A stretch of DNA of 64,000 bases from Candidatus Campbellbacteria bacterium GW2011_OD1_34_28 (lineage in GTDB: Bacteria > Patescibacteriota > Minisyncoccia > Phycocordibacterales > UBA12079), in contig CP011215.1 of the NCBI GenBank assembly GCA_001029775.1, positions 554,303-618,302 on the forward strand, read 5' to 3'. The translations under genes were made by a program, and so were the position numbers. The notes under the pieces were generated by a model. The model was not told the DNA's origin. It made no database searches and was given only the letters and a program-made list of their open reading frames with translations. Shown in pieces: positions 1 to 64,000 of this stretch (positions within the stretch are counted from its first letter, which is position 1; every line of letters starts with the position of its first letter).

Positions 1-32
1 TTCTTTTGAACGAGATGATGTGTTGTAAATGT

Positions 33-947
33 TTATAGCCATTTTTTGTATTTAAAGAAAATAAAGAACGAGGTCGCTAATGCAAGCATTATTCCAATTA
101 CTATCCAAAAATCATTTTCTGTTCCGATTATTGGCATACTAGTAGCATTCATTCCAAAAATTGCCGCTACCAAAGAAAGCGGAAAAGTAACAAACGCCAT
201 AATGGTTAGTGTTTTTATTGTTTCGTTTTCTTTCGTTGAAAGCAAAGAATTATTTGTTTCTCTTAATTCGTTTAGAGATTCTTTGTTTACTTCAATATTG
301 TGTCTGATTCTTTTATATTCGCCCAATATTGTATCAATTTGTTTATAAAAATCTTTTCCAAACATTCCAGATCCAACCTCTTTCAAAGATTCCAGTGTTT
401 CTTTGTGAGGGTTAGTAGCTTGTTTAGCATTCAAAAGGTCTCTTCCTAAAAAAGAAAGTTCTTTGACCATATTTTTTTCGTCACCTTGAAAAATTCTTTC
501 CTCCACATTTTCTAAAGCGTCTTGAATATACTCCAATTCGTGATTGATAGACTTGTAAAGTTTTTTAACAAGCAGAAAGAAAACATGTTCTGCATTGTTG
601 TTTTTTTCTTTTTTTTCTAGTATCGAATTTACTTCAAATTCTTTTGAAAATTTATGAATTGGATCTATTGTGTCGTATCTTGATGTAATCAAAAAATCTT
701 TTCCAATAACAAAATCTACTTCTTGATTTTCTTCGTATGAATGAGTGTGTCTAAAAGCAGGGAAGTGAAGAATGAGATAAACAAAGTTTTTGTGCAACTC
801 CACCATTGGTTTGAATGTTGGTGTAATAAGGTCGTTTGCAACGCTGGGGTGAATATCAAATTCTTCCATTACCGTGCGAATTTCTTCGGGAGTAGGTTGG
901 AATAGATCAATCCATGTTGTTTCGTTAGAAGTATATCTTTTTAACAT
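33..947 (-). CDS. corA: Magnesium/cobalt transporter CorA
   Basis: 304 aa. C-terminal two TM segments with the GMN motif (GMNATSMP), typical of the CorA family. Confidence 0.8.
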   Translation of the reverse strand: MLKRYTSNETTWIDLFQPTPEEIRTVMEEFDIHPSVANDLITPTFKPMVELHKNFVYLILHFPAFRHTHSYEENQEVDFVIGKDFLITSRYDTIDPIHKFSKEFEVNSILEKKEKNNNAEHVFFLLVKKLYKSINHELEYIQDALENVEERIFQGDEKNMVKELSFLGRDLLNAKQATNPHKETLESLKEVGSGMFGKDFYKQIDTILGEYKRIRHNIEVNKESLNELRETNNSLLSTKENETIKTLTIMAFVTFPLSLVAAIFGMNATSMPIIGTENDFWIVIGIMLALATSFFIFFKYKKWL

Positions 948-1023
948 TTTGAGATTCTGCTTTGGGCAGTTTTATTATAAATAATACTTAAATTTTAACC
1001 TATATTTCATTTTTTTAAACCTA

Positions 1024-1053
1024 TTGACAAAGATATCGTTTTGTGAGATATTA
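1024..1053 (+). promoter_or_regulatory. sigma70-like promoter (TTGACA, about 17-18 nt spacer, ATATTA) for GC-rich cassette at 1098; near-identical to promoter at 4212-4240
   Basis: ttgacaaagatatcgttttgtgagatatta is shared with ttgacaaagatttgttttgtggtaatatt upstream of 4287. RBS ggagg precedes the ATG at 1098. Confidence 0.4.
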
Positions 1054-1097
1054 TTAGACAGGATTTTTCACATTAATTCATTTTTACGGAGGTTCCC

Positions 1098-1322
1098 ATG
1101 AATACTTTTGAAAAGATGGTTTCGGTTGCGTGTATTTTTTTGTTCATCTTGACGATTGTCATGGTGAACAATGGTGTTCACAAGAACAACGAGGCCGTGG
1201 CGGACGAGTTGACTGGCTGTGCCTACTACGATTCGTCGGCGAAGGGCACGGGGTTTACCCAGTGCTCCAACAACAACCCCAGCCCGTCGCTGGTGGCGGG
1301 TGTGACAGGAGGTGTACGATGA
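1098..1322 (+). CDS. small secreted Cys-containing protein (GC-rich cargo gene)
   Basis: 74 aa. RBS ggagg plus ATG. N-terminal hydrophobic signal/TM segment. G+C-rich relative to flanks. Its stop overlaps the next start (ATGA). Confidence 0.5.
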   Translation: MNTFEKMVSVACIFLFILTIVMVNNGVHKNNEAVADELTGCAYYDSSAKGTGFTQCSNNNPSPSLVAGVTGGVR

Positions 1323-1483
1323 ACCGGAAACAGCGCAGGGCGATCGCCAAGACTGTCAACGTCTCCAACTCTATTCCCCGCGCCCCGTGGTATGTTCGCG
1401 GACCGGCACGACTGATGGTTGCTGTCGGAGCACTTAGCGGGCTGATCATGTTCTTTTATATTGCAGCAGAATTGCTCCCGTAG
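1319..1483 (+). CDS. small membrane protein (GC-rich cargo, translationally coupled)
   Basis: 54 aa. ATG at 1319 overlaps the TGA of the upstream ORF, with aggagg 7 nt upstream. C-terminal TM helix. Same frame as track ORF 1130..1483. Confidence 0.45.
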   Translation: MNRKQRRAIAKTVNVSNSIPRAPWYVRGPARLMVAVGALSGLIMFFYIAAELLP

Positions 1484-1500
1484 TGGGGCGAGAGCGAAGA

Positions 1501-1542
1501 GGGTGAGAAGTTTCTTTCAGAAACTTCTCACCCTCTTTTTTA
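1501..1542 (+). terminator. rho-independent terminator
   Basis: gggtgagaagtttc/gaaacttctcaccc hairpin followed by a T-run. Confidence 0.6.
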
Positions 1543-1696
1543 TTTTTCACTATTTAATTTCTTATTTAACAATTAAGATATAAAAAAATTTTTGACTACA
1601 AATCATACGACCGGAAGTTTAAGATTGTTTGTTTGTTATTCTTTTGAATATATTGTTTATAAAAATATTATCTCTATGATATAATTCTTTGCATAT

Positions 1697-2914
1697 ATGA
1701 GTAAAAATTTATCATTGAAAAAAATTGTTCCAGTTATTGTTATCGTTTTTTTGATTACCTCAACTTTTGGTATTGGTTTTTATTTTGGGAAAAATCAAAA
1801 AAAAGGTGTCGAAGCCATAGATAATGTTATTAACAAAGAAGATACTTTGAATACAACAAAAGCCGACTTTAGTGATTTTTGGAGAGCGTGGAATATTTTG
1901 AATGAAAAATATGTTTCTCCTGACGAAATAACAGATCAAGACAAAGTATGGAGTGCTATTCAAGGGCTTGCTTCTTCATACAAAGACCCCTATACAGTTT
2001 TTATGCCACCTGCTGAAAGCGAGATGTTTAACGACGATATACAAGGTTCATTTAGTGGTGTTGGTATGGAAATCGGAATAAGAGACGGAATCATTACTGT
2101 TGTCTCTCCCTTAAAAAATACTCCCGCAGAAAAAGCTGGGATAAAACCAGGAGACAAAATTATAAAAATTGACGAAGAAATAACCTCAAATTTTAATACA
2201 GACCAAGCGGTAAAACTTATTAGAGGAGAAAAGGGAACTGCCGTTAAACTGACAATTTCAAGAGAGGGAGTTGCTGATCTGATAGAGATTTCAGTTATTA
2301 GAGACAATATAAATATTCCAACTATTGATACAGAAAAAAGAGGAGATGTTTTTATAATCAGTTTATACAATTTTTCTGCCACATCACCAAATTTGTTTAA
2401 AGATGCTTTGAGAGAATTCGTAGAATCAAAAACAAATAAATTGGTTTTGGATCTGAGAGGAAACCCAGGAGGATATCTAGAGGCTTCGGTAGATATGGCA
2501 AGTTGGTTTTTACCAGCAGGTAAAGTAATCGTGACAGAAGATTACGGTGCCAATGAAGAAGACAAGGTCCATAGAAGCAAAGGATATAATATCTTTAATA
2601 ATAATCTTAAATTTGTTATACTGGTCAACGGCGGTTCGGCCTCTGCATCTGAAATATTAGCGGGTGCATTAAAAGAACATGGAATTGCTAAAATTGTAGG
2701 AACGAAGACTTTTGGGAAAGGTTCTGTTCAAGAATTGATCAATTTGACACCTGATACATCTTTAAAGATAACAGTGGCAAAATGGCTTACTCCAAATGGA
2801 AACTCAATCTCAAATAATGGTTTAGAGCCAGATGTAAATGTCGAGATTACTCAAGAACAGTTTGAAGATGGTTTGGATCCTCAGTTGGATAAGGCAATAG
2901 AATTACTAAGATAA
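1697..2914 (+). CDS. ctpA: C-terminal processing peptidase (S41 family, PDZ domain)
   Basis: 405 aa. N-terminal TM anchor, PDZ region (GMEIGIRDGIITVVSPLKNTPAEKAGIKPGDKI) and S41 core (GGSASASEILAGALKE...GTKTFGKGSVQ). Confidence 0.8.
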   Translation: MSKNLSLKKIVPVIVIVFLITSTFGIGFYFGKNQKKGVEAIDNVINKEDTLNTTKADFSDFWRAWNILNEKYVSPDEITDQDKVWSAIQGLASSYKDPYTVFMPPAESEMFNDDIQGSFSGVGMEIGIRDGIITVVSPLKNTPAEKAGIKPGDKIIKIDEEITSNFNTDQAVKLIRGEKGTAVKLTISREGVADLIEISVIRDNINIPTIDTEKRGDVFIISLYNFSATSPNLFKDALREFVESKTNKLVLDLRGNPGGYLEASVDMASWFLPAGKVIVTEDYGANEEDKVHRSKGYNIFNNNLKFVILVNGGSASASEILAGALKEHGIAKIVGTKTFGKGSVQELINLTPDTSLKITVAKWLTPNGNSISNNGLEPDVNVEITQEQFEDGLDPQLDKAIELLR

Positions 2915-2928
2915 ATTACTAAAACACT

Positions 2929-3375
2929 ATGAAAGTTATATTATTGCAAAATGTTGCAAAGACAGGTAGAAAATATGAAGTAAAAGATGTTTCCGATGGG
3001 TATGCTTTGAATTTTTTAATTCCAAACAAATTGGCAAAAGTCGCAACGGTTAATGCTTTGAGAGAATTGGAATCAGAAAGATTGCAACATGAACAAAATC
3101 AAAAAACCAAAGAGGTAGACTTGATTGAAAGTATTGAAAAATTGAAAGACTCAAGAGTGAGTATTTCAGCAAAGATTAATGATGAGGGAAAATTGTTTGC
3201 TGGAATTGATAAAGGCGATATTATAGATGCAATCAAAGATCAAAAAGCGCTCGAGATAAATCCTGACAATCTTGTTTTGGATAAACCTATAAAAGAAGCA
3301 TCGGAACACAAGATAACCATAAAGGTTGGGAAAAAATCAGCCGAATTTATTTTGGATATTGTGCCCAGAGATTAA
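2929..3375 (+). CDS. rplI: 50S ribosomal protein L9
   Basis: 148 aa. MKVILLQNVAKTGRKYEVKDVSDGYALNFLIP matches the L9 N-terminal domain. Confidence 0.85.
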   Translation: MKVILLQNVAKTGRKYEVKDVSDGYALNFLIPNKLAKVATVNALRELESERLQHEQNQKTKEVDLIESIEKLKDSRVSISAKINDEGKLFAGIDKGDIIDAIKDQKALEINPDNLVLDKPIKEASEHKITIKVGKKSAEFILDIVPRD

Positions 3376-3384
3376 ATATATAAA

Positions 3385-3420
3385 AATAAAAGTCCTCGCA
3401 ATTGCGAGGACTTTTATTTT
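3385..3420. terminator. bidirectional hairpin terminator between rplI and rpmA
   Basis: agtcctcgcaattgcgaggact is a perfect hairpin flanked by A/T runs. Confidence 0.6.
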
Positions 3421-3692
3421 TAGATGATGTTTACAACTTTTCTTTGTTTTTTTGTTCCGTCAAAATTTTCTTTTCTCTTTGATGTAAATTTTACTTTTCC
3501 TTCTTTAAGAGCAAACAGTGTGTGATCTTTTCCTACTCCTACATTTTTTCCTGCCAATATTTTTGTTCCTCTTTGGCGAACCAAAATAGAACCTGTTTTT
3601 GCAGCTTCTCCGTCGTAAAGTTTTGTTCCTAGATATTTAGGATTTGAATCTGTTAGATTTTTTGCCGATCCTCCGGCTTTCTTATGTGCCAT
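3420..3692 (-). CDS. rpmA: 50S ribosomal protein L27
   Basis: 90 aa. [29 protein letters not shown]...[11 protein letters not shown] is the L27 signature. Confidence 0.85.
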
Positions 3693-3748
3693 AGTGTTAG
3701 TTTATAGTTATTAGTTTTTAGTTGTTAGTACTGTATAATAAATACAAT

Positions 3749-4108
3749 ATGAGAGAAAGTATAAGACATTTGGTTAATAAAATCAAGTTAATAAGGGACT
3801 TTATTAACAAGGATGATGTTTTTGTGGTTTTGATAATAATTTTTGCTACATCGGCCTCCTTTGGATTAGGCAGAATATCTTCATTTGAAGAAAATAAAGA
3901 TCCTTTGCAGATTGCATCTGCTAATTTGGTACCTGAAAATTATGAGATAAAAGGGAACTATGTGGCGTCAAAAAATGGTACAAAATATCACCTCCCGTGG
4001 TGTTCTGGAGCTCAAACAATAAATGATGCTAATAAAATTTGGTTTGATACAAAAGATGAGGCAGAAAGTAGGGGATATACACCAGCTAAAAATTGTAAGG
4101 GACTATAG
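3749..4108 (+). CDS. membrane-anchored protein with C-terminal Ada-like metal-binding-type motif
   Basis: Likely start at MRESIRH (ATG 3749), with a TM helix. The C-terminal YHLPWC...FDTKDEAESRGYTPAKNC resembles the FY..EA..AGFRPCKRC pattern of the Ada N-terminal domain. Recalled from memory, not searched. Confidence 0.45.
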   Translation: MRESIRHLVNKIKLIRDFINKDDVFVVLIIIFATSASFGLGRISSFEENKDPLQIASANLVPENYEIKGNYVASKNGTKYHLPWCSGAQTINDANKIWFDTKDEAESRGYTPAKNCKGL

Positions 4109-4204
4109 TCCCTTACAATTTTTAGCTAAAATTATAAATTATAATTTTAGCTGAAATTATAAATTATAAATTTTTAAACAAACAAATTTCTTGAAATAAA
4201 CATC

Positions 4205-4240
4205 TTGACAGTTGACAAAGATTTGTTTTGTGGTAATATT
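4205..4240 (+). promoter_or_regulatory. sigma70-like promoter (tandem TTGACA boxes, TAATAT -10) for GC-rich gene 4287
   Basis: ttgacagttgacaaagatttgttttgtggtaatatt. RBS aggagg precedes the ATG at 4287. Related to the promoter at 1024. Confidence 0.4.
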
Positions 4241-4286
4241 TTATCTAGAAACTTTCTCTTTTTAATCTTTTTGAACAGGAGGTGTT

Positions 4287-4853
4287 ATGGCACAGCGTCT
4301 GGTTGCACTTACTGAACTCGGTCAGATTCTCAATCCGCTTTACGATAGCGTCACCCCGAGGATGATGGCATCGGATGATGGGGAGCTCGGTTTTACCGAG
4401 GAGGATTTCCCTGGGCGTCGGGCGGATATGTACATCGTTTGCCACCCCGACAATTCACCGTCAGGATGTTCCGGAGATTTTTTCTCGGCAGATATCCAGC
4501 ATGATATTTTCCCAGACGGGTTCGAGGACGATGGCGAGCTTATTTTTGCCAACGACGAGCACATCTTTCCCGACGAGCAGGCAATGTGTGATCCGGCTTA
4601 CGCCGAGGCGTGGACGCAGTTTGTTGCCGAAAAAGGTGTCAGCTTCACCAATCGGTGGATGAGGACGGAGGACAATGAGACTACCGCCAAATCCCCGACG
4701 AGCCAGCGTCAGCAGGAAAAGATTCTGATTCCGCCGGATTCCGAAAGGTCCTGTCGGAGTCACGGTCGTCGCGGTCGTCGGCACGTCCCGACGATTCCCG
4801 AAAGGATTCGTCACCACAACAAGACGCTTAGCGTCTTGGCACCAGCGGAGTAG
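4287..4853 (+). CDS. acidic Asp/Glu/Phe-rich hypothetical protein (GC-rich cargo)
   Basis: 188 aa. RBS caggaggtgttATG. Strongly G+C-rich, and several overlapping ORFs in other frames are artefacts of that. Hairpin terminator follows. Confidence 0.5.
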   Translation: MAQRLVALTELGQILNPLYDSVTPRMMASDDGELGFTEEDFPGRRADMYIVCHPDNSPSGCSGDFFSADIQHDIFPDGFEDDGELIFANDEHIFPDEQAMCDPAYAEAWTQFVAEKGVSFTNRWMRTEDNETTAKSPTSQRQQEKILIPPDSERSCRSHGRRGRRHVPTIPERIRHHNKTLSVLAPAE

Positions 4854-4861
4854 CAAACTCC

Positions 4862-4895
4862 GCAAAAGAGGCCCCGTAAGGCCTCTTTTTTATTT
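4862..4895 (+). terminator. rho-independent terminator
   Basis: aaagaggccccgtaaggcctctttttt. Confidence 0.6.
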
Positions 4896-4960
4896 TCTCT
4901 CTTGCTACGAAAGCTATTTTTGTGGTAGAGTAAAAATGTTAGAAAATAACTTTAAATACT

Positions 4961-5158
4961 ATGAACAAGATTAAAAAAATGCATCTGTCAAAAACAGACA
5001 AGAAAATAGGCGGAGTTTGTGGTGGAATAGGGGAGACTTTTGAAATTGATTCAACAATAATAAGATTAATTTTTATTTTCCTCGCTTTGGTAACAGAAAT
5101 TATTCCTGCTATCATCATCTACATATTGGCTTGGCTTATTATTCCTAGCAAAATATAA
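4961..5158 (+). CDS. PspC-domain membrane protein
   Basis: 65 aa. KIGGVCGGIGETFEIDSTIIRLIFIFLAL followed by a TM helix is the phage-shock-protein-C domain pattern. Confidence 0.65.
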   Translation: MNKIKKMHLSKTDKKIGGVCGGIGETFEIDSTIIRLIFIFLALVTEIIPAIIIYILAWLIIPSKI

Positions 5159-5261
5159 ATTAAAAAAATAAGAGCAAAAATTTGCTCTTATTTTTTTTAT
5201 CCTTATAATTGTTTGTAGAGAAGTAATTCACTAAATAAAAATCAGAAAAGGGACATTTATT

Positions 5262-5537
5262 ATGAGCATGGGAAATATTTTCTTTTTGTTTGTTGCAATC
5301 CAAGATAAAAATCTACTTCCCAAAGTAATGGAAGAAGTAAGCGATTGGGGAGGAGTTAGGGTTGTTGAAACTCACAGACTCGCGGATACAATTATCACTG
5401 ATAACATTAAAAATGACTGGTTTGTGACTCAGGGGGTTAAACAAGTTGTTTTAGTAAATATTCCAGAAGAAGAATATAAAAAGACGGTTAATAAGTGGTC
5501 CCAATGGACTAATATTCATTCTTTAAATTTTATTTAA
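5262..5537 (+). CDS. hypothetical protein
   Basis: 91-aa ORF with backbone AT-rich composition. No recognisable motif. Confidence 0.3.
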   Translation: MSMGNIFFLFVAIQDKNLLPKVMEEVSDWGGVRVVETHRLADTIITDNIKNDWFVTQGVKQVVLVNIPEEEYKKTVNKWSQWTNIHSLNFI

Positions 5538-5602
5538 GAAGTGCCTGAAAAGGCACTTCTTTTTATATTTTTTTAAATGGAAATGATATAATAGTTTTTA
5601 AT

Positions 5603-6190
5603 ATGAAAGATTTGCAAAATATTTTAAAATTTACAAAATTACTTAATGAATTTCGTAAAATTGAAAGAATGAACCTTTCAAGCAGGGGAGATAGAAAAGA
5701 AAATGATGCTGAACATAGTTATCAACTAGCTATGCTTGGTTGGTATATTTCAACAACACAAAAAATGGATTTAGATTTTAACTTGGTTATTAAATATTCT
5801 TTGATTCATGATTTGGTCGAAATTTATGCAGGGGATACCTATGTTTACACCAAAAATATTGATCTTAAAAACAGTCAAAAAGAAAGAGAATTTTCATCTT
5901 TAGAAAGATTAAAATCTGAATTTGGAGAAATCTCGGATATTTTTGACCTTATAGAGGAATATGAGAAAAGAGAAAATAAGGAATCGAAATTTGTGTATGC
6001 GTTAGATAAGGTTGAACCAATGATAAGTAATTATCTTCACAGAGGTAAGGTTTGGAAAGAAAATAATATTAAACTGGAAAATATAATAAATCATAAAATA
6101 AATAAAGTAAGTGAGGATAAAGAAGTAGAAAGGATCTTTAAAAAATTGATTGAGCTTATGAGGAAAGAGGAAAAAGATTTGTTTAATTAA
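5603..6190 (+). CDS. HD-domain phosphohydrolase (YfbR/5'-deoxynucleotidase-like)
   Basis: 195 aa. DAEHSYQLAMLGWYI...IHDLVEIYAGD shows the H..HD..D metal ligand pattern. Confidence 0.65.
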   Translation: MKDLQNILKFTKLLNEFRKIERMNLSSRGDRKENDAEHSYQLAMLGWYISTTQKMDLDFNLVIKYSLIHDLVEIYAGDTYVYTKNIDLKNSQKEREFSSLERLKSEFGEISDIFDLIEEYEKRENKESKFVYALDKVEPMISNYLHRGKVWKENNIKLENIINHKINKVSEDKEVERIFKKLIELMRKEEKDLFN

Positions 6191-6352
6191 ATAGAGGTAT
6201 GCTGGTACCTCTATTTGTAGGGAGAAGGCCTAAAAGGCCCTGTTTATTTATTATTGCAGTGTCGCACAATATACCTTTTGCGACATTGAATAATCAAAAT
6301 AAAGCCCCCTCTTTATATATTTATAGTGTTCGAGAGGAGGCTTTTTATTGTA

Positions 6353-6697
6353 TTAGTTAACTAAATCAAAAAATATTTCTGCTTCTTCCTTTTGTGAAAT
6401 ACTTGAGAAAAGATAAGCTTGTTTATTTTTCATTGCTGTATCTATTTTATTGTATTTTTCTGTTCCTTCACAATATTTTAATACTTCAACAAAACTAAAA
6501 TCTTTTTCCAAGTACTGAATATACAAATTGGTCGAGTTTCTACTTTTTGCTTCAAAAACGTCCACAGTTGAGTCAATTTTGACCACAAGGATATAACAGC
6601 CGTTCTTTGAGTAGTTTGCTAACGCTTTTTCCTGATTGATAGTTAGAAATGTAATAAATACTAAACCTAAAAAGATTGCTACATTTTTCATCTGCAT
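6353..6697 (-). CDS. secreted hypothetical protein
   Basis: 114 aa with an N-terminal signal peptide (MKNVAIFLGLVFITFLTINQEKALA). Confidence 0.4.
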   Translation of the reverse strand: MQMKNVAIFLGLVFITFLTINQEKALANYSKNGCYILVVKIDSTVDVFEAKSRNSTNLYIQYLEKDFSFVEVLKYCEGTEKYNKIDTAMKNKQAYLFSSISQKEEAEIFFDLVN

Positions 6698-6869
6698 TTC
6701 CCTCTTTCAAAATTTTAAAATAGATATAAGGCAAATTTCTAAAGTTTACATTAGCATCTTTTGTTTAAAAAAGAAACAGTTTTAATTTTTTAAGAACCAA
6801 CAGTCAAAAACCACAAAATTATGACAAAGATAGATAATATTATAACTAGTAGATGATCCCACATATTAT

Positions 6870-7178
6870 TTATTGAATATTTACACTAGGAGCCATTTCT
6901 TGAATTGTTGTTGGATCCCCTGCTTTTATTCTTTCCATATTTTCAACAAAGCTACTCCAAAGCAAATCTATAAAAATATCATTCCAAAAATATAATACAG
7001 GGCCGGCTAGATATGTATTCCAGAAATTGGTGACCAACCCCCAAGCATAACCCAGGTTTTCTTGTGTCTGCGGTGCCTCTACAATACCTCTCAAATTGAA
7101 TCCAAAGTAACTTAATATAATAATACCGATTATAATAACCAAGACTAATTGCAAAAATCCAGAATTTTTATTTATCAT
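6870..7178 (-). CDS. small membrane hypothetical protein
   Basis: 102 aa. One TM helix after the N-terminus. Confidence 0.4.
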   Translation of the reverse strand: MINKNSGFLQLVLVIIIGIIILSYFGFNLRGIVEAPQTQENLGYAWGLVTNFWNTYLAGPVLYFWNDIFIDLLWSSFVENMERIKAGDPTTIQEMAPSVNIQ

Positions 7179-7240
7179 AAATTAAATTATACTATTAAAA
7201 ATAAACTTTAAAAACAAGATTATTAACAGCAATCTTTGGT

Positions 7241-8536
7241 TTAGTATTTTGGTAGATAAGACATTGGATTTAAGTAAGCATCGCGAGAAGCCAAAGGAAT
7301 ATATTTGTCTTTGCAATTTATACTATTTTCAAATTTTGTAATCTGAACTCCTTTGCTAGCATAAACACCAAAGTGAAGATGCGGTCCTGTTGAATATCCT
7401 GTGTTACCGCTGTAACCGATTATGTCGCCGGCGTTAACACTTTGACCAGGATTTACTTTTATTAAAGAAAGGTGGGCATACAAAGTAGATAATCCATTTG
7501 GGTGCTCTACAAGAACCCATTTTCCATAGGAATAACACTTTGGAGGTACAGAATCTGTATTTCCTGTTCCTTTGACGACACCCTCCATGGCAGAGAGTAC
7601 TTTTGTACCAGAAGATGCTCTAAAATCGATTCCAGGGTGTCCGTTTCCGTTATAAACCTGAGGATTGCTAGTAGAAAAAGGAGTATTCCCAAAAAATTGA
7701 GTTATATAAATACTCTCTAACGGCCAACCCAAAATACCATAATTTGCATCTGGAAGACTGGTCGGGTCAATTTCTATTTTTAGTTGTGATTCCAATCTTT
7801 GGATTTCTTGAAGCACCTCTTCCATCAATTTCTTTTTTTCTTCCAATTGTTTTTTATAAAGAGATTCTTTATTTGCTGTAACCGAAAGAAGCTGGTCTTT
7901 TTCTTTTTTATTATAATCAATGATTTGTTTTTGATCGGCCAGCTGAGATTTATAATTTAATAATTCCCTTTCTTTCATTTCAGATTCTGTTTTAACTGTC
8001 TCCAGACTGCTTTTCAGCGTTACTAATTCATTAGTCTTTCTCCTTATGTCCATTTGTAATCTTTGGAGGCTGTCAAAGTCATCCCAAAATTCAGAAAGGT
8101 CTCTTTGAGAAAGCAAAATCTCAATAAGAGAGTTTGAGTCTTGTTCGTTTATTATTTTTACTATTTCGCCAAGCGCAGTATTGTTTTGATTAATTAATCT
8201 TTCTTTATCTCCAATATCAACTGACAATTTTTGAACAGTTAATCCTGTTGATTGAATTTTGTTGTCTGTTAGATTTATATCGGTAGATAGTTTTTTCCTA
8301 TCCAAGTTTAAGCGGTATATTTCGTTGTTTAGAGATTTTTTTTCTTCACTAACTTTATTTAATTCCTCTTGGTATTTTTTTATTTCTTTTTCCAAGTCTC
8401 CTATGCTAGATGATTTGGATTGAATTTGGTTTTTTATGTCGTCAATTATGGAAGCATTTATAAAGGACGGCTTTAACAAGCCTAACGAAAGTATTATAAA
8501 AAATAATATTAATAGTCTAAATTTGTCTTGAAACAT
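7241..8536 (-). CDS. M23-family peptidoglycan endopeptidase with N-terminal coiled coil (EnvC-like)
   Basis: 431 aa. Signal/TM, long coiled-coil region, and a C-terminal M23 domain (GHPGIDFRA...YAHLS...GYSGNTGYSTGPHLHFGVY). Confidence 0.75.
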   Translation of the reverse strand: MFQDKFRLLILFFIILSLGLLKPSFINASIIDDIKNQIQSKSSSIGDLEKEIKKYQEELNKVSEEKKSLNNEIYRLNLDRKKLSTDINLTDNKIQSTGLTVQKLSVDIGDKERLINQNNTALGEIVKIINEQDSNSLIEILLSQRDLSEFWDDFDSLQRLQMDIRRKTNELVTLKSSLETVKTESEMKERELLNYKSQLADQKQIIDYNKKEKDQLLSVTANKESLYKKQLEEKKKLMEEVLQEIQRLESQLKIEIDPTSLPDANYGILGWPLESIYITQFFGNTPFSTSNPQVYNGNGHPGIDFRASSGTKVLSAMEGVVKGTGNTDSVPPKCYSYGKWVLVEHPNGLSTLYAHLSLIKVNPGQSVNAGDIIGYSGNTGYSTGPHLHFGVYASKGVQITKFENSINCKDKYIPLASRDAYLNPMSYLPKY

Positions 8537-8537
8537 T

Positions 8538-9908
8538 TTATTTTAATTTATCTAAAGCTATTTTTAATCTTTCAATTGTTTTTTGTTTTCCCAAAATCTC
8601 CGACAATGTAAAAGGATCTGGCGACTTATCTTTTCCTGACAATGCAAATCTCATTGGCCAAAGGACATTTCCCCTACCCTTTTCTGTTGCATAATCCCAA
8701 AGAGATGTTTTTATCTCATCAGACTGAAAATTATCAATATTGTCAATAATTGAGATAATCTTGTTTAAATGTCCAATAGTTTCTTGTTTTTGGGCATCTT
8801 TCCAGAGTAAATTTTCTCCGTTATATTCTGGATTTTTAAAATAATATTCCAATTCCCCACCCTCAAACATTTCTTTCAAATCTGAAAATTTATTTATTCT
8901 TTCTTTTATAACGGGTAACATTTTTGTCAGAATTTCATCAGAATATTCTCTCATATCTTTTAATTTTTCAGGTAAAAATTCTAAAACTTTTTCTCTAAAA
9001 GATTGTTCCGACATTTTTTTGATATATTCTTTGTTAAACCAGTCCAATTTAACAAGGTCAAAAATTGCACCTCCTTTTTGTATTTTTGTTAAATCAAATT
9101 CCTCGATTAGTTCTCCAAGAGAAAAAATTTCTTTGTCTGTTCCAGGGTTCCACCCTAAAAGCATCAAATAGTTTATCATTGCTTCTGGCAAGTATCCCAT
9201 CTTTCTGTATTCACGAATAGAAACAGCTCCGTGTCTTTTTGAAAGTTTTGACCGATCTGGTGCCAAGCTAAAAGGCATGTGAGTATAAAATGGTCTTGGC
9301 GCATTGATTGCTTCTTGTATAAGAATTTGTCTTGGGGTATTTGATATTCCGTCTTCTCCTCGGATTATATGCGTCACACCCATTTCATAGTCATCAACAA
9401 CAACCGCTAGATGGTAAAGCGGTTCGGTTAAACTTTTTGCAATTACAAAGTCTCCTAGTTCGGTTGTATCAAATTCTATATCTCCTCTAACTGTATCTTT
9501 GAAGATAACTTTTTTATTTGGATTTTTAAATCTTATAACTTCTGTTCTATCACCTTCTTTTTCGGCAATTTCTTTTGATACATAGGCTGTACCATCGGCA
9601 ATCATTTTTTCCAAATATTTTCTATAAGTTTCTCCCCTCTCGGACTGTCTTACAATTTTTGTTTTGTCTATTTCTATTCCCAACCATTCCAAACTTTCCA
9701 ATATTTCATCTTCAAATTCTTTTTTAGATCTTTCTCTGTCTGTATCTTCTGATCTAAAGAGCATTTCACCTCCATTTTGTTTTGCGTAAATATAATTAAA
9801 CAAAGCTGTTCTGGCGCTTCCTACATGGAGATATCCTGTTGGCGACGGTGGAAAACGGGTTATTATTTTTTTGGTTTGTTCTGTCATGTTTCGTATATAT
9901 AATAACAA
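8538..9908 (-). CDS. gltX: glutamyl-tRNA synthetase
   Basis: 456 aa. Class I HIGH region (RFPPSPTGYLHVGSARTALFNY) and KMSKS-like LSKRHG. Confidence 0.85.
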   Translation of the reverse strand: MLLYIRNMTEQTKKIITRFPPSPTGYLHVGSARTALFNYIYAKQNGGEMLFRSEDTDRERSKKEFEDEILESLEWLGIEIDKTKIVRQSERGETYRKYLEKMIADGTAYVSKEIAEKEGDRTEVIRFKNPNKKVIFKDTVRGDIEFDTTELGDFVIAKSLTEPLYHLAVVVDDYEMGVTHIIRGEDGISNTPRQILIQEAINAPRPFYTHMPFSLAPDRSKLSKRHGAVSIREYRKMGYLPEAMINYLMLLGWNPGTDKEIFSLGELIEEFDLTKIQKGGAIFDLVKLDWFNKEYIKKMSEQSFREKVLEFLPEKLKDMREYSDEILTKMLPVIKERINKFSDLKEMFEGGELEYYFKNPEYNGENLLWKDAQKQETIGHLNKIISIIDNIDNFQSDEIKTSLWDYATEKGRGNVLWPMRFALSGKDKSPDPFTLSEILGKQKTIERLKIALDKLK

Positions 9909-9942
9909 TTTTATAGCTTAATTTAAAGCCTGAGATTTTTTG

Positions 9943-10236
9943 CTATTTATTGAATAATTTTATTGCTTCGTCAAAAGAGTCTCCTTTTATCAGTTTGTTT
10001 CTTCTTTCGTGCCCACACTTTTCACATTTTTGAACAACATAAAATAAGTCGGATTTTTTATCTAATCCTGTTGGTTTCATCATTCCTCCACAGTCGGCCA
10101 ATCTATCTCCTGGATTTATATCAACATGTTTGGACCAAAGGCATTTTGGACAGTGGTTTGTGTATCCATCTCCGATTACTTCTGTTCCGCAATTTTCACA
10201 AACAAAATCTTCTATTGTTCTTGTAAATTTTTTCAT
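9943..10236 (-). CDS. RNHCP-domain zinc-ribbon protein
   Basis: 97 aa. CENCGTE...GYTNHCPKCLWSKHVD...CEKCGH, with the TNHCP motif of the RNHCP family. Confidence 0.55.
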   Translation of the reverse strand: MKKFTRTIEDFVCENCGTEVIGDGYTNHCPKCLWSKHVDINPGDRLADCGGMMKPTGLDKKSDLFYVVQKCEKCGHERRNKLIKGDSFDEAIKLFNK

Positions 10237-10244
10237 CGGTATAT

Positions 10245-11372
10245 TTATTTCTCATGGCCTAAAGCAATTTCTAAAATACCGTTAGCAATTTTTTCTCCTG
10301 CATCTAATTTTGCAAATTTTTTTGTTGCTTCTGCCATTTGATTTCTTTTTTCCTCATTATTCATCAGATTTACTATTTCTGCTTCTAGAAGGTGCGGTGT
10401 TAAATTGTTTTCTTCAACAACTATTGTTGCTCCTGTTCTAGCATAAGAATAGGCATTTTTTCTTTGATGATCTCCTGCCGAACTATTTATAGGGATTACA
10501 ATACTTGGAATTCCCCAAGCAGCGATTTCAGAAATTGAACCACCTGCTCGTGATATGATCAAATCACTTGCTCCAACCGCCATTTTCAAAGCAAGAAAAT
10601 CAAGATATTTGAAAGGTTTGTATCTTTTTTTGTAAGAGCTATCTTGGATTAACATATTTGCTCGCGATACTACTTCTTCAAAATTGTTTTTTCCTGTTTG
10701 ATGTATTATTTGATATTTATCCAAAATGTTTGGCAAAATATCGACAATAATATCATTAATTATTTGTGAACCTTGTGATCCACCTAGAATCAAAATTGTC
10801 GGTGTCTCTTTTTCTAGTTTTAAAAATTCGTGTGCTCCTTGTTCAAGAGGTGTTGTCAATCCTCTTCTGATTGGATTACCTGTATAGGCGGTTTTGCTTT
10901 TATCCAAGTAATCAGCAGTTTCTGGAAAACCAATTGAAACTTTTTTTGCAAATTTTGAAGCCCACAGAGCTACTTTCCCAGGAACAGTATCGGTTACGTG
11001 AACTACTACAGGAATTCTGAAAAATTTTGCAGCAAAAAGCATCGGGAAAGCACCGTATCCCCCGTTGGTAAATACTACATCGGGATAAATTGACCACATC
11101 ATAAAAAGAGCTTTTATTACAGCGTTGATTGTTTTGAAAATATCAAAAAAATTTTGAATAGAAAAATATAATCTCAATTTTCCCGTAGATAATTTTTTGA
11201 AAGTAATGTCGTTTCTGAACAAAAGATCTTCGTCGTATGGTTGGTCTGAAACAAAGAACATTTCTGGTTGTAGTAATTTGTGTTCCTCAGAGATTTTTCT
11301 GATGTGTTGAGCAACAGCAACCATTGGGTAAAAATGTCCGCCTGTTCCTCCTCCTGTTAATAAAATTTTCAT
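10245..11372 (-). CDS. murG: UDP-N-acetylglucosamine--N-acetylmuramyl-(pentapeptide) pyrophosphoryl-undecaprenol GlcNAc transferase
   Basis: 375 aa. MKILLTGGGTGGHFYPMVAVA is the MurG N-terminus. GT28 C-terminal domain. Adjacent to ftsW. Confidence 0.85.
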   Translation of the reverse strand: MKILLTGGGTGGHFYPMVAVAQHIRKISEEHKLLQPEMFFVSDQPYDEDLLFRNDITFKKLSTGKLRLYFSIQNFFDIFKTINAVIKALFMMWSIYPDVVFTNGGYGAFPMLFAAKFFRIPVVVHVTDTVPGKVALWASKFAKKVSIGFPETADYLDKSKTAYTGNPIRRGLTTPLEQGAHEFLKLEKETPTILILGGSQGSQIINDIIVDILPNILDKYQIIHQTGKNNFEEVVSRANMLIQDSSYKKRYKPFKYLDFLALKMAVGASDLIISRAGGSISEIAAWGIPSIVIPINSSAGDHQRKNAYSYARTGATIVVEENNLTPHLLEAEIVNLMNNEEKRNQMAEATKKFAKLDAGEKIANGILEIALGHEK

Positions 11373-11388
11373 AAATAAAAATGATCAA

Positions 11389-12486
11389 TTATCTTTTTTG
11401 ATATCTGGAAATATTTAGAATAATTCCGACTTCTAATAATGTAATAAATAGTGCTGTTCCTCCGTGACTGACAAACAACAAAGGTATTCCTGTTAATGGA
11501 AATATTCCCAACATTGAAGCCATATTAATAAATGATTGGGACACTATCAGTATAACAATTCCAACCGCCAATAGTCTACCAAAAGTACTGTCTGATTTTG
11601 ATGCGATTTGGAATCCTCGAAAGGCAAACGCCAAGAATAGTGATATGAGCAAGACTGATCCAACAAATCCCCACTCTTCTGCTGTAACCGCAAAAATAGA
11701 GTCGCCTATTGGTTCAGGAAGATAGTTAAATTTTTGAATACTTTTTCCAAATCCTCTACCAAACCATTCTCCTGATCCAACAGCAATAAGAGATTGTTTT
11801 ATTTGGTATCCTGCTCCCAGACTATCTGCGGATGGGTTTAAAAAAGTGACTATTCTTTGTAGCACATATGGTTTCATCATTATCCACCCGCCAGCTCCCG
11901 CCAGTGCCACCCCTACCAAACCAAACAAATGACTCCACTTTGCTTCAGCTGCAAAAAATATACAAAATCCTGCAATTGCCAAAACTAAAAATGTTCCAGT
12001 ATCCGGTTGTTTCAATATCACCGCACCACTTATGACTATCATTCCAAGTAATGGGAAAAAACCATATTTTAAATTTTTTATCATTCCTTTAACACTGGCA
12101 AGCCACGCTGATAAATAAATAACAAAAGCTAGTTTCAAAAGTTCTGATGGTTGAAATGTTTGTCCTGCAATTTTAATCCATCTTTTTGCTCCGCCGTGCT
12201 CCATGCCCAAAAAAGGGACAAAGACCATCGCAGTTAGAAAAAGCGCAAAAAGAAAAATATAAAAAGCATATTTTCTATAATGAGTATAATGAACTCTGGA
12301 TGTTATAAACATAGCTGTTAAACCCAAAACAAGACCTAGAGCTATTTGATTAAACATAATAGAAGACATCCTTGCTCCCTCTCGTGTTAATAGCCCTAGA
12401 GACGCAGATGAAAATATAAAAAAACCAGACAAGACTAGTAGTCCTACAATAATCAAAAATATTTTATCCACATTTTTTCTGTGCAT
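11389..12486 (-). CDS. ftsW: SEDS-family cell division protein FtsW/RodA
   Basis: Multi-TM protein of the FtsW/RodA family, immediately upstream of murG (dcw cluster). Likely start at MHRKNV (12486) rather than the track start. Confidence 0.7.
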   Translation of the reverse strand: MHRKNVDKIFLIIVGLLVLSGFFIFSSASLGLLTREGARMSSIMFNQIALGLVLGLTAMFITSRVHYTHYRKYAFYIFLFALFLTAMVFVPFLGMEHGGAKRWIKIAGQTFQPSELLKLAFVIYLSAWLASVKGMIKNLKYGFFPLLGMIVISGAVILKQPDTGTFLVLAIAGFCIFFAAEAKWSHLFGLVGVALAGAGGWIMMKPYVLQRIVTFLNPSADSLGAGYQIKQSLIAVGSGEWFGRGFGKSIQKFNYLPEPIGDSIFAVTAEEWGFVGSVLLISLFLAFAFRGFQIASKSDSTFGRLLAVGIVILIVSQSFINMASMLGIFPLTGIPLLFVSHGGTALFITLLEVGIILNISRYQKR

Positions 12487-12561
12487 TGAGCTTATTATAC
12501 AATGCAAAATTTGAAATATGAAAAAAATATGTGAATACCAGCGCTGACGCGCAAGTATCAA

Positions 12562-13518
12562 GGTGTAAGTAGAAAGGTATAAGTAGAAAGGTGTAAGTAG
12601 AAAGGTGTAAGGGTTAAGTCATAAGAAACAAAAAAGTTTTTGACTATAAATATAAAAAATCAAAAATCCGCGGTTTAGCGCGGATTTTTGATTTAATTGT
12701 TTTTGATATCTATAAGCCGAATTCTGTATCCGTCGATTGACGGACGATAATTATTTATCTGGGATCGTTGTTGTCAACAACCTCTAGCGACTCCCCCAGT
12801 CGCTCCTCGCCAAGCTCGTCGCGAATTTTCAATTTTCAAGGTTCAATTTTCATTTGTTAAATGTAAATTGAAAATTGTTAAATGAAAATTCGTTCCGAAC
12901 GCAGTGAGGAACGGCTGGATACGGTCTTGCACTCAGGTAAGGATTTAGCCGTTTCACTTTCTATGTTTCCATAAAAACTAACCCCGAGGGGTTCTTAAAA
13001 TTTTTCAATTTTAAGCGTCTCTGCTCGCACCTCTAAAATCACTTTTGACGGGTGTTACCCGCTACCCTTGTCGCTCCTCGCTTCGCTCGGAGCAAGTAAT
13101 AAGGAGAAAGGCATAAGGAGTAAGTAAAAAATTTGCTCCGCAAATTTTTTCGTTTCTTATTACTTACACCTTACTACTTAATACTTGCGCGCCAGCGCAA
13201 CGAGGAACGACCGAGTGTTCGGACTTTCCTCTTGGTCATTCCTCACTGTGTTCGGAACGAAGAATTAGAATTTAGTATGAGAATTAGGAATTAAATTTGC
13301 AAGGCAAATTTAATTCTAATACTTTTCCCTAATACTTTGTGACGAATAAAGTGAGGAACAACCAAGCAATTATCCAATATCAAAGAACAAAGATATTATA
13401 TAGTACTGCTATTGACAAATCAAGCATTTTTGTTATTTACTCTTGACTAAACAGGGTTTTATATAGTATAGTTATGGGTAGAAATAGTGTCATTTTTTGA
13501 CAAAACAATATAACTTTT
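12562..13518. repeat. about 950-bp ORF-free, repeat-rich region with nested inverted repeats and multiple perfect hairpins (candidate structured ncRNA or MITE-like element)
   Basis: No ORF of 60 aa or more in any frame. Outer inverted repeat cgcgcaagtatcaaggtgtaagtag (12550) pairs with cttacacc...acttgcgcg (13165). Inner inverted repeat gttccgaacgcagtgaggaa (12886) pairs with ttcctcactgtgttcggaac (13237). GAGGAAC motif occurs 3 times. At least 8 short perfect hairpins. Confidence 0.35.
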
Positions 13519-13545
13519 GTGTCCGTTTGGACAAGGAGGAGTGGT

Positions 13546-14682
13546 ATGAAAAATTTTTTCAAGAATGTGTGGAGAAGAAAACCTTCGTCTACACCACCAA
13601 CAACACCTACACCACCTACACCACCTACACCACCTACACCACCATCACTAACACCTACACAGGAACCGGAAAAGGGAAAAAAGTCAATAAAAAGGTTGTA
13701 TACCTTTTTGATCGGGATGGCTTTCAACGCGGGGTTGATTTTTGTGGCGACTATTATCGTCACCAATTTCACCGGCGGTTTCAGTATCCGTGGCATCATT
13801 GCCTCGGTGCTCGTTGACTTGGCAATTCTACTTGTCTTTGGGTGGAATGGAATTCGTGAAATCAAACCAGTGCACATTGGTGTGCCGATGATCTTCGGAG
13901 ATTTGTCGGACTTATTTTTGCTCCCTGGCGGTTATTTCTGGTTACCTCCCAAACCTTTTATGGATTTTGTGGAGGTGTCTTTGAAAGAGAGGACGATGAA
14001 TCCTGACATTAAAGGGATTTTGTCGTCTGACAACAAAACGGCGAGCATCGACGCTCAAATTCAGTTTTTTGTAAGTAACCCGTACATTTACTTGAAAGTG
14101 GATGAACCCGACAAGGCTCTTGAGGGTCTGGTTGGGAGAAATGTCCGATGGCTGGCAAATATGGTGGAGGTCGTAAAACTTCCTGGGGTGAAGGGTCTAT
14201 TTTCCGATCTCTTGGAAGGAACAACTTTGGACAAGATAGTTGGGCATGATTCAACCGACACTGACAGAGTCGTCGCAGAGGCGTTGGCCTTAGGTCTAAT
14301 AAAAGACTCAGCAGAAGATTTTTCAAAAATAAACGTCGGCGGTATCAAAGAAACCGCGGAAGAATGGGGATTGACTATTAAGAAAGCCATGGTGACTGAG
14401 GTGGGAATTCCACAAGAAATCACCAAGGCCAATGCTGAAAAAGATGTTGAGATGGCCCAGGCCAGATCGGAAACTATTCAGCAGGAATTGTTTTGGACAC
14501 TTCTCGGCGGTGGAAATCTGGAGGAAGGAAAAGAGGTTTGGAAGAAGATGGATGGTCCTGAAAGGGCTAAAATAATTCAAGCCGAGAGAAATAAAAGAAC
14601 CGTCATCACGGTTGATGGCAACGCGGGAGATTTCACAAAGGGTGCTGTCGCGGGTGCTCAAATAACCGGAGGTAACCCATGA
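13546..14682 (+). CDS. SPFH/band-7 (stomatin/HflK-like) membrane protein with Pro/Thr-rich linker
   Basis: RBS aggagg plus ATG at 13546. TPPTPPTPP linker encoded by acaccacctac direct repeats. TM segment, then SPFH-like domain. G+C-rich island. Confidence 0.6.
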   Translation: MKNFFKNVWRRKPSSTPPTTPTPPTPPTPPTPPSLTPTQEPEKGKKSIKRLYTFLIGMAFNAGLIFVATIIVTNFTGGFSIRGIIASVLVDLAILLVFGWNGIREIKPVHIGVPMIFGDLSDLFLLPGGYFWLPPKPFMDFVEVSLKERTMNPDIKGILSSDNKTASIDAQIQFFVSNPYIYLKVDEPDKALEGLVGRNVRWLANMVEVVKLPGVKGLFSDLLEGTTLDKIVGHDSTDTDRVVAEALALGLIKDSAEDFSKINVGGIKETAEEWGLTIKKAMVTEVGIPQEITKANAEKDVEMAQARSETIQQELFWTLLGGGNLEEGKEVWKKMDGPERAKIIQAERNKRTVITVDGNAGDFTKGAVAGAQITGGNP

Positions 14683-15158
14683 AAAGAATCAGCTGGGGAT
14701 GGCCCACGACACTTGTCGTTATAGCGGTCATCGTAATTTTGACGGCATCGCTTCCGATGCCGAGTTGCACTAAAAAAGTAAAAGTGGGAGACTCTCCTTC
14801 TGTGACGTCAGGTTCAGAGATTGAGTGGCCTAGAGCGTACAAGGAAACAGTAAATCCGGATCGCGAGGAGTTCGTGTATCCGGGGAAAGACATGTGGCTG
14901 GAGGAGCCGGTATATGTCTCTGGGCTTCACTGGGCGTGGTTCGATTTCGTTGACAAGAACATTAGTGATGATCGAATGTATGTCCGGTGTGCTAATGTTC
15001 CGGAGAATCTGGATAATGCAAAAGTCCGGATGATAAATGCAAATTCAAACCAGGATCCTTTTCCAGGGATTACTGGGTGCAGGTACTTCGACATGAAGTT
15101 ACCTCCAGACACAAGAGTTGGGAATCCTGTAGTATCATTTCGCATCAGCAAGATGTGA
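14679..15158 (+). CDS. lipoprotein-like secreted protein, translationally coupled to the SPFH gene
   Basis: 159 aa. Its ATG overlaps the upstream TGA (ATGA). Signal peptide with Cys (LPMPSC). G+C-rich. Hairpin terminator at about 15165-15210. Confidence 0.5.
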   Translation: MKRISWGWPTTLVVIAVIVILTASLPMPSCTKKVKVGDSPSVTSGSEIEWPRAYKETVNPDREEFVYPGKDMWLEEPVYVSGLHWAWFDFVDKNISDDRMYVRCANVPENLDNAKVRMINANSNQDPFPGITGCRYFDMKLPPDTRVGNPVVSFRISKM

Positions 15159-15275
15159 TGAAACACAGGAAAAAGCGGTTGCAGGGATTCGTCCCCACAA
15201 CCGCTTTTTTTATTTTGAATGAAATAATGACGTGGATTGCTTCGTCGCAGGCTCCTCGCAAAGACGGGCCACTTT

Positions 15276-15620
15276 TTACAGCACCCCTACTCCCAACTGA
15301 TTAATCGTTCCTGCAATAACTTTTGCTAAAATAGATGAGCCTAACAAAACAGCAATGCCTACAAGCGTCCAAAGAAGTGCTTGATGTGCTTTTGCAACTT
15401 TTCCGGGGTTTCCTCTTGCTTCTACATATAAAAATCCGGCAAAAATAAGGAACAAAACTGCAATCGGCGTACCTATTTGAATCATTACTTTTATTATAAG
15501 ATCAATAAGACCTTGAATTGTGCCAACATTTAATGGATTGTCTACACCTGTACCTATCGCCCCAACAAAACTAAAAGGAATGATCAGAAAAACGCTTATT
15601 AATAAAATATATTTTTTCAT
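15276..15620 (-). CDS. TrbC/VirB2-like pilin-type membrane protein
   Basis: 114 aa. Signal peptide plus two hydrophobic segments (IQIGTPIAVLFLIFAGFLYVEARG), the architecture of type IV secretion pilins. Confidence 0.5.
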   Translation of the reverse strand: MKKYILLISVFLIIPFSFVGAIGTGVDNPLNVGTIQGLIDLIIKVMIQIGTPIAVLFLIFAGFLYVEARGNPGKVAKAHQALLWTLVGIAVLLGSSILAKVIAGTINQLGVGVL

Positions 15621-15645
15621 AATTAAAACAAATTATTTTTTTAAA

Positions 15646-16053
15646 CTAATTTAAAAAGTCTTGATAATATTCTGGCTTTGCTAAAACACTGACGATCAAT
15701 TTTACAATAAGCCAAGAAGCAAGAATCCAAAACATTCCTGTTATCAAAGACACTATTCTTCCTCTTGCTGCTGAAACGGCACTTGATTTGTTTCCTTCTA
15801 CTATCAATGTCCAACCGATCCACGCAAACAAAATTGTCGCAATTGGAATAGATAACCAAATAAAAACGTCTAAAATAGTATCCATCAATATTATTAAATC
15901 AGACCAATGGCATCCATCTGGAGAGGCACTTTGTGTTCTAGCACAATTTGGCACAATTGACGGGTTGAGAGGACTCCACGCTTTTGCTAAAACAGGAATA
16001 GATAATATCCCCCACAAACCCAAAGAATAAATTTTTGAAAGTGATATTCGCAT
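15646..16053 (-). CDS. pilin-like membrane protein (paralogous architecture to 15276..15620)
   Basis: 135 aa. Signal peptide, Cys pair, two TM segments. Confidence 0.4.
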   Translation of the reverse strand: MRISLSKIYSLGLWGILSIPVLAKAWSPLNPSIVPNCARTQSASPDGCHWSDLIILMDTILDVFIWLSIPIATILFAWIGWTLIVEGNKSSAVSAARGRIVSLITGMFWILASWLIVKLIVSVLAKPEYYQDFLN

Positions 16054-16070
16054 TATATTGGTTTATTTTT

Positions 16071-17360
16071 TTATCTTGTAATTAAAGCAATCATTTCGTC
16101 TTCTGCTTGCTGTATTGCCTCGGAAATCTTTTTTCTTCCAGATATAATTGAATTTATCATAGCATTAAAGATTTCACTCGTCTCGTCTTTGTTTAGGTCT
16201 AGCCATCCTTTTGAAATAAGAGCGGATTTATAAAATATGTCTAAATAAGGATCTGCAACTTCCTTGGATGAAAGAGCACGCGACACAGGAGGAAGATTTG
16301 TTAATTCTGATAGGTGTATTAAAACATCGTCATTTGTAAGAGCTTGGATTGTACTATATGAATGACCTATGTTTTTTGATGCTTTGACAACTGCCAATCC
16401 GTACATCTTTCCAAAAGTAACAACATTTCCACTTTCTGTTTGTGGCATCATTGCAACATCAAAATTTAAGTTTGGATTTTTTGTTCGGAGTTGTGATAGT
16501 TCACTTGCAAAACCAAAGTAAAGAGCCAAATCACCCGCTAAAAATGATTTAGTTGAATCTGGCAGGGCTCTGTTCCATGTGTAAACTGGTTTTACAGGAT
16601 TTGAGAATTGAGTATAAAAACTTAGTGCTTCTTCTGTTGGAGAAATTTCGTTTCCAGCAGTTTGTGAAAGTGTTACATCAAAAGAATCATCGGTTCTTTT
16701 TGTAATCGGATTGCCAGTTTGCATAAGCAAGGTAGAAATAATTTCTTTTGCATGAGAAATATTTTGATAATCGCCAAGTGCAACCAAGCTGGTAAAAATA
16801 TTAAAATCTTTGTCTTTGTCGGTTACTTTTTGGCTAAGAGCAAAAAATTCGTCCCAATATTTTGGTGCTATCGCAATACCATTTTTTGAAAAAATATCCC
16901 TATTCCAGTACATTACCATTGGGTCAATTGTAAAAGGAAAAGCTAATATCCCTGAATTTGTTAAATATAATTCACCTTCTTCGATGAATTTATCTTTAAA
17001 ATTTCTTACGGAATAAGTGTCGTATGGTACTGCAAATATTTTATCTTCGTGTTTTACAATACTGTCTTGGGGCAACATAAAGACATCTGGGCCTTTTCCA
17101 GAAGAGATTGCCTCGGCTAATTCTTGATTAAAATTTTCTTCGTCTATTTGGCGATATGTCACTCCATCATAAATATTATCGCTCTCACTTTTTAATTTAT
17201 CCAAAACTTGATTCATCAAATCTTTATCTAGTGTTCCCCAGATAGCGACAGACCCAACCGAATCTGAACTGCCACCTTTTCCAAATGTGGCAAATAAAAC
17301 AACTCCTACCATAATAAAGAAAACGAATATTCCTGTAAGTACGATTTGAAAATTTGTCAT
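16071..17360 (-). CDS. ABC transporter substrate-binding protein (family 1, sugar-type), membrane-anchored
   Basis: 429 aa. N-terminal TM anchor, then a periplasmic-binding-protein-like fold typical of CPR solute-binding proteins. Confidence 0.65.
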   Translation of the reverse strand: MTNFQIVLTGIFVFFIMVGVVLFATFGKGGSSDSVGSVAIWGTLDKDLMNQVLDKLKSESDNIYDGVTYRQIDEENFNQELAEAISSGKGPDVFMLPQDSIVKHEDKIFAVPYDTYSVRNFKDKFIEEGELYLTNSGILAFPFTIDPMVMYWNRDIFSKNGIAIAPKYWDEFFALSQKVTDKDKDFNIFTSLVALGDYQNISHAKEIISTLLMQTGNPITKRTDDSFDVTLSQTAGNEISPTEEALSFYTQFSNPVKPVYTWNRALPDSTKSFLAGDLALYFGFASELSQLRTKNPNLNFDVAMMPQTESGNVVTFGKMYGLAVVKASKNIGHSYSTIQALTNDDVLIHLSELTNLPPVSRALSSKEVADPYLDIFYKSALISKGWLDLNKDETSEIFNAMINSIISGRKKISEAIQQAEDEMIALITR

Positions 17361-17890
17361 TATTTTTTTCTAAAAATTATCCCGTAATGATTTTCTCCTG
17401 CTTCTATTTTTTTAACGATAACAAATCCTTTATTGATAAAAAAATCTTCGGCTTGTTGCTCATTAAATACCATTTCTTTCGCAGGACCTATGTTATTGAA
17501 AGAATCAGACCAATCAACTACCAAAACTCTGCCATTTGGACGTAAAATTCTTTTTGTTTCAGACGCGAGGGCTTCTTTATTTTCTATTTGAAATAAGATG
17601 TTGGATAGTATAATTGCGTCAACAGAAGAATCTGCAAGTCTTGTTCCTCCCAATTTTTCTACATCCCCCCAAATATATTCTATATTAAATATTCTTTCAG
17701 TTTCTGCTTGTTTTTGAAGTTTTTCCAAAAGATTTTTTTGTACATCTATAGCGTAAACTCTACCCTCTTCCCCTACTTTTTTTGAAGCGGAAATAGTATA
17801 AAAACCAGAGCCAACACCCAAATCGGCGATCATCATTCCCTTCTCCAATCCAAATTGTTCGATATTTTTTTGCGGGTCTATAAAAGCCAT
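17360..17890 (-). CDS. class I SAM-dependent methyltransferase
   Basis: 176 aa. Motif I DLGVGSGFYT and a Rossmann-fold pattern. Confidence 0.7.
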   Translation of the reverse strand: MAFIDPQKNIEQFGLEKGMMIADLGVGSGFYTISASKKVGEEGRVYAIDVQKNLLEKLQKQAETERIFNIEYIWGDVEKLGGTRLADSSVDAIILSNILFQIENKEALASETKRILRPNGRVLVVDWSDSFNNIGPAKEMVFNEQQAEDFFINKGFVIVKKIEAGENHYGIIFRKK

Positions 17891-18032
17891 TAGGTATATT
17901 TTACTTGAAATTGCTCTTTTTTAAAACAGATTAAGGGGGATAACGGAACGAAGCATCAAGGGGTAAGGGGTAAGGTGTAAGTATTAAGTAGTGAGTATTA
18001 AGTAGTAAGGGGTAAGTAGACGAGAAATTTGC

Positions 18033-18075
18033 CCTGCCTCTTTTCTGAAAGAAAAGCAACGACACGGCAGGCAGG
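18033..18075. repeat. 43-nt CCTGCC hairpin repeat (other copies 26120-26162, 29280-29318, 56741-56784)
   Basis: cctgcctcttttctgaaagaaaagcaacgacacggcaggcagg. Outer stem cctgcc/ggcagg encloses inner hairpin cttttct/agaaaag. Four near-identical copies in both orientations. Confidence 0.7.
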
Positions 18076-18152
18076 TTTACAAATTTCATTCTTGTCCGTC
18101 TTTGCGAGTGAAACGAAGCAATCCAGGACATTAATATTTTTTAAACAAAAAA

Positions 18153-18177
18153 CTCCCAGCACACAATGTGCCGGGAG
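18153..18177 (-). terminator. conserved cassette terminator T2 (ctcccagcac-N5-gtgctgggag); copies at 25565-25589 and 29397-29421
   Basis: Perfect or near-perfect 10-bp stem followed by a T-run on the minus strand. Three copies, each downstream of a minus-strand cargo gene. Confidence 0.65.
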
Positions 18178-18185
18178 TTTACAAA

Positions 18186-18920
18186 TTATCTTCGCAGGAT
18201 AGCTGTTTTTGCGAGAGAGAAAGATATTCCAGAAAAAACAGGAGCTTTTTGATAAAGAGATACCCCAAAACCCAGCACCGAACTTGTTTCTGCTTTTGTG
18301 AATAAATTCATTCCAATAAGACACACAACATTTCTACGTGCCTCTGAAAAAATGTTAGCCCCTACACAAACACACTGGATATCTTCATATGATTTTAAAA
18401 ACAAGTTAAAACCGCATACAATATAAATATCTTCAAACGCAAACGAAAAAGCATTTAAACCTGTAAAACAAAAAATATCGTTGTTTGAACTTGAAAATAA
18501 ATTAACACCGACAAGGCAAAAAATGTTAGATGCTTTTGAAAACAGATTTAAACCAAAGAAACAAGCAATATTTCCGCCTGCTTCTGAAAAAACATTAAAC
18601 CCCCACAATGTAAAAATATTTTTATGGGCACTCGAAAAAAAATTTAACCCGAAAACGGATTCACAGGAACCATCTTCGGCAACCTGGAAAAAAGATATCA
18701 AAGAATATATGTTTCCCTGTTCGCTCGCTCCCCCAAAAAGAGAAAAGGTTGCTCCAAAAATTTTCCACGGGTATGCCATCAAGAAAAATAACAGTGAAAT
18801 CCACAAACTGACAGTGTGCCCACTCAACCAATAAACAGAATTTGTTAAAATAGCAGAAATGGATCCTGCAAACAACAAATTAATTTCATCTACTTTTAAT
18901 GTAATTTTGGAAGTCCTCAT
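18186..18920 (-). CDS. membrane protein with about nine tandem 16-aa repeats (GxNxFSxAxxNIxCxx; beta-solenoid-like)
   Basis: Likely start MRTSK at 18920. N-terminal TM helices, then repeats encoded by a 48-nt DNA periodicity. Strand chosen by TM segments and the downstream T2 terminator. Reading on the plus strand cannot be fully excluded. Confidence 0.4.
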   Translation of the reverse strand: MRTSKITLKVDEINLLFAGSISAILTNSVYWLSGHTVSLWISLLFFLMAYPWKIFGATFSLFGGASEQGNIYSLISFFQVAEDGSCESVFGLNFFSSAHKNIFTLWGFNVFSEAGGNIACFFGLNLFSKASNIFCLVGVNLFSSSNNDIFCFTGLNAFSFAFEDIYIVCGFNLFLKSYEDIQCVCVGANIFSEARRNVVCLIGMNLFTKAETSSVLGFGVSLYQKAPVFSGISFSLAKTAILRR

Positions 18921-19077
18921 TTGTTTTCCCCTTATTCTGATGTTATTAGTTTCAAAACTACAATTTCTTTGCAAACTATAAACCACAAAAGATATCGAGT
19001 CAATGGCTTGGAAATAAAAGTAAAAAATAAAAAACAGCCTGCTCTAATGCAGGCTGTTTGGGGCGGTTGCTCGCCCG

Positions 19078-19338
19078 TCACCTTCTTCCGCCTCCTCGGT
19101 AACTCTCTCTACCACCGACAAATAATTTTTCGGTGAACTTACAAACAGGGTACATCACCAAACAAAAAATCCAGAGAGGGGTTAAACTTACCATGAAAAT
19201 TAAAAAAAGTACCAATTTTCCGAGAGTGAACATGTCGGCACATATCGCCAACATCACCACAGGTATTGAGTCTCCAGCCCTTACTGAGGCTGATGTGTCT
19301 TCAAAGCACACGTCCTTTATGTATTCTTTTATCTTCAT
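19078..19338 (-). CDS. small membrane protein (GC-rich cargo of family-1 cassette A)
   Basis: 86 aa. RBS ggaga plus ATG at 19338. Two TM helices. Hairpin terminator cagcctgc..gcaggctg at 19030-19062. Confidence 0.5.
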   Translation of the reverse strand: MKIKEYIKDVCFEDTSASVRAGDSIPVVMLAICADMFTLGKLVLFLIFMVSLTPLWIFCLVMYPVCKFTEKLFVGGRESYRGGGRR

Positions 19339-19473
19339 GTTGTCTCCTCATTTGTTTTGCGGACATTTAAGTTTTTCAAAAATTTTTAGGCGTTTTTTTC
19401 AAAACACCCTTATTTCCTATTTGTAATATTAACATAATTAAGCAACATTGTCAATTTATATAATAAAAACAAC
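19339..19473 (-). promoter_or_regulatory. family-1 conserved promoter (TTGACA-17-TAATAT) plus about 85-nt conserved leader; copies at 25949-26078 and 29962-30093
   Basis: Three diverged copies (roughly 85-90 percent identical by eye) of ttgaca..tagtat/taatat..aggaaataagggtgttttgaaa..gcctaaaaa, each ending in RBS plus the ATG of a different ORF. Confidence 0.6.
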
Positions 19474-19502
19474 AAAAAACCGCTTTAAAATAGCGGTTTT
19501 TT
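19474..19502 (-). terminator. conserved cassette terminator T1 (aaaaaaccgc-loop-gcggtttttt); copies at 26079-26107 and 30094-30122
   Basis: Bidirectional hairpin with A/T runs. It lies between the stop of an unrelated housekeeping gene (gyrA, pth, sigma-r4 gene) and the family-1 promoter. Confidence 0.65.
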
Positions 19503-19545
19503 GTATGTTGGGGTCTATTTTCTTACTCCTTAAACCTTACACCTA

Positions 19546-22032
19546 TTATAGGCAGGTAAGCGATGCAATCTTGTCACCTTCTCTCATTTTCATTATTCTT
19601 ACCCCCTGTGTCTGTCTGCCCAATGATGGGATTTCTGAAACATCTACTCTGATCACTTGTGCATTTTTTGAGATAGCAACAATTTCTTGTTGTTTTTCCG
19701 TCAGTACTTTTGATGTAATCAAATTTCCTGTTTTGTCGGTGATTTTCATTGTCTTGATTCCCGATCCTCCCCTCTTTTGAATTTTGTATTCTTTGAGAGA
19801 AGTTTTCTTTCCGTATCCATTTCCGCTCATAACAAAGAAATCTGGATTCACATAATCTTTTTTGATGATATTTCCTCCAACAACAAAATCTCCTTTTCCA
19901 AGTTTCATTCCGGTCACTCCTCCCGCCCCTCTTCCCATTTCTCTAACATCGCTTTCTTTAAAGCGAATAGATTGTCCTTTACTGCTGGTCAAAATAATAG
20001 TATCTCCTTTATCAACAAAACGAGCGGTTATCAATTCGTCTTTGTCTTGCAATTTTATAGCAATCAAACCGTTTCTTCTTACATCATGAAAGTTTTTAGC
20101 GGCTACCTTTTTTGTAACTCCAGCCTTTGTAACCATCAACAGAGAAATATTGTTCTGTTTTTCATCTTTTGGCATTGGTAAAATAGAAGTAACTCTTTCT
20201 TCTGCTTCCAATTGCAAAAAATTCATAATAGATTTTCCTCTTGTTGCTCTTTTTCCTTCTGGAATATCGTACATCTTTATTTGGTAAGCTTTTCCTTTGT
20301 CGCTAAAGAACAACAAATCACTGTGTGTGCTTGTTGTCAAAAATGTAGTAACAAAGTCTTCTTCTTTGGCTTTTAGGTCTACTACGCCCACCCCGCCTCT
20401 TTTTTGTCTCTTGTATTCGTCAGGGTTGGTTCTCTTTATATATCCTCCAGATGTATAAACCAAAACACTCTCTTCTTCGGGGATTAAATCTTCAACAGAA
20501 ATAGATTTAACACCTGTATTAACAACTTTGGTTCTTCTGTCGTCTCCATATTTTTCAGAAATTTCAACAAGTTCTTTTTTGATAACTTCCAATATTTTTT
20601 TAGGACTCTTCAAAAGTTCGCGCAATTCTTTTATCAAAGATTGTACCTCTTTCAATTCGTCTTCAATTTTCTTTCTCTCCAGTCCTGCCAATTTTTGCAA
20701 CTTCATTTCCAAAATAGCATGAGCTTGTCTATCGCTAAATTTGAATTCTTTCATCAAATTTAAATGAGCAGTTGCAGTGTCTTTGGATGCTTTAATCGTT
20801 TTGATTATCTGATCAATATGATCTAGGGCTTTCTTTAATCCTAGCAAAATATGCTCTCTGTCTTCTGCTTTTCTTAGATCAAATTGAGTTCTTCTAACAA
20901 CAACATCTTGTCTGTGTTTGATAAATTCTTCCAAGACGCTTTTCAGCGCCATTGTTTGAGGAACACCATCAACCAATACAACAAGGTTCATATGGAAGGT
21001 ATCTTCCAATTGAGTGTGTTTATAAATATAATTTAATATTTTTTGAGGATGGGTACCCGATTTTAGATCAATAACAACTCGGATATCTCTTGTTGATTCG
21101 TCTCTCAATCCCTTTATGCCCTCTATTTTTTTATCTCTGTGAAGCTCGGCTATTTTAACAATCAAATCTGCCTTGTTTACTCTGAAAGGAAGTGAAGTAA
21201 TGATAATCTGAAAATTGTCGGCTTTGTTTTCTACTATCTCTGCATTTCCACGACAAATAATACCGCCTCTTCCAGTGGCATAAGCGTGAGCAATTGCTTT
21301 TTCATCAAAAATCATTCCACCCAAAGGAAAATCTGGTCCTTTCACGAAACCAAGAAGGTCTTCGGTTGTAGCATCGGTATTGTCTATTAAGTGAACTGTT
21401 GCATCAACTACCTCTCTCAAGTTATGAGGGGGAATATTGGTTGCCATACCAACAGCAATACCAAGTGTTCCATTTAAAAGGATATTTGGAACAGCAGACG
21501 GCAAGACAGTTGGTTCTTTGGTTGTCCCATCATAGTTTGGTCTAAAATCAACGGTGTTTTTTTCAATGTCTCTCAACAACTCGTTTGAAAGTTTTGACAT
21601 CTTTGCTTCGGTGTACCTCATCGCTGCTGGAGAGTCTCCGTCTATTGAACCAAAGTTTCCTTGTCCTAATACCAAAGGATATCTCATTGTAAAGTCTTGA
21701 GTCATCTTTACCATAGAGTCGTAAACAGCCACATCACCGTGAGGGTGGTATTTTCCCAATACGTCTCCGACTACGGCAGCAGATTTTCTAAATTTTGCAG
21801 ATGATGTCAAACCCATGCCACTCATTGTGTAAAGGATTCTCCTGTGAACTGGTTTCAATCCGTCTCTTACATCAGGCAAAGCACGATCGGTAATAACAGA
21901 CATGGCATAATCCAAAAAACTACTCTCCATTTGAGAGCTGATATTTTCTGTGATGATACCTTTTTCTGTCACGATATCTTTTGGAATTTCTTTTTCGTTA
22001 TTTGAATTGTCCTTTTCTTCTTTTTTTGCCAT
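19546..22032 (-). CDS. gyrA: DNA gyrase subunit A
   Basis: 828 aa. [26 protein letters not shown] active-site region. C-terminal beta-pinwheel with a GyrA-box-like QKRGGSG. Confidence 0.85.
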
Positions 22033-22179
22033 GTTTTAAATTAGTTTTTAGTCGTTAGTTATTAGTTTTTAATTATCAAAACCAGTTTATTGTTTATAGA
22101 TTCTAAAGACTATAAACTATCACCTAATAACTACGAAATTATATCACAAAACAAAATTAATTTCCTTATCAAAAAGTCG

Positions 22180-22425
22180 TTATTTTAAGTCTATCTGTTG
22201 ATAAATTCCACCAAAATCATCCCATATTTTTAACACAAAAACCTTCATTTCTTGAATTGAATTGTTACCATATTCTTTCTTTCTTTTATTATCTTCAAAA
22301 AAATAATTTAAAATTATGGCAATCAAAATTATCCCTATCATTGTAAAGACTGTATAGGTAAAAAGAAGAGATCTTTTTTCTTCTTCTGGCTTGTTTCTTA
22401 TTTTTGTTAAGAAATCACCGGACAT
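22180..22425 (-). CDS. small membrane hypothetical protein
   Basis: 81-aa ORF with one TM helix. Confidence 0.35.
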   Translation of the reverse strand: MSGDFLTKIRNKPEEEKRSLLFTYTVFTMIGIILIAIILNYFFEDNKRKKEYGNNSIQEMKVFVLKIWDDFGGIYQQIDLK

Positions 22426-22436
22426 ATTAAAAAATA

Positions 22437-23078
22437 TTATACTTCTGAATTTAAAACAATTATTTCACCGTCTCTGCCTTCCAGATCTTTCTTCTTGATA
22501 GTCAATTTGTCTACAGGCTTAACATTTTCTTCTCCCCCCTCTTTCAAAAACTTTTTCAGAGCATCCTTTTCTCCAACATCACCATAATGCATTGGAATAA
22601 TTATTTTTGCTCCCAATTTGGTTGCTAGTTTGTGGGCATCACTTGCGTTTAATACCCCATCACCTCCGATAGGAGTAAATAATACCTCTACATCGCCTAA
22701 AACAGATTTCGCATTTTCTCCTAATTCTATTGAATCCAAAGCACCAAGAAAACCAATTTTTATTCCGTCCAATGTCAAAGAATAGACAGTATTGATTCTG
22801 CTCTTGCCTTTGTATTGAGTATTATAAAAAACTCCTCTTATAAAAATTCCTTTGATTTCATATTCTCCTGGACCAGAAATAACAAAAGGTTCTTTGTTTT
22901 TTGAAGAAACACTTTCTACCCCGTTCAAGTCAACACTGTTTGCTGTGATAATGGCAATATCAGCACCGAATCGAGGGCCTTTAAATTTTGAATCTTTGGA
23001 AATTGGATTAAAAGCGATGACTATGTCGCCAAATTGAACTTTAAAAAATTCTATATTGTGGTATGTGATTATCATAGG
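22437..23078 (-). CDS. MBL-fold metallo-hydrolase-like protein
   Basis: Start moved to MIITYHN because the track N-terminus runs through the palindromic repeat 23112-23211. Beta-lactamase-fold-like motifs (HYGDV). Confidence 0.5.
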   Translation of the reverse strand, partial: PMIITYHNIEFFKVQFGDIVIAFNPISKDSKFKGPRFGADIAIITANSVDLNGVESVSSKNKEPFVISGPGEYEIKGIFIRGVFYNTQYKGKSRINTVYSLTLDGIKIGFLGALDSIELGENAKSVLGDVEVLFTPIGGDGVLNASDAHKLATKLGAKIIIPMHYGDVGEKDALKKFLKEGGEENVKPVDKLTIKKKDLEGRDGEIIVLNSEV

Positions 23079-23111
23079 TTGGATTATATCATACTTTAGA
23101 ATTACGAAATT

Positions 23112-23211
23112 GTGGATTGCTTCACTTCGTTCGCAAATTTCCCGCCTTTGTCGTCTTTGCGAAATTTCGTCTTCCCCGTCGTCTTTGCGAGCCGAAGGCG
23201 AAGCAATCCAC
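23112..23211. repeat. palindromic dimer of the GGATTGCTTCG...CTCGCAAAGACG element
   Basis: gtggattgcttc...ttcgcaaa...cgtctttgcgaa...cgtctttgcgagccgaaggcgaagcaatccac. Half-copies at 15232-15267, 18091-18129, 52985-53013, 58388-58416. Confidence 0.6.
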
Positions 23212-23447
23212 GTCGTCCGTGCTATCAGCTGTAAGCTATCGGCTATCAGCTTCTTCAATGCTATCAGCTTTTTGAACTTTTGACTTTTGTCTTATTATAT
23301 ATATACTTAACTACAGCCAGAAACGGCTTTATTTTTTATTAATCGAATTATAAGTTAACCCTATTTAAAAAAGCGGTAAGGCGCGAAAAGATTATAGATT
23401 AAGCCTTATTTTGCTGGTAAATAGTACTTTTAATTCAAAAAATCAAA

Positions 23448-24563
23448 ATGACAAAAAAGGATGTTAATCCAGAAGTAGAGGTATCTACTAATGAAGAAGT
23501 GAAAAAAGACGGTATAATGACCGCTTTGATCGAAAAAACCCCTACTCTTCCTGCTATAGGAGAGCTAATCGAGGGAAAAGTTATAGGTATTGAAAAGAAT
23601 GGTGTTTTTATAGATTTGCCACCATTTGGTACAGGTATAATTTATGGAAAAGAACTTATAAGTGTTCGTGATGTAATCAAAAATTTGAACATCGGGGATA
23701 CTGTTGATGCAAAGATTGTTGATGTTGAAAACGAAGACGGTTATGTTGAATTGTCTTTGAAAGAAGCTAGACAAGCTCTTGTTTGGACAGAAGCTGAAAA
23801 AGCAATGAAAGAAAAACAAGTTCTTGAATTGTCTATCAAAGAAGCAAACAAAGGAGGTCTTCTTATCAACTGGCAAGGAATCTCAGGATTTCTTCCTGCT
23901 TCACAACTAAGCAGTGAAAATTATCCAAGAGTAGCAGACGGAGATAAAGACAAGATCTTGGAAGAATTGAAAAAAATGGTTGGTTCAAAAATCGCTGTTC
24001 AAATTATCGGCGTTGAACCAAAAGAAGGAAAATTAATCTTCTCAGAGAAAAATATAAATCAAGGAGAGAGAGAAGAAGTTATTCAAAAATACAATGTTGG
24101 AGATGAAATGGAAGGAGAAGTTACTGGTATTGTTGATTTCGGAATCTTTATCAAATTGGATGGAAACATTGAAGGTTTGGTACACATTTCAGAAATAAGC
24201 TGGTCACTTGTTGAAAATCCAAGAGAATTGTTCAAGATTGGAGAAAAAGTAAAGGTGAAAATTATAGAAATAGTAGATGGAAAGATTTCACTATCTATCA
24301 AAGCTTTGAAAGAAAATCCTTGGAAAAGTGCAGAAAGAAAATTCAAGAAGGGCGATGAGGTTGAAGCTGTGGTTATCAAATTCAACAAACACGGCGCTTT
24401 GGCAAGTATAGAAGAGGGTGTAGCTGGACTTGTTCACATTTCAGAATTTGAAAGTAGTGAAGAAAAATTGAAAGAGGCTTTGCAACTAGGCAAAAACTAT
24501 AAATTCAAAATCAATGTCTTTGAACCAAAAGATCAAAAAATGACATTGTCTTTAGTTAAATAA
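23448..24563 (+). CDS. rpsA: 30S ribosomal protein S1
   Basis: 371 aa with four S1 RNA-binding repeats. Hairpin terminator acagggac..gtccctgt follows. Confidence 0.8.
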   Translation: MTKKDVNPEVEVSTNEEVKKDGIMTALIEKTPTLPAIGELIEGKVIGIEKNGVFIDLPPFGTGIIYGKELISVRDVIKNLNIGDTVDAKIVDVENEDGYVELSLKEARQALVWTEAEKAMKEKQVLELSIKEANKGGLLINWQGISGFLPASQLSSENYPRVADGDKDKILEELKKMVGSKIAVQIIGVEPKEGKLIFSEKNINQGEREEVIQKYNVGDEMEGEVTGIVDFGIFIKLDGNIEGLVHISEISWSLVENPRELFKIGEKVKVKIIEIVDGKISLSIKALKENPWKSAERKFKKGDEVEAVVIKFNKHGALASIEEGVAGLVHISEFESSEEKLKEALQLGKNYKFKINVFEPKDQKMTLSLVK

Positions 24564-24701
24564 ATTTAACTAAAGAAAAAAACAAAAAACAGGGACTCAC
24601 CGTCCCTGTTTTTTGTTTTTAATTGACTTATTTTATTTAAATAAATATACTCAGGACAGATTTTAGGATGTTCTCGCTATACAAAATAGAAGGAGGAAAA
24701 A

Positions 24702-25493
24702 ATGAATAGTGAAGGTCGTTTTATTAGTATTACGGATTTTACTTGCCCTGAGCAGGTAAATTCTATGTTGGAATTAAGAAAAAAACTCAACAGCAAAATC
24801 CTTTTGGGCGTTGGAGTTATGATGAGTTATAAAACACTTCACGGATTCCCAACAAAATGGTCAAAATCTTTTCCAGAAAACAAAGATATTCCGTCTATTT
24901 TTATGGACAAAGAGGGTGTTTTTAATGTTTTACATTATGCGGATCAAAACAATGATTCATGTTGGGAAGATTTTTGGGCAGGGCTTGGTTATGCGGGTCC
25001 AAATGTTCATGCGATCCAGTTTGATATGACATGGCCACACCCTAACGATGTCCATTATGTAATTAGTAGCATGAAAGAAGAGGGGGCTCTTGTCGAAGTA
25101 ATTATACAAGTTGGACGAAAATCTTTTTTACAGGCAGGAAATACACCCAAAGGAATTATAAAAAGATTATCAGAATATTATTACAGAAACTGTTTGGGCT
25201 ATGTTCTTTTGGATAAAAGTATGGGCGAAGGGAAAATACTCAACCCTCACGAACTAATTCCTTTTATAGATGCGATTTACCAAAAGTGGCCAAATATTAA
25301 AATTGTTGTAGCGGGTGGTCTCGGTCCAGAAACAATTTCCACTGTGGAACCAATTTTGGACCTTTATCCCGTAAGTCTTTGTGCTCAATCCAGATTACGC
25401 CCCAGTTTTAATGCTTTAGACCCCATTGATTGGGATATGGCACAGGAATATTGGAAAAAAGCCGATGCTCTTTTTAAAAAATACGAAAAGTAA
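24702..25493 (+). CDS. TIM-barrel-like protein (weak PRAI/TrpF-like pattern)
   Basis: 263 aa. C-terminal IVVAGGLGPETI resembles the phosphate-binding loop of PRAI-type barrels. Weak. Confidence 0.3.
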   Translation: MNSEGRFISITDFTCPEQVNSMLELRKKLNSKILLGVGVMMSYKTLHGFPTKWSKSFPENKDIPSIFMDKEGVFNVLHYADQNNDSCWEDFWAGLGYAGPNVHAIQFDMTWPHPNDVHYVISSMKEEGALVEVIIQVGRKSFLQAGNTPKGIIKRLSEYYYRNCLGYVLLDKSMGEGKILNPHELIPFIDAIYQKWPNIKIVVAGGLGPETISTVEPILDLYPVSLCAQSRLRPSFNALDPIDWDMAQEYWKKADALFKKYEK

Positions 25494-25589
25494 TTTTTTC
25501 ACTTTAAAACCCCAGTAGCAGCAAGGCTATTGGGGTTTTGTTTAAAATTGAAAAAATAAAAAACTCCCAGCACGTGGTGTGCTGGGAGC

Positions 25590-25681
25590 AAAGTGTCAAT
25601 TTTGTCTCGGTTTTTAACTAACCGGAGGAATCTGCTTTCCTTGGGCTCTCCATTTTTTAAAAACGGGGACAAAATTTGTTG
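25590..25681 (-). promoter_or_regulatory. conserved 3' element of family-1 cassettes (copy 2 at 29422-29514)
   Basis: About 85 nt (gagtgtcaattttgtctcggttttt.actaaccggaggaatctgctttcctt.ggctctccatttttt) between the cargo stop codon and T2. Near-identical in two cassettes with unrelated ORFs. Confidence 0.55.
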
Positions 25682-25948
25682 TTACGGCAACTTCACCGTA
25701 ATCAACAGATTGCTAGGTATCGCTTCACACGGCACAGTCGACAGTGAAGCTATCTTCGCAAAACCCACCCACGTCTGATAGATAGCAAAGCACAAGCCTG
25801 TTCGTGGATCTTTCGTATACTGAATTCGTGCGACAGTATTGGTGACTTCTTTTATTATTGTATCTTCTTCCGTCGTCGCCGATGACGTTCCGAAGCCGAG
25901 AACCATAGCTACCAACGTAACGCAAATCATCATGGAAATCTTTTTCAT
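25682..25948 (-). CDS. small secreted protein (GC-rich cargo of family-1 cassette B)
   Basis: 88 aa. RBS aggagaagg plus ATG at 25948. Signal peptide MKKISMMICVTLVAMVLGFGTSSA. G+C-rich. Confidence 0.5.
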   Translation of the reverse strand: MKKISMMICVTLVAMVLGFGTSSATTEEDTIIKEVTNTVARIQYTKDPRTGLCFAIYQTWVGFAKIASLSTVPCEAIPSNLLITVKLP

Positions 25949-26185
25949 ACCTTCTCCTTCAATTGAATGACTTTTTTGTATTTCAATTTTTAGGCGTCTC
26001 TTTCAAAACACCCTTATTTCCTATTCATAATACTAACATAATTAAACAATACTGTCAATCTTTCTAACCAAAACAACCAAAAAACCGCTTAAAAATAGCG
26101 GTTTTTTGTGTTTCTAAAACCTGCCTCTTTTCTGAAAGAAAAGCAACGACACGGCAGGCAGGACTAAAAACTGACAACTAAAAAC

Positions 26186-26770
26186 TCAATTAAACTCGTT
26201 CATTGCTTTGTCTCTTCCCTCTTTTACAATCATTTCCAAAGCAATATTTATTTTTTTGCTTATCTTTTTTAAGACATCCATCTCAGGTTTTTTAAAGTCT
26301 TTCATTATCAAATTTAAAACCTTTTCTTCTCCTTTTGGTTTTTTCAGTTTACCCGTAGGGGTAGTAGGACAAATACCAATTCTAATTCTTGCAAATTCTT
26401 TTGTCTTGATTGTTTTCACGATTGATTCCAATCCATTGTGTCCACCTGTTCCCCTATTAAAAGATATTTTAAAATCACCTAGTCCAAGATCCAAATCGTC
26501 GTACATCACAATCAAATTTTCCGCATTATCTTTGTTAATTAAATCTTTCACACTCAAACCAGATTTATTCATAAATGTTTCCGGTTTTAAAAGAATCACA
26601 TTTTCTTTATCAATCTTTCCTTCTGATATCAAGGATTTATATTTTTTATTTTCATTCCAATCAGAAAAATCGTTACTTTTTGCAAAATAATCCAACATAA
26701 TTCTGCCTGTATTATGTCTCGTCATCTCATATTCTTTTCCCGGATTTCCTAGTCCAACGATTATGTACAT
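26186..26770 (-). CDS. pth: peptidyl-tRNA hydrolase
   Basis: Start at MYIIVGLGNPGKEYEMTRHNTGRIMLDYFAK, the Pth signature. Confidence 0.8.
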   Translation of the reverse strand: MYIIVGLGNPGKEYEMTRHNTGRIMLDYFAKSNDFSDWNENKKYKSLISEGKIDKENVILLKPETFMNKSGLSVKDLINKDNAENLIVMYDDLDLGLGDFKISFNRGTGGHNGLESIVKTIKTKEFARIRIGICPTTPTGKLKKPKGEEKVLNLIMKDFKKPEMDVLKKISKKINIALEMIVKEGRDKAMNEFN

Positions 26771-26872
26771 AAATATTAGTATAAAGTAGTAAGGATTAAG
26801 TAACAAGTAGAACGGGTCGACTTCGTCAACGCTGTTAGCTATCAGCTGTCCACTGTGAGCTTCGTCCGTGAA

Positions 26873-27913
26873 TCAGTCCATATACAATTTCTTATTCAAC
26901 AAATGATCTTTGTAATTTGTTGCATAATAAAGATTTCCTCTTCTGTCTGAAAGATAGTACAAATAATCATTTTCAATTGGTTCAATCGCAGCTAAAATAG
27001 AGTTGAGACCCGGATTAGTTATTGGTCCTGGAGGCAAACCTTTGTATTTATAAGTATTATAAGGAGAATCGTGCTTTAAATCAGTCAAATTTACTTCGTA
27101 TGTGTTTTTACCGATTATATAGGGAAAAACAGCATCAACCTGTAAAGGCATATCTATTTCAATTCTATTCCATAAAATACCAGAGACCATTTTTCTTGTT
27201 TTAACAGTTCTCGCTTCTTCTTCTATGAGAGATGCCATAATTATTATGTCCGAAAGGCTTTTATCTGATTTTGATATTTTTTCTTGAATTTCTGTCATTT
27301 TTGAATAAAAATTTATCTCCATTGCTCTCAAAACATCAATCGCGGTTATGTTTGGTAAAAATTGATATGTATCAGGAAACAAATATCCTTCCAAATTATT
27401 TTCTTCGGCCAGTCTTACAAATTCATCTGGATTAAATTTGCTAAATTTTTTAGCAATGACAACAGACATCTCTTTTACAGTTAGTCCTTCGTAGAGGGTT
27501 ACTTTCATAGGATCCATACCGAAATCGCCGTTTACCAATGCAATTGCCGTCCCGAAAGCGTCTTTTTTTTCTTCAAAAAAATAATCTCCGGCGATTATAC
27601 TTTTTTCACCACCTAGTGCTCTAACAGTTATTTCAAAAAAAGATTTTGATTTTATAACCCTTTTATCTTTTAGTTCTTTTGAAATATCTCTCAAAGTATC
27701 TCCACTTTCAATATGAATAATAGAAGCAAGTGGAAAAGACTGTGGAGCATTGATAAACAAAAAATATACTGAATAAAGAAAAATTAAACACAAAAAAAAC
27801 AACTCCCATATAAGAGAACTATTTTCGCTTAAAAATTCCCGAGTTATTTTAGGCTTGGGAATTTTTTTGTCAGCGAAAAAATTTCTTGGATTGTAATTTT
27901 GAAAATTAAGCAT
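26873..27913 (-). CDS. mltG: endolytic murein transglycosylase MltG (YceG family)
   Basis: 346 aa. N-terminal TM, then a YceG-like domain. Confidence 0.65.
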   Translation of the reverse strand: MLNFQNYNPRNFFADKKIPKPKITREFLSENSSLIWELFFLCLIFLYSVYFLFINAPQSFPLASIIHIESGDTLRDISKELKDKRVIKSKSFFEITVRALGGEKSIIAGDYFFEEKKDAFGTAIALVNGDFGMDPMKVTLYEGLTVKEMSVVIAKKFSKFNPDEFVRLAEENNLEGYLFPDTYQFLPNITAIDVLRAMEINFYSKMTEIQEKISKSDKSLSDIIIMASLIEEEARTVKTRKMVSGILWNRIEIDMPLQVDAVFPYIIGKNTYEVNLTDLKHDSPYNTYKYKGLPPGPITNPGLNSILAAIEPIENDYLYYLSDRRGNLYYATNYKDHLLNKKLYMD

Positions 27914-27940
27914 AAGCTAGATAGCAAATTTAACTTTTTA

Positions 27941-29239
27941 TTAAAAAGGTAAATTTGCAGGTGGTTCTGACTTTTTAGATTCAATTCTTGAGAAAGTTGG
28001 TGTTTCAACAGACTTGCTTGGTAGATGGAATATTGTTGCTAATTCCTCCGAACTTAAAACAAATTGTTTGTCACTGGTGTGAGGATAGTAAAAATAAGCT
28101 CTTTTTTTGTAATCATTGAATATCTCGTTTTTCATTTTGTTTAAGCGAGTATTCTTGTAATCTTGCCAAGGATAATCAAAGCCAGTTACCCTATTTGGTC
28201 TGAAACCGTTCATATTCCCTGAGTTATATTGTTTAAAAGACCCTGTCATCCCTGTAATATTTATTGGGTTAAATTTGTCTTTTTCGGCAATATAAATCCC
28301 CCTGATACCACAGTCAAAACCGGGTTTAGTAATGTTTCTTTCAACGGCTTCAATTATTTGTGACTCTACTTTTGTTGGTGGACGATTTTTTGTTTTATCT
28401 TTTTCATCAGTCACAAGATTTGCCAACAATTTTTTCTTTTCATCTTTTCCTTTTTCTGTCCAATCATAGCTATCAGACCACTGCATCTTTTCAAAGCGAT
28501 CTTTCCACGCCAATTCTTTTCTAAAATTTTTCTTGTGAGCGCGAACCATTATCTGAATCCATATCTGTTCGCCTTTTCCAATTGCGCCAAGAAATTCAAG
28601 AACTGGTGACATTGGATCAATTTTTTCTTCATCCTCTATACCAGGTCTATCCAAGCCGTAGTCAATATAAGTTTTTATTGGGTATGGATCGTCTTTTGTT
28701 AGAATAAATTCGTTTCCCCACAAACTCATATTGCTTAAATCAAGGGCAGTAAATTTTGTATAATCTGGTACTTCAAAGATCTCTACTCCTGGATATTGTG
28801 CATACAACTGAGATTCTAATAATTTTTTAAACTTTGCTTCTGTCCAGATAAAAAATCTTACATTTCCTTCCAAGGAAACCATTTCCAAAGAAAACCATGT
28901 TCTGCTTTTTCCCAGAATACTTCTGTCATACCAAGTTCCTTCTCCTCCGGGTTGATGCAAAGCACCCAAAAACAATTCCATTGCCAACGGACTCTTTTTT
29001 ATCTCTTTAGGAACTCTTATTTCCATTAAGATTCTATTTTGCATAGCTCTAAATAAAAATCTTTTATAATTTCTTCTAAATTTTAATGCGAGAGACAATA
29101 AAATAAAAGGTATGACAAAAGGTGATATTGTATATAAAACAAACAACACATCAATAACGAGTGGTTGAAGGAAGTGAGGAAATTTGGCAACAAAATTTTC
29201 TAACATTTGCTTATATTTTACAACAAAAAAAGTAACCAA
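27941..29239 (-). CDS. membrane-anchored hypothetical protein
   Basis: 432 aa. N-terminal TM helices. No recognisable catalytic motif. Confidence 0.4.
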   Translation of the reverse strand: MVTFFVVKYKQMLENFVAKFPHFLQPLVIDVLFVLYTISPFVIPFILLSLALKFRRNYKRFLFRAMQNRILMEIRVPKEIKKSPLAMELFLGALHQPGGEGTWYDRSILGKSRTWFSLEMVSLEGNVRFFIWTEAKFKKLLESQLYAQYPGVEIFEVPDYTKFTALDLSNMSLWGNEFILTKDDPYPIKTYIDYGLDRPGIEDEEKIDPMSPVLEFLGAIGKGEQIWIQIMVRAHKKNFRKELAWKDRFEKMQWSDSYDWTEKGKDEKKKLLANLVTDEKDKTKNRPPTKVESQIIEAVERNITKPGFDCGIRGIYIAEKDKFNPINITGMTGSFKQYNSGNMNGFRPNRVTGFDYPWQDYKNTRLNKMKNEIFNDYKKRAYFYYPHTSDKQFVLSSEELATIFHLPSKSVETPTFSRIESKKSEPPANLPF

Positions 29240-29514
29240 ACAATAAAATTAGTGGACAAAAAACATACCAATATACGAACCTGCCTGCCGTGTCGTTGCT
29301 TTTCTTTCAGAAAAGAGGTAGATGATGCGAATAATACGAATGCAATACAAATACAAACTTTACAAACACTGATGTTATTTTTTTAGTAATAAAAAACTCC
29401 CAGCACGCAATGTGCTGGGAGCGGAGTGTCAATTTTGTCTCGGTTTTTGACTAACCGGAGGAATCTGCTTTCCTTAGGCTCTCCATTTTTTAAAAATGGG
29501 GAAAAAAATTTTAT

Positions 29515-29961
29515 TTAATATTCTACTCCGAGGAAATAATCATCCTCGTTCCAGCTCCCATAAGCCCACTCGAGAAAAACCCCTTTCCCTTGGCTGTTGC
29601 TTTCAAACAACGTCGGCACATGCTTGGTTTTTTCTATTGAACACATCGAACCGAGTGCTGTTACTGAGAAAGGCTTTTGTAAAATTCTTTGGTTTATCCC
29701 GAAAGATAAAATCTCGTGGATAGTCGCTGGTCGACAACCCTCCCTGCTCATCCCAGAAAGAGTTTCGGTAATCCTCATACTCTTCCCGAAACAAAAAACC
29801 ACCAATTTCCTTTCTTCCACCTTCCCGTTCTTGGGACGAGGAAATTTTTCGAAGTGCCCCCTCCCTTGGGGGTATTTCTTGATGAGGTCATAGATAAGGC
29901 CGGGCACTTCCTGCGTTTCGTCAACAGGAACAACAAGCCGGTACTTTATATTAGTATTCAT
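29515..29961 (-). CDS. hypothetical cytoplasmic protein (GC-rich cargo of family-1 cassette C)
   Basis: 148 aa. RBS aaggagaagg plus ATG at 29961. G+C-rich. Bounded by the conserved leader and the conserved 3' element plus T2. Confidence 0.5.
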   Translation of the reverse strand: MNTNIKYRLVVPVDETQEVPGLIYDLIKKYPQGRGHFEKFPRPKNGKVEERKLVVFCFGKSMRITETLSGMSREGCRPATIHEILSFGINQRILQKPFSVTALGSMCSIEKTKHVPTLFESNSQGKGVFLEWAYGSWNEDDYFLGVEY

Positions 29962-30157
29962 AACCTTCTCCTTGTCCGCTTTGCGAACTTTTGTATTTCA
30001 ATTTTTAGGCGTTTCTTTCAAAACACCCTTATTTCCTACCTATGATATTAACATAATTAAACAGCACTGTCAATCTCTGTAACTAAAACAAGCAAAAAAC
30101 CGCTTATTTTAAGCGGTTTTTTGTTGTACTTTATAACTTTACAAACTTTAAGAACTT

Positions 30158-31189
30158 TTATACTATAGAGTATTTTCCCTTATTATCTCTCTTAAAATAT
30201 TTAGGATTCTGCAAATTTACGACAACTGTATTTTCTTTGATATATCTTTCTCTCAAAACTTTATCAATGATGTCTTCTTTTGTAAGAGGACCTTCTTTTT
30301 TCAAAAGATTAATTATTACATCTCTCACAATACCACTTGCATATCCCCATTCAGAAAGTGCATACAATCCCCTACCTACCAATACAAATCTTGGGTCTTT
30401 GATCAATTCATTGTGACAAGTAGCCACATGAGCTTTTCTGTCAAAATTGTTTTCAATTGATTTTGCAACTTCTCTAAAGTGCATTGGAGATCCGTGTTGT
30501 CTGATTGATAGATAAGCATAATCTCGGATTCCTTTTGCGTTTATATTGCTTGAATTTGCCAATCCCCATTCGTTAAAGTGGTTTTTATCAACTATTTTTG
30601 AAATAGCAAGCCATCTTTTAACCATTTCAGGATTATTTTTGTATTTTGCGTGCAAATTTCCTGCTTTATCAACAAACAAAGATATTATTTCTTCCTCTGG
30701 ATACAAATTGTCATCTGAAATTTCATCGGTTAATTTTTCCAAAACATCATGAACAATATCTGCTACATCTGAATCAACATACCATCTCGATTTGAATTTG
30801 CGATCTTCTTTTTCTTTATTAAATTGGTCTCCCAAAACTAACAAAAAGTGAATGTGATTTTTAATATGATCGTCTTTTCCAATATGATTCAAGATATCTT
30901 CTTCTGTTGCGATTCCTCCCAAATCGTCAATCAAACATTTCAATTCTTCAAAGATAGCTGTTTCGGCGTTGAAAACATTGGATTTTTTGATGTTTTTTAT
31001 AGCGTTATTTTCGATTTGACGAACTCTTTCTCTTGTTATTCCATAGTCTTTTCCGATAGATTCAAGAGTAACCCTAGCAGGTTTTTCTCCAAGTCCGTAT
31101 CTTCTAACTATCACATCATAAGATCTCTCAGGTAAAACTGAGAGAAATTTTTTAGTCACTTTTTCGGGTTTTATTTTTATTTTAGCCAT
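30158..31189 (-). CDS. sigma-70 region-4-like HTH protein with C-terminal HARE-HTH-like domain
   Basis: Start MAKIKIK. N-terminal ESIGKDYGITRERVRQIENNAIKNIK resembles sigma region 4.2. The C-terminus resembles the RpoE/delta HARE-HTH. CPR-typical. Confidence 0.45.
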   Translation of the reverse strand: MAKIKIKPEKVTKKFLSVLPERSYDVIVRRYGLGEKPARVTLESIGKDYGITRERVRQIENNAIKNIKKSNVFNAETAIFEELKCLIDDLGGIATEEDILNHIGKDDHIKNHIHFLLVLGDQFNKEKEDRKFKSRWYVDSDVADIVHDVLEKLTDEISDDNLYPEEEIISLFVDKAGNLHAKYKNNPEMVKRWLAISKIVDKNHFNEWGLANSSNINAKGIRDYAYLSIRQHGSPMHFREVAKSIENNFDRKAHVATCHNELIKDPRFVLVGRGLYALSEWGYASGIVRDVIINLLKKEGPLTKEDIIDKVLRERYIKENTVVVNLQNPKYFKRDNKGKYSIV

Positions 31190-31261
31190 ATTTTTATTAT
31201 ATTGTTGAAAATACTTTATCATTATATAAAAAATAAGTCAAGCTTTTCAAACTGTGGATTT

Positions 31262-33064
31262 CTACTTATTCTTCATCATTTTTAAAAAGACGTCCTGAGA
31301 TATGTTTACCTTGCCTCTTTCCTTCATTTTCTTCTTTCCTTTCTTCTGTTTTTCTCTTAACTTCATTTTTCGGGTTATATCACCTCCATAAAGGTATCCT
31401 GTTACGTCTTTTCTCATTGCAGAAATCGTTTTTGAGGACAAAATTCTACCCATTGCTTTGCCTTGTATTTTCATAACGAACATTTGACGAGGTAAATATG
31501 TAGCCAATTTTTCTACCACTTTGTCTGCTTCTTCCTGAGCTCTCCTTTTAGAGACAACCCGTGAAAAAGCAATTACTACTTCGTCTGCAACCAAAATATC
31601 CAACCTTGTCACATCAGCATCTCTGTATTCATCAATTTTGTAAGACATAGAAGCAAATCCAGATGTCGCGCTTTTTATTTCATCAAAAAATCCACGCATC
31701 AATTCTCTCAATGGTAATTTTGCATCTATCTCTATCCTATCTTCTCCAAAATCTTTTGAATTGCCTATCTCGGCTTCATGATCAAAAAGTATTTTCATCA
31801 AACCACTGAGATAATCAGGAGGAGTAATTATTTTTATTTTTATCCAAGGTTCTAGTACAGAAGTAACCTCGTGATCATCTGGAAACAAAGATGGTGAGTA
31901 AATTGTTTTCTTTGTTCCATTTTTGTAAACAATTTCATAAGTAATACTTGGATGTGTAATAACCAATTCCAAATCAAATTCTCTTTTCAATCTTTCTGTG
32001 ATGATTTCTAGATGCAACATTCCTAAAAATCCACAGCGAAAACCTCTGCCTAGTGAACCAGATGTTTCTTCTTCGTATGAAAAAGAAGAGTCTGACAATT
32101 TTAATCGATCCAATGATTGCTTTAACAAATCAAAATCATCTGCGTCTTCTGGATAAACCGAGGCCCAAACAACCGGTTCGGGTGTCATATATCCACTCAA
32201 AGAATCCATTGGTTTTCTTGCCAGTGTTAAAGTGTCTCCAACCGAAGCTATTCCTGGTTTTTTTATTCCTGTTACTATATATCCGATTTCTCCTGCACCA
32301 ATATATTCGCGTGGTTTTTCATCGGGAGAGAAAATTCCCACTTCCAATGAATTAAATTTTTCACTTACTGCTTTAAAAACAAGGTTTTCATTCTTTCCTA
32401 CTTTTCCATCAAAAACTCGCACATAAACTATTATTCCTCGATGAGTATCGTATTTAAAATCAAAAACTAGTGCACGAAAACTATCGCTGTCTTGGGTTTT
32501 TTCTTTTGGAGCGGGAATTTTTTCAATTATTTCTTTCAAAACTTCTGCTACTCCTTGCCCTGTCTTTCCAGACGCTTCTATTATGTCATCTTTGTCACAA
32601 CCGATTAGATTGATTACTTGTTCTTTTACTTCTGCCGTTCTCGCCAAGGGAGAGTCAACTTTGCTTAAAACAGGAATAATAACAAGGCCAGCTTCTTGTG
32701 CCATATTCAAAGTAGTTAATGTCTGAGCTTGTACTCCCTGTGTTGCGTCTACCAGCAAAATAGAGCCTTCTACAGCCCTTAGAGCTCTGGAAACCTCATA
32801 ATAGAAGTCTATATGCCCTGGTGTGTCGATAAGGTTGAGAATATATTTTTCTCCATTGTATTCATACTCCATTCTAGCGGGTTGCATCTTGATTGTGATG
32901 CCACGCTCTCTTTCAAGCTCCATAACATCCAGAACTTGTGCTTTCATCTTTCTTTTTTCAATAGTATTTGTTATTTCAAGCATTCTGTCCGCAAGAGTAC
33001 TTTTGCCGTGATCAATGTGAGCAATGATTGAAAAATTTCTAATTTTAGATAAATCCATGAGCAT
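31262..33064 (-). CDS. lepA: elongation factor 4
   Basis: 600 aa. IRNFSIIAHIDHGKSTLADRMLE G-domain plus the LepA C-terminal domain. Confidence 0.9.
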   Translation of the reverse strand: MLMDLSKIRNFSIIAHIDHGKSTLADRMLEITNTIEKRKMKAQVLDVMELERERGITIKMQPARMEYEYNGEKYILNLIDTPGHIDFYYEVSRALRAVEGSILLVDATQGVQAQTLTTLNMAQEAGLVIIPVLSKVDSPLARTAEVKEQVINLIGCDKDDIIEASGKTGQGVAEVLKEIIEKIPAPKEKTQDSDSFRALVFDFKYDTHRGIIVYVRVFDGKVGKNENLVFKAVSEKFNSLEVGIFSPDEKPREYIGAGEIGYIVTGIKKPGIASVGDTLTLARKPMDSLSGYMTPEPVVWASVYPEDADDFDLLKQSLDRLKLSDSSFSYEEETSGSLGRGFRCGFLGMLHLEIITERLKREFDLELVITHPSITYEIVYKNGTKKTIYSPSLFPDDHEVTSVLEPWIKIKIITPPDYLSGLMKILFDHEAEIGNSKDFGEDRIEIDAKLPLRELMRGFFDEIKSATSGFASMSYKIDEYRDADVTRLDILVADEVVIAFSRVVSKRRAQEEADKVVEKLATYLPRQMFVMKIQGKAMGRILSSKTISAMRKDVTGYLYGGDITRKMKLREKQKKGKKKMKERGKVNISQDVFLKMMKNK

Positions 33065-33158
33065 TAGTATAGAGTTAAAAGCCCATAAAGTCCATAAAGT
33101 CGGAAGTATGAGTGAATGTATTCATCAACAAATAGATGTGTTCATCTCTACTTTAGTT

Positions 33159-33560
33159 TTAAAAATGCACGAAATAAACAATTAGTGCAATTATAAAATA
33201 GAAAAAGGCATTCTTGAAAGAAAACGCTGAGCTTAATAAGGCTTTTTTAGAAATCTTTTTAACTTTTAATGAGAAATCTGTTCCGGACTTTTTTCTAACA
33301 TAATTATAAAGGTCGATAAATCTTTCTTCTTGATATAAAAAATATGTATCTAAAAAATAGAACGAAATAACTACGGCATAAAAAAGTCGTTTTGAAACTT
33401 CCGGTTCACTTGTAGACAAAGTCATTAAGGCGAACAAAACAGTAAGACACCAACCTTTAAGTAAAAAAGAATTTTTAACAGTTCTTTCTATAACCCCCTG
33501 AATAAATTCCAAATGTTTTATTTTGTGTTCGGTTATTTCAATTTTTTCTCCATTCTTCAT
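33159..33560 (-). CDS. membrane hypothetical protein
   Basis: 133 aa with three TM helices. Preceded by one copy of the 31-bp inverted-repeat operator. Confidence 0.4.
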   Translation of the reverse strand: MKNGEKIEITEHKIKHLEFIQGVIERTVKNSFLLKGWCLTVLFALMTLSTSEPEVSKRLFYAVVISFYFLDTYFLYQEERFIDLYNYVRKKSGTDFSLKVKKISKKALLSSAFSFKNAFFYFIIALIVYFVHF

Positions 33561-33623
33561 AATTTTTTATTTAAATAATTTAATAATTATATTATTTCAA
33601 AATAACACACATCAGTTACATAA

Positions 33624-33929
33624 CTATACCAGTGTTTTGCAAAATACCAGTATAGACTTTCCTTTTTTTGTTAGTGCATGTCTGACAGAATTCTTATCCA
33701 GCCTCTTCATAATAATACCGGATTGAGCGAGTTTTCTTATATGATCAGAGCCTGTGTTAAAATTAATTTTTAATTCCTCACAAATTTCTTCAACGGATAA
33801 TTCCGGTTTTTTATCCAGCAAAAAAATAATTTCTATTCTCCTGTGATTAGAAAATCCTTTAAATAATCGTTCCATTTGAAAAAAAATTGAACGACCAGAA
33901 TCATTGCCTTTACCATTCATATTTTTCAT
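33624..33929 (-). CDS. ArsR/SmtB-family HTH transcriptional regulator
   Basis: 101 aa. HRRIEIIFLLDKKPELSVEEICEELKINFNTGSDHIRKLAQSGI is the winged-HTH pattern of the ArsR family. Confidence 0.55.
   Translation of the reverse strand: MKNMNGKGNDSGRSIFFQMERLFKGFSNHRRIEIIFLLDKKPELSVEEICEELKINFNTGSDHIRKLAQSGIIMKRLDKNSVRHALTKKGKSILVFCKTLV
33632..33662. promoter_or_regulatory. 31-bp element, perfect inverted copy at 33940-33972, flanking the ArsR-like gene (candidate operator pair)
   Basis: accagtgttttgcaaaataccagtataga versus tctatactggtattttgcaaaacactggt. Perfect reverse complements about 280 bp apart. Confidence 0.55.
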
Positions 33930-34028
33930 AATTATAATTATATATCTATACTGGTATTTTGCAAAACACTGGTATAGATATTATTGGGTTAAATAATAAA
34001 AAAATAATTATGTGTAATAATATAAATA

Positions 34029-34282
34029 TGAAAAAATATATTTATTCAACATTATCGGTTATATTAGGGGCTCTAATTTTTGGAGTTATTGGATTATTAA
34101 AATTTATGAATTATGGAGGAAATAGTTGTGATTTTCCTGGTAAAAATTGCGGTTGTTTTTGTTGTAATTTATTTGGCTTGCGTGGTTATGAGGCTTGCGG
34201 TAATTTTGGATTACTAGCCGGTATTATATTGGGAGCGATAATAGGTTTTGTTACCTATAAACTGATAAAAAGTAAATTTTAG
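34029..34282 (+). CDS. small Cys-rich membrane protein
   Basis: MKKYIYSTLSVILGALIFGVIGLL...NSCDFPGKNCGCFCCNLFG...C. Divergent from the ArsR-like gene, with an operator copy between them. Confidence 0.4.
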
Positions 34283-34370
34283 ATCAAAATTATTTACTTT
34301 TTCAAACAAAAGATATATTCTTTGAAAAGATAAGTATCACTATATCAACCATTTCATGAAGGAGAAAATA

Positions 34371-34553
34371 ATGAGATTTCGAAAAGAAATGTTAGAGAAA
34401 CATCCGTGGCTTAAAGGTTCAGCGACTCTTTCAGAGGCAGAAATCGCCCACACAAAAAAAATTGCTCGAACAATTTTTGGGATTGCTTACAAAGAACAAA
34501 GACCGAACCCGATTGATGATCCAGGCAAATGTTTAAAAGGGTCGCTGTCCTAG
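34371..34553 (+). CDS. small hypothetical protein
   Basis: RBS aaggag plus ATG at 34371 (MRFRKEMLEKHPWLKG...). Confidence 0.3.
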   Translation: MRFRKEMLEKHPWLKGSATLSEAEIAHTKKIARTIFGIAYKEQRPNPIDDPGKCLKGSLS

Positions 34554-34729
34554 GAGAAAAAATATGACAGATGAACAAAAAAACGGTCTTCGGATAGGCA
34601 TCCGAATCGGGCTAATCCTTGTAATCGGACTAGGTCCTAAATAGAAAAAATCCCTGAGACATCTCAGGGATTTTATTTTTCTTCTCACGCCTTACCACTT
34701 ACACCTTAATCCTTACCCCTTACTACTAA

Positions 34730-36406
34730 CTAAAGTTCTCTTTTCTCAGGAATAACAATTCCCGATTTCCACACTCGCTTGTTAAACGCCTTTCTTGCTT
34801 CTTTTAATTCTCTATTATCCATTATCCAAAGTATAAAAATACCTGATAAAATTCCTGCTAATCCTGAAAATAATCCTTGCATAAAAATACCTTGCAAAGT
34901 ATTCAAATTTAGGAAATCGCCAAATATTGTCAAAAATCTATACGCAACAAAACCCATAATAATAGAAGTAAACAAGCTGTGCCAAAATGTTTTTGAAATG
35001 TTGTAAATAAATTTATCAAAATCTTTTTCAAACATTACCATCAACAAAATCGCATTTAACATTGTTCCCAATGAATAGCTAAATGCCAACATCAAAACCG
35101 TAGTGCCGAACAAATCCTCCACTCTGAACATATGCTCAACAAAATATCTAAACACATCATATTGTTCAAATAACCAGCTAAACAAAAAAGCAAAAACGAT
35201 TATAGAAAGAGACGATGATATATTTATCAATAATGGTCGTTTGGTGTTTCCCATCGCATAATAACCTCGTATAAAGAGCAGGATGAGGCTTTGAGCAGTC
35301 ACAGAAAAAGCAAACATCGCCAGACAAGCAGCCGTCAAACGAGTATCAGACCAATCAAACTGTCCCGATCCTAAAATAGTTCTAACTATCTGGGCTCGTA
35401 AAACTATAAACAAAGAAAGAGCGGGCAAAGACCAAAAGATGATGTGTCTTGATGCCGAAATCATTTGATTTAAAAATTTTTGTTTTTCACCAGCAGAAAA
35501 CAATCTCGCCAAAGTTGGAAAAGCAGCGACAGAATAACTTACTCCAATAATTCCCATCGGAACAGATTGAATATTAAAAGACAGATTAAACACAGCGATA
35601 GAACCAACTCCGACAGAAGAAGCAAGTGCTACAAGAAAAAAGAAAGCGATTTGATTTGCAGACATTGTCAATGTTCGAGGAAGTGAAAGCAGAGTAACTT
35701 TTTTAATATCTTTGTAATTAATTTTGGAAGTAAATTTTGGAAGAAGTCCGACACTTGAAGCAACAGGTATCTGGATTATTAAATGTAAAAATGCACCTAA
35801 AACAACTCCTGCTCCAAGACCATTTAGACCAAAACTTGGATACAAAAAATAGATTCCAAAAATTATTCCCAGATTATACAAAACAGGACTAATGGCATAA
35901 ATTAAAAACTTTCTGTTTAATTGAATGATGCTTGCAAACAAATTTGAAAGTCCCAACAAAATCGGGCTGAGCAGGAGAATTCTTGTCAAAGATATAGCCT
36001 CTGTCAAAGCAGTTTTTCCAAAACCAGGAAACATTTTTTCCACAATAAAAGGTGCTAAAAAGAAAACTACAAGACTGACCAATGAGATAAATCCAAAAAA
36101 TACAGTAAAAACACCGTCAATAAAATTTTGCATCCCTCCGTTTTCTTCTCGAGATTTGTCCGCAAGGAAAGGAATCAGGACAGATATAGAAACAATAGAA
36201 GCTACTGTTATAAAGATAAAATCTGGAATTCTAAAAGCCGCATAATAGATATCCAATGTCTCCCCTGCTCCAAAAAAAGAAGCGAGGGCTCTATCTCTAA
36301 CAAGTGCTAAAAGTTGAGAAGCAAAAGTAAAAGCACCTAAAAGATAAGCGGCCTCATGGAGTCCGCTTATCTCTCTGTTTAATAATTTAATGATTCTTTT
36401 AACCAT
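34730..36406 (-). CDS. murJ: lipid II flippase MurJ (MviN)
   Basis: 558 aa polytopic membrane protein. The N-terminal pattern LLGAFTFASQLLALVRDRALASFFGAG is the MurJ signature. Confidence 0.8.
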   Translation of the reverse strand: MVKRIIKLLNREISGLHEAAYLLGAFTFASQLLALVRDRALASFFGAGETLDIYYAAFRIPDFIFITVASIVSISVLIPFLADKSREENGGMQNFIDGVFTVFFGFISLVSLVVFFLAPFIVEKMFPGFGKTALTEAISLTRILLLSPILLGLSNLFASIIQLNRKFLIYAISPVLYNLGIIFGIYFLYPSFGLNGLGAGVVLGAFLHLIIQIPVASSVGLLPKFTSKINYKDIKKVTLLSLPRTLTMSANQIAFFFLVALASSVGVGSIAVFNLSFNIQSVPMGIIGVSYSVAAFPTLARLFSAGEKQKFLNQMISASRHIIFWSLPALSLFIVLRAQIVRTILGSGQFDWSDTRLTAACLAMFAFSVTAQSLILLFIRGYYAMGNTKRPLLINISSSLSIIVFAFLFSWLFEQYDVFRYFVEHMFRVEDLFGTTVLMLAFSYSLGTMLNAILLMVMFEKDFDKFIYNISKTFWHSLFTSIIMGFVAYRFLTIFGDFLNLNTLQGIFMQGLFSGLAGILSGIFILWIMDNRELKEARKAFNKRVWKSGIVIPEKREL

Positions 36407-36421
36407 TGTTTTTTAAATAAT

Positions 36422-38662
36422 TTATTCAGAATCTTCTTCAACAACAGGTTCTTCTGTATTTGTATCTGTATTTGTATTTGTATCTTCTTGAAGAGTTGCT
36501 GAATTTTTGAAACCCGCAAAAGGAGTTGCTCCTGACTCAAGATTTTCCAAAACTGCTTTTATTTCTGCACTGTCTGGGTTCAACATTTCCAAATCTTTAA
36601 ATTGAAGTATTGCATCATCTACCCTGTCCAAATTGTAATAAGTTAATCCCAAGAAATATTTTGCATCTGAGTAATATGGTTGCAAGATAACTGCCCTTTC
36701 CAAAGCAATAACCGCATTGCTGTAATTCTTTGTATTGTATTCAAGAACACCCAATGTAAATACCAAAGCTGGATTTTGTGGGTTTAAATTGATCGCTGTT
36801 AGATAAGAATTGACTGCCTGCTCGTATGCTCCCTGAACATCAAACATGATAATTGTTTCATAAACTCTTCCCAAAGAAACCCAGTTTTGATAATTTGTTG
36901 CATCAATCTGAGTAGATTTGACCGCATTTTCTACCGCCTGTCCCAAAATTGTTTGGAATTGAGCTTGCATTTCTTCTTCTGACAGATCTGTTTTCGACAT
37001 CAAATTTTGTAATTTAACCAAAGCCAATTCTGACAGAAATCTGTAATAAGCATCACCATTTGAAAGATTTACAGCTTTAATAATTTTTGCCTCAACATCA
37101 TCCAACACAACATCTTCTTTATTTAATTCAAGCAATCCTTTTTGAGAATAAGCTGACGCAGAGAATTTTTGAATTACAGTATATCCTGTTACTAAAGAAA
37201 CGAGGATTAAGAAAATTAAAACCAAAACTAAAACAAAATTGTGTTTTTGATTTTTAGCAAAAGAAATCTTTTTTGTTTCAAAAATACCGTTTTGAATTAA
37301 TAAAGCAACCAGCACTCCTGTAAACACAAAAGTTAGTGTTAATATTGTGTGAGACGGTATATAAATGATAGAAAACAACCAAAGATAAACAGTTGTTAAA
37401 AATGATAACGGTAACAAATAACCTTCTGCTTTATCTGCCTTTGGCAAAAATACGGCTTTAAATCCTGAGGTAAATAACATTCCTAAGAATATAATCCATA
37501 ATACAAAACCTAACAATCCAACTGTTACAATAGATGACAGAATAAAGCTATACCCGCTGTTAAAATCAACATTCCAAAATTGAGTGTTGTTTAAAGAAGC
37601 TGGTTTGTATTGCAACCATTGATTAACAAATCTGTTTGGACCTGCTCCCAGTAATGCAGATTTTGTCTTTAGTGTTTCTTTTGCGATACTCCATGTTCCC
37701 AAAGGTGTCAATTTTAGTTCGGAACTAGATATTTCAAAATAAGTACCCAATGTTTCGCCTAAGCTAACATTGTCAGTAGTATTCCTGTCGCCATAATTTC
37801 CTAAAACTATTGCGACAGCTATTACCATCACAAGAAATGATATTGCGGGAATTCTTTTCATTTTCAACCCTGCAGGAGCTTCAATTGAGAATTTGTTTGC
37901 CGAAATGATATAAGCCACCAGAACGAACGAAAAGGCCCCCAAAACTATCCAAACGGTATTAAAGTTTACCAATGCTACAAAGAAAAGAGAGATCAAAAGA
38001 ACAATGTAACTTAAAAACTTTACCAATTTACTTTGATTTACAAATTCTATTGTTACTAAAGAAAGAACTGCTGTTAAACCAAAGAAGACAGACAATTCAT
38101 TCCATTTTCCGATTAAATTTGAAGATGAAGATGTAAGAACACCAAAACTCAAAAATTCAGGACCAATTAAAAGTCTCAAACCTTGATAAATAGCTACCAA
38201 GAAAAACGAAATGAAAAACAGGAAGAATAAATAATATGCTCTTTCTTTTGTTTTTACGATTGAAGATGCTAAAAACATTAACAAAAAGAAAGTTACAACA
38301 TAAAAAGAGGTTCCTATTTCAAACCCTTGTCCGATAAATGATGTTGTTGCTGCTCCGGAAAGTAGCGACGAAACCAAATAAACAACAGGTAAAGCAACTG
38401 CTGTAAGTAATACAGGATTTTTTGAATAAATAAATTCCGAATCTTTTAACCTGTCCATCAACCAAATGATTGCCAAGATCATGACTGCCAGAGAAATCAT
38501 TATTCCTTTGCTAAAATAAAAAGAAAAAGATGGAAAAGGAATGAAAAATATTGGAATTAATAAAACTAATCCGGACAAAAGAAAGGCTGAGATTTTTGTA
38601 TGATCAGCTTTCACCGAAACTTCTGAACCTTTATCAGTTTTCGATTTTCTAAAATTAAACAT
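36422..38662 (-). CDS. O-antigen ligase-like polytopic membrane protein with C-terminal TPR repeats
   Basis: 746 aa. Many TM helices (Wzy_C-like), then TPR repeats. C-terminal TNTNTDTNT low-complexity tail. Confidence 0.6.
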   Translation of the reverse strand: MFNFRKSKTDKGSEVSVKADHTKISAFLLSGLVLLIPIFFIPFPSFSFYFSKGIMISLAVMILAIIWLMDRLKDSEFIYSKNPVLLTAVALPVVYLVSSLLSGAATTSFIGQGFEIGTSFYVVTFFLLMFLASSIVKTKERAYYLFFLFFISFFLVAIYQGLRLLIGPEFLSFGVLTSSSSNLIGKWNELSVFFGLTAVLSLVTIEFVNQSKLVKFLSYIVLLISLFFVALVNFNTVWIVLGAFSFVLVAYIISANKFSIEAPAGLKMKRIPAISFLVMVIAVAIVLGNYGDRNTTDNVSLGETLGTYFEISSSELKLTPLGTWSIAKETLKTKSALLGAGPNRFVNQWLQYKPASLNNTQFWNVDFNSGYSFILSSIVTVGLLGFVLWIIFLGMLFTSGFKAVFLPKADKAEGYLLPLSFLTTVYLWLFSIIYIPSHTILTLTFVFTGVLVALLIQNGIFETKKISFAKNQKHNFVLVLVLIFLILVSLVTGYTVIQKFSASAYSQKGLLELNKEDVVLDDVEAKIIKAVNLSNGDAYYRFLSELALVKLQNLMSKTDLSEEEMQAQFQTILGQAVENAVKSTQIDATNYQNWVSLGRVYETIIMFDVQGAYEQAVNSYLTAINLNPQNPALVFTLGVLEYNTKNYSNAVIALERAVILQPYYSDAKYFLGLTYYNLDRVDDAILQFKDLEMLNPDSAEIKAVLENLESGATPFAGFKNSATLQEDTNTNTDTNTEEPVVEEDSE

Positions 38663-38803
38663 GATTTAAATAATTTATTTTATTAATAATAAAAAACACC
38701 ATTTTATGTGCGTATTTTGTTTTATTATAGTAGAAAAAAAGAAACAAGCCAACTGGCAAACACTGGATAATTAACAAGCCCCAATAAACAAAATCAAAAC
38801 AGA

Positions 38804-39991
38804 TTATTTAATTTTTAGTTTCCCTATTTTTCTTCCCAATCTAACGATTCTTTCACCTTTATCCAAAATATAGTTTATATCCGTTACTTTTTCATCGTCC
38901 AGCTTTACAGCACCCTCTTGAATTTTCCTTCGTGCTTCGCTGTTTGAAGAAGCAAAACCTATTTGATGCAAAACAACCAGAATTCCCTCCCCTGCTTTTA
39001 TTTTAAATTCTTGAACATTTTCGGGTACGGCGCCTTTTTGAAATTGGGTTTCAAAATTGTCTTTTGCTTTTTGTGCGTCTTTTTCCGAATGATAAAATCT
39101 GACAATTTCATATGCTAATTTCATTTTATAGTCTTTTGGATTTGCGCCATTATTCATTTCTACTTCATATTTTCTGATTTCTTTCATATCTACCCTAGTA
39201 AGCAAAGTAAAATATCGAATAATAAATTCATCTTTCAAAGACATCAATTTTCCAAACATCTCATCTGGTGAATCAAACAAGTTTACCGTATTTCCCCAAC
39301 TAGAGCTCATTTTTCTACCGTCCAAACCCTCTATCAAAGGGTTGGTAATGATATTTTGAGGTTCTTGTTTGTAGGCTTTTTGCAAAGTCCTACCAGCCAA
39401 CACATTAAATTTTTGATCTGTTCCGCCCAATTCAACATCGGCTTTTACTTTTACAGAGTCATAAGCCTGCATCAAAGGATACAAAAGTTCACGCAAAACT
39501 ATTCTTTTTCCACCATCTAGTCGTTTGCTAATATTTTCTCTGGAAATAAATTCGTTTAAGGAAAATTGGTCTGCCTGAAAACCGATCTCACCATAACCCA
39601 ATTTACCCAACCACTTGCTGTTGTAATAGATTTCTGCTTTTTTCATATCAACTATTTTCCCAGCTTGAGCAATATAATTTTTCAAATTTTTTTTGATTGT
39701 TTCTTGCTCCAACATTGGTCTTTCGCTTTCTTTGTCAGAAGTGTCCCCTATTGTTCCTGTAAAATCACCGATGATAAAGACGGCCTGATGACCTAGTTCT
39801 TGAAAATCTCTCAATTTTAAAAGAGGAATAGAGCGACCCAAGTGAATATTTGGACTGGTCGGATCAATCCCCAATTTAATTCTTAATTTTTTTCCACTCT
39901 CAAGTTTTTTCTTTAAATCATCAAAACTGATTATTTCTTCTGTACCACGACTTAAAAGTTCTTTTATTTTTTCATTGTCTATTTTTTTCAT
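38804..39991 (-). CDS. tyrS: tyrosyl-tRNA synthetase
   Basis: 395 aa. GIDPTSPNIHLG HIGH-type motif, KMSSS KMSKS-type motif, C-terminal S4-like domain. Confidence 0.75.
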   Translation of the reverse strand: MKKIDNEKIKELLSRGTEEIISFDDLKKKLESGKKLRIKLGIDPTSPNIHLGRSIPLLKLRDFQELGHQAVFIIGDFTGTIGDTSDKESERPMLEQETIKKNLKNYIAQAGKIVDMKKAEIYYNSKWLGKLGYGEIGFQADQFSLNEFISRENISKRLDGGKRIVLRELLYPLMQAYDSVKVKADVELGGTDQKFNVLAGRTLQKAYKQEPQNIITNPLIEGLDGRKMSSSWGNTVNLFDSPDEMFGKLMSLKDEFIIRYFTLLTRVDMKEIRKYEVEMNNGANPKDYKMKLAYEIVRFYHSEKDAQKAKDNFETQFQKGAVPENVQEFKIKAGEGILVVLHQIGFASSNSEARRKIQEGAVKLDDEKVTDINYILDKGERIVRLGRKIGKLKIK

Positions 39992-40209
39992 TTTTTTATA
40001 TATTCAGAACTTAGGAAATAGTGTTTAAGAGTATAAAATACAGCTTAAACCCTCCACCCTAAATCCTATGTCCTATTAAGTTTATCTTTATATGCTACCA
40101 CCCTATTAAAGAGTGTCAATTTAAGAAAATAATATCTTTTCAACATCTTTAAATATCAAATTTTAAAATATTGCGATATAATCTTAAAAATTAAGCTAAA
40201 TATTTAATT

Positions 40210-41010
40210 ATGAATTTTGAAGGGCAATTTAATGTAAGAAAAAAAATAGTAACAAAAGGTGGGATTTTTGAAATTATTGACATAACACCAGAAAATGAAA
40301 CTGGCATTCCGGTGTTTCTTTCATCTGGCTGGGCATCAACACCAGAACTTCTTAAACCTCTTTTAAAAACAATCAGTGATAATAATCGCAGAATTATAAC
40401 TGTCGACTTCAAAAAGTTTGATAAAATAAATACAAAAAACCAAAGAGGTATCGCCAGAGAAAAACTAAAGTCTCAGGCAATATTGGAAGTAGCAAAAATA
40501 TTAGAAATAGAAAAACTAGACATAATAGGCCATTCAGAGGGTGCTGTCTATACTACATTTGCCGTAGAAGACAATCCATCAATATTCAAAAACTTTCTTT
40601 TAATAGCTCCCGCAGGAATGACATACGATCAGTCATTTTTAGAAACAGCCTCAAAATTTATCCTTGATACATTATTATGGCCGATCAAAAAAATAAAAAA
40701 GAAAAATAGGCCTTTTTATCATATTCTTCAAAACACCAAATTCTTTATCTTAAATCCCATCCAATCTCTTCAAGAAGGTTATGGATTATCAAAAATTTTT
40801 ATTGCAAAAAAAATTGGTTTTATTATTAAAAATGGAGTCAATGTTAATTTAATATATTTTAACGAAGATTTGATTTTTCCATGTGAAGAAATGCGACAAA
40901 ATGCCGAAATTCATAATATCCCTATTTGTTTAATTGAAGGGTCTCACAATTTTATCTACTCAAAACCAGATATATTTTGGGATAAAATTAAGAGTTATAT
41001 AGAGGAGTAG
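40210..41010 (+). CDS. alpha/beta hydrolase
   Basis: 266 aa. GHSEGA nucleophile elbow (GxSxG). Confidence 0.6.
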   Translation: MNFEGQFNVRKKIVTKGGIFEIIDITPENETGIPVFLSSGWASTPELLKPLLKTISDNNRRIITVDFKKFDKINTKNQRGIAREKLKSQAILEVAKILEIEKLDIIGHSEGAVYTTFAVEDNPSIFKNFLLIAPAGMTYDQSFLETASKFILDTLLWPIKKIKKKNRPFYHILQNTKFFILNPIQSLQEGYGLSKIFIAKKIGFIIKNGVNVNLIYFNEDLIFPCEEMRQNAEIHNIPICLIEGSHNFIYSKPDIFWDKIKSYIEE

Positions 41011-41063
41011 AGTATATTTTTTAAAATATTGGCATGGTTTTTTAAATTGATTTTTTATTACAA

Positions 41064-42293
41064 TTAAAACTTGATTTTATCTGAGCCTTTTCCAAATACA
41101 ACAATATTTGATTTCTTGATATCAAAAATTTGTTTTGAAAAATTTTTAATATAATCAGAATCAATTTCTTTTAGCTCTACTAGATCGTCTTTTAATAAAG
41201 TAACATTATTATGAAAAAGAAGATCGTTTGAAATCCAATTTAACCGTTTCATATTGTCGACAAAAGATTTTTCCAATCTATCTTTTTGCATTTTTCTCAA
41301 TTTCAAAATATCACTTTTTGAAATACCATCTTTTTCAAGATTATTTAAAAAATTTAAAATACCTTTTTTTAAAACAGGGATCTTTTCTCTGTCTATTTCT
41401 GCGGACAAGACAATAATACCGGCGTTTTTCCATATCATTCGGTCCAAAGAAACCGAATATACACCAATTTCTCTCATTTCTTTCGCAAAATAAAATTTTT
41501 GATCCTCTAGATAATCTCTTATCATAGTTAAGGTCTTTAAATCTTTATGAGATCTGCAAATTTTAATTGGCAGATTAAAGCATAAATTAAAAACTAACTC
41601 ATTATTCCAATGATATTTTGAATTTTTTACCAACTTATTTTTTTGAAATTCTGAAATTTTAACTTTTGCCGATCCTTTGCCATGTTTTGAAAGTTTGTGA
41701 CCTTTAACAAGATCAGATATTTTTTTCTCTATATTTTTATCCAATTCGTAACCAGATAATACGAAAAATATATTCTTTTCATTAAATACTTTTTCGTAAT
41801 GATTTTTAAGGTCGAATAGTTTAACATTTTTTGTATTTACAATTTGATTTTTTTTATCTCTTGCATACAAAAAATTATCACCAAAATTTTGTTTTAATAA
41901 AAAATTAAAAGCATCAATTTTTATATCTTTTTTTGAACGAATTTCGTTTTCTATAACACTCTTCTCCCTTTTCAAAAGATTCTCATTATCAAATTTTGGC
42001 AACAAGATACCTTTTAAAAGGATTTCAATATCTCTAACAGCATTTTTGGTATCGGACTTTACATAGTAATTCATAAAATCACTATTTATTGAACCGTTTA
42101 CAAATTCCAGTTTTTCTTTATTTGGAACAGATTCAACCAAATAATGCTCTAATAAATGGCCAATTCCAAACTCTTTTTCAGATTCATTGAAATAACCTAA
42201 TTTTGAATAAATATCAAAATAAACCTCCTTTGTTTTATTCGGAAAATTTACTATATAAAAATTATTTGATATTTTTTTGAATGGTTTTTTCAT
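41064..42293 (-). CDS. M16-family (pitrilysin-like) peptidase
   Basis: 409 aa. HLLEHYL inverted zinc-binding HxxEH motif. Confidence 0.6.
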   Translation of the reverse strand: MKKPFKKISNNFYIVNFPNKTKEVYFDIYSKLGYFNESEKEFGIGHLLEHYLVESVPNKEKLEFVNGSINSDFMNYYVKSDTKNAVRDIEILLKGILLPKFDNENLLKREKSVIENEIRSKKDIKIDAFNFLLKQNFGDNFLYARDKKNQIVNTKNVKLFDLKNHYEKVFNEKNIFFVLSGYELDKNIEKKISDLVKGHKLSKHGKGSAKVKISEFQKNKLVKNSKYHWNNELVFNLCFNLPIKICRSHKDLKTLTMIRDYLEDQKFYFAKEMREIGVYSVSLDRMIWKNAGIIVLSAEIDREKIPVLKKGILNFLNNLEKDGISKSDILKLRKMQKDRLEKSFVDNMKRLNWISNDLLFHNNVTLLKDDLVELKEIDSDYIKNFSKQIFDIKKSNIVVFGKGSDKIKF

Positions 42294-42371
42294 ATTTATT
42301 TATATTCGTTAATTTAAATTAATTATATGACAAATATAAACAAAAACACAGCCAACGGCTGTGTTTGAATA

Positions 42372-42573
42372 TTATTTTCCTTTTCTGCCGGCATTTGGTC
42401 CGATATGAATTTCCTTTACCGAACCAGAAGGTTTGTCGATTTTGACAATGTCGTGAGAATGAGGACGGTCTTCCGAAGAAATTCTTTCGGTTTTATGATT
42501 GTCCCCAGAATCAGTAACCTTCATTTTTGACCCATCATCACTGTTTCCACTGAACCACCCCATCTTTCTATCT
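42372..42573 (-). CDS. small hydrophilic Gly/Ser/Asp-rich protein (GC-rich cargo, family-2 leader)
   Basis: Start MGWFSG at 42573 with RBS ggaga. 66 aa. G+C-rich. Confidence 0.45.
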
Positions 42574-42720
42574 CCAAATAGCCAATGGATTTTCGGGCAA
42601 CATTGCCCAAGAACTAATTTGTTAAAATAGTAACATAAAAACAAAATAAATCAACGATTTTGTGTAGTCTTTTCAACATCCATTTTTGAAGATTTTGGGG
42701 TATTAGTTTTTGTATTTTGA
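42574..42720 (-). promoter_or_regulatory. family-2 conserved promoter plus leader (copy 2 at 45194-45345)
   Basis: About 110 nt near-identical in both copies: cccaagaactaattt.ttaaaatagtaaca.aaa.acaaa.taaatcaacgattttgtgtagtcttttcaacatccatttttgaagattttggggtat. Each ends with RBS plus the ATG of an unrelated G+C-rich ORF. Confidence 0.55.
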
Positions 42721-43050
42721 TTGTAAATATTCCAAAATCCCTTGTTTTATAAACCAAGTAAAATATTCAGAAAAAATAAAAATTTTTCCTTCACCTCTTT
42801 CCATTATCTCAATTTTTTCCATATATTTTTTTATGGCAAAATCTAAATGTATCCACCCACTCTTTAAAACTATTTCCCTATCTTCAATTACAATACCGTT
42901 TTCTATTTCAAACTCATCAATAAATTTATTCCCAACAGAAAAAACCAAAGGTTTAAGATAATCTATAATTTTTATTTCTCCATTCTCAGATTCCGAAGTG
43001 TCTCGAATCAAAGCGAGCTCTTTTTGCAATTTTTTATCATAAAAATCCAT
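42703..43050 (-). CDS. hypothetical protein
   Basis: 115-aa ORF with AT-rich backbone composition. Confidence 0.35.
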   Translation of the reverse strand: MDFYDKKLQKELALIRDTSESENGEIKIIDYLKPLVFSVGNKFIDEFEIENGIVIEDREIVLKSGWIHLDFAIKKYMEKIEIMERGEGKIFIFSEYFTWFIKQGILEYLQSKYKN

Positions 43051-43109
43051 TAATTAAATATTATCATAAAAATAACTGGACTAACACGCTCGTCCAGTTA
43101 TCTAAAAAA

Positions 43110-43280
43110 TCATCCCCCCTCTTTGGGATCGGGCAAATTTTCTGCCCAACTTGGGGGTTCGCTGGGAATGGGATTATTTCCGGTTTCCACAGCATCAGCG
43201 ATATAATCAATCAGTGCTTCTTTTTCTGCCTCATTCTTCGGGGTAGAACATCCACCACCAAAAAAATCAAAAAGTCCCAC
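43110..43280 (-). CDS. small protein (56 aa, below the ORF-track cutoff; GC-rich cargo)
   Basis: RBS aaaggaggtg plus GTG at 43280. Terminator hairpin taactggac..gtccagtta at about 43060-43100. Upstream TTGAAA-17-TATTAT promoter. The leader shares tagttcttgg and ttgaaatacaaaa motifs with family-1/2 leaders. Confidence 0.35.
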   Translation of the reverse strand: MGLFDFFGGGCSTPKNEAEKEALIDYIADAVETGNNPIPSEPPSWAENLPDPKEGG

Positions 43281-43393
43281 AAAATCACCTCCTTTTTGGA
43301 AATATCCAGTTTAGATTTTGTATTTCAACCAAGAACTATTTGAATAAATAATACCAAGAACATATGTCATTTTCAATATTCTTAAATATCAAA

Positions 43394-43894
43394 TTATTGA
43401 AGAATATTACGATGATTTTTATTTTTTAAAACTACAACAGGACAGCCGATTTGTTTTCCCAACATATCAGATGTTTGTTTCATTATCTCCAACTCTTCCG
43501 AACCTATGTAAATAGTGGTTTTACAATATTTTTTAAAATCTTTTATACTCAAATTTTTAATCTCAGCAATTCTTTTCTTTCCTGTTATATTTAATATCGT
43601 CTTTCTATATAATTTTAAAACCTCGTTAAAAAAGGGAGACGGTGAAATTATTTCTAATTTCTTTGGCTTAACATCTTTTGCAACAAGCAAAGCTATTATT
43701 CCACCAACAGAAAATCCGACTAATAAATCAACACTGTCATTTCCTATACATTTTTTAGTTTCAGCAATCCAATCTTTTATTAAATTAAATTTCCACTTTA
43801 AAGAAACATATTTAATATCAAAATCGGGATATTTTTTTACAATATGCTTTTTGTATTCTTTTGCATCTAACGCAACAAAAACTAATTTTTTCAT
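43394..43894 (-). CDS. small alpha/beta-hydrolase-like protein
   Basis: 166 aa. GFSVGG nucleophile-elbow-like motif. Confidence 0.4.
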   Translation of the reverse strand: MKKLVFVALDAKEYKKHIVKKYPDFDIKYVSLKWKFNLIKDWIAETKKCIGNDSVDLLVGFSVGGIIALLVAKDVKPKKLEIISPSPFFNEVLKLYRKTILNITGKKRIAEIKNLSIKDFKKYCKTTIYIGSEELEIMKQTSDMLGKQIGCPVVVLKNKNHRNILQ

Positions 43895-43920
43895 AATTTT
43901 AATTATATAAAAAAATGAAT

Positions 43921-44388
43921 TTATTTATCGAAATTTTTTAAATATTCATCGACTGATTCTAGCCCCATTTCATTTCTTCTTTTATCCAAATTGTTCATGT
44001 CTTCCACCTCAAATAATTCTACTTTTCCGCATTCATTTTTCTTTATTTGGGTACCATACAACTGAGGACTTCCTTCCCCTATCCTTATTTTATCAATGAA
44101 ATAAGCTTTGTATTTTAAATCAATTTCATCAGATGGTGCCTTTTCTATTTCTAAAAAAATCTTTTTCAAATGTTCTAATGGCAGATGAAGACTTAGGGAT
44201 ATTCCGGCTCTGTATTCTTCATCAGAAACAGAATTTTTAAATGGGAAACCGTTTACTAAAATGTAATTAAAAAATTCTTCTGAAATTTTTTTAGAAACAT
44301 TTTTAAAAACATCGAAATTAATTCTCCCCTCTTTAAAATCTTTAATATTTCTTTGATCTTTTTCGGATAATTCTAAAAAGGTCACCAT
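43921..44388 (-). CDS. hypothetical protein
   Basis: 155-aa ORF between two paralogous small hydrolase genes. Confidence 0.4.
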   Translation of the reverse strand: MVTFLELSEKDQRNIKDFKEGRINFDVFKNVSKKISEEFFNYILVNGFPFKNSVSDEEYRAGISLSLHLPLEHLKKIFLEIEKAPSDEIDLKYKAYFIDKIRIGEGSPQLYGTQIKKNECGKVELFEVEDMNNLDKRRNEMGLESVDEYLKNFDK

Positions 44389-44392
44389 ATAA

Positions 44393-44875
44393 TTAAATTA
44401 TTTTTTTAATTTCTTTCAGATAATTAGCAGTGAGTTCATGTTGAGTGTCTTTAACCAAAATATCACCATCTTCTTCTTCAAGATCTCCGTATATTATTGT
44501 TTGTTTTTTTGCTTTATGTTTGGGATCAAGTTTTTTTACAACATCATTCACAAATTTTGCTCCCAATAAATCAACTAATGCTTTCTTAATTTTTTTATCT
44601 TTCCAAGAATAGTGGGGTGTCATAGATGCCAATATTATATGTTCACATTTATATTCTTGAGCAACCAGCCACGCCAAAACCGCACCCAGTGAAAAACCAA
44701 AAATAATATCATTGTCTGAAACAGAAAAGATCTGTTGTGATAATTTTTTATTCCAATCAATATTTTTAAATACAACTTCATACCCCTTATCTTTTGCAAT
44801 CTTTCTCAGCAATTGATATGGTCTTCTTTTGGTTGTTTCTTCAAAACCTGGGATTATATATATTTTTTTCTCCAT
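44393..44875 (-). CDS. small alpha/beta-hydrolase-like protein (paralog of 43394..43894)
   Basis: 160 aa. GFSLGA motif. Confidence 0.4.
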   Translation of the reverse strand: MEKKIYIIPGFEETTKRRPYQLLRKIAKDKGYEVVFKNIDWNKKLSQQIFSVSDNDIIFGFSLGAVLAWLVAQEYKCEHIILASMTPHYSWKDKKIKKALVDLLGAKFVNDVVKKLDPKHKAKKQTIIYGDLEEEDGDILVKDTQHELTANYLKEIKKII

Positions 44876-44983
44876 AAAATTTTAATTCGATAAATCTATT
44901 ATAAATCAACAGAGGGCGAGTAAACTTGCGGTCTACTCGCCCTCAATGTTTGTGTACTACATTCCCAGCAATTCCTCCGACCG

Positions 44984-45193
44984 TCAGAATTCGTTGCCTT
45001 TGACCCCTTGGACAAACGCGTTCCATTCATCATGAGAGAAGAAAAGAGTTTGCTTGCTCTGGTCCTTGCTGTCCCGGACAGCGACACCTTCAGGCTTGAT
45101 GGCCACCATAACGCAGGTCTTCGGGTTGTTTCTTGACCATGACGATTTTTTGAAATCGCTGTCATGAACCACAAAATCTTTTTTACTGTCCAT
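44984..45193 (-). CDS. DUF397-like protein (Actinobacteria-type; GC-rich cargo, family-2 leader)
   Basis: 69 aa. RBS aaggaggtag plus ATG. WSRNNPKTCVMVA...VAVRDSKDQSKQTLFFSHDEWNAFVQGVKGNEF matches the DUF397 pattern as recalled, a family typical of Streptomyces. Strongly G+C-rich. Confidence 0.5.
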   Translation of the reverse strand: MDSKKDFVVHDSDFKKSSWSRNNPKTCVMVAIKPEGVAVRDSKDQSKQTLFFSHDEWNAFVQGVKGNEF

Positions 45194-45345
45194 TTTCTAC
45201 CTCCTTAGGCAATTATGGATTTCGCGGGCAATATCGCCCAAGAACTAATTTATTAAAATAGTAACACAAATACAAATTAAATCAACGATTTTGTGTAGTC
45301 TTTTCAACATCCATTTTTGAAGATTTTGGGGTATAATTTTAGGAT

Positions 45346-46089
45346 ATGAAAGAGACTATCTCTAAAATACCGGTTAACGACAAAAGAAACACCCACATTG
45401 ACTGTAAAAGCGACACCATTCCAATTAAATTCTCGTATTTTTTAATCAGAAAAATATTTGGACCAATTGTTAAATTAATCTGGGTTAAAAAAGTAACAGG
45501 ATTACATAATATTCCTTTGAAAGGACCTGTATTAGTTGCCTTTAATCATCAAAGTTACTTTGACTTTATTTGTTTTATTGCTATATCGCCCAGAAATGTT
45601 CACTATCTCTCGGCGGAAAAATTTTTTACCAATGCTCTTTGGTTGCCACTAATGAGAATAACTGGACAAATTGAGGTAAAAAGGACAAGTAAAGACAAAA
45701 GAGAAGTTCATAATCTGGTTAATGAACATTTACGCAGAGGCTTTATGATTGGAATATTTCCGGAAGGAACGCGAAATCCAGATGAAACACAAATGTTAAA
45801 GGCTTTTACCGGTGTAGCAAAATATGCATCATTAAATTGTATTCCGGTAATACCTGTTGGAATAAAACATGCTGAAAAAGTGATGAATCGTTACGATAAA
45901 AAACCAAAATTCAAAAAAATAATAGAGTTTCATATTGGGGATCCTATTCATTTTCACCCATACACTGACAGGGCAAAACTCAACAAAAAATCAATAAGAA
46001 CATTAACAACAAAAATAATGCTTCGAATAGAAAAATTATCAGGTAAACCTTATCCTCACAGAGAAAAATGGGAAACAATAACGGCATAG
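45346..46089 (+). CDS. plsC: 1-acyl-sn-glycerol-3-phosphate acyltransferase
   Basis: 247 aa. NHQSYFD (HX4D) and FPEGTR motifs. Confidence 0.75.
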   Translation: MKETISKIPVNDKRNTHIDCKSDTIPIKFSYFLIRKIFGPIVKLIWVKKVTGLHNIPLKGPVLVAFNHQSYFDFICFIAISPRNVHYLSAEKFFTNALWLPLMRITGQIEVKRTSKDKREVHNLVNEHLRRGFMIGIFPEGTRNPDETQMLKAFTGVAKYASLNCIPVIPVGIKHAEKVMNRYDKKPKFKKIIEFHIGDPIHFHPYTDRAKLNKKSIRTLTTKIMLRIEKLSGKPYPHREKWETITA

Positions 46090-46742
46090 TAATATTTGAT
46101 GTCGACGACACTTTAATAAAAGGTCAAAGTCAAAAAATTTTCATAGATTATCTATTCAGAAAAAAGATGATCTCTCTTTTCGTTTATTTAAAAATAATTA
46201 TCTGGTTTTTATTATATAAAATTGGCTTGGTAAGCAATCCGAAATCAATTGCAAAGTACTCTTTCAAATTATTCAAAGGTAAAACGGAACAAGAAATAAA
46301 AAATATTTCAAAATCTTTTTTTGAAGAGTCTCTAAAAAATTATTTTTATCAGGATGCTTTAAGAATATTAGATGATCATAAAAAAAATAACAGAAAAATA
46401 ATTTTATTATCAAATGCAATAGAAATCATAATTAAAGAAATCGCTGAATATGTTGAAGTAGAAAATTACATTTGCACAAAATTAGAAATTAAAGACGGTC
46501 TTTACACGGGTAAAATTGACGGAGATACAACCTTTGGAAAAAACAAGGTAAAAAAACTAGAAGATTTTTTGAAGGGAAAAAACCTATCCCTCCAAAATCA
46601 AGAAAACTGGGGATACGGCGACCATCCATCAGATATTTTTGTGTTAAAATTAGTTAAATATCCATTTATTATCAACCCCGATAAAAAAATGCAAAATATA
46701 GCAAACAAAAATAAATGGAGTATATTAATTTTTAATAAATAA
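46068..46742 (+). CDS. HAD-superfamily hydrolase (subfamily IB-like)
   Basis: 224 aa. IVIFDVDDTLIKG motif I. Confidence 0.65.
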   Translation: MGNNNGIVIFDVDDTLIKGQSQKIFIDYLFRKKMISLFVYLKIIIWFLLYKIGLVSNPKSIAKYSFKLFKGKTEQEIKNISKSFFEESLKNYFYQDALRILDDHKKNNRKIILLSNAIEIIIKEIAEYVEVENYICTKLEIKDGLYTGKIDGDTTFGKNKVKKLEDFLKGKNLSLQNQENWGYGDHPSDIFVLKLVKYPFIINPDKKMQNIANKNKWSILIFNK

Positions 46743-46743
46743 A

Positions 46744-48378
46744 ATGACTTTATTCGGTATTACAAGTATCATAACCTTTTTTGCCAGCGTTGGTTTTGGT
46801 CTGGTTGTATATTCTAGCAACAGAGAATCAAAACTAAACAAATCTTGGCTCATTCTATCTATTTTCATCGCTTTTTGGAGCATTTTTCTTTATGGAGTAG
46901 TGTCTTCTCAGTCAGAAAATTCTGCATTATTGTGGCAATATTGTTTAGACTTCATTGCAATTTTTATACCTGTTTTATATTTAAACTTTATTCTTGAATT
47001 TTTAAATATAAAAAATAATGCTCTAAAATTTGGTTCTTTTTTATTTACGATGTTTTTAGCAGTCTTTAGTTTTTCTAGTTATTTTAAGATAGGAGTAATA
47101 AAATCTTTCGATTTTTATTGGGTAAACCCGGGAAAATATTATTTTATATTCCCTGCATTTTTTATTGCCATAATAATAATTTCTTTAATATACTTAATCA
47201 AAGCATACTTAAAAAACAAAAATGATTATACTTTAAGAGGACAAATAAGAAACCAATTAATCGCTGGAATAATTGGTTTTAGCGGAGGAATTACAAATTT
47301 TTTTCCACAACTTTTTGATATCTATCCTTTCGGAAATTATTTCATAATTTTATATGTATTTTTCGTCAGCTATGCAGTTCTTAAATACAAATTCTTGGAT
47401 ACGAAAGTAATCTCTACTCAGTTATTTTCAGGAGCCATTACACTTGTATTTCTTTTCAATCTTCTAAAACACATCGAATCGATCAGTGAGTGGTTAATAA
47501 ATTTTGTTATTTTTATAATGATAGTGACTTTCGTTACTCTCTTAAACAGAAGCATGTATAAAGAATTAGAAGCGAAAAGACAAATTGAAGAACTCGCAGA
47601 AAATCTAAAAGACGCAAACGTACAACTTAAAAAAATGGATAAACAAAAATCGGAGTTTATCAATTTGGCTTCTCATCAATTGCGTGGACCTGTCGCTTCT
47701 CTAAAAGGATATTCTTCTATGATTTTGGAAGGGTCATACGGTCCAATTTCAAAAAAGATAGAAGATGTTGTCACTCGCCTATCCCAATCCAGCAACGCTC
47801 TTGCACTTATCATTGATGACTTTTTAAACCTTTCCAGAATTGAACGAGGAAAAATAGAATTCAACTTTACCGAAGGAAATTTGAAGGAAGTGGTAGACAG
47901 TGCGGTAGAAGAATTGAAACAAAAAGCATTAGATAAAAAATTAAAGATGACTTTCACTGCCAAAAAAGGAAATTATACTTTAAATATGGATTCGGAAAAA
48001 GTAAGACAAATCGTTTCAAATCTAATAGACAACTCTATAAAATATACTCCTAAAGGATCTATCAAAGTAAAACTCTCTCAAGAAAATGAAGAGATGTTAT
48101 TGGAAGTAACCGATACAGGTATTGGTGTTCCCCCTCAAGATATGGACAAATTGTTCAAAAAATTTAGCCGTCTTGCAAATGCTAATGAAGAAAATATTCA
48201 AGGAACAGGTCTTGGCCTATATCTTGCAAAAGAAGTTATGAATGCACACAACGGAAAAATTTGGATAGAATCGGAAGGACAAGACAAAGGATCTTCTTTC
48301 TTTGTTGAGTTTAAAGCAAAAGAGAGAAGAAAAACACCGCGAATCAACTCAGAAAAAGAATTATCTGAGGCAAAATAA
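46744..48378 (+). CDS. membrane sensor histidine kinase
   Basis: 544 aa. Six or more TM helices, H-box ASHQLRGP, HATPase_c with NLIDNSIKYT and GTGLGL. Confidence 0.75.
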   Translation: MTLFGITSIITFFASVGFGLVVYSSNRESKLNKSWLILSIFIAFWSIFLYGVVSSQSENSALLWQYCLDFIAIFIPVLYLNFILEFLNIKNNALKFGSFLFTMFLAVFSFSSYFKIGVIKSFDFYWVNPGKYYFIFPAFFIAIIIISLIYLIKAYLKNKNDYTLRGQIRNQLIAGIIGFSGGITNFFPQLFDIYPFGNYFIILYVFFVSYAVLKYKFLDTKVISTQLFSGAITLVFLFNLLKHIESISEWLINFVIFIMIVTFVTLLNRSMYKELEAKRQIEELAENLKDANVQLKKMDKQKSEFINLASHQLRGPVASLKGYSSMILEGSYGPISKKIEDVVTRLSQSSNALALIIDDFLNLSRIERGKIEFNFTEGNLKEVVDSAVEELKQKALDKKLKMTFTAKKGNYTLNMDSEKVRQIVSNLIDNSIKYTPKGSIKVKLSQENEEMLLEVTDTGIGVPPQDMDKLFKKFSRLANANEENIQGTGLGLYLAKEVMNAHNGKIWIESEGQDKGSSFFVEFKAKERRKTPRINSEKELSEAK

Positions 48379-48418
48379 AAAATGCCCAGTAGCAAGGCTA
48401 CTGGGAATTTTTTTTATT

Positions 48419-49828
48419 TTATTTCTTTAATTGTATTCCCAACTCATCCAATTGTTTTTTGTCTACTTCTGCCGGCGAATCCATCATCGGGTCCCTTGCT
48501 TCTCTTGTTTTTGGGAATGCGATTACTTCTCGGATACTTTCTTCTCCTCGTAAAATCATAATCAATCTGTCCAATCCCCAAGCAATTCCTCCATGAGGAG
48601 GTGTCCCCATATCAAATGCAGAAAACATATGTGCTAAATCTTTTTTCTGAGCTTCTTCGTCATATCCAATTATCTCCAAAGTAGATTTTAAAATCTCTGA
48701 TTTGTGCGCTCTGATACTTCCCCCTCCAATCTCTGATCCATTCAAAGCAATATCGTATTGTCCTGCGATGATACTTCCGATGTCTTGCTTGTTCATCAAC
48801 TTTTCCAAATCTTTTTCTTTTGGTGCAGAAAACGGATTGTGAGTAAATGTCCATTCGCCTTTTGCTTGTGGGTTGTCTGACTTTGCTACTTTTTCAAAAA
48901 ATGGAAAATCTACCACCCAACAAAAAGCAAGTAAATCTTTGTCCTCTTTGTTCTCTCTCATATCTGGTCTATCTGTTCCATATTTTTCCATCGCTTCCGC
49001 ATAAGTGATTCTTGGGAAAGGAACTTGTTGTATCTTTTTCTCTGGATAAAGTTTTTCTACAATTTCTATAAGCAATTTTTCATTCAAAGTGATGATGTCT
49101 TCTTCCTCAACAAAGCTCATCTCTAGGTCTAGCTGAGTAAATTCTGGCTGTCTATCACCTCTCAAGTCTTCGTCTCTCATACAACGAGCAATTTGAAAGT
49201 ATTTTTCAAAACCAGATGTCATCAATAATTGTTTGTATTGTTGTGGTGCTTGTGGCAAAGCAAAAAACTTTCCTTGATATATTCTGGACGGAACCAAATA
49301 GTCTCGCGCTCCTTCGGGAGTAGATTTTGTAAGTAGAGGAGTTTCTATTTCTGTAAAGCCTTCTTTATCCAAATAATCTCTGATAAATTTAATTATTTCG
49401 TATCTCGCTTTTATATTTTTTTGCATTCTATCTGTTCTTAAATCCAAATAACGATATTTAAGACGAGTTTCTTCATTTATTACAGAAGTATCTTGATTAA
49501 TTTCAAAAACAGGCGTTTCTGATTTGTTTAAAACTTTTATATCCAAAACTTCCAATTCAATATCTCCATTGAAAGCATCTTTCTTGATCATTTTTTCTGG
49601 TCTAGCATTTACTTTTCCTTTTACTTCCACCACCCATTCAGGACGAGTTTCTTTGGCCATTTCCAATGCAGGACTATTTGGCAAAACCACACCTTGAATT
49701 TTTCCTGTGGTATCACGAAAATCAAAGAAAGTCATTTTTCCTTGATCTCGGCGTACATCAATCCAGCCAGCAATCGTCACATCCTTTTCTGTGAAATTTT
49801 TTAAATCTTTTATATATGTTTTTTTCAT
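48419..49828 (-). CDS. aspS: aspartyl-tRNA synthetase (archaeal/eukaryotic-type class IIb; AsnRS not excluded)
   Basis: 469 aa. N-terminal OB fold. FALPQAPQQYKQ resembles the AspRS QSPQ motif. Class II motifs 2 and 3. Confidence 0.55.
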   Translation of the reverse strand: MKKTYIKDLKNFTEKDVTIAGWIDVRRDQGKMTFFDFRDTTGKIQGVVLPNSPALEMAKETRPEWVVEVKGKVNARPEKMIKKDAFNGDIELEVLDIKVLNKSETPVFEINQDTSVINEETRLKYRYLDLRTDRMQKNIKARYEIIKFIRDYLDKEGFTEIETPLLTKSTPEGARDYLVPSRIYQGKFFALPQAPQQYKQLLMTSGFEKYFQIARCMRDEDLRGDRQPEFTQLDLEMSFVEEEDIITLNEKLLIEIVEKLYPEKKIQQVPFPRITYAEAMEKYGTDRPDMRENKEDKDLLAFCWVVDFPFFEKVAKSDNPQAKGEWTFTHNPFSAPKEKDLEKLMNKQDIGSIIAGQYDIALNGSEIGGGSIRAHKSEILKSTLEIIGYDEEAQKKDLAHMFSAFDMGTPPHGGIAWGLDRLIMILRGEESIREVIAFPKTREARDPMMDSPAEVDKKQLDELGIQLKK

Positions 49829-49859
49829 AAAACTTATTTTATCATAAAATAAAAATAAT

Positions 49860-50912
49860 CTAGCTCAAAAGGGCAATTATCATTCCGAGAATTGCAAAAA
49901 TGACACTGATAATCCAATATCTCATTACCACTTTATAGCTTGGCCAGCCGATAGCTTCAAAATGATGATGTATCGGTGCAACACGAAATACTTTTTTGCC
50001 TCTGATTTTTTTTGAAGATACTTGAATAATATTTCCCAAAACAGTTGCAAAAAGAGGAAAAGCAATAATAGGTAAAACTAAAACGTGTCCTGTTAAAAAT
50101 GCGACGACAGTCAATGTTGTAGTTAATCCCAATATACCAGTTTCCGACATATAAAATCTTGCAGGGGGAATATTAAACCAAAGGAAAGCCAAAATACCGC
50201 CGACAATCATTGCACAAAAAGCAGCCAAATCTATTTGCCCTTGGAAAAAAGCAATTCCAGCATAGGCGGAGAAAATTGTTGCCATCACTCCTCCCGACAA
50301 TCCATCTATTCCATCAATCACACCTGACGCAAAAAGAGAAAGCATTACCATCATGAAGAAAGGAATAAATAAAATTCCCAATTCTAACACTCCGTCCAAG
50401 GGAATGTTTATAGAAGAAACACCAAGTTTTGAATAAAACCACCAACCACCAATTGCACCAATCAAAAGAACCAAAATAATTCTAAGCTTTAAGGGCAAAC
50501 CACCAGCAATATATTTCCCTTTATTCAAGACGAGGGCAAGATCGTCTACCAAACCAAGCAAAGAAGCAGTAACCAGTGTAAATAAAGGCAACCATGTCTG
50601 GCTCCTACTCATAAAATCTAATTTTGTAGTTAATTCATTTGGAAACAAAAAAGAAGCCAGCCAAAAAAGGAAAATAGTGATCAAAGAGCTTGCCCAAATA
50701 ATTACTCCGCCCATTCTAGGAGTACCAGTGTCTTTTTCTTTGTGTAATTCATTAAAAATAGGAGTCCCACTCTTATCACCCAAACCAGCTTCTTTTCCAG
50801 CTTTTTTCTTCCACATCTTATTTTTATATAAAAAGTGCGTCAAAAAAGGCGTCAAAGCGATGCCTGTAAAAAATGCCACTGTCCAAGGAATTAATATTTT
50901 TAATGCGTCCAT
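49860..50912 (-). CDS. mraY: phospho-N-acetylmuramoyl-pentapeptide transferase
   Basis: 350 aa. GTPRMGG, DGIDGL and HHHFE motifs in a polytopic membrane protein. Confidence 0.75.
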   Translation of the reverse strand: MDALKILIPWTVAFFTGIALTPFLTHFLYKNKMWKKKAGKEAGLGDKSGTPIFNELHKEKDTGTPRMGGVIIWASSLITIFLFWLASFLFPNELTTKLDFMSRSQTWLPLFTLVTASLLGLVDDLALVLNKGKYIAGGLPLKLRIILVLLIGAIGGWWFYSKLGVSSINIPLDGVLELGILFIPFFMMVMLSLFASGVIDGIDGLSGGVMATIFSAYAGIAFFQGQIDLAAFCAMIVGGILAFLWFNIPPARFYMSETGILGLTTTLTVVAFLTGHVLVLPIIAFPLFATVLGNIIQVSSKKIRGKKVFRVAPIHHHFEAIGWPSYKVVMRYWIISVIFAILGMIIALLS

Positions 50913-51084
50913 AAATCAGTCTATAGTTTTTAGCTGTTAGTTTTTAGAAAGTTATTTAATAAATCAATTTAAAGTATAAGATATAAAGCGCTAAGTACAA
51001 AGTGTTGACAAGTAACATTTTTTAATTTAAATTAAAAATAGACAGGTAGAGAAATCAACATCCAATCAATATTGAGGAGAAAAA

Positions 51085-51339
51085 ATGCCTTTCAAAAAGA
51101 AATATTTTTTAATTTTCTTTGTTGCACTTTTTATCTTATTTATCTCAATTTTTTTGGATATCAAGACATCATTAGAATTGGGTTTAATAGAGGTAATCTG
51201 CGTTTGTATATTAATTTCTCAAATTATATTTATACCAGTATTTGAAGATATAAAATGCCCATTATGTAGATCGTGGGATACCCACAGAAGTATATTTGGT
51301 ATCATTTGGTGTCCCCGTTGTCATCATAAATTTTGGTAA
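51085..51339 (+). CDS. small membrane protein with C-terminal CxxC..CxxC zinc ribbon
   Basis: 84 aa. Hairpin terminator aaaggcgggctttcgcaagaaagcccgccctttt follows. Confidence 0.4.
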   Translation: MPFKKKYFLIFFVALFILFISIFLDIKTSLELGLIEVICVCILISQIIFIPVFEDIKCPLCRSWDTHRSIFGIIWCPRCHHKFW

Positions 51340-51417
51340 TATCAAAAGGCGGGCTTTCGCAAGAAAGCCCGCCCTTTTTATTTTCAAAATTTCTTACACC
51401 TTACCCCTTACACCTTA

Positions 51418-52380
51418 CTACTCGACTTGTCCTATCTGATTAATACTTGAATTCACCAATTTTATTACATCATCAAATCTCCCCTCTTTGCTAGATCCCA
51501 AAACAGAAACAATTATCGGATGACCAATTCCGACATCAAACACGACCACCAAATTTCCCCCCGCCAAATCTGTAAATCCTGTTTTTGATCCAATAATCCC
51601 TGGGATATTTTCAACAAATTGATTTGTGTTTTCAAACAAATGATTTTTGTTATCCGAACTTATTCTTAACACAGGATATTTTGTCGCTTCAATCAATTTA
51701 TAATTGTTTTTTATAATATGATTCATTAGAAAAGCTATGTCTTTTGCCGAGCCATAAGCTCCACTCACAAGATCACTCTCATCAAGACCAGACTCGTTCA
51801 AGAAAAAAGTTTGCGCCAAACCGATTTCTTTTGCTTTTTTATTCATCTCATCTATAAACATTTCTCTTTCTGTTTTTTCACCATCTTTCAGTCTGATATA
51901 TCCGATAACAGAAGCGAGAGCATGTGCTCCATCATTTGAAGAAGCAGTTAATGTCATATCTGAAACATTTTTAAATTTTAAATTTTCTCCAACAAGCAAC
52001 CCATTGTCCCCTTCTATATTCAGATCTTCTTGTCTTATTGTAATGACAGTGTCTTTTGAAACCAATTCAGAAGATACAAGCACAGTCATAAGTTTTGTTA
52101 AAGAAGCAAGAGGCAGTTGTGTTTCGGCGTTTTTTTGAAAAAGAATTTCTCCTGTTTTTGCATCAAAAACAAATGCCGATTTTGCTTCCAATTCACCAGA
52201 AATATCTTTGAAATAATTCTTCTCTATCTTTGTTACCACACCCGCGTTTTCTTCCAATTTTTTATTTTCATTGTTCTTCCAAAAAATCCAAAACAAAACA
52301 ATCACCATTATAAAAATAATGACTGAAACAGCGATCAAAATTATTCTTTTTTTGTCATCAAAAAAATTCATATTATTCAT
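51418..52380 (-). CDS. D-alanyl-D-alanine carboxypeptidase (S11, PBP5-like)
   Basis: SxxK (ASLTKLMT) serine active site after an N-terminal TM. Start trimmed to avoid overlap with scpB. Confidence 0.65.
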   Translation of the reverse strand: MNNMNFFDDKKRIILIAVSVIIFIMVIVLFWIFWKNNENKKLEENAGVVTKIEKNYFKDISGELEAKSAFVFDAKTGEILFQKNAETQLPLASLTKLMTVLVSSELVSKDTVITIRQEDLNIEGDNGLLVGENLKFKNVSDMTLTASSNDGAHALASVIGYIRLKDGEKTEREMFIDEMNKKAKEIGLAQTFFLNESGLDESDLVSGAYGSAKDIAFLMNHIIKNNYKLIEATKYPVLRISSDNKNHLFENTNQFVENIPGIIGSKTGFTDLAGGNLVVVFDVGIGHPIIVSVLGSSKEGRFDDVIKLVNSSINQIGQVE

Positions 52381-52945
52381 CGTCCAATAAGGCTTGAGAA
52401 TCTTCCTCAAACATTTCACTCTCTATTTCAACTGCTTTTTTTAACTCGCTTATCACTTTATCATATTCGGGCAATTCTTCTAAACTAGAAACCCCCAAGA
52501 AAGAAAGCAATTCAAATGTCGGAATATATAAATACGAACGCTGGTCATTTTCATCTGACTTTCTTTCCACTAATCCTCTAATCATCAAATTTCTCAAAAT
52601 AGATCCCGAATTTACCCCTCTAATATAATCTATCTCCGATTTTCTGACAGGACCCTTATATAAAACAATTGAAAGAGTTTCTATTCCTGCTTTCCCTATA
52701 TCTCTGGACAATTCTTCTTTTTTCAAATTTTCAATTACTTCGTGCATTTCAGGAGAAGTTCCCAACATCACCTTGTTATCATTTTTAATTAAACAAATTC
52801 CCCTGTCTTTGAAACTTTCTTTTAACAAATTCAATGCATCAGATATTTCGCCCTCTTTCACATTTAAAATTTCAGCAAGTTGTTTTGTTGAAACTGGCTC
52901 GCCTTTGAAAAATAATATTGATTCTATTTTTGAACTTAAATTCAT
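52373..52945 (-). CDS. scpB: segregation and condensation protein B
   Basis: 190 aa. Winged-helix ScpB pattern. Adjacent to scpA. Confidence 0.75.
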   Translation of the reverse strand: MNLSSKIESILFFKGEPVSTKQLAEILNVKEGEISDALNLLKESFKDRGICLIKNDNKVMLGTSPEMHEVIENLKKEELSRDIGKAGIETLSIVLYKGPVRKSEIDYIRGVNSGSILRNLMIRGLVERKSDENDQRSYLYIPTFELLSFLGVSSLEELPEYDKVISELKKAVEIESEMFEEDSQALLDDE

Positions 52946-53056
52946 AAAAATTTTTATATTAATCCAAATTAGGATGTGTTTTTATGGATTGCTTCGCTTC
53001 GCTCGCAAAGACGATGAGAGTGACGAAACAATTCACAATTTAATAATTTAAAGATA

Positions 53057-53782
53057 TTAATAAACCGGAGTACTGATATCGGTATTCTCAATATCAATCT
53101 CTCCAAAAGTAGCAGTTTGTTTTACCGCCACAATACCTTGTTTTACCAATTCCAACACCGCCAAAAAACTGACAACAACATTTATTTTTTCTGTTTTGTT
53201 TCCAGAAAATTCACTAAAACTCATTTTGACTTGTCTCTTAATTCTTTCTGTTAGATTGTCTATCATTTCTTCTAGACTGATTACTTTTCTTACGGCTCCT
53301 TTTGAAATAATTTCTTTTTTAGGCAATTTTGTAATAACCGAAACAATAGAAGAAAATAAATTATCTACACTAGTGTGTTTGTCGGGAGAAAAAATAATTT
53401 CAATATTTTTTGTTTTATTACCTGCAAAAATAATATTTTTTCCAAATCTCTGGTTAACATGAACAGAAAGCTCACGAAATCTTTTATAAAGTTTTAATCT
53501 GTTTTCAAGATCCTCAATACTTTGTTCTTCTTCTGTAGACAAATTTAAATTTGGCAAAAGCGATTTTGATTTTATAAGCATTAAAGCCGAGGCAATTAAA
53601 ACAAACTCGGAGGATTCTCTTATAGACATTGATCCCCTATTCCTTATATATTCAATATAATCATCAGCAATAACAGACAAGGAAATATCGTTTATAAAAA
53701 GTCTTCTCTTTTCTATTAAATCTAGAAGCAACCCCAAAGGGCCTTCAAAAGATTGTGTTTTTATTGTATATTCTGAATCCAT
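53057..53782 (-). CDS. scpA: segregation and condensation protein A
   Basis: 241 aa. FEGPLGLLLDLIEKRRLFINDISL is the ScpA N-terminus. Confidence 0.75.
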   Translation of the reverse strand: MDSEYTIKTQSFEGPLGLLLDLIEKRRLFINDISLSVIADDYIEYIRNRGSMSIRESSEFVLIASALMLIKSKSLLPNLNLSTEEEQSIEDLENRLKLYKRFRELSVHVNQRFGKNIIFAGNKTKNIEIIFSPDKHTSVDNLFSSIVSVITKLPKKEIISKGAVRKVISLEEMIDNLTERIKRQVKMSFSEFSGNKTEKINVVVSFLAVLELVKQGIVAVKQTATFGEIDIENTDISTPVY

Positions 53783-53886
53783 GTTTCTATCATTATAACA
53801 ATAAATTCAAGATAAAAAAGAGAATTTTGATTTAAAAAAGACCAACGCTGAAAGCGCTGGTCTTTTGACAAGTTCACCGGGCGGAG

Positions 53887-54141
53887 TTAGTTTTCCCAGT
53901 GAACCGGTCCGTGGAAGAGGCCGGCTTTGAGGGAATAGTCTTTCCCTCTGAAGTTGAACTGAACAGCTCTCAGATCGTCATTTCGTCCAGTAACCTGGAC
54001 GACGACTTCTCCGGTGCTACCATTCAGTGCCCTGACCAAATCGAGTCCTTCGGGACTTTGATGCCCCAAGAGGATCCTTTTGACATGGTCAACCTCAAAA
54101 GCAGCCTTTCCTTTTGCCGGTACAAAACCTTCTTTGCTCAT
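53887..54141 (-). CDS. small hypothetical protein (GC-rich cargo)
   Basis: 84 aa. RBS gggag plus ATG at 54141. Promoter TTGACA-17-TATATT at about 54215-54245 (minus). Bidirectional terminator at 53838-53868. Confidence 0.4.
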   Translation of the reverse strand: MSKEGFVPAKGKAAFEVDHVKRILLGHQSPEGLDLVRALNGSTGEVVVQVTGRNDDLRAVQFNFRGKDYSLKAGLFHGPVHWEN

Positions 54142-54344
54142 ACCAAACTCCCTATAAAAAAGAAAAAAGAAACCGTGACAGCACCCATACCGTCACAGAC
54201 CTGATTTCAAATATAGCTACTTTAAACCCTTATGTCAAATGTTTTTCCACAACAAGTTGTTCGTTGATTTTAATTGACATACAATTTTGGCAAGCATAGA
54301 ATAAAATCAGAAGTGTTCTCTCAAACCTTTGGAAAGGAGTGGTT

Positions 54345-54767
54345 ATGAACGAGATTGATAAATTGGCATTGATGGCGTCGTTGTCCGAAGAGCACTGCGA
54401 ACTTAACCATGGACCCGAAACATCTCATTTATTTACCCCTGCAATTGATTATCTTATTCAGCCATTTGGATATACCGTGAGCGATGTAGAAGAAGTTTCT
54501 GTGAGGGATATGATTGTCCCCATCTGCGCCGAGTGTGCAAAAGCATTGCAAGGTAACGAATGGACACTCTTTTATTGTTTTGAGTGCAACAGTAGTCATT
54601 GGATTTATCGCAAACATGCCCGTCTGCGTTACCGATACAATGTCCTCTGGCTTCGGGGCTGTCCTGAATGTACCAAAGAATTCGGTGGTCTCTACTTTTC
54701 CGATTTCAAGGGATTGCCCGAAGAAACCTATTTCTTGAGCCAACAGGCTGTAAAAAAAATCGTTTGA
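54345..54767 (+). CDS. Cys-rich hypothetical protein (GC-rich cargo, divergent from 53887..54141)
   Basis: RBS aaaggag plus ATG at 54345. Promoter ttgacat..tagaat at about 54264-54293. Multiple CxxC pairs. Hairpin terminator 54776-54810. Confidence 0.45.
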   Translation: MNEIDKLALMASLSEEHCELNHGPETSHLFTPAIDYLIQPFGYTVSDVEEVSVRDMIVPICAECAKALQGNEWTLFYCFECNSSHWIYRKHARLRYRYNVLWLRGCPECTKEFGGLYFSDFKGLPEETYFLSQQAVKKIV

Positions 54768-55401
54768 TTTTCACAAAAACAAAAACTCATGTCATCTTCA
54801 CGACATGAGCTTTTTTAATTTATTATTTTATTTTTATTATCTCAAAATTGCGTTTAGAAGAGTAATAACAAAACTGAACCCTCCTGAAATGAGTGCTAAA
54901 ACAGTTGGTCTATCTCTATACCACTTATAATATCTTGGGTCAGGGTTGCTGTCCATAAACAAATAAAATAATAACTAGACGGTTAGTATTACAACTGAAA
55001 CAACATAACTAATTGTTCCTGTGAATAATGCCAATGCTAGTAATCCTTCGTATTTTGTATTCATACCTTAAATAATACAACACTAAAACAAAAATTGGAA
55101 AGCCAATTTATCAACAGCTATTTTTAATAGTGTGTTGACATTATAGATTATATATAATATAAAAAGAGTATGGAAACAAATTGGAAAAATATTAATAGAG
55201 GCCCAAAAACAGACGCGCAAGATTCTTGTGTAATGTTTTTGAATTACCAAACAAAGGCTGGGCAGAATATTTTTTCAACTTCTAATAAAATCCCTATCAA
55301 TTAAGGATTATAAACTATTTAGAAATACAGAGGTTCAAAAAATATCCTGCTCAAAAACGAGCAGGATATTTTGTTCTTTAGTGTTCTTCGAAAACAAAAC
55401 A

Positions 55402-55989
55402 ATGGAGAAAAAAATGGAAAAAGAAAAAAACAAGGCGGTATTTTTGGAAGGAAAAAAAGTAAATCTTCGACCTGTAAAAGAAGAGGATGCCGAAAAATTT
55501 ATTCAGTGGGTAAATGATCAGGAAGTGACACAATACCTCATTATGTTTATGCCTATTACTCTTATGCAAGAAAAAGAGTGGGTAAAAAATGTCAGCTGTA
55601 AAGATAATGAGTTGTTTCTTGTCATTGAGACAAAAGATGGAGAGGCTATCGGCACAACCGGATTTCACCAAATAAATTGGAAAGACAGAAATGCTTCACA
55701 CGGCATTATGATCGGAAATAAAAAATATTGGGGAGGCGGATTTGGAACTGAGGCGGGAATGCTTTTGTTCAACTATGCTTTTCAGGAATTGGGTTTAAAC
55801 AAAATAAATTCCAACCTCATCGGCTATAACAAAAGAAGCCTTCGCTACCACCTTGGTTGTGGTTTTAAAATTGTCGGAAGAATGCGCAAGCAGGTCTTTC
55901 GCAAGGGATCTTTTCACGATCAGATCTTTGTAGATCTTTTCCCGAAAGATTTTAAAAAGGTGTGGAAAAAGTATATTTCTTCAAAATAA
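55402..55989 (+). CDS. GNAT-family N-acetyltransferase (RimJ/RimL-like)
   Basis: Start MEKKMEK. Acetyl-CoA-binding core pattern (IGNKKYWGGGFGTEA). Confidence 0.6.
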   Translation: MEKKMEKEKNKAVFLEGKKVNLRPVKEEDAEKFIQWVNDQEVTQYLIMFMPITLMQEKEWVKNVSCKDNELFLVIETKDGEAIGTTGFHQINWKDRNASHGIMIGNKKYWGGGFGTEAGMLLFNYAFQELGLNKINSNLIGYNKRSLRYHLGCGFKIVGRMRKQVFRKGSFHDQIFVDLFPKDFKKVWKKYISSK

Positions 55990-56043
55990 AAACCTTCACA
56001 CAGAGCAACGACACTCCCGTATTGCAATATATGGGAGTGTTTT

Positions 56044-56592
56044 TTATTTCATAAAAACCAACTCTACCCTACTTACTTCATAAGGTTCTTTTGAGTGAGA
56101 AATACTTAGATTAGATTTTTTGAAAGTTTTGTGTAAATGTTTTGCTATTCTTACCGCCAACTGATTTTCTGTTGTAGTCACATTGAAAGACTCTCTGTCT
56201 TTCCTTATTCTGATGATGCGACTTTGAGGATCTTTTTTTAATTCCCTTTCTGCAAAAGCTTTTATCGTATTTAAAACATCGTCTTTATAATTTACAGAAA
56301 CATTTTTTATAGTAATTTCACCTTCATACAAACCTTCTTTTATCATCTTACAAGCAGGACACTGTCTAAAGTGATGCTCTTTTTTATCAAATTCTTTTTT
56401 TGAGAAAAAATCTTTCCCCAATGCTTTGCTGTCTGAATGATGCCACTCTTTTTTAAACAAAACATTTTTACAGTCAGGACAAACAGCAACACCTTCTGCT
56501 GATTTCCAATGTTGATCATTTTTTTGTTCTCCTTTTCTCAAAAGAACTTTTTTAGATCTTGTATTTTTTGATGCCTTATAAAATTTTGACAT
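56044..56592 (-). CDS. zinc-ribbon-containing hypothetical protein
   Basis: 182 aa. CPDC and CPAC pairs in a basic protein. Confidence 0.4.
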   Translation of the reverse strand: MSKFYKASKNTRSKKVLLRKGEQKNDQHWKSAEGVAVCPDCKNVLFKKEWHHSDSKALGKDFFSKKEFDKKEHHFRQCPACKMIKEGLYEGEITIKNVSVNYKDDVLNTIKAFAERELKKDPQSRIIRIRKDRESFNVTTTENQLAVRIAKHLHKTFKKSNLSISHSKEPYEVSRVELVFMK

Positions 56593-56929
56593 AAGTCTGA
56601 TTTAAATTATTCACTAATAAAATCGACCTATATAGAAAATTGTTTGTCAGATGTAGAGTAAGTTTCGCTTTTTCAAGCGGAAGACTATATATAGATATTA
56701 TATCACAGACAAGGCTGATAGCCGATAGCTTATAGCCAATACCTGCCTGCCGTGTCGTTGCTTTTCTTTTAGAAAAGAAGCAGGGATGATAGTAACGATG
56801 AGCGAGTTTTTAATTTGACACACTGTTTCGTAATTCAAAAAAGAGAGAAATTTGTTTCACAAATTTCTCTCTTTTTTTTCTTACTGACTATCAGCTATAA
56901 GCTATCGGCTATTGGCTTTTTATTTGATT

Positions 56930-57799
56930 TTACATTTTCCAAAGTTTTTTGACAGCAATCCATCCATATTTAGCTACGAGCAATGCAATCAAAAGATAAA
57001 TTGCTATTTTAATTAACATCAATAAGTAACTAGCAAGGTTCACCGAAATGTCTTGAAGCATTCTATTGAATTCATTTATAAATTGTCTTACTTCATAAAT
57101 CCATGAATCTTTTAGTGCCTTACCGTCAAAAATAATTATTTCTGAAACATTTAATCTGAAATATGTGTAATCTATTTTGTCCAACTGATCTGCTTTAGCT
57201 CTGTTTAATCTGTCTATTTGTTCTTTAATATTGATTCTCTCCGTTGTAAGTCTTTCAATCAACTGAATTTTTGAATCAATAATTTTCGCCAAACTTGCAA
57301 CATCCTGAGTTCTGGTCGCCAACACAGTTATGTCATCATATGCACTTTGTGCATCTGTTAAAGTTTTTTCTAATGAGGTTAGTTTCTTTTCCAAAATTTC
57401 AACCTCACTTGTGTAATCATCAACAACATTTTTTATAGTAGTAGTATTAGCATTTAGGTTTTCAGGTTTCAAATCTTTTACGGTTGCTAAAACTTCTTCT
57501 GCATTTTCATTTTTCACTTTAAAAGTGTAAGAACAATTTCTATCATCGCGATTACTGTTTTCAAAAATTACATAATCAAAACCTTTCAATTCTTCAATTC
57601 TTCCACAAGTTTTATCCAAATTTCCGGTCTTGATATTTCCATAATACTCTGTGACTTCAAATTCTTCGGCATCAGATCCAATCGTTCCTTGATTGATAAT
57701 CACATTTCTCATGGATAATTCCTTCATCGCTACTCCATCTTCTTCATACATCATGTCATAACCCATATCATAAGAAGGGGCAGAACTAGGAGATATCAT
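56930..57799 (-). CDS. coiled-coil protein with C-terminal TM (DUF4349-like)
   Basis: Start MISPSS with RBS ggagga. Central coiled coil. C-terminal hydrophobic helix. Confidence 0.4.
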   Translation of the reverse strand: MISPSSAPSYDMGYDMMYEEDGVAMKELSMRNVIINQGTIGSDAEEFEVTEYYGNIKTGNLDKTCGRIEELKGFDYVIFENSNRDDRNCSYTFKVKNENAEEVLATVKDLKPENLNANTTTIKNVVDDYTSEVEILEKKLTSLEKTLTDAQSAYDDITVLATRTQDVASLAKIIDSKIQLIERLTTERINIKEQIDRLNRAKADQLDKIDYTYFRLNVSEIIIFDGKALKDSWIYEVRQFINEFNRMLQDISVNLASYLLMLIKIAIYLLIALLVAKYGWIAVKKLWKM

Positions 57800-57966
57800 A
57801 TTATTTCCTCCATAAAAAGCAGTTCTAAAAGCGAAGCTAAAAAACCAAACAGCAACTGACAAAAAAAATCAGTCCCAAGATTCCAATTCCTAAAATCTTC
57901 ACAATGGGAAGATTTTTTATTTTTTCTAATATTTCCATAAATAAGTACTTAAAAAAATTAATAATT

Positions 57967-58155
57967 TTATTCTTCAGTAAAATAATTTTCATCGTCAGAA
58001 TATATCACCCCTTCTTTTCTTGTATTTTTTTCTATTCTTCTTAAAATTTTTTCTATCTCGTCTATTTTCCAATACCATGTCATTACTTTTCTAATCAAAA
58101 AGAAAAAACCAATCAAAACAACAACGCTTGGAATTATTATTATACCGATATCCAT
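57967..58155 (-). CDS. small membrane protein
   Basis: 62 aa. N-terminal TM helix. Confidence 0.35.
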   Translation of the reverse strand: MDIGIIIIPSVVVLIGFFFLIRKVMTWYWKIDEIEKILRRIEKNTRKEGVIYSDDENYFTEE

Positions 58156-58731
58156 TATCTTTAAAATAAGATTGATAATTTATTTAGAAGCCTTTTTGTC
58201 TTTTTTAGGCTTTTTTACATTTTTCTTTTGTTTGTCTCTACCTTTTGCCATATATCAAATTAGTAGTAAGGTGTAAGGATTAAGTAGTAAGTAAAATTTT
58301 GCTTTGCAAAATTTTTTTATACTTCAAACTTTTCTTTTCTACTTTTTAAATTAATTAATAAACTTTTATAAGTAAATTATAGCACCGTTCGTCTTTGCGA
58401 GTAACAAAGTAATCCACAACATTCACATTTCATAATTCAAAACCCTTTACTCAATCCATACGACCGTATAAATTGAGTAAAATGTTCCAAATAGATCATA
58501 GTTTTAATAGTTAATTATTATAAAATATTTCGTAGTCTATTTTCTTTTAAAATCTGCCCACAAAGACAAAATACCGAGAGCAAGAAACAAAGATGCTTCC
58601 AACCAATTTTCTTCTTGAATTGCCGTAATCAAAGCAATCCCAAAGAAAAGAATAAAAACTGTTATGTTTACAAATCCTATGTTTTTCATTTTCATAATTT
58701 GATTATTTTTAATTTAGTATTTTGATGCTTC

Positions 58732-59205
58732 TCACTTTAACTTATTTTCAAATTCATTCAATAATTTTAAATATTCTAACTGTCTTTCTTTTTTTACCCA
58801 ACTCTCAGATAATTTACTCATATCGCCATTTTTCATAACTGAACTACACGGTGCACAATAAAAATTATCTTGAGTCGCAATAAAAATCCAGGGAGACTCC
58901 CAGCGCTTAAGAAGTTTTTCAGAATAATTTTTTATTTCTTCTAGATTGAAATTTTTTTGATATTTAACCTCCACAAGATATATTTTTGTTTTATCTTCAG
59001 ATACTAAAGCAAAATCAGGTGCTTCAGATATATTATCTATAACTTTTGGGACTTCTGAAATATGCCTATATTGAGCAAGTGTTGGCATTGTGTGTTCGTA
59101 ACCGAAAGGAATTACAGTATATTGCTCCTCCTCTCGAATCATTTGTTCAAAAATAACTTCCGCAATACGTCCTTTAATTAAATTTCTCGAAAAATCTATA
59201 TTCAT
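58732..59205 (-). CDS. hypothetical protein with PD-(D/E)xK-nuclease-like motif
   Basis: 157 aa. PDFALVSEDKTKIYLVEVKYQK is a D...EVK arrangement. Located just upstream of tRNA-Gln. Weak. Confidence 0.3.
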   Translation of the reverse strand: MNIDFSRNLIKGRIAEVIFEQMIREEEQYTVIPFGYEHTMPTLAQYRHISEVPKVIDNISEAPDFALVSEDKTKIYLVEVKYQKNFNLEEIKNYSEKLLKRWESPWIFIATQDNFYCAPCSSVMKNGDMSKLSESWVKKERQLEYLKLLNEFENKLK

Positions 59206-59269
59206 GAATTTATAATAACATTTTTTAAAGATTGAAAAAATAAGATTAATCTTGTATTATAGTGTCTAT

Positions 59270-59340
59270 TGCGAGATCGTCTAATGGTAGGACTGCGGTT
59301 TTTGGTACCGCCTATCTAGGTTCGAATCCTAGTCTCGCAG
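59270..59340 (+). tRNA. tRNA-Gln (anticodon TTG)
   Basis: Acceptor tgcgaga/tctcgca. Anticodon stem gcggt/accgc with loop ttttggt (TTG). T-arm ctagg-ttcgaat-cctag. Discriminator g. CCA not encoded. Confidence 0.8.
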
Positions 59341-59543
59341 CAAAATGAACGAAGTGAAATTTTACTGCGGGACTAGAAACAGTACCTAAGTACTGTTTCG
59401 TAGGACTCGAACGGCGGAGCGGTTTACGATTTTTATTTTTTTCTGACACAAACAGAAAAAAATAAAAATTGTCGCGAGCCGCGTCCAGCGGTACTTAGTA
59501 AAATTTGAGCAAAGCGAAAAAGTTTACTTAGTAACCGCGGGAA

Positions 59544-59563
59544 GAATCCTAGTCTCGCAGCAA
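59544..59563 (+). repeat. 20-bp direct repeat of the tRNA-Gln 3' end (att-like)
   Basis: gaatcctagtctcgcagcaa at 59324-59343 and again at 59544-59563. Confidence 0.65.
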
Positions 59564-59780
59564 CGATAAACAAAAATACCGATTGAGGTATTTTAATTAA
59601 ACAAATAAAAACGACCACATTGTGGTCGTTTTCTCTCTGGTTTGCTCAATCCTGAAAAGCGGTTGAGCGAGTTGGATTGTCACCAGAGAAGGACATTCCC
59701 TCTCGCTTGACTATACATATAGTAACATATCAGATAGAAAAGTCAATAGTAACATCAATTATAAAATATCCTATATTTCA

Positions 59781-59855
59781 TTTACTTTTTAACTCAAATA
59801 TTGTAGTGTTTCAAATAGATTAAGAACTTTTAGAAAGCTTTACAAGGAGAAAAAG
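59781..59855 (+). promoter_or_regulatory. family-4 conserved leader (copy 2 at 62380-62454)
   Basis: tttactttttaactcaaatattgtagtgtttcaaatagatt.agaactttt.gaa..ctt...aaggagaaaa.ATG. Near-identical in both copies. Confidence 0.5.
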
Positions 59856-60227
59856 ATGAAAAAAATTGAAATTCCCTACTTTATTCAAATGCGAGGTTGC
59901 ATCAATTGTGAAATCTCAAAGAAACACAAAGAAAAAACTGGGAAAAAATATGGTTTTGACCATGAATTAATGTCTGTGTGTGTCATTAGAGGCTGTACTT
60001 CCAAAGGCTATAGCCTAGGACGACCATTTTTTGATATGGAACAACTTTTGGAAACTGTCCCTAAAAAAATTGAAAATCCAAAAAAAGCATTATCTCTTGT
60101 TGAACAACATCGTAATGATACAAAAAATAATTATGGTGTTTATTACAAAGAACTTGGTGTTGATATAGATGAAGCCTTTGATAATATTCGACGGAAAATT
60201 CAACAGCAATTAGACCTTAAACCGTAG
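59856..60227 (+). CDS. Cys-rich small protein
   Basis: 123 aa. CINCE and CVIRGC motifs. RBS aaggag. Confidence 0.45.
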   Translation: MKKIEIPYFIQMRGCINCEISKKHKEKTGKKYGFDHELMSVCVIRGCTSKGYSLGRPFFDMEQLLETVPKKIENPKKALSLVEQHRNDTKNNYGVYYKELGVDIDEAFDNIRRKIQQQLDLKP

Positions 60228-60238
60228 AGGAGAAATAA

Positions 60239-60616
60239 ATGACAACACACACATTTTCAAAAGAGTGGCCCGAGAGATGGGCAAGGTCAGATAAAGCATG
60301 GTCCAAGTGGAAAAAAGACGCAGAAAAAGGGAAATTTCCCAAACCAAGAGATCTCCAAAAGACTTGTGGTTATTGTGAAGAACATGGGGGAGTTTTTAGA
60401 GAAAAAGATCCTGACTGTGATAAATGTACTTTATATAAAAAATATATTTGTCACAACATCCTTCTTGTCCAAATGTCAGACATCCCCATATTTTGGTTAC
60501 TTGTTAGGGAACTTAAAAGAAACGAGATAGATAAACCTCGTGTGATCAGATTAATAAGCAGAATAGCCGATGCTATCAAAGAAGATGACCCTTCAAAAAC
60601 GACTGTTTCTGCATAA
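60239..60616 (+). CDS. Cys-rich small protein (paralog of 62455..62850)
   Basis: 125 aa. WPERW, CGYCEE, CDKC, and a conserved C-terminus IKEDDPSKTTVSA. Followed by twin hairpin terminators at 60625-60697. Confidence 0.5.
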   Translation: MTTHTFSKEWPERWARSDKAWSKWKKDAEKGKFPKPRDLQKTCGYCEEHGGVFREKDPDCDKCTLYKKYICHNILLVQMSDIPIFWLLVRELKRNEIDKPRVIRLISRIADAIKEDDPSKTTVSA

Positions 60617-60624
60617 AGAAAACA

Positions 60625-60697
60625 AAGGCTGACTTTCGCCAAAAGCGAAAGTCAGCCTTTTAAAATTGTAAGACGTCCGACTTCTTACATTTTTTTA
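60625..60697 (+). terminator. twin hairpin terminators (duplicated at 62856-62921)
   Basis: aaggctgactttcgccaaaagcgaaagtcagcctt, then tgtaagacgtccgacttcttaca plus a T-run. Near-identical second copy after 62455..62850. Confidence 0.65.
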
Positions 60698-60716
60698 TCG
60701 ACTATAGCACCAAAGA

Positions 60717-61754
60717 CTATAGATTTGTCAGCTTCATCAGACAAAGCTCCAAAGGAAGTTGTTTTATAAAAGACTTCCCAACCTTCTCCCCCACTTCCAA
60801 CATTTCTTTTATTGTTTCAGAGGAAATATTAGCTTCTTTGTTGTCCGCCAATTCTTGAACAAATTTAAAATCTTCTTCCGACAATTCTCCCTCTATTTGT
60901 TTTACCATATCCTTTGAAAATCTAATCAACAAAATGGCTCGCAATTTGTTCAAAATCAATCTCACAAAAACTTTCATATCTACATTATTTTCTACCGCTC
61001 TATCAATCGCTTTCAAACCAGTTTCCATATCTTTGTTTGCAATCCCAAAAATAAAATCGTTTACGAGTCTTGCCTTTGGAGCGCCTGTCACTATTTCTAC
61101 TTCTTCAATACTGATTGTTTTGTCCACAGACGAGCTAATTACTTTTTGCAAAATACCATGTGTATCACGAAAAGACCCATCTCCCAATAGAGCAATCAAA
61201 TCTGCAGAAGCCGGTTCAAGCTTGAAACCTTCTTTCTTTGCAACATCCAAAACCAAATCTTTTAAAATCTTTTGTGATGGTTTTTTAAATTGAAAAGTTT
61301 GGCACCTAGAAACTATAGTATCTGGCAATTTTTCTATTTCGGTTGTCGCCAAAATAAATATCACATGCTTTGGTGGTTCTTCCAAAGTTTTTAGAAGAGC
61401 GTTGAAAGCCTCTTTGGTAAGCATATGAACTTCATCTATTATGTAAACTTTGTATTGAGATTCAAAAGGTAAAATATTTACCGATTCACGCAATTCACGA
61501 ATGTCATCAATTCCTCTGTTTGAGGCGGCATCAATTTCGTAAATATCATTTTCAGTTGTTTTTATTTCATTGGCAAAAATCCTTGCGATAGATGTCTTGC
61601 CTGTTCCTCTGGTTCCGGCAAAAAGATAAGCGTGAGATATATTGCCCAAATTTATTGCACCACCCAAAGTCTTTACAATATGATCTTGTCCCAATACTTC
61701 TTTAAAATTGGAAGGGCGATATTTTCTATATAAAACTGTGTGCTCTTTTGTCAT
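60717..61754 (-). CDS. dnaX: DNA polymerase III subunit gamma/tau (short form)
   Basis: 345 aa. AAA+ Walker A GTRGTGKTSIARIFA and the clamp-loader N-terminus YRPSNFKEVLGQDHIV. Confidence 0.7.
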   Translation of the reverse strand: MTKEHTVLYRKYRPSNFKEVLGQDHIVKTLGGAINLGNISHAYLFAGTRGTGKTSIARIFANEIKTTENDIYEIDAASNRGIDDIRELRESVNILPFESQYKVYIIDEVHMLTKEAFNALLKTLEEPPKHVIFILATTEIEKLPDTIVSRCQTFQFKKPSQKILKDLVLDVAKKEGFKLEPASADLIALLGDGSFRDTHGILQKVISSSVDKTISIEEVEIVTGAPKARLVNDFIFGIANKDMETGLKAIDRAVENNVDMKVFVRLILNKLRAILLIRFSKDMVKQIEGELSEEDFKFVQELADNKEANISSETIKEMLEVGEKVGKSFIKQLPLELCLMKLTNL

Positions 61755-62064
61755 ATTGAGAATATTTTACCATAAAAATAATATTTAATTTATACCAAGG
61801 TTTAACTTTGATATAAAAAGGGCGGTGCTTGCGCACCGCCCTCAAACCTCAAAACCCAAGAGGTTTGTCAGCCCTTATTGGTCAGATCTGCTTCTCAAAA
61901 GCCTCCAATAAAATCACCTCCTTTTAGGTTGTCAGGTTATCCCATCAGATCGCCGTAACAATCGGACAGATCTTCAAGGGAAGTTCCCATCTTCTTCGTG
62001 GTCCTGAGAATCTTCAACCCGCGATTAATTTTTTCTCATTTCCGAATCCTCTAAGGGTGTTTCG

Positions 62065-62277
62065 TCATCCACAGGCTATGACACCGGCAACGATCCCATG
62101 AACAGGAACATGCGCAAATGTCTCTACGCCGAGGGTTTGCGCCTTCTGGTCATCATCGTGCAAATCGGGACGATCGTGAACTTCAGGCCGACGGTGATCC
62201 GCCAAATGGAATTCGTCATCGTCTTCCAGCAATAGCGATAGGTCTACTTCATCTTTTCTTCCTTTTGGGTCGGCCAT
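62065..62277 (-). CDS. small acidic hypothetical protein (GC-rich cargo)
   Basis: 70 aa. RBS aggagga plus ATG at 62277. Upstream TTGATT-18-TATTAT promoter. An about 200-nt G+C-rich ORF-free tail precedes the hairpin terminator at 61822-61846. Confidence 0.4.
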   Translation of the reverse strand: MADPKGRKDEVDLSLLLEDDDEFHLADHRRPEVHDRPDLHDDDQKAQTLGVETFAHVPVHGIVAGVIACG

Positions 62278-62454
62278 GTTCTTTCCTCCTGAAACTGGGT
62301 TAGTTAAAAATACATCTGATTAATATAATATTGTTTTTTAAATAAAAATCAACAGCAAGCAAAAGTTTAAACTTTTTTATTTACTTTTTAACTCAAATAT
62401 TGTAGTGTTTCAAATAGATTGAGAACTTTTTGAATCTTTGAAAAAGGAGAAAAT

Positions 62455-62850
62455 ATGCAAGAACAAGAAGAAAAACATGTCTATTCTGACAAATGGCCTA
62501 AGAGATGGAAAGAATCTTTGGACAAGTGGCAAAAAGTTAAAGAACTGCATCAAAACAATATTTCGAATATAAAAATTAAGATAAAAATAGGAGGAAGTTG
62601 CGGTTATTGTAAAGAATTTGGTGCAATTTCTCTTTCGAGTATACCATGCCTGAAATGTAGCCTTTTTCAGAAAAAAATTTGTATATGTTTAAGAGGAGAC
62701 GCTATAACATCTGGGCGTTTTGCATATTGGGAATTATTTAATGAACTCACTAAAAAAGATCACAGCAAAGAAATCATCAGCTCATGTATTGATAAAATAA
62801 TTACCGCCATAGAAGAAGACGATCCTTCAAAAGTGACGGCTTCTGCATAA
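62455..62850 (+). CDS. Cys-rich small protein (paralog of 60239..60616)
   Basis: 131 aa. WPKRW, CGYCKE, CLKC, and C-terminus IEEDDPSKVTASA. Confidence 0.5.
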   Translation: MQEQEEKHVYSDKWPKRWKESLDKWQKVKELHQNNISNIKIKIKIGGSCGYCKEFGAISLSSIPCLKCSLFQKKICICLRGDAITSGRFAYWELFNELTKKDHSKEIISSCIDKIITAIEEDDPSKVTASA

Positions 62851-62923
62851 AAACAAAGGCTGACTTTCGCCAAAAGCGAAAGTCAGCCTTTTAAAATTGT
62901 AAAACGTCCGACATCTTACAATT

Positions 62924-63298
62924 TTAAAACTTGAATAAGTTTTTTAGTTTGTTCAAAAAACCTTTGTCTGTTTCTGTAGGAACATAATTTTGTTTTTCGT
63001 CCACAATCATAATTATATTTTCACCTTCTTTTGCTACCTGAAACTTGCTTCTGATCTCTTCTTCTTTACCTTCTGATGTATTTAAACTGGAAATCTCTGT
63101 TTTAACAAAATCTTTTCTTGTTTTTAATTCTATTAATTCATTCTCTGCAACATTTCTATTATCACCTGTCAGCTTTGCTTCTCTATAAGCATTCCATGTT
63201 CCCTTGGCGATTAAAAGAAAAAGTATAAAAACAATCCCGACACTTATGCGAGAATAAATAATTCTTTTTACATATCGTTTTTCCTCATAATCCAACAT
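62924..63298 (-). CDS. septum formation initiator-like protein (FtsB/DivIC-type)
   Basis: 124 aa. Single TM, then a coiled coil. Confidence 0.4.
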   Translation of the reverse strand: MLDYEEKRYVKRIIYSRISVGIVFILFLLIAKGTWNAYREAKLTGDNRNVAENELIELKTRKDFVKTEISSLNTSEGKEEEIRSKFQVAKEGENIIMIVDEKQNYVPTETDKGFLNKLKNLFKF

Positions 63299-63555
63299 TG
63301 CTTTTATTTTAACAAAATAAAAGCGATTTATAAAATTAACAACTTTCTTGCTACTTAATACTTATTACTTTATACTTATTTTTATGATATTTGATAAGAA
63401 AAATAAAAAAATAATAAAGATTTTTTGGATGGTTTTGGGAGCACTTTTAATCGTTAGTATGATATTGCTCTATACTCCATTATTTTTTTAAGAGATTGTC
63501 TAAGAATTAAAAAAGGCCTCGTGCAAGCACGAGGCCTTTTTGGTTCTCTTCAGGT

Positions 63556-63990
63556 TTACTTAAAAACTTTCCTGAAGAAGAACCAAATGAGAGCAATGAT
63601 CACCCCAAGGGTGATAATGCTCTCAGCGAGCTGGGGCTGTGTCCGGACGAGGACGCTCAATCCTACGACCGTCACAACGATCGGAGCGATCCGACCGATC
63701 TGAGCACCTGCCCAGCGACTGAAGCGGGCCAACGAGTGACCCATGCCGGTCAGGATGTCGCCAGAGATAGCGCCGATCCCCAGATGCATTGCAGGAACGG
63801 TCAACGACGCAATGACATCGTTGGTCACCAGATAACCAACCCAACCGGTGATCCCAAGGGTCGTCGGAACGACCACCAAAGAACCCAGCACACTACCGAT
63901 GCGCCACATCCGGAAAGCCCGGTTGTAACGCCAGAGGCCACCGACGATGGCGGTGATCAGTAGAAAACCCCAGAAAACCAACTGACTCAA
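63556..63990 (-). CDS. polytopic membrane protein (GC-rich cargo)
   Basis: 144 aa. ATG at 63990 near the window edge. Four TM helices. Strongly G+C-rich. Terminator aggcctcgtgc..gcacgaggcct at 63513-63545. Confidence 0.45.
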   Translation of the reverse strand: MSQLVFWGFLLITAIVGGLWRYNRAFRMWRIGSVLGSLVVVPTTLGITGWVGYLVTNDVIASLTVPAMHLGIGAISGDILTGMGHSLARFSRWAGAQIGRIAPIVVTVVGLSVLVRTQPQLAESIITLGVIIALIWFFFRKVFK

Positions 63991-64000
63991 CTCATATCCG

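Follow-up and report, generated by a model that had tools for sequence, protein, structure and literature searches.

Phage morons are promoter-ORF-terminator units that lie between genes adjacent in related lambdoid phages. The Correia elements of Neisseria and the enterobacterial REP, BIME and ERIC repeats are defined by terminal inverted repeats or palindromic units, and by high copy number. The PeSL cassettes of T4-type phages combine a stem-loop terminator with a strong promoter of the sigma-70 type and with the Shine-Dalgarno sequence and start codon of the next ORF; they sit upstream of small genes that are non-essential or of unknown function, at places where close relatives differ by insertions, deletions or replacements delimited by the motifs (PMC2839356, PMC4122927). 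PeSLs serve as early promoters in about 50 copies; their promoter and terminator activities have been demonstrated, recombination between motifs produces mini-circles, and in phage relatives that are ~96% identical the loss of a cassette leaves a single fused motif (PMC2839356, PMC4122927).

Here we analyze a stretch of 64,000 nt (the window) from the chromosome of Candidatus Campbellbacteria (Paceibacterota, Candidate Phyla Radiation or CPR). Its genes include gyrA, pth, lepA, mltG, aminoacyl-tRNA synthetases and ribosomal proteins, and the window is 100% identical to contig DNLU01000003.1 of assembly GCA_003489565.1. An earlier sequence-only reading had proposed that standardized, insulated flanks surround unrelated ORFs of atypical composition, and these flanks are real. 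We favor, with moderate confidence, the view that they form insulated and self-contained expression units for strain-variable accessory genes, built from portable, recombination-prone regulatory modules (Table 1).

Table 1. Coordinates of the regulatory modules, cargo genes and hairpin repeats in the window
Feature	Position	Strand	Details
5' module, copy 1	19339-19505	-	T1 19474-19502; predicted promoter 19454 to 19426; HP1 19388-19409; Shine-Dalgarno GAGGAG
Cargo 1	19078-19338	-	86-aa ORF, two hydrophobic segments; GC 41%, GC3 45%
Terminator of cargo 1	19032-19059	-	AAACAGCCTGC-attaga-GCAGGCTGTTT and T-run; unrelated to T2
Second transcription unit of unit 1	18186-19003	-	predicted promoter TTGACT-17-TATAGT at 19003-18975
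Third T2-type hairpin	18150-18180	-	CTCCCGGCAC..GTGCTGGGAG; hairpin 18153-18177; closes 244-aa unit
CCTGCC hairpin	18033-18075	-	78 nt past T2 of unit 1
5' module, copy 2	25949-26109	-	T1 26079-26107; predicted promoter 26058-26030; HP1 25992-26013; Shine-Dalgarno GGAGAAGG
Cargo 2	25682-25948	-	88-aa protein; GC 45%, GC3 51%
3' module (S3 and T2), copy 2	25555-25681	-	T2 25564-25588
CCTGCC hairpin	26120-26162	-	12 nt upstream of copy 2 T1
5' module, copy 3	29962-30124	-	T1 30094-30122; predicted promoter 30073-30045; HP1 30007-30028; Shine-Dalgarno AAGGAG
Second leader hairpin, 5' module copy 3		-	GUUCGC-AAA-GCGGAC
Cargo 3	29515-29961	-	148 aa; GC 45%, GC3 50%
3' module (S3 and T2), copy 3	29388-29514	-	T2 29397-29421
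CCTGCC hairpin	29280-29322	+	inverted; 75 nt past copy 3 T2

The 5' module is ~165 nt long and joins a terminator (T1), a promoter and a 5'UTR; its three copies lie inside 11 kb with 78-82% identity. Alignment of the scaffold segments 19370-19505, 25974-26109 and 29989-30124 gives ungapped identities of 74-88% and global identities of 78-82%, compared with ~51% for shuffled sequences, which upholds the proposed homology of the three flanks. T1 and a 39-nt leader core each have three matches in the window, where the chance expectation is 0. T1 is a predicted bidirectional intrinsic terminator, a hairpin with A- and T-tracts. The TTGACA promoters that had been read in all three copies are found with a spacing of 17 and a -10 of TAATAT or TAGTAT, and all three predicted promoters have a TG upstream of the -10 box (extended -10). 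The 5'UTR (~85 nt) presents UAGGAAAUA, a hairpin with a GNRA cap, an A-rich tract, another hairpin and a strong Shine-Dalgarno sequence, with GGAG in every copy. While the 5' edge of the module is sharp and falls exactly at T1, on the 3' side the similarity is lost little by little across the variable second hairpin and the Shine-Dalgarno sequence. A leader core of 23 nt is invariant among the copies. As the similarity spans the promoter spacer, the T1 stem and non-functional linkers, it points to recent common descent or gene conversion, not to constraint at the level of motifs; the copies share common descent.

Promoter and terminator activities are predicted from these signals, and the hairpins may act at the RNA level. 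The basal 6 bp of the leader hairpin HP1 are paired in 5 of 5 sequence variants, and one position occurs as G-C, C-G and U-A. This covariation is not statistically strong with five sequences only, since 38 of 500 shuffles reach the observed score. Folding z-scores of the leader are about -3.7 for copies 2 and 3. The units are spaced 4-6.6 kb apart, each with its own predicted promoter and, as the sequence-only reading had it, each behind a different housekeeping gene: gyrA, pth and a Sigma70_r4/HARE-HTH gene.

The 3' ends are less uniform. A module of S3 and T2 is present only in copies 2 and 3 (25555-25684 and 29388-29517), which are 90% identical. S3 is a multi-hairpin 3'UTR enclosed within a UUUUGUC/GACAAAA helix, and its copy 3 is 93% identical to the copy in the relative L003. 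Its folding z-score is about -5, and nearly all variable alignment columns are in loops or junctions; one column is a G.U/A-U switch, which fits RNA pairing and does not fit DNA pairing, and two columns disrupt a pair. A small ORF within S3 (MES[PLQ]RKADSSG) was considered and rejected, as it has no ribosome-binding site and its sole variable codon alters the amino acid. The T2 hairpin has three matches in the window (chance expectation 0), and the third comes after a second ORF of 244 aa (18186-18920), so unit 1 is better drawn from 19505 to 18150. This ORF, whose composition is ordinary (GC3 28%), encodes a protein with internal repeats (G[LV]N[LF]FS); L010-L013 conserve it at 92-97%. Thus, the conserved 3' element and T2 that had been assigned to each cassette hold for copies 2 and 3, cargo 1 being followed by an unrelated terminator, and the earlier boundaries of locus 1 (19030-19502), where no T2 is found before 18153-18177, are replaced by those of the larger unit. 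The 43-nt CCTGCC hairpin, in four copies beginning at 18033, 26120, 29280 and 56742, had likewise been placed just outside every cassette. It does adjoin copies 2 and 3; at unit 1 it lies not outside 19030 but just beyond the larger unit ending at 18150, and the copy at 56742 adjoins no cassette. These hairpins vary independently of the cassettes.

The three cargo genes are unrelated to one another: their DNA identity is at the level of shuffles and their Smith-Waterman scores are below the shuffle mean. Cargo 1 has no match in Pfam, PHROG or NCBIfam, and is found only in the gyrA-site context (12 contigs). Cargo 2 has an N-terminal signal-like segment and two conserved Cys, and belongs to a small CPR family (DPRTGLCFA..VPCEAIP). 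Cargo 3 has a C-type-lectin-like fold without a signal peptide, and is a member of a large uncharacterised family with 381 representatives in a full phmmer scan, which overturned the orphan status suggested by a word-indexed search. The cargo genes probably encode envelope or partner-interaction proteins, namely a protein with two TM segments, a secreted protein with two Cys and a binder with a C-type-lectin fold. The lectin fold led us to consider cargo 3 as the target of a diversity-generating retroelement. This was rejected: no reverse transcriptase was seen among the neighboring genes, there is no repeat of the 3' end of cargo 3 in the window, and the alleles at site 3 differ over their whole length.

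The composition check agrees with the claim that the enclosed ORFs are G+C-richer than the backbone (GC 41-45% and GC3 45-51%, versus GC3 of 23-31% in 11 neighboring genes). Codon bias of highly expressed genes was rejected as the reason, with ribosomal protein genes of the window at GC3 18-27%. Cargo 2 and cargo 3 have homologues elsewhere in AT-rich CPR genomes, and these too are GC-richer than their hosts, so the richness is not a simple sign of a recent GC-rich donor; as these homologues occur without the scaffold, composition is a property of the gene families and not of the scaffold. The excess is consistent for these families in several AT-rich CPR genomes. In another CPR genome, a cargo-3 homologue keeps a terminator that is 82% identical, with an unrelated promoter. 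The window also has another family of modules, which precedes two further unrelated ORFs that are GC-rich; one of these is a DUF397 gene.

Comparison of strains provides insights on how the units change. Core genes of L010 and L013 are 94-99% identical to those of the window, and L003 represents a species that is ~88% identical. Site 3 of L010 has a promoter and leader of another module subtype ("type B"), an allele of the cargo-3 family that is 145 aa long (HMM E 3e-22) and a different terminator. Homology between the window and L010 breaks off at 30087, precisely where T1 ends on its 3' side, and is regained at 29230; this right-hand breakpoint is in the core flank, outside any module, and for that reason ordinary allelic replacement through flanking homology can explain the event. 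At the same site L003 presents the end of an IS (rve-type transposase), a variant leader homologous to that of the window, a 121-aa ORF and S3/T2 at 93%. This ORF has no detectable similarity to cargo 3 (hhalign probability 0.2); two short motifs had raised the suspicion of a diverged cargo-3 orthologue, and both the HMM and hhalign led to its rejection. A single orthologous site holds different cargo, flanked by homologous sequence, in the window, L003 and L010, in line with the proposed exchange. The description of the cargo as completely unrelated is right among the three window cassettes and does not extend to site 3 of window and L010, whose alleles are of one family.

Site 1 has been emptied in close relatives. 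The 86-aa gene is absent from both L010 and L013, with a 120-nt stub in place of 505 nt. In L010 (18505-18625) the stub consists of T1', a type B spacer and a -35 box fused straight to T2, with no cargo, and is the empty scaffold that had been predicted. The T1' stem carries a compensatory C-G to U-A change, and the two type B copies of L010 are ~90% alike. Site 2 is unchanged between the window and the 94-99%-identical strains; in L003 it holds other genes and no cassette. These comparisons document replacement and deletion among strains, with breakpoints that fall at the edges of hairpins and modules, and combinations of modules that vary independently of cargo.

All three module copies in the 84 kb scanned are within 11 kb. 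When the window, 20 kb of additional flanking sequence and more distant relatives were searched with a covariance model of the promoter and leader, no new copy emerged; the only matches were weak, promoter-like ones ahead of other GC-rich ORFs. The leader core, scanned for as an exact pattern, had 0 matches in genome, metagenome and viral contig collections, and no module copy outside the species group was found in public genome, metagenome and viral collections. The S3 core scan recovered the same strains plus two 21-nt matches in REP-like repeats of GC-rich soil contigs, which we treated as chance. At the gathering thresholds of Rfam 15 only a tRNA passes in the window, and a permissive scan of cassettes 2 and 3 gave only sub-threshold matches (≤33 bits versus thresholds of 39-120), mostly over terminator hairpins; the best, ncr952 (32.8 bits versus 100), is over S3/T2. 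As for a phage origin, blastn and tblastn found no matches in 50,697 phage records, and PHROG matches were marginal and non-significant (E ≥ 0.02).

The resemblance to PeSLs extends to both anatomy and behavior: T1, TTGACA-17-TAnTAT with TG and GGAG recur in three copies, and sites 1 and 3 differ between 94-99%-identical strains, with breakpoints at the T1 end and a T1'-promoter/T2 fusion. While PeSLs occupy hyperplastic regions of T4-type phages in ~50 copies, the present units number three, lie between housekeeping genes of a cellular CPR chromosome and have no match in phage collections. Their module is longer, with a structured 5'UTR that is conserved; there is also a separate common 3'UTR module, and the stem-loop is ~20-32 nt upstream of the -35 box. 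Like morons, they combine an autonomous promoter, ORF and terminator with a composition unlike the flanks, and the 86-aa unit after gyrA is present or absent between otherwise collinear relatives. Unlike morons, they are flanked by core chromosomal genes without a prophage setting, their regulatory flanks are homologous to one another, which is not generally so in morons, and the upstream insulating terminator belongs to the unit. Integron cassettes are also small, mostly single-ORF, strain-variable units of diverse and frequently unknown function with a structured conserved 3' element. Here, in contrast, IntI, attI and Pc were not found, each unit has its own promoter, the units are scattered among core genes and form no array, and S3 is in two of three. 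The genes at 16-33 kb are all housekeeping or unknown small ORFs, the Pfam scans and precomputed Pfam calls gave no recombinase domain in the part of the genome that they covered, and no GTTRRRY/RYYYAAC attC cores were seen by inspection of S3. Correia, REP, BIME and ERIC elements resemble the units in being short intergenic repeats whose hairpins can start or end transcription and act as substrates for recombination, but the module lacks terminal inverted repeats, palindromic architecture and high copy number. The units are indeed neither integron nor MITE, as had been stated.

How the modules relate to these exchanges can be explained in other ways. We see a smaller, though real, chance that they are passive paralogous regulatory DNA: a small regulon whose promoter-leader (and 3'UTR) was duplicated locally and retained because its three genes need joint expression through a common factor that binds the leader hairpin or S3, and whose strain differences arose by ordinary horizontal transfer or allelic replacement through flanking core genes, the modules being uninvolved. 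The copies are few and clustered, the invariant leader core and the helices of S3 seem to be under functional selection, one site-3 breakpoint is in core DNA and cassette 2 is stable across strains, all as this account would have it. It accommodates less well the similarity that runs through the promoter spacer, the T1 stem and non-functional linkers, the left site-3 breakpoint exactly at the T1 end, the module-to-module fusion at site 1, and the independence of 5' and 3' modules from cargo.

A dedicated gene-capture or display machine, as the sequence-only reading had suggested, would require a site-specific recombinase, encoded elsewhere, for which T1, S3 or the CCTGCC hairpin serves as the att-like site where cassettes are inserted or excised. 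Sharp unit boundaries, the empty scaffold, the hairpin repeats adjoining units and the nature of S3, a conserved imperfect multi-hairpin of attC-like length, are in its favor. We nonetheless judge it very unlikely: no integrase, transposase or reverse transcriptase was found among the genes around the cassettes or the other scanned proteins, no GTTRRRY-type core, terminal repeats or direct-repeat scars were seen, neither copy 1 nor the site-3 allele of L010 has S3, which moreover switches G.U for A-U in the manner of RNA, not DNA, the CCTGCC hairpins go their own way, and the same cargo was not seen at two different sites. The sharp edge at T1, in a genome with many other small repeats between genes and many selfish genes inserted, would also suit a non-autonomous mobile element (MITE-/REP-like, Correia-style) with an outward promoter and terminator that landed upstream of existing genes. 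We give that reading very little credence, given three copies with a fading 3' edge, complementarity only in internal hairpins and A/T-tracts, and no terminal inverted repeats or target-site duplications at module or cassette ends. Finally, compositionally odd inserts in a metagenome-assembled genome could be chimeric. Independent assemblies effectively refute such an artefact, whose probability is negligible: the cargo genes were recovered in 12-24 independently assembled contigs from different samples (NCBI, JGI, ENA and Logan), some of 0.2 to >1 Mb.

In the model of portable, insulated units that we prefer, T1 would block transcription running in from the housekeeping gene upstream, a sigma-70 promoter close to consensus and with an extended -10 would initiate a new transcript, and the ~85-nt 5'UTR would set mRNA stability and translation. 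The unit would be closed by the S3 3'UTR and T2, or by another terminator. The modules, which are patches of near-identity of 40-165 nt scattered over neighboring intergenic sites, would offer preferred crossover points, at which homologous or short-homology recombination may swap, replace or delete cargo and modules. The outcome would be combinatorial mosaics among strains, by the same logic as the PeSL cassettes of T4-type phages. We infer that the modules, as preferred crossover points, cause the exchanges and do not merely accompany them. A bolder version, which we advance tentatively and regard as rather doubtful, is integrase-free cassette exchange in CPR, with regulatory modules as portable homology arms, and possibly excised circles, moving a circulating pool of small GC-rich genes for envelope or partner-interaction proteins in and out of sites between core genes. 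If true, it would be a cellular counterpart of phage PeSL shuffling, and the cargo genes would be controlled by two new structured RNA elements, namely the leader hairpin and S3.

CPR bacteria have tiny, streamlined genomes, in which gene regulation and gene gain and loss are little understood. The units give a concrete, testable picture of accessory-gene flux between near-identical strains, and suggest that the use of composite regulatory modules as recombination substrates is not confined to phages. Absent from Rfam, the leader hairpin and S3 are two candidate structured RNA elements, and the modules offer putative strong native promoter, UTR and terminator parts for future genetics in the CPR group. 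The strain-variable products, secreted, membrane and C-type-lectin-fold proteins, are of the kind expected to mediate contact with partner organisms or phages.

Three units on the minus strand each open, at the 5' end, with a common stretch of about 165 nt that holds a terminator (T1), a promoter and a leader, together referred to as the 5' module. The units lie after gyrA (site 1), after pth (site 2) and after the Sigma70_r4/HARE-HTH gene (site 3), and enclose an 86-aa ORF with two hydrophobic segments, an 88-aa secreted-type protein and a 148-aa C-type-lectin-fold protein (cargo 1, 2 and 3). The sequence-only reading had proposed an alignment of the three scaffolds with separate identities for flanks and cargo. 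By global alignment the three pairs of 5' modules are 78-82% identical, compared with about 51% for shuffled sequences, and cargo DNA is 43-50% identical, about equal to its shuffles. Smith-Waterman scores between the cargo proteins fall below the shuffle mean, so the three window cargoes are indeed unrelated to one another. The 3' modules, which consist of a multi-hairpin 3'UTR (S3) and the terminator T2, are 90% identical between copies 2 and 3 (about 48% shuffled). The 60 nt beyond the units are at shuffle level (45-52%), with one pair in six, at 0.61, above the shuffle maximum of 0.54.

The alignment of the three copies reveals an abrupt 5' onset of homology at the A-tract of T1, from which homology spans the promoter with its 17-nt spacer and then about 60 nt of transcript, before fading into a variable stretch closed by a strong Shine-Dalgarno sequence. 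In consensus scans the three promoters have 10/12 matches, with TG ahead of the -10, and T1 scored as a terminator on either strand. With as many as three mismatches permitted, pattern searches found the 39-nt leader core, T1 and T2 exactly three times each and a 43-nt CCTGCC hairpin four times; none of these had a match in dinucleotide-preserving shuffles. There were no further module copies in the window or in the 20 kb of extra flanks searched, and the ends of the units carry neither terminal inverted repeats nor duplications.

The claim that one scaffold frames all three loci held for the 5' module, but the conserved 3' element and T2 are not at the end of copy 1. The terminator there (19032-19059) differs from T2, and the 3' ends of copy 1 and of copies 2 or 3 are 32-38% identical (about 32% shuffled). 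Directly downstream, a separate promoter (19003-18975) leads into a 244-aa ORF that is internally repetitive and of ordinary composition. Only 3' of this ORF does a T2-type hairpin occur (18150-18180), with the CCTGCC hairpin 78 nt past it. This last hairpin is a separate small repeat of strain-variable presence: in L010, a contig of a closely related strain, it is missing from sites 1 and 3, and a copy occurs between the S1 and metallo-beta-lactamase genes, a position that is free of it in the window. Intergenic spacers also contain recurrent runs of a 7-nt periodic motif (..GGTGTAAG TAGAAAG GTATAAG..), several of them right behind a stop codon.

Repeats and GC-rich ORFs (window coordinates unless a contig is named)
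Feature	Coordinates	Strand	Basis
5' repeat family	19370-19505, 25974-26109, 29989-30124	minus	repeat finding, 74-88% identity, three copies
130-nt 3' repeat family	25555-25684, 29388-29517	minus	repeat finding, 90% identity, two copies
T2 hairpin repeat family	18131-18177, 25542-25588, 29375-29421	minus	repeat finding, three copies
CCTGCC 43-nt hairpin	18033-18075, 26120-26162, 29280-29322, 56742-56784; L010 14811-14847		
7-nt periodic motif runs	12539-12639, 13141-13178, 17937-18023, 26749-26812, 51385-51422, 58259-58296, ~19520-19545 (just after gyrA stop)		
Second module family	42594-42709, 45225-45340	minus	93% identity
Third repeated-flank pair, 5' region	59776-59864, 62375-62463		83% identity
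Third repeated-flank pair, terminator region	60619-60694, 62850-62925		96% identity
Further GC-rich ORFs or ORF pairs	1130-1483, 4287-4853, 13519-15158, 53899-54767, 62065-62277, 63556-63990		

Both transcribed ends of the units are predicted to be structured. Leader hairpin 1, GGGUGUUUU-GAAA-RRRACGCCU, is a predicted fold in all three copies, with folding z values for the leader segments of about -3.7 in copies 2 and 3 and -1.5 in copy 1. Its six basal pairs are paired in 5/5 sequence variants; one pair is seen as G-C, C-G and U-A, and two others carry wobble changes. With only five sequences the leader covariation is not statistically strong (its score was reached by 38 of 500 shuffles), although in a slid-partner control the paired fraction drops from 83% to 31-49%. 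A second leader hairpin just 5' of the Shine-Dalgarno sequence, present with differing sequences in three variants, is less consistent. S3 is predicted to fold as a UUUUGUC/GACAAAA helix around up to three hairpins, with T2 next (z about -5). Nearly all variable columns in the three aligned S3 copies lie in loops or junctions; two break a pair, and one G.U/A-U switch fits RNA pairing and not DNA pairing. Neither the leader element nor S3 matched an Rfam family. Two GC-rich soil metagenome contigs of 56-60% GC (L030 134-154 and L031 87-107) contain an exact match to 21 nt of S3, AAGGAAAGCAGATTCCTCCGG, inside repeats that also hold '..cggaatgacaa..', and L030 has an imperfect inverted copy of the motif. 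These matches probably reflect chance, aided by a high-copy repeat family.

The cargo ORFs were said to be richer in G+C than the genome, and they are: their GC is 41-45% and their GC3 45-51%, compared with a GC3 of 23-31% in eleven neighboring genes. Codon bias of highly expressed genes was ruled out as the source, because ribosomal protein genes of the window have a GC3 of 18-27%. About ten more small GC-rich ORFs or ORF pairs (44-56% GC) stand amid the AT-rich core genes, one of which (13546-14682) encodes an SPFH/Band_7 protein. A TTGACA-type promoter-like motif precedes each of these with upstream sequence at hand, and a terminator-like hairpin lies 3' of most.

Cargo 1 had no family match. 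Cargo 2 belongs to a small family of proteins (about 83-116 aa) whose N-terminus is of the signal or lipoprotein type and which share two conserved Cys residues; three homologues from other CPR genomes are solitary genes, each with a TTGACA promoter and a terminator of its own, at a GC of 0.44-0.56 vs 0.37-0.41 for their hosts. The first impression of cargo 3 as an orphan was overturned by an exhaustive phmmer scan (381 representatives). Some members of its family repeat the domain up to 17 times. The AlphaFold2 model of cargo 3 is confident (pLDDT 92.8) and its Foldseek matches are weak. A homologue in another AT-rich CPR contig has a GC of 0.48, compared with 0.31 in the remainder of that contig.

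The window is 100% identical to DNLU01000003.1, a contig of GCA_003489565.1, and public records annotate its MltG protein as Candidatus Campbellbacteria. Assembly chimeras were excluded, since the cargo genes are present in 12-24 independently assembled contigs, many of 0.2 to >1 Mb.

Comparison with close strains (loci L010-L017 and L028, RIFCSPLOWO2-type, core DNA 94-99% identical) bears on how the units change. The site 2 cassette is unchanged (cargo and S3 100%, 5' module 98% identical). At site 3, homology between the window and L010 stops exactly at the 3' end of T1 (30087) and returns at 29230, just ahead of the DUF8128 gene. In the intervening DNA, L010 shows a longer spacer, TTGACA and then a leader that retains UAGGAAAUA, a hairpin whose basal helix is the same, the UAAAAUUUGAAA tract, a second hairpin and a Shine-Dalgarno sequence; a 145-aa ORF comes next, and the terminator that closes the unit, AACCCGTTGAATCTTT..AAGATTCAACGGGTT, is a different one. 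Against a profile built from family members without the window protein, the window 148-aa protein scored E 3e-36 and the L010 protein E 3e-22; on these scores the two strains have divergent site 3 alleles of one protein family. An empty scaffold, which the sequence-only reading had proposed to seek, is present at site 1 of L010. Here a T1 variant with a compensated stem change (AAAAAATCGCT..AGCGATTTTTT) is followed by a type-B spacer and -35, about 90% identical to L010 site 3, and then, thirteen nt past the -35, directly by the T2 hairpin; the site has neither the 86-aa gene nor a -10 or leader, and the 244-aa unit 3' of it is conserved. Some core genes that are direct neighbors in the window are separated in L010 by extra small genes (5735-6142 and 9589-9960): lepA and the Sigma70_r4 gene by a PDDEXK_3 gene, DUF8128 and mltG by a 23S_rRNA_IVP gene. 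Several intergenic spacers also differ from those of the window, by indels of 100-170 nt, so that plasticity between genes is a general trait of this species.

A more distant comparison is provided by L003 (Paceibacterota STC_102), a species about 88% identical to the window. Its contig begins inside an rve-type transposase gene, of which it covers the 3' end (1-131), recognized by a YNxxRPHxxLGYxTP motif read from the sequence; this gene ends 11 nt ahead of the -35 box of site 3, in the place of T1. Then follow TTGACA-17-TAGTAT and a variant form of the leader, and after these a 121-aa ORF without detectable similarity to the cargo 3 family (BLASTP E 0.38; no HMM match; hhalign probability 0.2). 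S3 and T2 lie 3' of this ORF at 93% identity, above the 87% of adjacent core genes. There is no cassette after pth; from pth to the S1 gene (4770-5680), a P-loop ORF (zeta-toxin-like by eye) and a small ORF replace cassette 2 and a 263-aa ORF. The contig terminates in T1 directly after gyrA. None of the more distant relatives (MltG 39-59% identical) had scaffold similarity.

Module combinations by site (A, form of the 5' module in the three window units; B, form at L010 sites 1 and 3)
Locus	5' end	Cargo	3' end
Window site 1	5' module A	cargo 1	terminator X
Window site 2	5' module A	cargo 2	S3/T2
Window site 3	5' module A	cargo 3a	S3/T2
L010 site 1	5' module B (stub)	no cargo	T2
L010 site 2	5' module A	cargo 2	S3/T2
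L010 site 3	5' module B	cargo 3b	terminator Y
L003 site 3	leader variant	unrelated ORF	S3/T2
L032 (another CPR genome)	unrelated promoter	cargo 3 homologue	terminator 82% identical to Y

From these combinations it follows that modules and cargo assort independently. Such assortment of 5' modules, cargo and 3' modules is the signature of recombination among modules. The terminator after the cargo 3 homologue (L010 7925-7975, L032 ~964-1028) is 82% identical across two CPR genomes and the coding sequences only about 68% where alignable; it is unusual for a terminator to be better conserved than the gene it follows.

The pattern extends beyond this family, since a second module family (TTGATT-17-TACTAT and a leader hairpin GUUCUUGGGCRAURUUGCCCG) also fronts unrelated GC-rich ORFs, one of 63 aa (~42430-42620) and one a 69-aa DUF397 protein (~44985-45193; Pfam E 2.5e-15). 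DUF397 is known mainly from Actinobacteria. The ORFs of a third repeated-flank pair look paralogous by eye, both N-termini reading 'W-P-(K/E)-R-W ... W-x-K-W'; unlike the three units, this pair would have arisen by ordinary duplication.

Among described systems the closest is that of the promoter-early stem-loops (PeSLs) of T4-type phages, repeated composites of a terminator stem-loop and a sigma-70 promoter 5' of orphan genes in variable regions (PMC2839356, PMC4122927). Recombination between PeSLs accounts for the insertions, deletions and replacements that separate phages about 96% identical, and in some cases a single PeSL takes the place of a cassette with PeSLs on both sides (PMC2839356, PMC4122927). 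The Campbellbacteria units reproduce this logic in a cellular chromosome, with a structured, conserved 5'UTR and a 3'UTR module common to several units as additions. The main rival explanation is a passive, locally duplicated regulatory region, that is, a small regulon, combined with ordinary allelic replacement. No recombinase, transposase or reverse transcriptase was found among the genes examined around the cassettes, and there was no phage similarity.

With the PeSL logic reproduced in a cellular chromosome, the units may be read as insulated units for the expression of accessory genes, assembled from regulatory modules that are portable and prone to recombination and that would take part in the exchanges and not merely travel along. 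The repeat observation from which the analysis started was largely correct, and its gene-capture reading is only partly supported. On this reading the units would be regulatory cassettes or morons of the phage type in a CPR chromosome. Their value is as a lead on how genes are exchanged and regulated in bacteria that are still poorly understood.

Follow-up and report, generated by a model that had tools for sequence, protein, structure and literature searches.

A conserved, low-copy palindromic 3' element behind unrelated accessory genes of a Candidatus Campbellbacteria genome

Introduction

The 'positive retroregulator' of Bacillus thuringiensis cry1Aa is a 3' stem-loop of the type that protects the 3' end of the mRNA. 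Small RNAs can also be derived from 3'UTRs, as is the case for CpxQ, SroC and DapZ. The genomes of CPR bacteria are tiny, and the cells do not grow on their own. To our knowledge, hardly anything is known of post-transcriptional signals in this group or of how its members acquire and lose strain-specific genes. REP stem-loops obstruct 3'-5' exonucleases (PMC2777011). SPRITE repeats cluster at the 3' ends of coding sequences and have been proposed to be co-opted as terminators (PMC3049150), and CREE and ERIC repeats are co-transcribed and affect expression (PMC2649163, PMC10969869). A literature search on repeats of Campbellbacteria brought up nothing relevant.

Here we describe an imperfect palindrome that is followed by an intrinsic terminator and occurs twice in a 64,000-nt stretch of a Candidatus Campbellbacteria genome, which is called the window throughout. 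Exact-protein matches assign the window to a groundwater genome of this group (Paceibacterota, CPR), GCA_003489565.1. The 3'-end location and the terminator hairpin resemble those of SPRITE, whereas tens of copies were not found in the DNA that was scanned, there is no sequence relationship and the host belongs to a different phylum.

Results

A preliminary description of the window had pointed to two near-identical sequences, each between the stop codon of a cargo gene and a terminator, T2. The pair is borne out: positions 25590-25670 and 29423-29503 are identical at 75 of 81 sites (92.6%) in an ungapped alignment with an offset of 3833. The second copy had been placed at 29422-29505, a range that does hold the homology, with ends that are off by 1-2 nt. 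The stretch before T2 is shared as described, and the homologous block takes in the terminator too, so that it spans 25555-25684 and 29388-29517 (117/130, 90% identical; blastn E ~1e-39). The 100 nt flanking the block on each side are unrelated (16-33% identity), and the window has exactly two occurrences of a 23-mer taken from the block, against none in 100 dinucleotide shuffles. The cargo ORFs at 25682-25948 and 29515-29961, both on the minus strand, gave a BLASTP E of 20, and the claim that they are unrelated is confirmed. The order of cargo stop, element and T2 is correct on the minus strand and not otherwise. The block lies on this strand, starts 5-7 nt past the TAA of the 88-aa and 148-aa ORFs, and ends in T2, a canonical intrinsic terminator. 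The tail common to both genes is about 125 bases long and consists of the palindromic segment of about 88 bases and the terminator. The anatomy given earlier, a conserved non-coding stretch from the cargo stop codon to an intrinsic terminator in cassettes with unrelated ORFs, is therefore the one that we find.

Read on the minus strand, the module consists of the imperfect palindrome of ~88 nt, a conserved GACAC, a variable linker of ~9 nt and T2. Copy B of the element (25590-25677, minus strand) scored 116.6 bits with covariance model R1. Its outer arms lie at 25668-25676 and 25598-25606, its hairpins at 25650-25666 (H1), 25626-25641 (H2) and 25608-25624 (H3), and its variable linker at 25590-25597. 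The T2 of cassette B (25557-25589, minus strand) has a stem of 11 pairs, 7 of them GC (GCTCCCAGCAC / GTGCTGGGAG(T)), a 5-nt loop, a T6 tract and a TTTTTTATTTT tail. Copy C (29423-29512, minus strand; 113.1 bits with model R1) keeps H1-H3 intact and has two left-arm changes that weaken the outer stem; its T2 lies at 29390-29422 on the same strand. On the minus strand both terminators (25589-25563 and 29422-29396) have the 11-bp stem with 7 GC pairs, the 5-nt loop and the TTTTTTATT tail of an intrinsic terminator, and the region holds 24 terminator-type sites against 7.7 expected. The 20-nt inverted arms match at 18/20 positions in copy B, 14/20 in copy C and 15/20 in a further copy from a related species (L001, see below).

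Searches for known RNA genes gave no match at the element. Rfam 15 at gathering threshold returned tRNA-Gln alone for the whole window, and an E-value scan of 25400-26250 gave sub-threshold matches of the chance type, the best of which reached 25.3 bits where the threshold is 65. With ARAGORN the element gave no tRNA- or tmRNA-like gene, and on the minus strand no promoter-like site was found within it or just upstream.

Several other roles were considered and rejected. The conserved TTGACA beside T2 has no -10 box at a spacing that a promoter could use. Copy B has no co-oriented gene downstream on which a riboswitch or attenuator might act. Antiterminator pairing with T2 is limited to a 4-bp GGAG/CUCC match, and pairing of the 5'UTR with the 3'UTR gives a duplex energy worse than most shuffles. 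Pairing of the DGR VR/TR type does not fit a repeat that lies outside ORFs and whose differences are not adenine-specific.

RNAalifold predicted a four-way junction with a 9-bp closing stem and the hairpins H1-H3. Overall 97% of cells pair, and compensatory changes are found at 0 of 26 pairs. The covariation check that had been proposed for the element thus yielded no compensatory change that supports an RNA fold. Two pairs of the closing stem are broken in copy C, and the local hairpins H1-H3 show no variation across the three full variants. Of the six variable sites, three are in loops or in the junction, two break outer-stem pairs of copy C, and one is a G.U/A-U switch in H1 that makes a standard pair on the minus strand only. 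In the predicted fold AGAGCC, the loop AGCAGA and ACAAAAUUGACAC are single-stranded and invariant. The z-scores of the fold against shuffles were -3.4 (B), -1.4 (C) and -3.3 (L001), copy C being no better than shuffles, and the plus strand folds equally well, so folding energy picks no strand. At site C of another relative, L016, the element lacks its left 56 nt (H1 and half of H2) while cargo, H3, linker and T2 are kept; the full structure is therefore dispensable there, and only H3, linker and T2 are universal among the copies. The modelled structure of the element is plausible.

The units that end in this module are moron-like, self-contained cassettes sited between housekeeping genes; each has a promoter and leader, an ORF and a 3' module of its own, and is therefore self-contained. 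Cargo B (25682-25948, minus strand; TAA stop at 25682-25684) is an 88-aa orphan ORF with a signal-peptide-like N-terminus. Its 5' module (25949-26115, minus strand) comprises an upstream terminator hairpin (26078-26108), a promoter (TTGACA 26053-26058, TAGTAT 26030-26035), a leader with a GAAA-loop hairpin (25992-26013) and the RBS AAGGAGAAGG (25950-25959). Cargo C (29515-29961, minus strand), a 148-aa orphan ORF, is preceded by a 5' module at 29962-30124 on the same strand, with the hairpin at 30093-30123, the promoter at 30045-30073, and then leader and RBS. Cassette A, which follows gyrA, has the same 5' module as B and C (19362-19505, minus strand). This drives an 86-aa ORF (19078-19338), whose different terminator is at 19032-19059. 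The end of cassette A, behind the cargo at 18186-18920, is a T2-type terminator (18144-18180, minus strand), and the 88-nt element is absent. The 5' modules at 19362-19505, 25949-26115 and 29989-30124 (minus strand) and at L016 8457-8622 are 80-89% identical upstream of unrelated ORFs. In cassettes B and C the dissimilar ORFs are bracketed by homology of 80-88% on the 5' side and 90-93% on the 3' side; diverged 5' modules (~63-66%) are present in lineage 2, L017 and L020. The hairpin of the 5' module is a bidirectional terminator (AAAAAACCGC...GCGGTTTTTT) that closes the preceding housekeeping gene. The promoter is of the sigma-70 type, TTGACA-17-TAnTAT with a TG extension (extended -10), and the leader has a 9-bp GAAA-tetraloop hairpin followed by an AAGGAG RBS. 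Annotation of the cargos with Pfam, PHROGs and PADLOC gave no match. The cargo at 18186-18920 (A2, minus strand) is a 244-aa orphan, likewise with no Pfam, PHROG or PADLOC match, that has an N-terminal hydrophobic segment and about 10 tandem units of ~17 aa of the G(L/F)N(L/F)FSxA type.

Other repeats are found in the window. A palindromic REP-like element of 43-45 nt (CCTGCCTCTTTTCTGAAAGAAAAGCAACGACACGGCAGGCAGG) adjoins cassettes at 18033-18077, 26120-26162, 29278-29321 (inverted) and 56741-56785 (inverted). Two of them, at 26121-26162 and 29280-29321, make up an inverted pair with DUF8128-YceG-pth between them. A 100% identical copy is present at L020 818-860, in a lineage that agrees with the window at only 46% of fourfold sites, and short-read contigs end inside this palindrome. 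Tandem repeats of 7 or 14 nt that are rich in GTAAG (e.g. AAGTAGAAAGGTGT) occupy many intergenic regions on either strand (12539-12639, 13156-13187, 17937-18023, 26749-26812, 34678-34732, 51390-51424, 58259-58296 and 63347-63378). A direct repeat of 116 nt (42594-42709 and 45225-45340, 93% identical) has a GGGCAAyATyGCCC hairpin and a promoter-like end, and one copy lies just upstream of an acyltransferase gene at 45346. A second pair of units, 59776-60694 and 62375-62925, has a 5' leader in common (83%) and likewise a 3' end with two hairpins (96%). Its ORFs at 60239-60616 and 62455-62850 are paralogs, and this pair is therefore an ordinary duplication.

A scan of 185,579 GTDB species-representative genomes with the core sequence gave one real locus, L001, which belongs to a different species and encodes a DUF8128 protein with 91% identity. 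JGI metagenomes gave two real loci, both of them copy B of close strains; the JGI matches L004 and L005 were rejected as high-GC chance matches. An exact-core scan of IMG/VR found none, and a blastn comparison of the element with phage sequences gave no match. Syntenic loci were obtained through DUF8128 homologs of 98%, 93%, 91% and 81% identity. They share the gene order LepA, sigma-like gene, site C, DUF8128, YceG, pth, site B and a 263-aa gene, continued by S1, lactamase_B, gyrA, site A and a methyltransferase gene. The covariance model was run over ~196 kb from syntenic relatives and ~35 kb around homologs of cargo B. Lineages 1 and 2 gave copy B, identical in both, lineage 1 also gave copy C, and site C gave a full copy in L001 and the shortened one in L016; in the 81% lineage the model found no copy, and no diverged copies were detected in the ~196 kb and ~35 kb. 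The search for more copies that had been suggested thus brought a further full copy (L001) and the half copy of L016, and otherwise just copy B of close strains.

The element has two copies in the 64-kb window and 1-2 per genome in a clade of four close lineages, and it is therefore not a general expression device. It follows three unrelated cargos, of 88 aa, 148 aa and, in L001, 121 aa. In other Patescibacteria, distant homologs of cargo B are flanked by different promoters and plain terminators of their own and lack the element. The flanks are therefore lineage-specific and part of the cassette frame, and are not specific to the cargo. According to the preliminary description, occurrence at only two places with no conserved secondary structure or transcript end would speak against the element. 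The data come close to this, as the window holds only these two copies and the public sequences searched add just copy B of close strains, one full copy and one half copy; on the other side there is a predicted transcript end, hairpins that do not vary among the three full variants, and conservation above the neutral baseline.

The sites of these cassettes are hot spots at which cargo is swapped, absent or replaced among relatives. Site C has five different cargos across relatives: lineage 1 has the 148-aa ORF there and lineage 2 an allele of it with 32% identity, L001 and L016 have an unrelated ORF of 121 aa, and the 81% lineage has other ORFs. The 32%-identical allele (E=1e-13) has a different leader, a different terminator and no element. 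The flanking genes of lineages 1 and 2 are 98-99% identical, yet the whole cassette is replaced at site C, the exchanged segment starting right behind the upstream hairpin and ending right before the RBS of DUF8128 (window 29240-30130 compared with L003 6700-7600 and L021 9000-10000). Site B holds a zeta-toxin gene in L001 (4756-5520) and, in L017-20 of the 81% lineage, DUF5678 with an Asp-protease-like gene (L017 7454-8049). In L016 it is empty (12260-12305), with the pth stop, one terminator and the stop of the convergent gene. This is the one empty site that was found when such sites were sought, as had been proposed for the element, and what is absent there is the whole cassette, element included. 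At site A of L021 (20230-20345) and L018 (10750-10866) a T2-type hairpin lies 13 nt after the -35 TTGACA of the 5' module. There is no -10 box, leader or ORF, leaving a frame without cargo, which probably arose by deletion between the modules. A Pfam search for integrases, recombinases and transposases among window ORFs of at least 110 aa found none, and in L001 a fragment of an rve-family transposase lies immediately upstream of the cassette. The cassette idea gains circumstantial support from the persistence of the element at an orthologous site where the cargo differs.

Copy C and the L001 copy, which belong to different species, are identical at 85/90 positions of the element (94%) and 30/33 positions of T2. 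The window and L001 agree at 61-70% of the fourfold sites in flanking genes, and the remaining L001 intergenic region gives no alignment to the window; alignable intergenic DNA of the window and L016 is 60-88% identical. Between L001 and L016, where the cargo was inherited vertically (fourfold identity 0.68), the retained right half of the element is identical at 36 of 38 positions. Copy C is nearer to the L001 copy (93-94%) than to copy B (90%), and therefore the duplication into B and C seems older than that speciation. Copy B is identical at 141/141 positions in lineages 1 and 2, which is uninformative at a background divergence of only about 1-3%. Taken at the level of sequence, this conservation argues for purifying selection on the element. 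High identity could also come from recent transfer or gene conversion instead of selection. Fourfold identity between the window and L016 is 0.83 in the sigma-like gene and 0.61 in DUF8128, indicating mosaic recombination.

Discussion

Our preferred reading, which is tentative and which we hold to be possible rather than probable, is that the element is a structured 3'UTR-plus-terminator module of accessory cassettes that defines and probably protects the mRNA 3' end and provides homology for exchange. The upstream hairpin would insulate each cassette from the housekeeping gene, and transcription from the sigma-70-type promoter would give an RNA with a GNRA-loop leader, a strong RBS and the orphan ORF. 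At the other end the 3' module may form three short hairpins and a long-range stem that closes them, followed by the linker and T2. T2 would set the mRNA 3' end, and the stem-loops upstream of it might hinder 3'-to-5' exonucleolytic decay, either as REP and retroregulator stem-loops do or in the manner of SPRITE and other terminator-like repeats that were co-opted. The modules shared at the 5' and 3' ends could incidentally serve as homology for the exchange of cargo ORFs by ordinary recombination. The location of the element agrees with such a role, the ORFs ending 5-7 nt before it and a canonical terminator coming after it. Homologous 5' and 3' modules bracket dissimilar ORFs, and in L001 a third unrelated cargo (121 aa) precedes the element at the orthologous C site. 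Against this reading, the cargo C homolog has a plain terminator and cassette A has T2 without the element. The lack of compensatory changes, the broken stem pairs and shuffle-like fold of copy C, the equally good fold of the plus strand and the half element of L016 also speak against it.

The element might instead be an inert leftover of an ancestral cassette, for example an old 3' flank or the decayed end of a mobile element, that is carried along with a useful T2. Its high identity would then reflect recent copying or gene conversion and not selection. This would account for the presence of 1-2 copies per genome in four close lineages, for the deletion of half the element in L016 with cargo and T2 intact, for T2 standing alone at the A site, and for the decaying outer stem of copy C and the absence of covariation. 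The mosaic recombination in the region (fourfold identity to L016 of 0.83 vs 0.61) is also compatible with it. However, the B/C split seems older than a speciation with fourfold identity of 61-70%, yet identity is at least 90%, and the right halves of L001 and L016 agree at 36/38 sites against a cargo fourfold identity of 0.68. We regard an inert passenger as unlikely, though not markedly so. Quite doubtful is a (formerly) mobile repeat of the MITE or SPRITE kind, with terminal inverted repeats and a terminator-like hairpin, that settled downstream of genes and came to serve as their terminator region. The inverted arms of 20 nt, which match imperfectly (18/20 in B, 14/20 in C, 15/20 in L001), correspond to the terminal inverted repeats of MITEs, and the copy number of a MITE may be just 1 per genome (PMC10969869). 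An AT-rich, non-coding sequence of <200 bp at CDS 3' ends is like SPRITE (PMC3049150). The element stands behind three unrelated genes, and the rve-family transposase fragment lies upstream of the L001 cassette. No target-site duplication is visible, however, the right flank being conserved in all copies, with homology that runs beyond the right arm through GACAC, linker and T2. No precise empty site for the element alone was found; the L016 B site is without the whole cassette. No extra copies appeared in the 196 kb and 35 kb of related DNA, in the genome of the GTDB representative or in the JGI metagenomes, and the 64-kb window has no transposase.

A small RNA of ~120 nt, made up of the element and T2, could be processed from the cargo mRNAs and act in trans. 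A conserved sequence before a strong terminator on different mRNAs is the typical layout of 3'UTR-derived small RNAs, and the invariant single-stranded stretches of the predicted fold would suit it. It is nevertheless improbable, because the minus strand has no promoter-like site inside or just upstream of the element, Rfam gives no match, the L016 variant lacks half, and the element is too lineage-restricted for a core regulator. Very improbable, in our judgement, is a DNA recombination site for capture or exchange of cassettes, that is, an attC-like folded hairpin read by a recombinase encoded elsewhere. In favour of such a site, the element has about the size of attC, is imperfectly palindromic and stands at the 3' end of cassette ORFs, cargo changes at one chromosomal site while the element stays, there is turnover at fixed hot spots, and the T2 fused 13 nt past the -35 box in L021 and L018 looks like an emptied cassette. 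However, neither GTTRRRY nor RYYYAAC cores occur on either strand of any copy, the window ORFs of at least 110 aa include no integrase or recombinase, and the cassettes are dispersed with their own promoters and not arranged in promoterless arrays. The replacement at site C exchanges the cassette in full, the element with it, and its breakpoints lie outside the element; the L016 junction is a simple deletion. To a coding origin we give hardly any credence. The element would then be, or recently have been, part of a protein gene, through a plus-strand GTG ORF (MSILSRFLTNRRNLLSLGSPFFKNG...) or a minus frame (..SPFLKNGEPKESRFLRLVKNRDKIDT..). Only these two frames, mutually antisense, are open across the element, and in a comparison of 25598-25676, 29431-29509 and L001 629-718, 5/6 variable sites fell in one codon phase (p about 0.05). 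Both frames share this phase and the changes are mostly synonymous in both, so that the bias, which is borderline, favours coding. The minus frame is also in phase with the cargo after its TAA in copies B and C. Yet a word match of both frame peptides in 5.8 billion protein sequences found none, and HMMER with both frames against 1.84 billion representatives returned nothing but a spurious tandem-repeat ORF. Copy C gives the minus frame no start codon, in L001 that frame is not in phase with the cargo, L016 truncates both frames, and TAA is used as a normal stop by other genes of the window. The plus ORF runs antisense into the cargo, has no promoter, and varies in C-terminus and length between copies (30, 47 and 61 aa), so that its ends differ in every copy as those of a small-protein gene should not. 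As stated in the preliminary description, the plus-strand ORFs are not conserved as proteins; they are antisense to the cargo and have no protein homologs, and the ~26 first codons that they share are shared solely because the DNA itself is shared.

A bolder proposal goes beyond the 3'UTR module that we prefer. The 5' module and the palindromic 3' element, together with T2 and possibly the 44-nt palindrome, might be the ends of an undescribed cassette-exchange system of CPR bacteria, which we consider a long shot. Such a system would have fixed chromosomal landing pads, at which unrelated orphan genes would be taken up and swapped between an unchanging promoter and leader and an unchanging hairpin-forming 3' site, and a recombinase that reads folded DNA, and would be functionally analogous to integrons with each cassette individually expressed and insulated.

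The locus shows orphan genes at fixed hot spots inside a reusable frame of promoter and leader on one side and 3'UTR and terminator on the other, and this frame is better conserved than the genes that it carries. Were the 3' module to stabilise transcripts, CPR biology would gain a native expression part; were it to have a role in exchange, this would be a pointer to a new route of gene capture. The element is a lineage-restricted, low-copy 3' module whose interest lies mainly in accessory-gene turnover in CPR genomes. As a low-copy, clade-specific module with a putative function, it is therefore of modest general significance.

Each of the known systems shares part of this arrangement. With integron cassettes the locus has in common unrelated ORFs with an imperfect palindrome of similar size behind each of them, and a turnover of cargo at a fixed site. 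The 88-nt element lies within the attC range (a palindrome of ~57-141 nt directly 3' of the ORF). Unlike attC, it has no core sites, as RYYYAAC and GTTRRRY motifs are absent from both strands of copies B, C and L001, and there is no integrase and no promoterless tandem array, each cassette having its own promoter. Phage morons likewise come with a promoter and a terminator of their own, lie between conserved syntenic genes and vary in presence among close relatives (PMC3594210). The cassettes differ from morons in occupying a chromosomal CPR site with no phage genes nearby and in that several of them share regulatory flanks; the cargos had no PHROG match and blastn gave no phage match, which leaves the phage context of a moron absent. 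The 3'UTR-derived small RNAs resemble the element as conserved sequences that share the terminator of an mRNA, whereas the element is specific to one clade and a single genome has it on two mRNAs. SPRITE-like repeats are short, AT-rich and non-coding, with inverted-repeat ends and a terminator-like hairpin, and are found at CDS 3' termini within restricted lineages, as the element is. Such families have tens to hundreds of copies, and BOX, RUP and CREE also have target-site duplications. The element, in contrast, has two copies per genome, no visible target-site duplication and always the same separate terminator, and in the window the repeat is accompanied by a matching 5' module. The E. coli REP/BIME sequences and the cry1Aa retroregulator are similar to the element in lying between stop codon and transcript end, as imperfect palindromes that form stem-loops (predicted here) behind unrelated genes. 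REP is ~35 nt long and present in hundreds of copies, whereas the element is ~88 nt long, has 1-2 copies per genome and is fused to one terminator. By analogy, the element would work most like the 3' stem-loops of the REP or retroregulator type.

Follow-up and report, generated by a model that had tools for sequence, protein, structure and literature searches.

A duplicated tRNA-Gln 3' end in Candidatus Campbellbacteria belongs to a structured, non-coding and possibly mobile sequence family

Introduction

The 3' ends of tRNA genes are the classic landing sites of integrase-bearing elements, and in integrons the core sequence of the recombination site is GTTRRRY. Casposons also target the T-loop region at the tRNA 3' end, a segment of which is duplicated on insertion (PMC5137440). 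In their case 15 bp are duplicated, of which 5 bp only lie within the tRNA (PMC5137440).

The window analysed here is a stretch of 64,000 nucleotides from the genome of Candidatus Campbellbacteria bacterium GW2011_OD1_34_28 (GCA_001029775.1, contig CP011215.1, positions 554,303 to 618,302). In a first-pass annotation, a tRNA-Gln gene followed by a second copy of its own 3' end was read as the footprint of a tRNA-targeting integrative element, i.e., as a decayed island remnant or as a hotspot at which the downstream gene modules had arrived. The 200 bp between the repeats proved instead to be a full-length member of a conserved structured family and not debris.

Results

The tRNA-Gln gene and its duplicated 3' end

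The duplication itself was confirmed, the last 20 bases of the tRNA-Gln gene being repeated exactly farther downstream with a start-to-start spacing of 220 (Table 1). With the Rfam tRNA model the gene scored 58.7 bits over 59270-59340. The repeated sequence, GAATCCTAGTCTCGCAGCAA, has two exact copies in the window, 59324-59343 and 59544-59563, and still only two when up to 3 mismatches are allowed; a 20-base repeat match was seen in 0 of 100 shuffled controls, and none is expected by chance. The earlier statement that the spacer holds no ORF was essentially right, the sole overlap being a mechanical 61-aa ORF on the minus strand (59433-59618), and the spacer hairpin claimed at the same time was also borne out (59376-59399). 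No tRNA or tmRNA was called within 59342-59563 by ARAGORN or by the Rfam models with E up to 10, and no further copies of the spacer were found within the window.

Anatomy of the window copy

The spacer together with the second repeat copy (59342-59563) folds far better than shuffled sequences (z = -9.6). The spacer also contains the tRNA 3' end in inverted orientation, as TTTTACTGCGGGACTAG (59360-59376) and GTAGGACTCGAA (59400-59411), a feature that had been overlooked in the first reading of the sequence. Part a of this 5' arm, CTGCGGGACTAG, is the reverse complement of the discriminator, the acceptor 3' strand and four T-stem bases, with one G.U pair; together with the preceding TTTTA (59360-59364) it forms a 17-nt inverted copy of 59329-59345, and in the MFE folds it pairs with either copy of the repeat. 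Part b differs from the expected CTAGGATTCGAA by 2 mismatches. The hairpin between the two parts has a counterpart in L093, AAAUGUGC-CUAC-GCACAUUU, with compensatory changes relative to the window. At the linker position between the tRNA end and the inverted copy, other members have a longer hairpin, which is often terminator-like; the same feature is present in L093, L063 and L108.

When aligned to the model, the window core matches the family pattern GAA-CGGC-GGAG...CGAG-CCG...P4, and its P4 is of subtype B of the family (consensus GCCCAGAC...GUCGCGGGC), again with compensatory changes relative to L093. The window copy is a member of a tRNA-Gln-specific lineage in which the 5' arm is split by a hairpin, and the spacer plus the second repeat copy make up one family member, extending from about 59341/59365 to 59563. 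Since no convincing terminator lies between them at this locus, the tRNA-Gln gene and the element are probably co-transcribed, and the hairpin 44 nt past the distal copy probably ends the joint transcript.

Table 1. Features of the tRNA-Gln locus in the window (positions are those of the 64,000-nt stretch).
Feature	Position	Strand	Basis or remark
tRNA-Gln (anticodon TTG/UUG), intact	59270-59341	+	ARAGORN; Rfam tRNA model; exact-repeat search
Proximal repeat copy, G57 to discriminator plus CAA of tRNA-Gln	59324-59343	+	exact-repeat search
A/U-closed short loop region (CAAAAU...AUUUUA), tRNA end to inverted copy	59341-59364	+	sequence, fold
5' arm, part a, CTGCGGGACTAG	59365-59376	+	sequence; MFE folds
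Hairpin splitting the 5' arm, DNA GAAACAGTAC-CTAA-GTACTGTTTC, RNA GAAACAGUAC-CUAA-GUACUGUUUC	59376-59399	+	sequence, fold
Match of covariance model R1	59391-59563	+	27.4 bits, E 4.6e-5
5' arm, part b, GTAGGACTCGAA; reverse complement of T-stem 3' strand plus T-loop	59400-59411	+	sequence, family consensus xyzGGAUUCGAA
Core, first half (P2, GGAG, P3, CGAG)	59412-59483	+	CM alignment; P2/P3 family covariation
P2 5' strand, CGGC	59412-59415	+	CM alignment
Invariant GGAG	59416-59419	+	CM alignment
P3 hairpin, long, A/U-rich	59420-59474	+	CM alignment
CGAG	59475-59478	+	final G opens P2 3' strand
P2 3' strand, GCCG	59478-59481	+	CM alignment
Core, second half, P4: UCC-AG-CGG-(UACUUAGUAAAAUUU...AAAGUUUACUUAGUA)-A-CCG-C-GGGA	59484-59543	+	fold, CM alignment
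3' arm, distal 20-nt copy, G57 to discriminator plus CAA; 3' strand of closing helix P1	59544-59563	+	exact repeat, CM alignment
Bidirectional terminator-like hairpin, 44 nt past distal copy	59607-59633	.	called on - strand; A-run before, T-run after

Extent of the family and its linkage to tRNA genes

The family was defined by the covariance model R1 and the alignments A1-A3. R1 was derived from 14 other family members, the window sequence being left out, and on both strands of the 64 kb it gave the single match of Table 1. In about 0.9 Mb, R1 recovered the window copy plus 121 others (81 + 41 matches), and it had zero matches in 12 control loci, including tRNA-Gln genes in L003-5 and L007-10. 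Scores in the family range from 21 to 118 bits; the window copy stands near the bottom because its hairpins are A/U-rich and long. A narrow pattern scan of metagenomes gave at least 120 loci.

For 71 of the 81 R1 matches checked, a tRNA or tmRNA gene lies on the same strand at most 400 nt upstream, the distance being 12-68 nt in 67. In the window, the gene end at 59340/41 is followed by the start of the inverted copy at 59360/65 and that of the model match at 59391. ARAGORN recognised 13 tRNA types plus tmRNA in the family loci. Elements follow 69 of the 121 tRNA/tmRNA genes in the carrier loci, each of which had been chosen for holding at least one element. The elements are non-coding and 100-255 nt long; where the distal copy is clean (68 loci), the arms are never more than 255 nt apart. 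The family appears to be widespread in CPR/Patescibacteria-type bacteria at the 3' ends of tRNA and tmRNA genes, the taxonomic range being documented by two named CPR genomes only.

Apparently the family has so far been undescribed. In the window and the 14 canonical-member loci, nothing but tRNA and one group I intron was found with Rfam 15, at gathering or at permissive thresholds, apart from sub-threshold matches to unrelated miRNA or sRNA models. BLAST searches of phage and plasmid collections returned no similar record, two family motif patterns had 0 matches in viral contigs, and full-text literature searches, conserved sequence strings included, gave nothing relevant.

Architecture, arms and covariation

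The members share a layout of hairpin, 5' arm, three-way-junction core and 3' arm. The 5' arm is the reverse complement of the T-loop and T-stem of the host tRNA, and its T-stem complement matches in nearly all loci, while the complement of the acceptor strand is found in about a fifth of cases (the 7-nt version is kept in 21 of 119); the complement spans tRNA positions 54-73 without CCA. The core consists, in order, of GAA, P2 (NNNC), the GGAG/CGAG internal loop, P3, the complement of NNN, and P4 abutting the 3' arm. In 68 members C56, G57 or A58 is the first base of the 3' arm, with no start further 5', and the arm ends at the discriminator plus 0-6 bases, so that 17-26 nt are duplicated with a variable 3' edge. 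Unusual T-loops, and a tmRNA too, are followed by the arms. The arms can pair with each other, and the 5' arm is equally able to pair with the tRNA's own 3' part; with either pairing the folded plus strand carries a double-stranded replica of the target.

Pairing was found in 92.9% of the pairing cells against 68% in shuffled and 35-50% in slid alignments, percentages that are inflated by the fitting of the alignment to the model. Two-sided changes occurred in 513 cells against 166 in shuffles, and compensatory pairs were also found by RNAalifold. In 65 of 68 elements the plus strand is more stable than the minus strand, by 8 kcal/mol, and the core has an invariant G.U pair and conserved junction and loop bases on the tRNA-sense strand. 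The locus L093, at a tRNA-Gln(UUG) gene of another genome, has the same duplication and the same detailed architecture as the window, with a spacing of 193 instead of 220. The 5' arm does not compensate for the decay of distal copies (34 against 15). CCA follows the distal copy in 19 of 68 elements and the tRNA gene itself in 12 of 68. At 59 of 119 loci the 3' half of the hairpin in the gap between tRNA and element contains a run of at least 4 T, and by a strict perfect-stem test this hairpin is terminator-like in 23 of 68, statistics that are not decisive; the gap leaves no room for a promoter.

Some other readings of the structure were discarded. The 5' motif (7-nt acceptor strand, 3 nt, then GGAUUCGAA) presumably resembles a tmRNA 5' end, and a tmRNA-like reading based on it was rejected: there was no ARAGORN or Rfam call and no T-arm or tag, and the motif is the T-loop complement. 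A convergent degenerate tRNA on the minus strand was rejected since the T-stem cannot form there. Nor is the 5' arm a direct copy of the T-stem 5' strand and T-loop, as in a tandem pseudo-tRNA with an insertion, because non-palindromic T-loops appear in it reverse-complemented (AATCGAA for TTCGATT, ATTTGAA for TTCAAAT). Hammerhead, twister, hatchet and K-turn cores, judged by eye, were unsupported.

Distribution of copies

The same tRNA 3' end is occupied in L011 and L012 and empty in L009 and L010. Multiple copies per locus occur, with 5 in 2.3 kb of L043, and there are tandem, nested and truncated units as well as units with foreign arms. In L063 the tandem units each have their own matched arms. 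L077 holds two units with near-identical cores and different arms, at tRNA-Arg and tRNA-Lys; they are 87% identical over the whole model matches, the differing arms included, and by eye the alignable core differs at few positions.

Neighbouring genes and the search for an enzyme

The duplicated Cys-rich module reported downstream is real: 59776-59850 matches 62375-62450 at 90%, and the two proteins of the module, of 125 aa and 131 aa, are paralogous at 35% identity (E 9e-20). The 157-aa gene upstream had no Pfam match, and its label as PD-(D/E)xK-like is thus unverified; the gene is widespread, not syntenic, and gave no close empty-site allele. Pfam searches of 30 window ORFs, together with the precomputed domains of L001, revealed no integrase, transposase or reverse transcriptase, and the sizeable window ORFs tested were housekeeping genes or, in a few cases, had no Pfam match. 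No integrase was found beside L012. Downstream of other members, including those without a clean distal copy, neither a linked enzyme nor an autonomous long version was seen, and the ORFs there looked like housekeeping genes by eye. One DGR accessory gene was seen in L002. Cys-rich genes were not seen beside the other family members inspected, which, with the missing integrase among the ORFs tested, argues against a hotspot for arriving modules.

Discussion

The best explanation, with a probability of about one half, is a protein-less, structured, non-autonomous insertion element that targets tRNA 3' ends, its active form being a folded single strand. Such an element would be selfish and non-autonomous, and its enzyme would be supplied in trans. 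Entry could take place by recombination of the tRNA gene with a folded single-stranded or circular form of the element, across the segment that they share from the T-loop to the 3' end; alternatively, natural transformation and homologous recombination could be involved, with the tRNA and the repeat as homology arms. Insertion would leave the tRNA intact and create the direct repeat, and the inserted copies would later decay. Mobility and selfishness are indicated by the occupied and empty sites, the multiple, tandem, nested and truncated units and those with foreign arms, the L077 pair, the uncompensated decay of distal copies, and the lack of coding capacity in elements that never exceed 255 nt. 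The mobility of the element is suggested by its distribution only, as neither excised or circular forms, nor empty-site alleles within one species, nor a catalysing enzyme were seen. The L077 pair could have arisen by gene conversion between neighbouring copies and not by recent transposition. Moreover, it is left unexplained by simple integrase-type recombination how both arms come to match a new tRNA; as the tandem units of L063 carry their own matched arms, insertion after the tRNA end fits better than a crossover in the T-loop.

The main rival is a functional, tRNA-mimicking non-coding RNA transcribed with or after the tRNA, which is considered rather unlikely. Its closing helix would copy the T-stem/acceptor stack and end in a tRNA-type 3' end, and RNase P cutting, trimming and CCA-tailing could be possible; the core would bind a protein, or the 5' arm would act on the complementary 3' half of the cognate tRNA. 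Such an RNA would also be compatible with the strongly conserved core (G.U pairs, invariant junction bases) and with diverged copies (60-75% identity) having persisted at many tRNAs of one genome. The strong covariation, with the invariant G.U pair and the conserved junction and loop bases on the tRNA-sense strand, points the same way, as do the good folding of the diverged copies at 69/121 tRNA/tmRNA genes of the carrier loci, the architecture and compensatory changes shared by the window and L093, the absence of a convincing terminator before the element and the presence of one after it in the tRNA-Gln lineage, and the greater frequency of CCA after the distal copy than after the tRNA gene (19 vs 12 of 68). 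Against it stand the gap hairpin with at least 4 T in 59/119 loci, terminator-like in 23/68, and the lack of room for a promoter. The 7-nt acceptor complement is kept in 21/119 elements only, the 5' arm does not compensate for mutations of the 3' arm, there are many truncated, tandem or degenerate copies, and some bacteria have the identical tRNA 3' end without an element.

The complementarity of the 5' arm to the last ~20 bases of the tRNA (positions 54-73) is like that of a retroviral primer-binding site, and a retroelement-type parasite was also considered, in which the 5' arm is the primer-binding site, or reverse transcription is primed or tagged by the tRNA-like 3' end of the element itself, the reverse transcriptase being encoded elsewhere and the cDNA recombining at the tRNA gene. 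DGR and group II reverse transcriptases are common among CPR bacteria, and L002 has one DGR accessory gene; the T-loop start of the repeat is shared with tRNA 3' fragments and plus-strand strong-stop copies, and the RNA-sense bias of the structure fits. Such a parasite is nevertheless improbable, because no copy has a linked reverse transcriptase, the tRNA complement lacks CCA, priming by a tRNA at an arm located at the 5' end of the element would copy almost nothing, and no scheme was found that gives the observed orientation without a circular template. As for the att-like signature seen in the first-pass annotation, the insertion-type duplication from the T-loop, a region used by tRNA-targeting elements, stood, while an integrase, cargo or island remnant was not found. 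A classical footprint, in which an integrase-bearing prophage or island once sat at a tRNA-Gln att site and a deletion left attL, attR and short arms (CIME-like), would agree with a direct repeat beginning in the T-loop like many att sites, with the targeting of tmRNA as well, and with the duplicated, poorly characterised genes downstream. It is very improbable and already largely refuted: more than 120 independent loci have the same structured content of 100-255 nt with no cargo or integrase in any, none of the window ORFs tested is an integrase, neither for the spacer nor for the family was a similar phage or plasmid record found, and a covarying three-way junction is not expected in random deletion remnants. 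The duplication and architecture shared with L093, at spacings of 193 and 220, and the place of the second copy as the 3' strand of the closing helix in a conserved folded element likewise tell largely against a footprint.

Tentatively, and with less confidence than the mobile element as such, the family may represent a new class of 'guide-and-replica' three-way-junction molecules, whose built-in complement and copy of the target would direct them to the 3' end of any tRNA-like gene. The class would be widespread in CPR and might be a folded ssDNA or RNA substrate of a host enzyme, or even a catalytic RNA. The elements occupy the same site as integrase-bearing elements with no protein of their own, and their arms are re-specified for each tRNA, which suggests targeting by nucleic-acid folding or pairing and not by a dedicated integrase. 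If the arms truly set the target, this would be a natural minimal reprogrammable module for site-specific insertion; if the element is a functional RNA instead, it would be a new tRNA-linked RNA class in organisms with extremely reduced genomes. Either reading accounts for many of the 'orphan tRNA-end repeats' in which annotation pipelines would see integration scars, and adds a well-supported covarying structure that is not in Rfam.

Comparison with known systems

Casposon- and CRISPR-type integration shares with the element the T-loop target and the duplication, a similarity judged to be loose only. Casposons carry genes for Cas1 and a polymerase between terminal inverted repeats; the element has none of these. 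Like MITEs, REP/BIME, Correia, RPE and ERIC sequences, the element is short, non-coding, multi-copy, strongly folding and non-autonomous. However, it has neither terminal inverted repeats of its own nor a fixed short target duplication (its inverted repeat is a copy of the target, at one end only, beside a hairpin), and it is strictly specific for tRNA-like 3' ends, with arms copied from or matched to each target. Similarly, its closing helix reproduces the T-stem, and sometimes the acceptor stem, with the discriminator and a CAA/CCA end, as in tRNA-like structures, minihelices and the tRNA-like domain of tmRNA; unlike these, it has no T-loop, D arm, anticodon arm, tag frame or G3:U70.

With tRNA- and tmRNA-targeting prophages, ICEs, islands and CIMEs the element has in common the insertion at the 3' part of the gene, the direct repeat from the T-loop to the end, the intact tRNA and the tandem arrays. 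It differs from them in its size of 100-255 nt without integrase or cargo in more than 120 loci, in an interior that is a conserved covarying fold with an inverted target copy inside, and in that one element family serves at least 13 tRNA types with arms matched to each. Compared with integron attC and the attP(+) site of CTX phage, the core of the element is the tRNA 3' end and not GTTRRRY, which by eye is not apparent in it, or dif; no IntI or Xer gene is linked and no integron integrase was found, there is no cassette or phage genome on the element, and its centre is a conserved three-way junction with invariant bases. On the other hand, inverted core copies flank a variable structured centre in both, a single strand can fold into a replica of the target duplex, structure is conserved above sequence and one strand is favoured, an analogous geometry and strand bias being present in the element. 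Its layout of core, spacer, inverted core, body and core matches that of CTX-phage integration, and the topology of the proposed insertion would resemble that of integron attC or CTX-phage attP sites.

The tRNA-Gln locus and its element

The window is chromosomal and low in GC (about 33%). The 20-nt direct repeat of the tRNA-Gln 3' end, reported in the first-pass annotation, was confirmed: both copies of GAATCCTAGTCTCGCAGCAA are exact, the window holds no further site even with three mismatches allowed, and no match was found in any shuffle of the shuffled-sequence control. The repeat runs from G57 in the T-loop through the 3' strands of the T-stem and acceptor stem to the discriminator and CAA. 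Together with the second copy, the 200 nt between the repeats give a fold with z = -9.6 against shuffles. This spacer also contains the tRNA 3' end in inverted form, a feature absent from the first-pass description; the two parts of the inverted copy are set apart by a hairpin that was already remarked there. When the whole region is folded to minimum energy, one repeat copy is paired with the inverted copy and the other with the tRNA 5' strand. The tRNA and the element are probably co-transcribed, since no convincing terminator lies between them and a terminator-like hairpin follows the element.

Positions of features in the window and in fetched loci (L numbers) from other genomes or metagenome contigs
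Locus	Feature	Position	Strand	Remark
Window	157-aa neighbor gene	58732-59205	-	
Window	tRNA-Gln(UUG)	59270-59341	+	ARAGORN, Rfam; sole tRNA placed in the window
Window	20-mer repeat GAATCCTAGTCTCGCAGCAA	59324-59343 and 59544-59563		Exact-repeat search
Window	Inverted copy of tRNA 3' end	TTTTACTGCGGGACTAG 59360-59376, GTAGGACTCGAA 59400-59411		Within spacer
Window	Match to covariance model R1	59391-59563	+	27.4 bits, E 4.6e-5
Window	Terminator-like hairpin	59607-59633		3' of element
Window	Folding stretch CUCUGGUUUGCUCAAUCC...GGUUGAGCGAGUUGGAUUGUCACCAGAG	59634-59716		z = -3.2
Window	Duplicated Cys-rich module	59776-60616 and 62375-62850		
Window	GC-richer patch	61810-62290		Begins with GC hairpin GGGCGGTGCTTGCGCACCGCCC
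Window	70-aa acidic ORF	62065-62277	-	Inside GC-richer patch
L026	Member	about 3131-3333		
L043	Five members	74-2259		Behind tRNA-Pro(CGG) (two in tandem), tRNA-Pro(UGG), tRNA-Arg, tRNA-Leu
L062	Member	about 940-1142		
L063	Second tandem unit	about 2700-2900	-	Past first unit; arms CTGCGGGTAG...TCAGGGACTCGAA / GGTCCCTGACCCGTA
L072	Member directly behind tmRNA gene	8480-9047		Arms GGGGAATTGAA / CAATCCCCCC
L077	Odd ARAGORN call 'tRNA-???'	6154-6240		Near group I intron
L077	Group I intron	6418-6645	-	Rfam 81.3 bits; adjoins tRNA-Val
L077	Two adjacent units	8501-8967		Behind tRNA-Arg and tRNA-Lys

Distribution of the family

A scan with the 20-mer over one genome per species detected four further species, each with a tRNA-Gln(CUG) of identical 3' end. 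In two of them (L009 and L010) the site behind the tRNA is empty; the other two (L011 and L012) have the layout of the window, i.e., a hairpin, then an inverted copy with GGATTCGAA at its end and NNNCGGAG next, further hairpins and a partly decayed direct copy. The search pattern GGTTCGAATCC-N48-78-GGAYTCGAANNNCGGAG, derived from this layout, matched at least 120 stretches in metagenome contigs and none in viral contigs. Among the matches listed, the upstream T-arms belong to Gln, Trp, Asn, Ser, Tyr, Val, Pro, Thr, Lys, Ala, Arg, and Ile tRNAs, and in 68 of 119 unique loci the unit is closed by a direct tRNA 3'-end copy (two mismatches or fewer in 16 nt; 43 copies perfect), 98-255 nt past the point where the inverted copy begins. 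None of these 119 loci had a kilobase-sized version.

The covariance model R1, trained on 14 subtype-B members with the window left out, gave 81 + 41 matches across the fetched loci (about 0.9 Mb) and none in 12 control loci, including the tRNA-Gln genes of L003-5 and L007-10. A same-strand tRNA or tmRNA gene lies within 400 nt upstream for 71 of the 81 matches, and for 67 of those 71 it is 12-68 nt away. An element stands behind 69 of 121 tRNA/tmRNA genes in those loci, a figure biased by the choice of loci. At L043, five members are packed into 2.3 kb; subtypes A and B are both present in this one genome, and the copies are just 58-72% identical to one another. The arms of the member at L072 match the T-arm of tmRNA, and therefore the family recognizes tRNA-like 3' ends in general. 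The members in L026 and L062 follow a T-arm-containing sequence ending in ...CCCGCCCCCGCAA, for which ARAGORN made no tRNA call. A group I intron and an odd tRNA call were also observed in L077.

R1 had a single match in the 64-kb window. The low score relative to the family is due to the length and A/U-richness of P3 and P4 there; the window copy is a diverged member, rich in A/U. It falls in a tRNA-Gln-specific lineage common to L093, L063, and L108, in which a short A/U hairpin comes after the tRNA and a separate hairpin splits the 5' arm between acceptor complement and T-stem complement. L093, also at a tRNA-Gln(UUG), has flanking genes unlike those of the window and the same element parts. 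Its splitting hairpin and P4 differ from those of the window by compensatory changes, its repeat is 24 nt or longer, and its spacing is 193 against 220.

Structure and arms

The minimal form, of ~100 nt, is [xyz'GGAUUCGAA]-NNNC-GGAG-[hairpin]-CGAG-N'N'N'-GG(G/U)G-[hairpin]-(C)GAAUCC-xyz-acceptor 3' strand. The 5' arm pairs with the 3' arm as P1, NNNC pairs with GN'N'N' as P2, and the hairpins, variable in length, are P3 and P4. Textbook covariation was seen in P2 (CGCC/GGCG, AGAC/GUC, CAGC/GCUG, GCCC/GGGC). When 81 members were placed on the covariance model, to which the alignment is thereby fitted, 92.9% of cells were paired, compared with 68% in column shuffles and 35-50% with slid partners, and both-side changes numbered 513 cells against 166 in shuffles. 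The same compensatory pairs were recovered by RNAalifold on plain MAFFT alignments. In alignments A1 and A2, the subtypes differ at the foot of the P4 stem, and the conserved loops GCGACGGCG and CAGCAG/CAGUAG, found in both, exchange positions between P3 and P4, which hints at a loop-specific partner or a modular rearrangement. The tRNA-sense strand is more stable than its complement by 8 kcal/mol in 65 of 68 elements (p = 2.5e-12), and one P4 G.U pair is invariant in subtype A; the folded species is thus the plus strand, as RNA or single-stranded DNA.

Immediately 5' of GGAYTCGAA stands the reverse complement of the T-stem of the respective tRNA and, in a minority, also of the acceptor strand. 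The arms also track non-standard T-loops such as UUCAAAU, UUCGAUU, and UUCGAGU, always as reverse complement, and so a 5' arm formed as a direct copy of the 5' half of the T-arm was ruled out. The direct repeat starts at C56 (46/68), G57 (10/68), or A58 (12/68), never further 5', and its variable 3' edge lies between the discriminator and +6; the distal copy is followed by CCA in 19/68 cases vs. 12/68 for the tRNA gene. Among the matches listed, the exact 7-nt acceptor complement is kept in only 21 of 119 elements. Where the 3' arm departs from the tRNA, the 5' arm fits the tRNA base in 34 cases and the altered base in 15, so P1 is not repaired in place. Truncation, tandem arrangement, and nesting of units are common (L045, L052, L081, L063). 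Where units are arrayed in tandem, the arms of the outer one can match each other and not the resident tRNA, as in the second unit of L063, beside a tRNA-Gln. The two units in L077 have different arms, each fitting its own tRNA, and different leading hairpins; they are 87% identical over the whole matches including arms, and by eye the core differs at few positions. This pair reflects either gene conversion or a recent copying event in which the arms were re-specified.

Neighboring genes

The duplication of the Cys-rich module was likewise upheld, the 75-nt upstream regions being 90% identical. The two proteins, of 125 and 131 aa, are paralogous (35% identity, E 9e-20) and have the C-terminus ...EDDPSK(T/V)T(V/A)SA in common; neither has a Pfam family. 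The folding stretch 5' of this gene pair, just past the terminator-like hairpin, has no Rfam match and may be a cis-regulatory or small RNA. The GC-richer patch, lying between dnaX and the second Cys-rich gene in an otherwise AT-rich genome, matched nothing in Pfam or Rfam. The 157-aa neighbor protein, labelled PD-(D/E)xK-like in the first-pass annotation, has no Pfam domain and at least 268 homologues at E <= 0.001, the best 120 of which are 61-100% identical; the few named ones are from CPR bacteria, and nearly all relatives examined have the gene in a different genomic setting.

Discussion

The window finding is real and more interesting than was proposed. The second tRNA-end copy makes up the 3' strand of the helix that closes a conserved, folded, non-coding element, which is tied to tRNA-like 3' ends and has arms matched to each host gene. 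The earlier view of the repeats as what is left of a large island is largely refuted. No integrase, transposase, or reverse transcriptase was detected among the window ORFs tested, nor in precomputed domains around the locus, beside L012, or downstream of other members. Rfam 15 has no family for the window element or canonical members, phage and plasmid collections showed no similarity to it, and the full-text literature, searched also with conserved sequence strings, yielded nothing on such an element. As far as these resources show, the family is abundant in CPR bacteria and undescribed.

We infer that the family is a non-autonomous selfish element, because one and the same tRNA end is found both occupied and empty, single genomes have many copies at different tRNAs and tmRNA, tandem and foreign-armed units are found, arms decay after insertion, and coding capacity is lacking. 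No enzyme, intermediate, or within-species polymorphism was seen, and this reading does not account for the re-specification of both arms for a new tRNA. The strong structural conservation, and in the window the probable co-transcription with tRNA-Gln, support the main rival, a functional RNA mimicking the tRNA 'top half'. This rival is weakened by the terminator-like look of the tRNA-element hairpins in many loci (four or more consecutive T in 59 of 119 among the matches listed; 23 of 68 called as terminators under strict criteria), by the frequent loss of the acceptor complement, and by uncompensated arm decay.

The order core-hairpin-inverted core-body-core is what remains when a folded single strand with a target-replicating hairpin stem integrates, as in CTX-phage attP and integron attC. 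The element has this same layout, which favors recombination between a folded single strand and its target over the shared T-loop-to-3'-end segment; the recombining enzyme would be supplied in trans. Alternatively, a selfish element of this kind could have spread through natural transformation, the tRNA and the repeat serving as homology arms for homologous recombination. Elements targeting tRNA ends are already known, and what is new here is a protein-less, structured form with target-matched arms.
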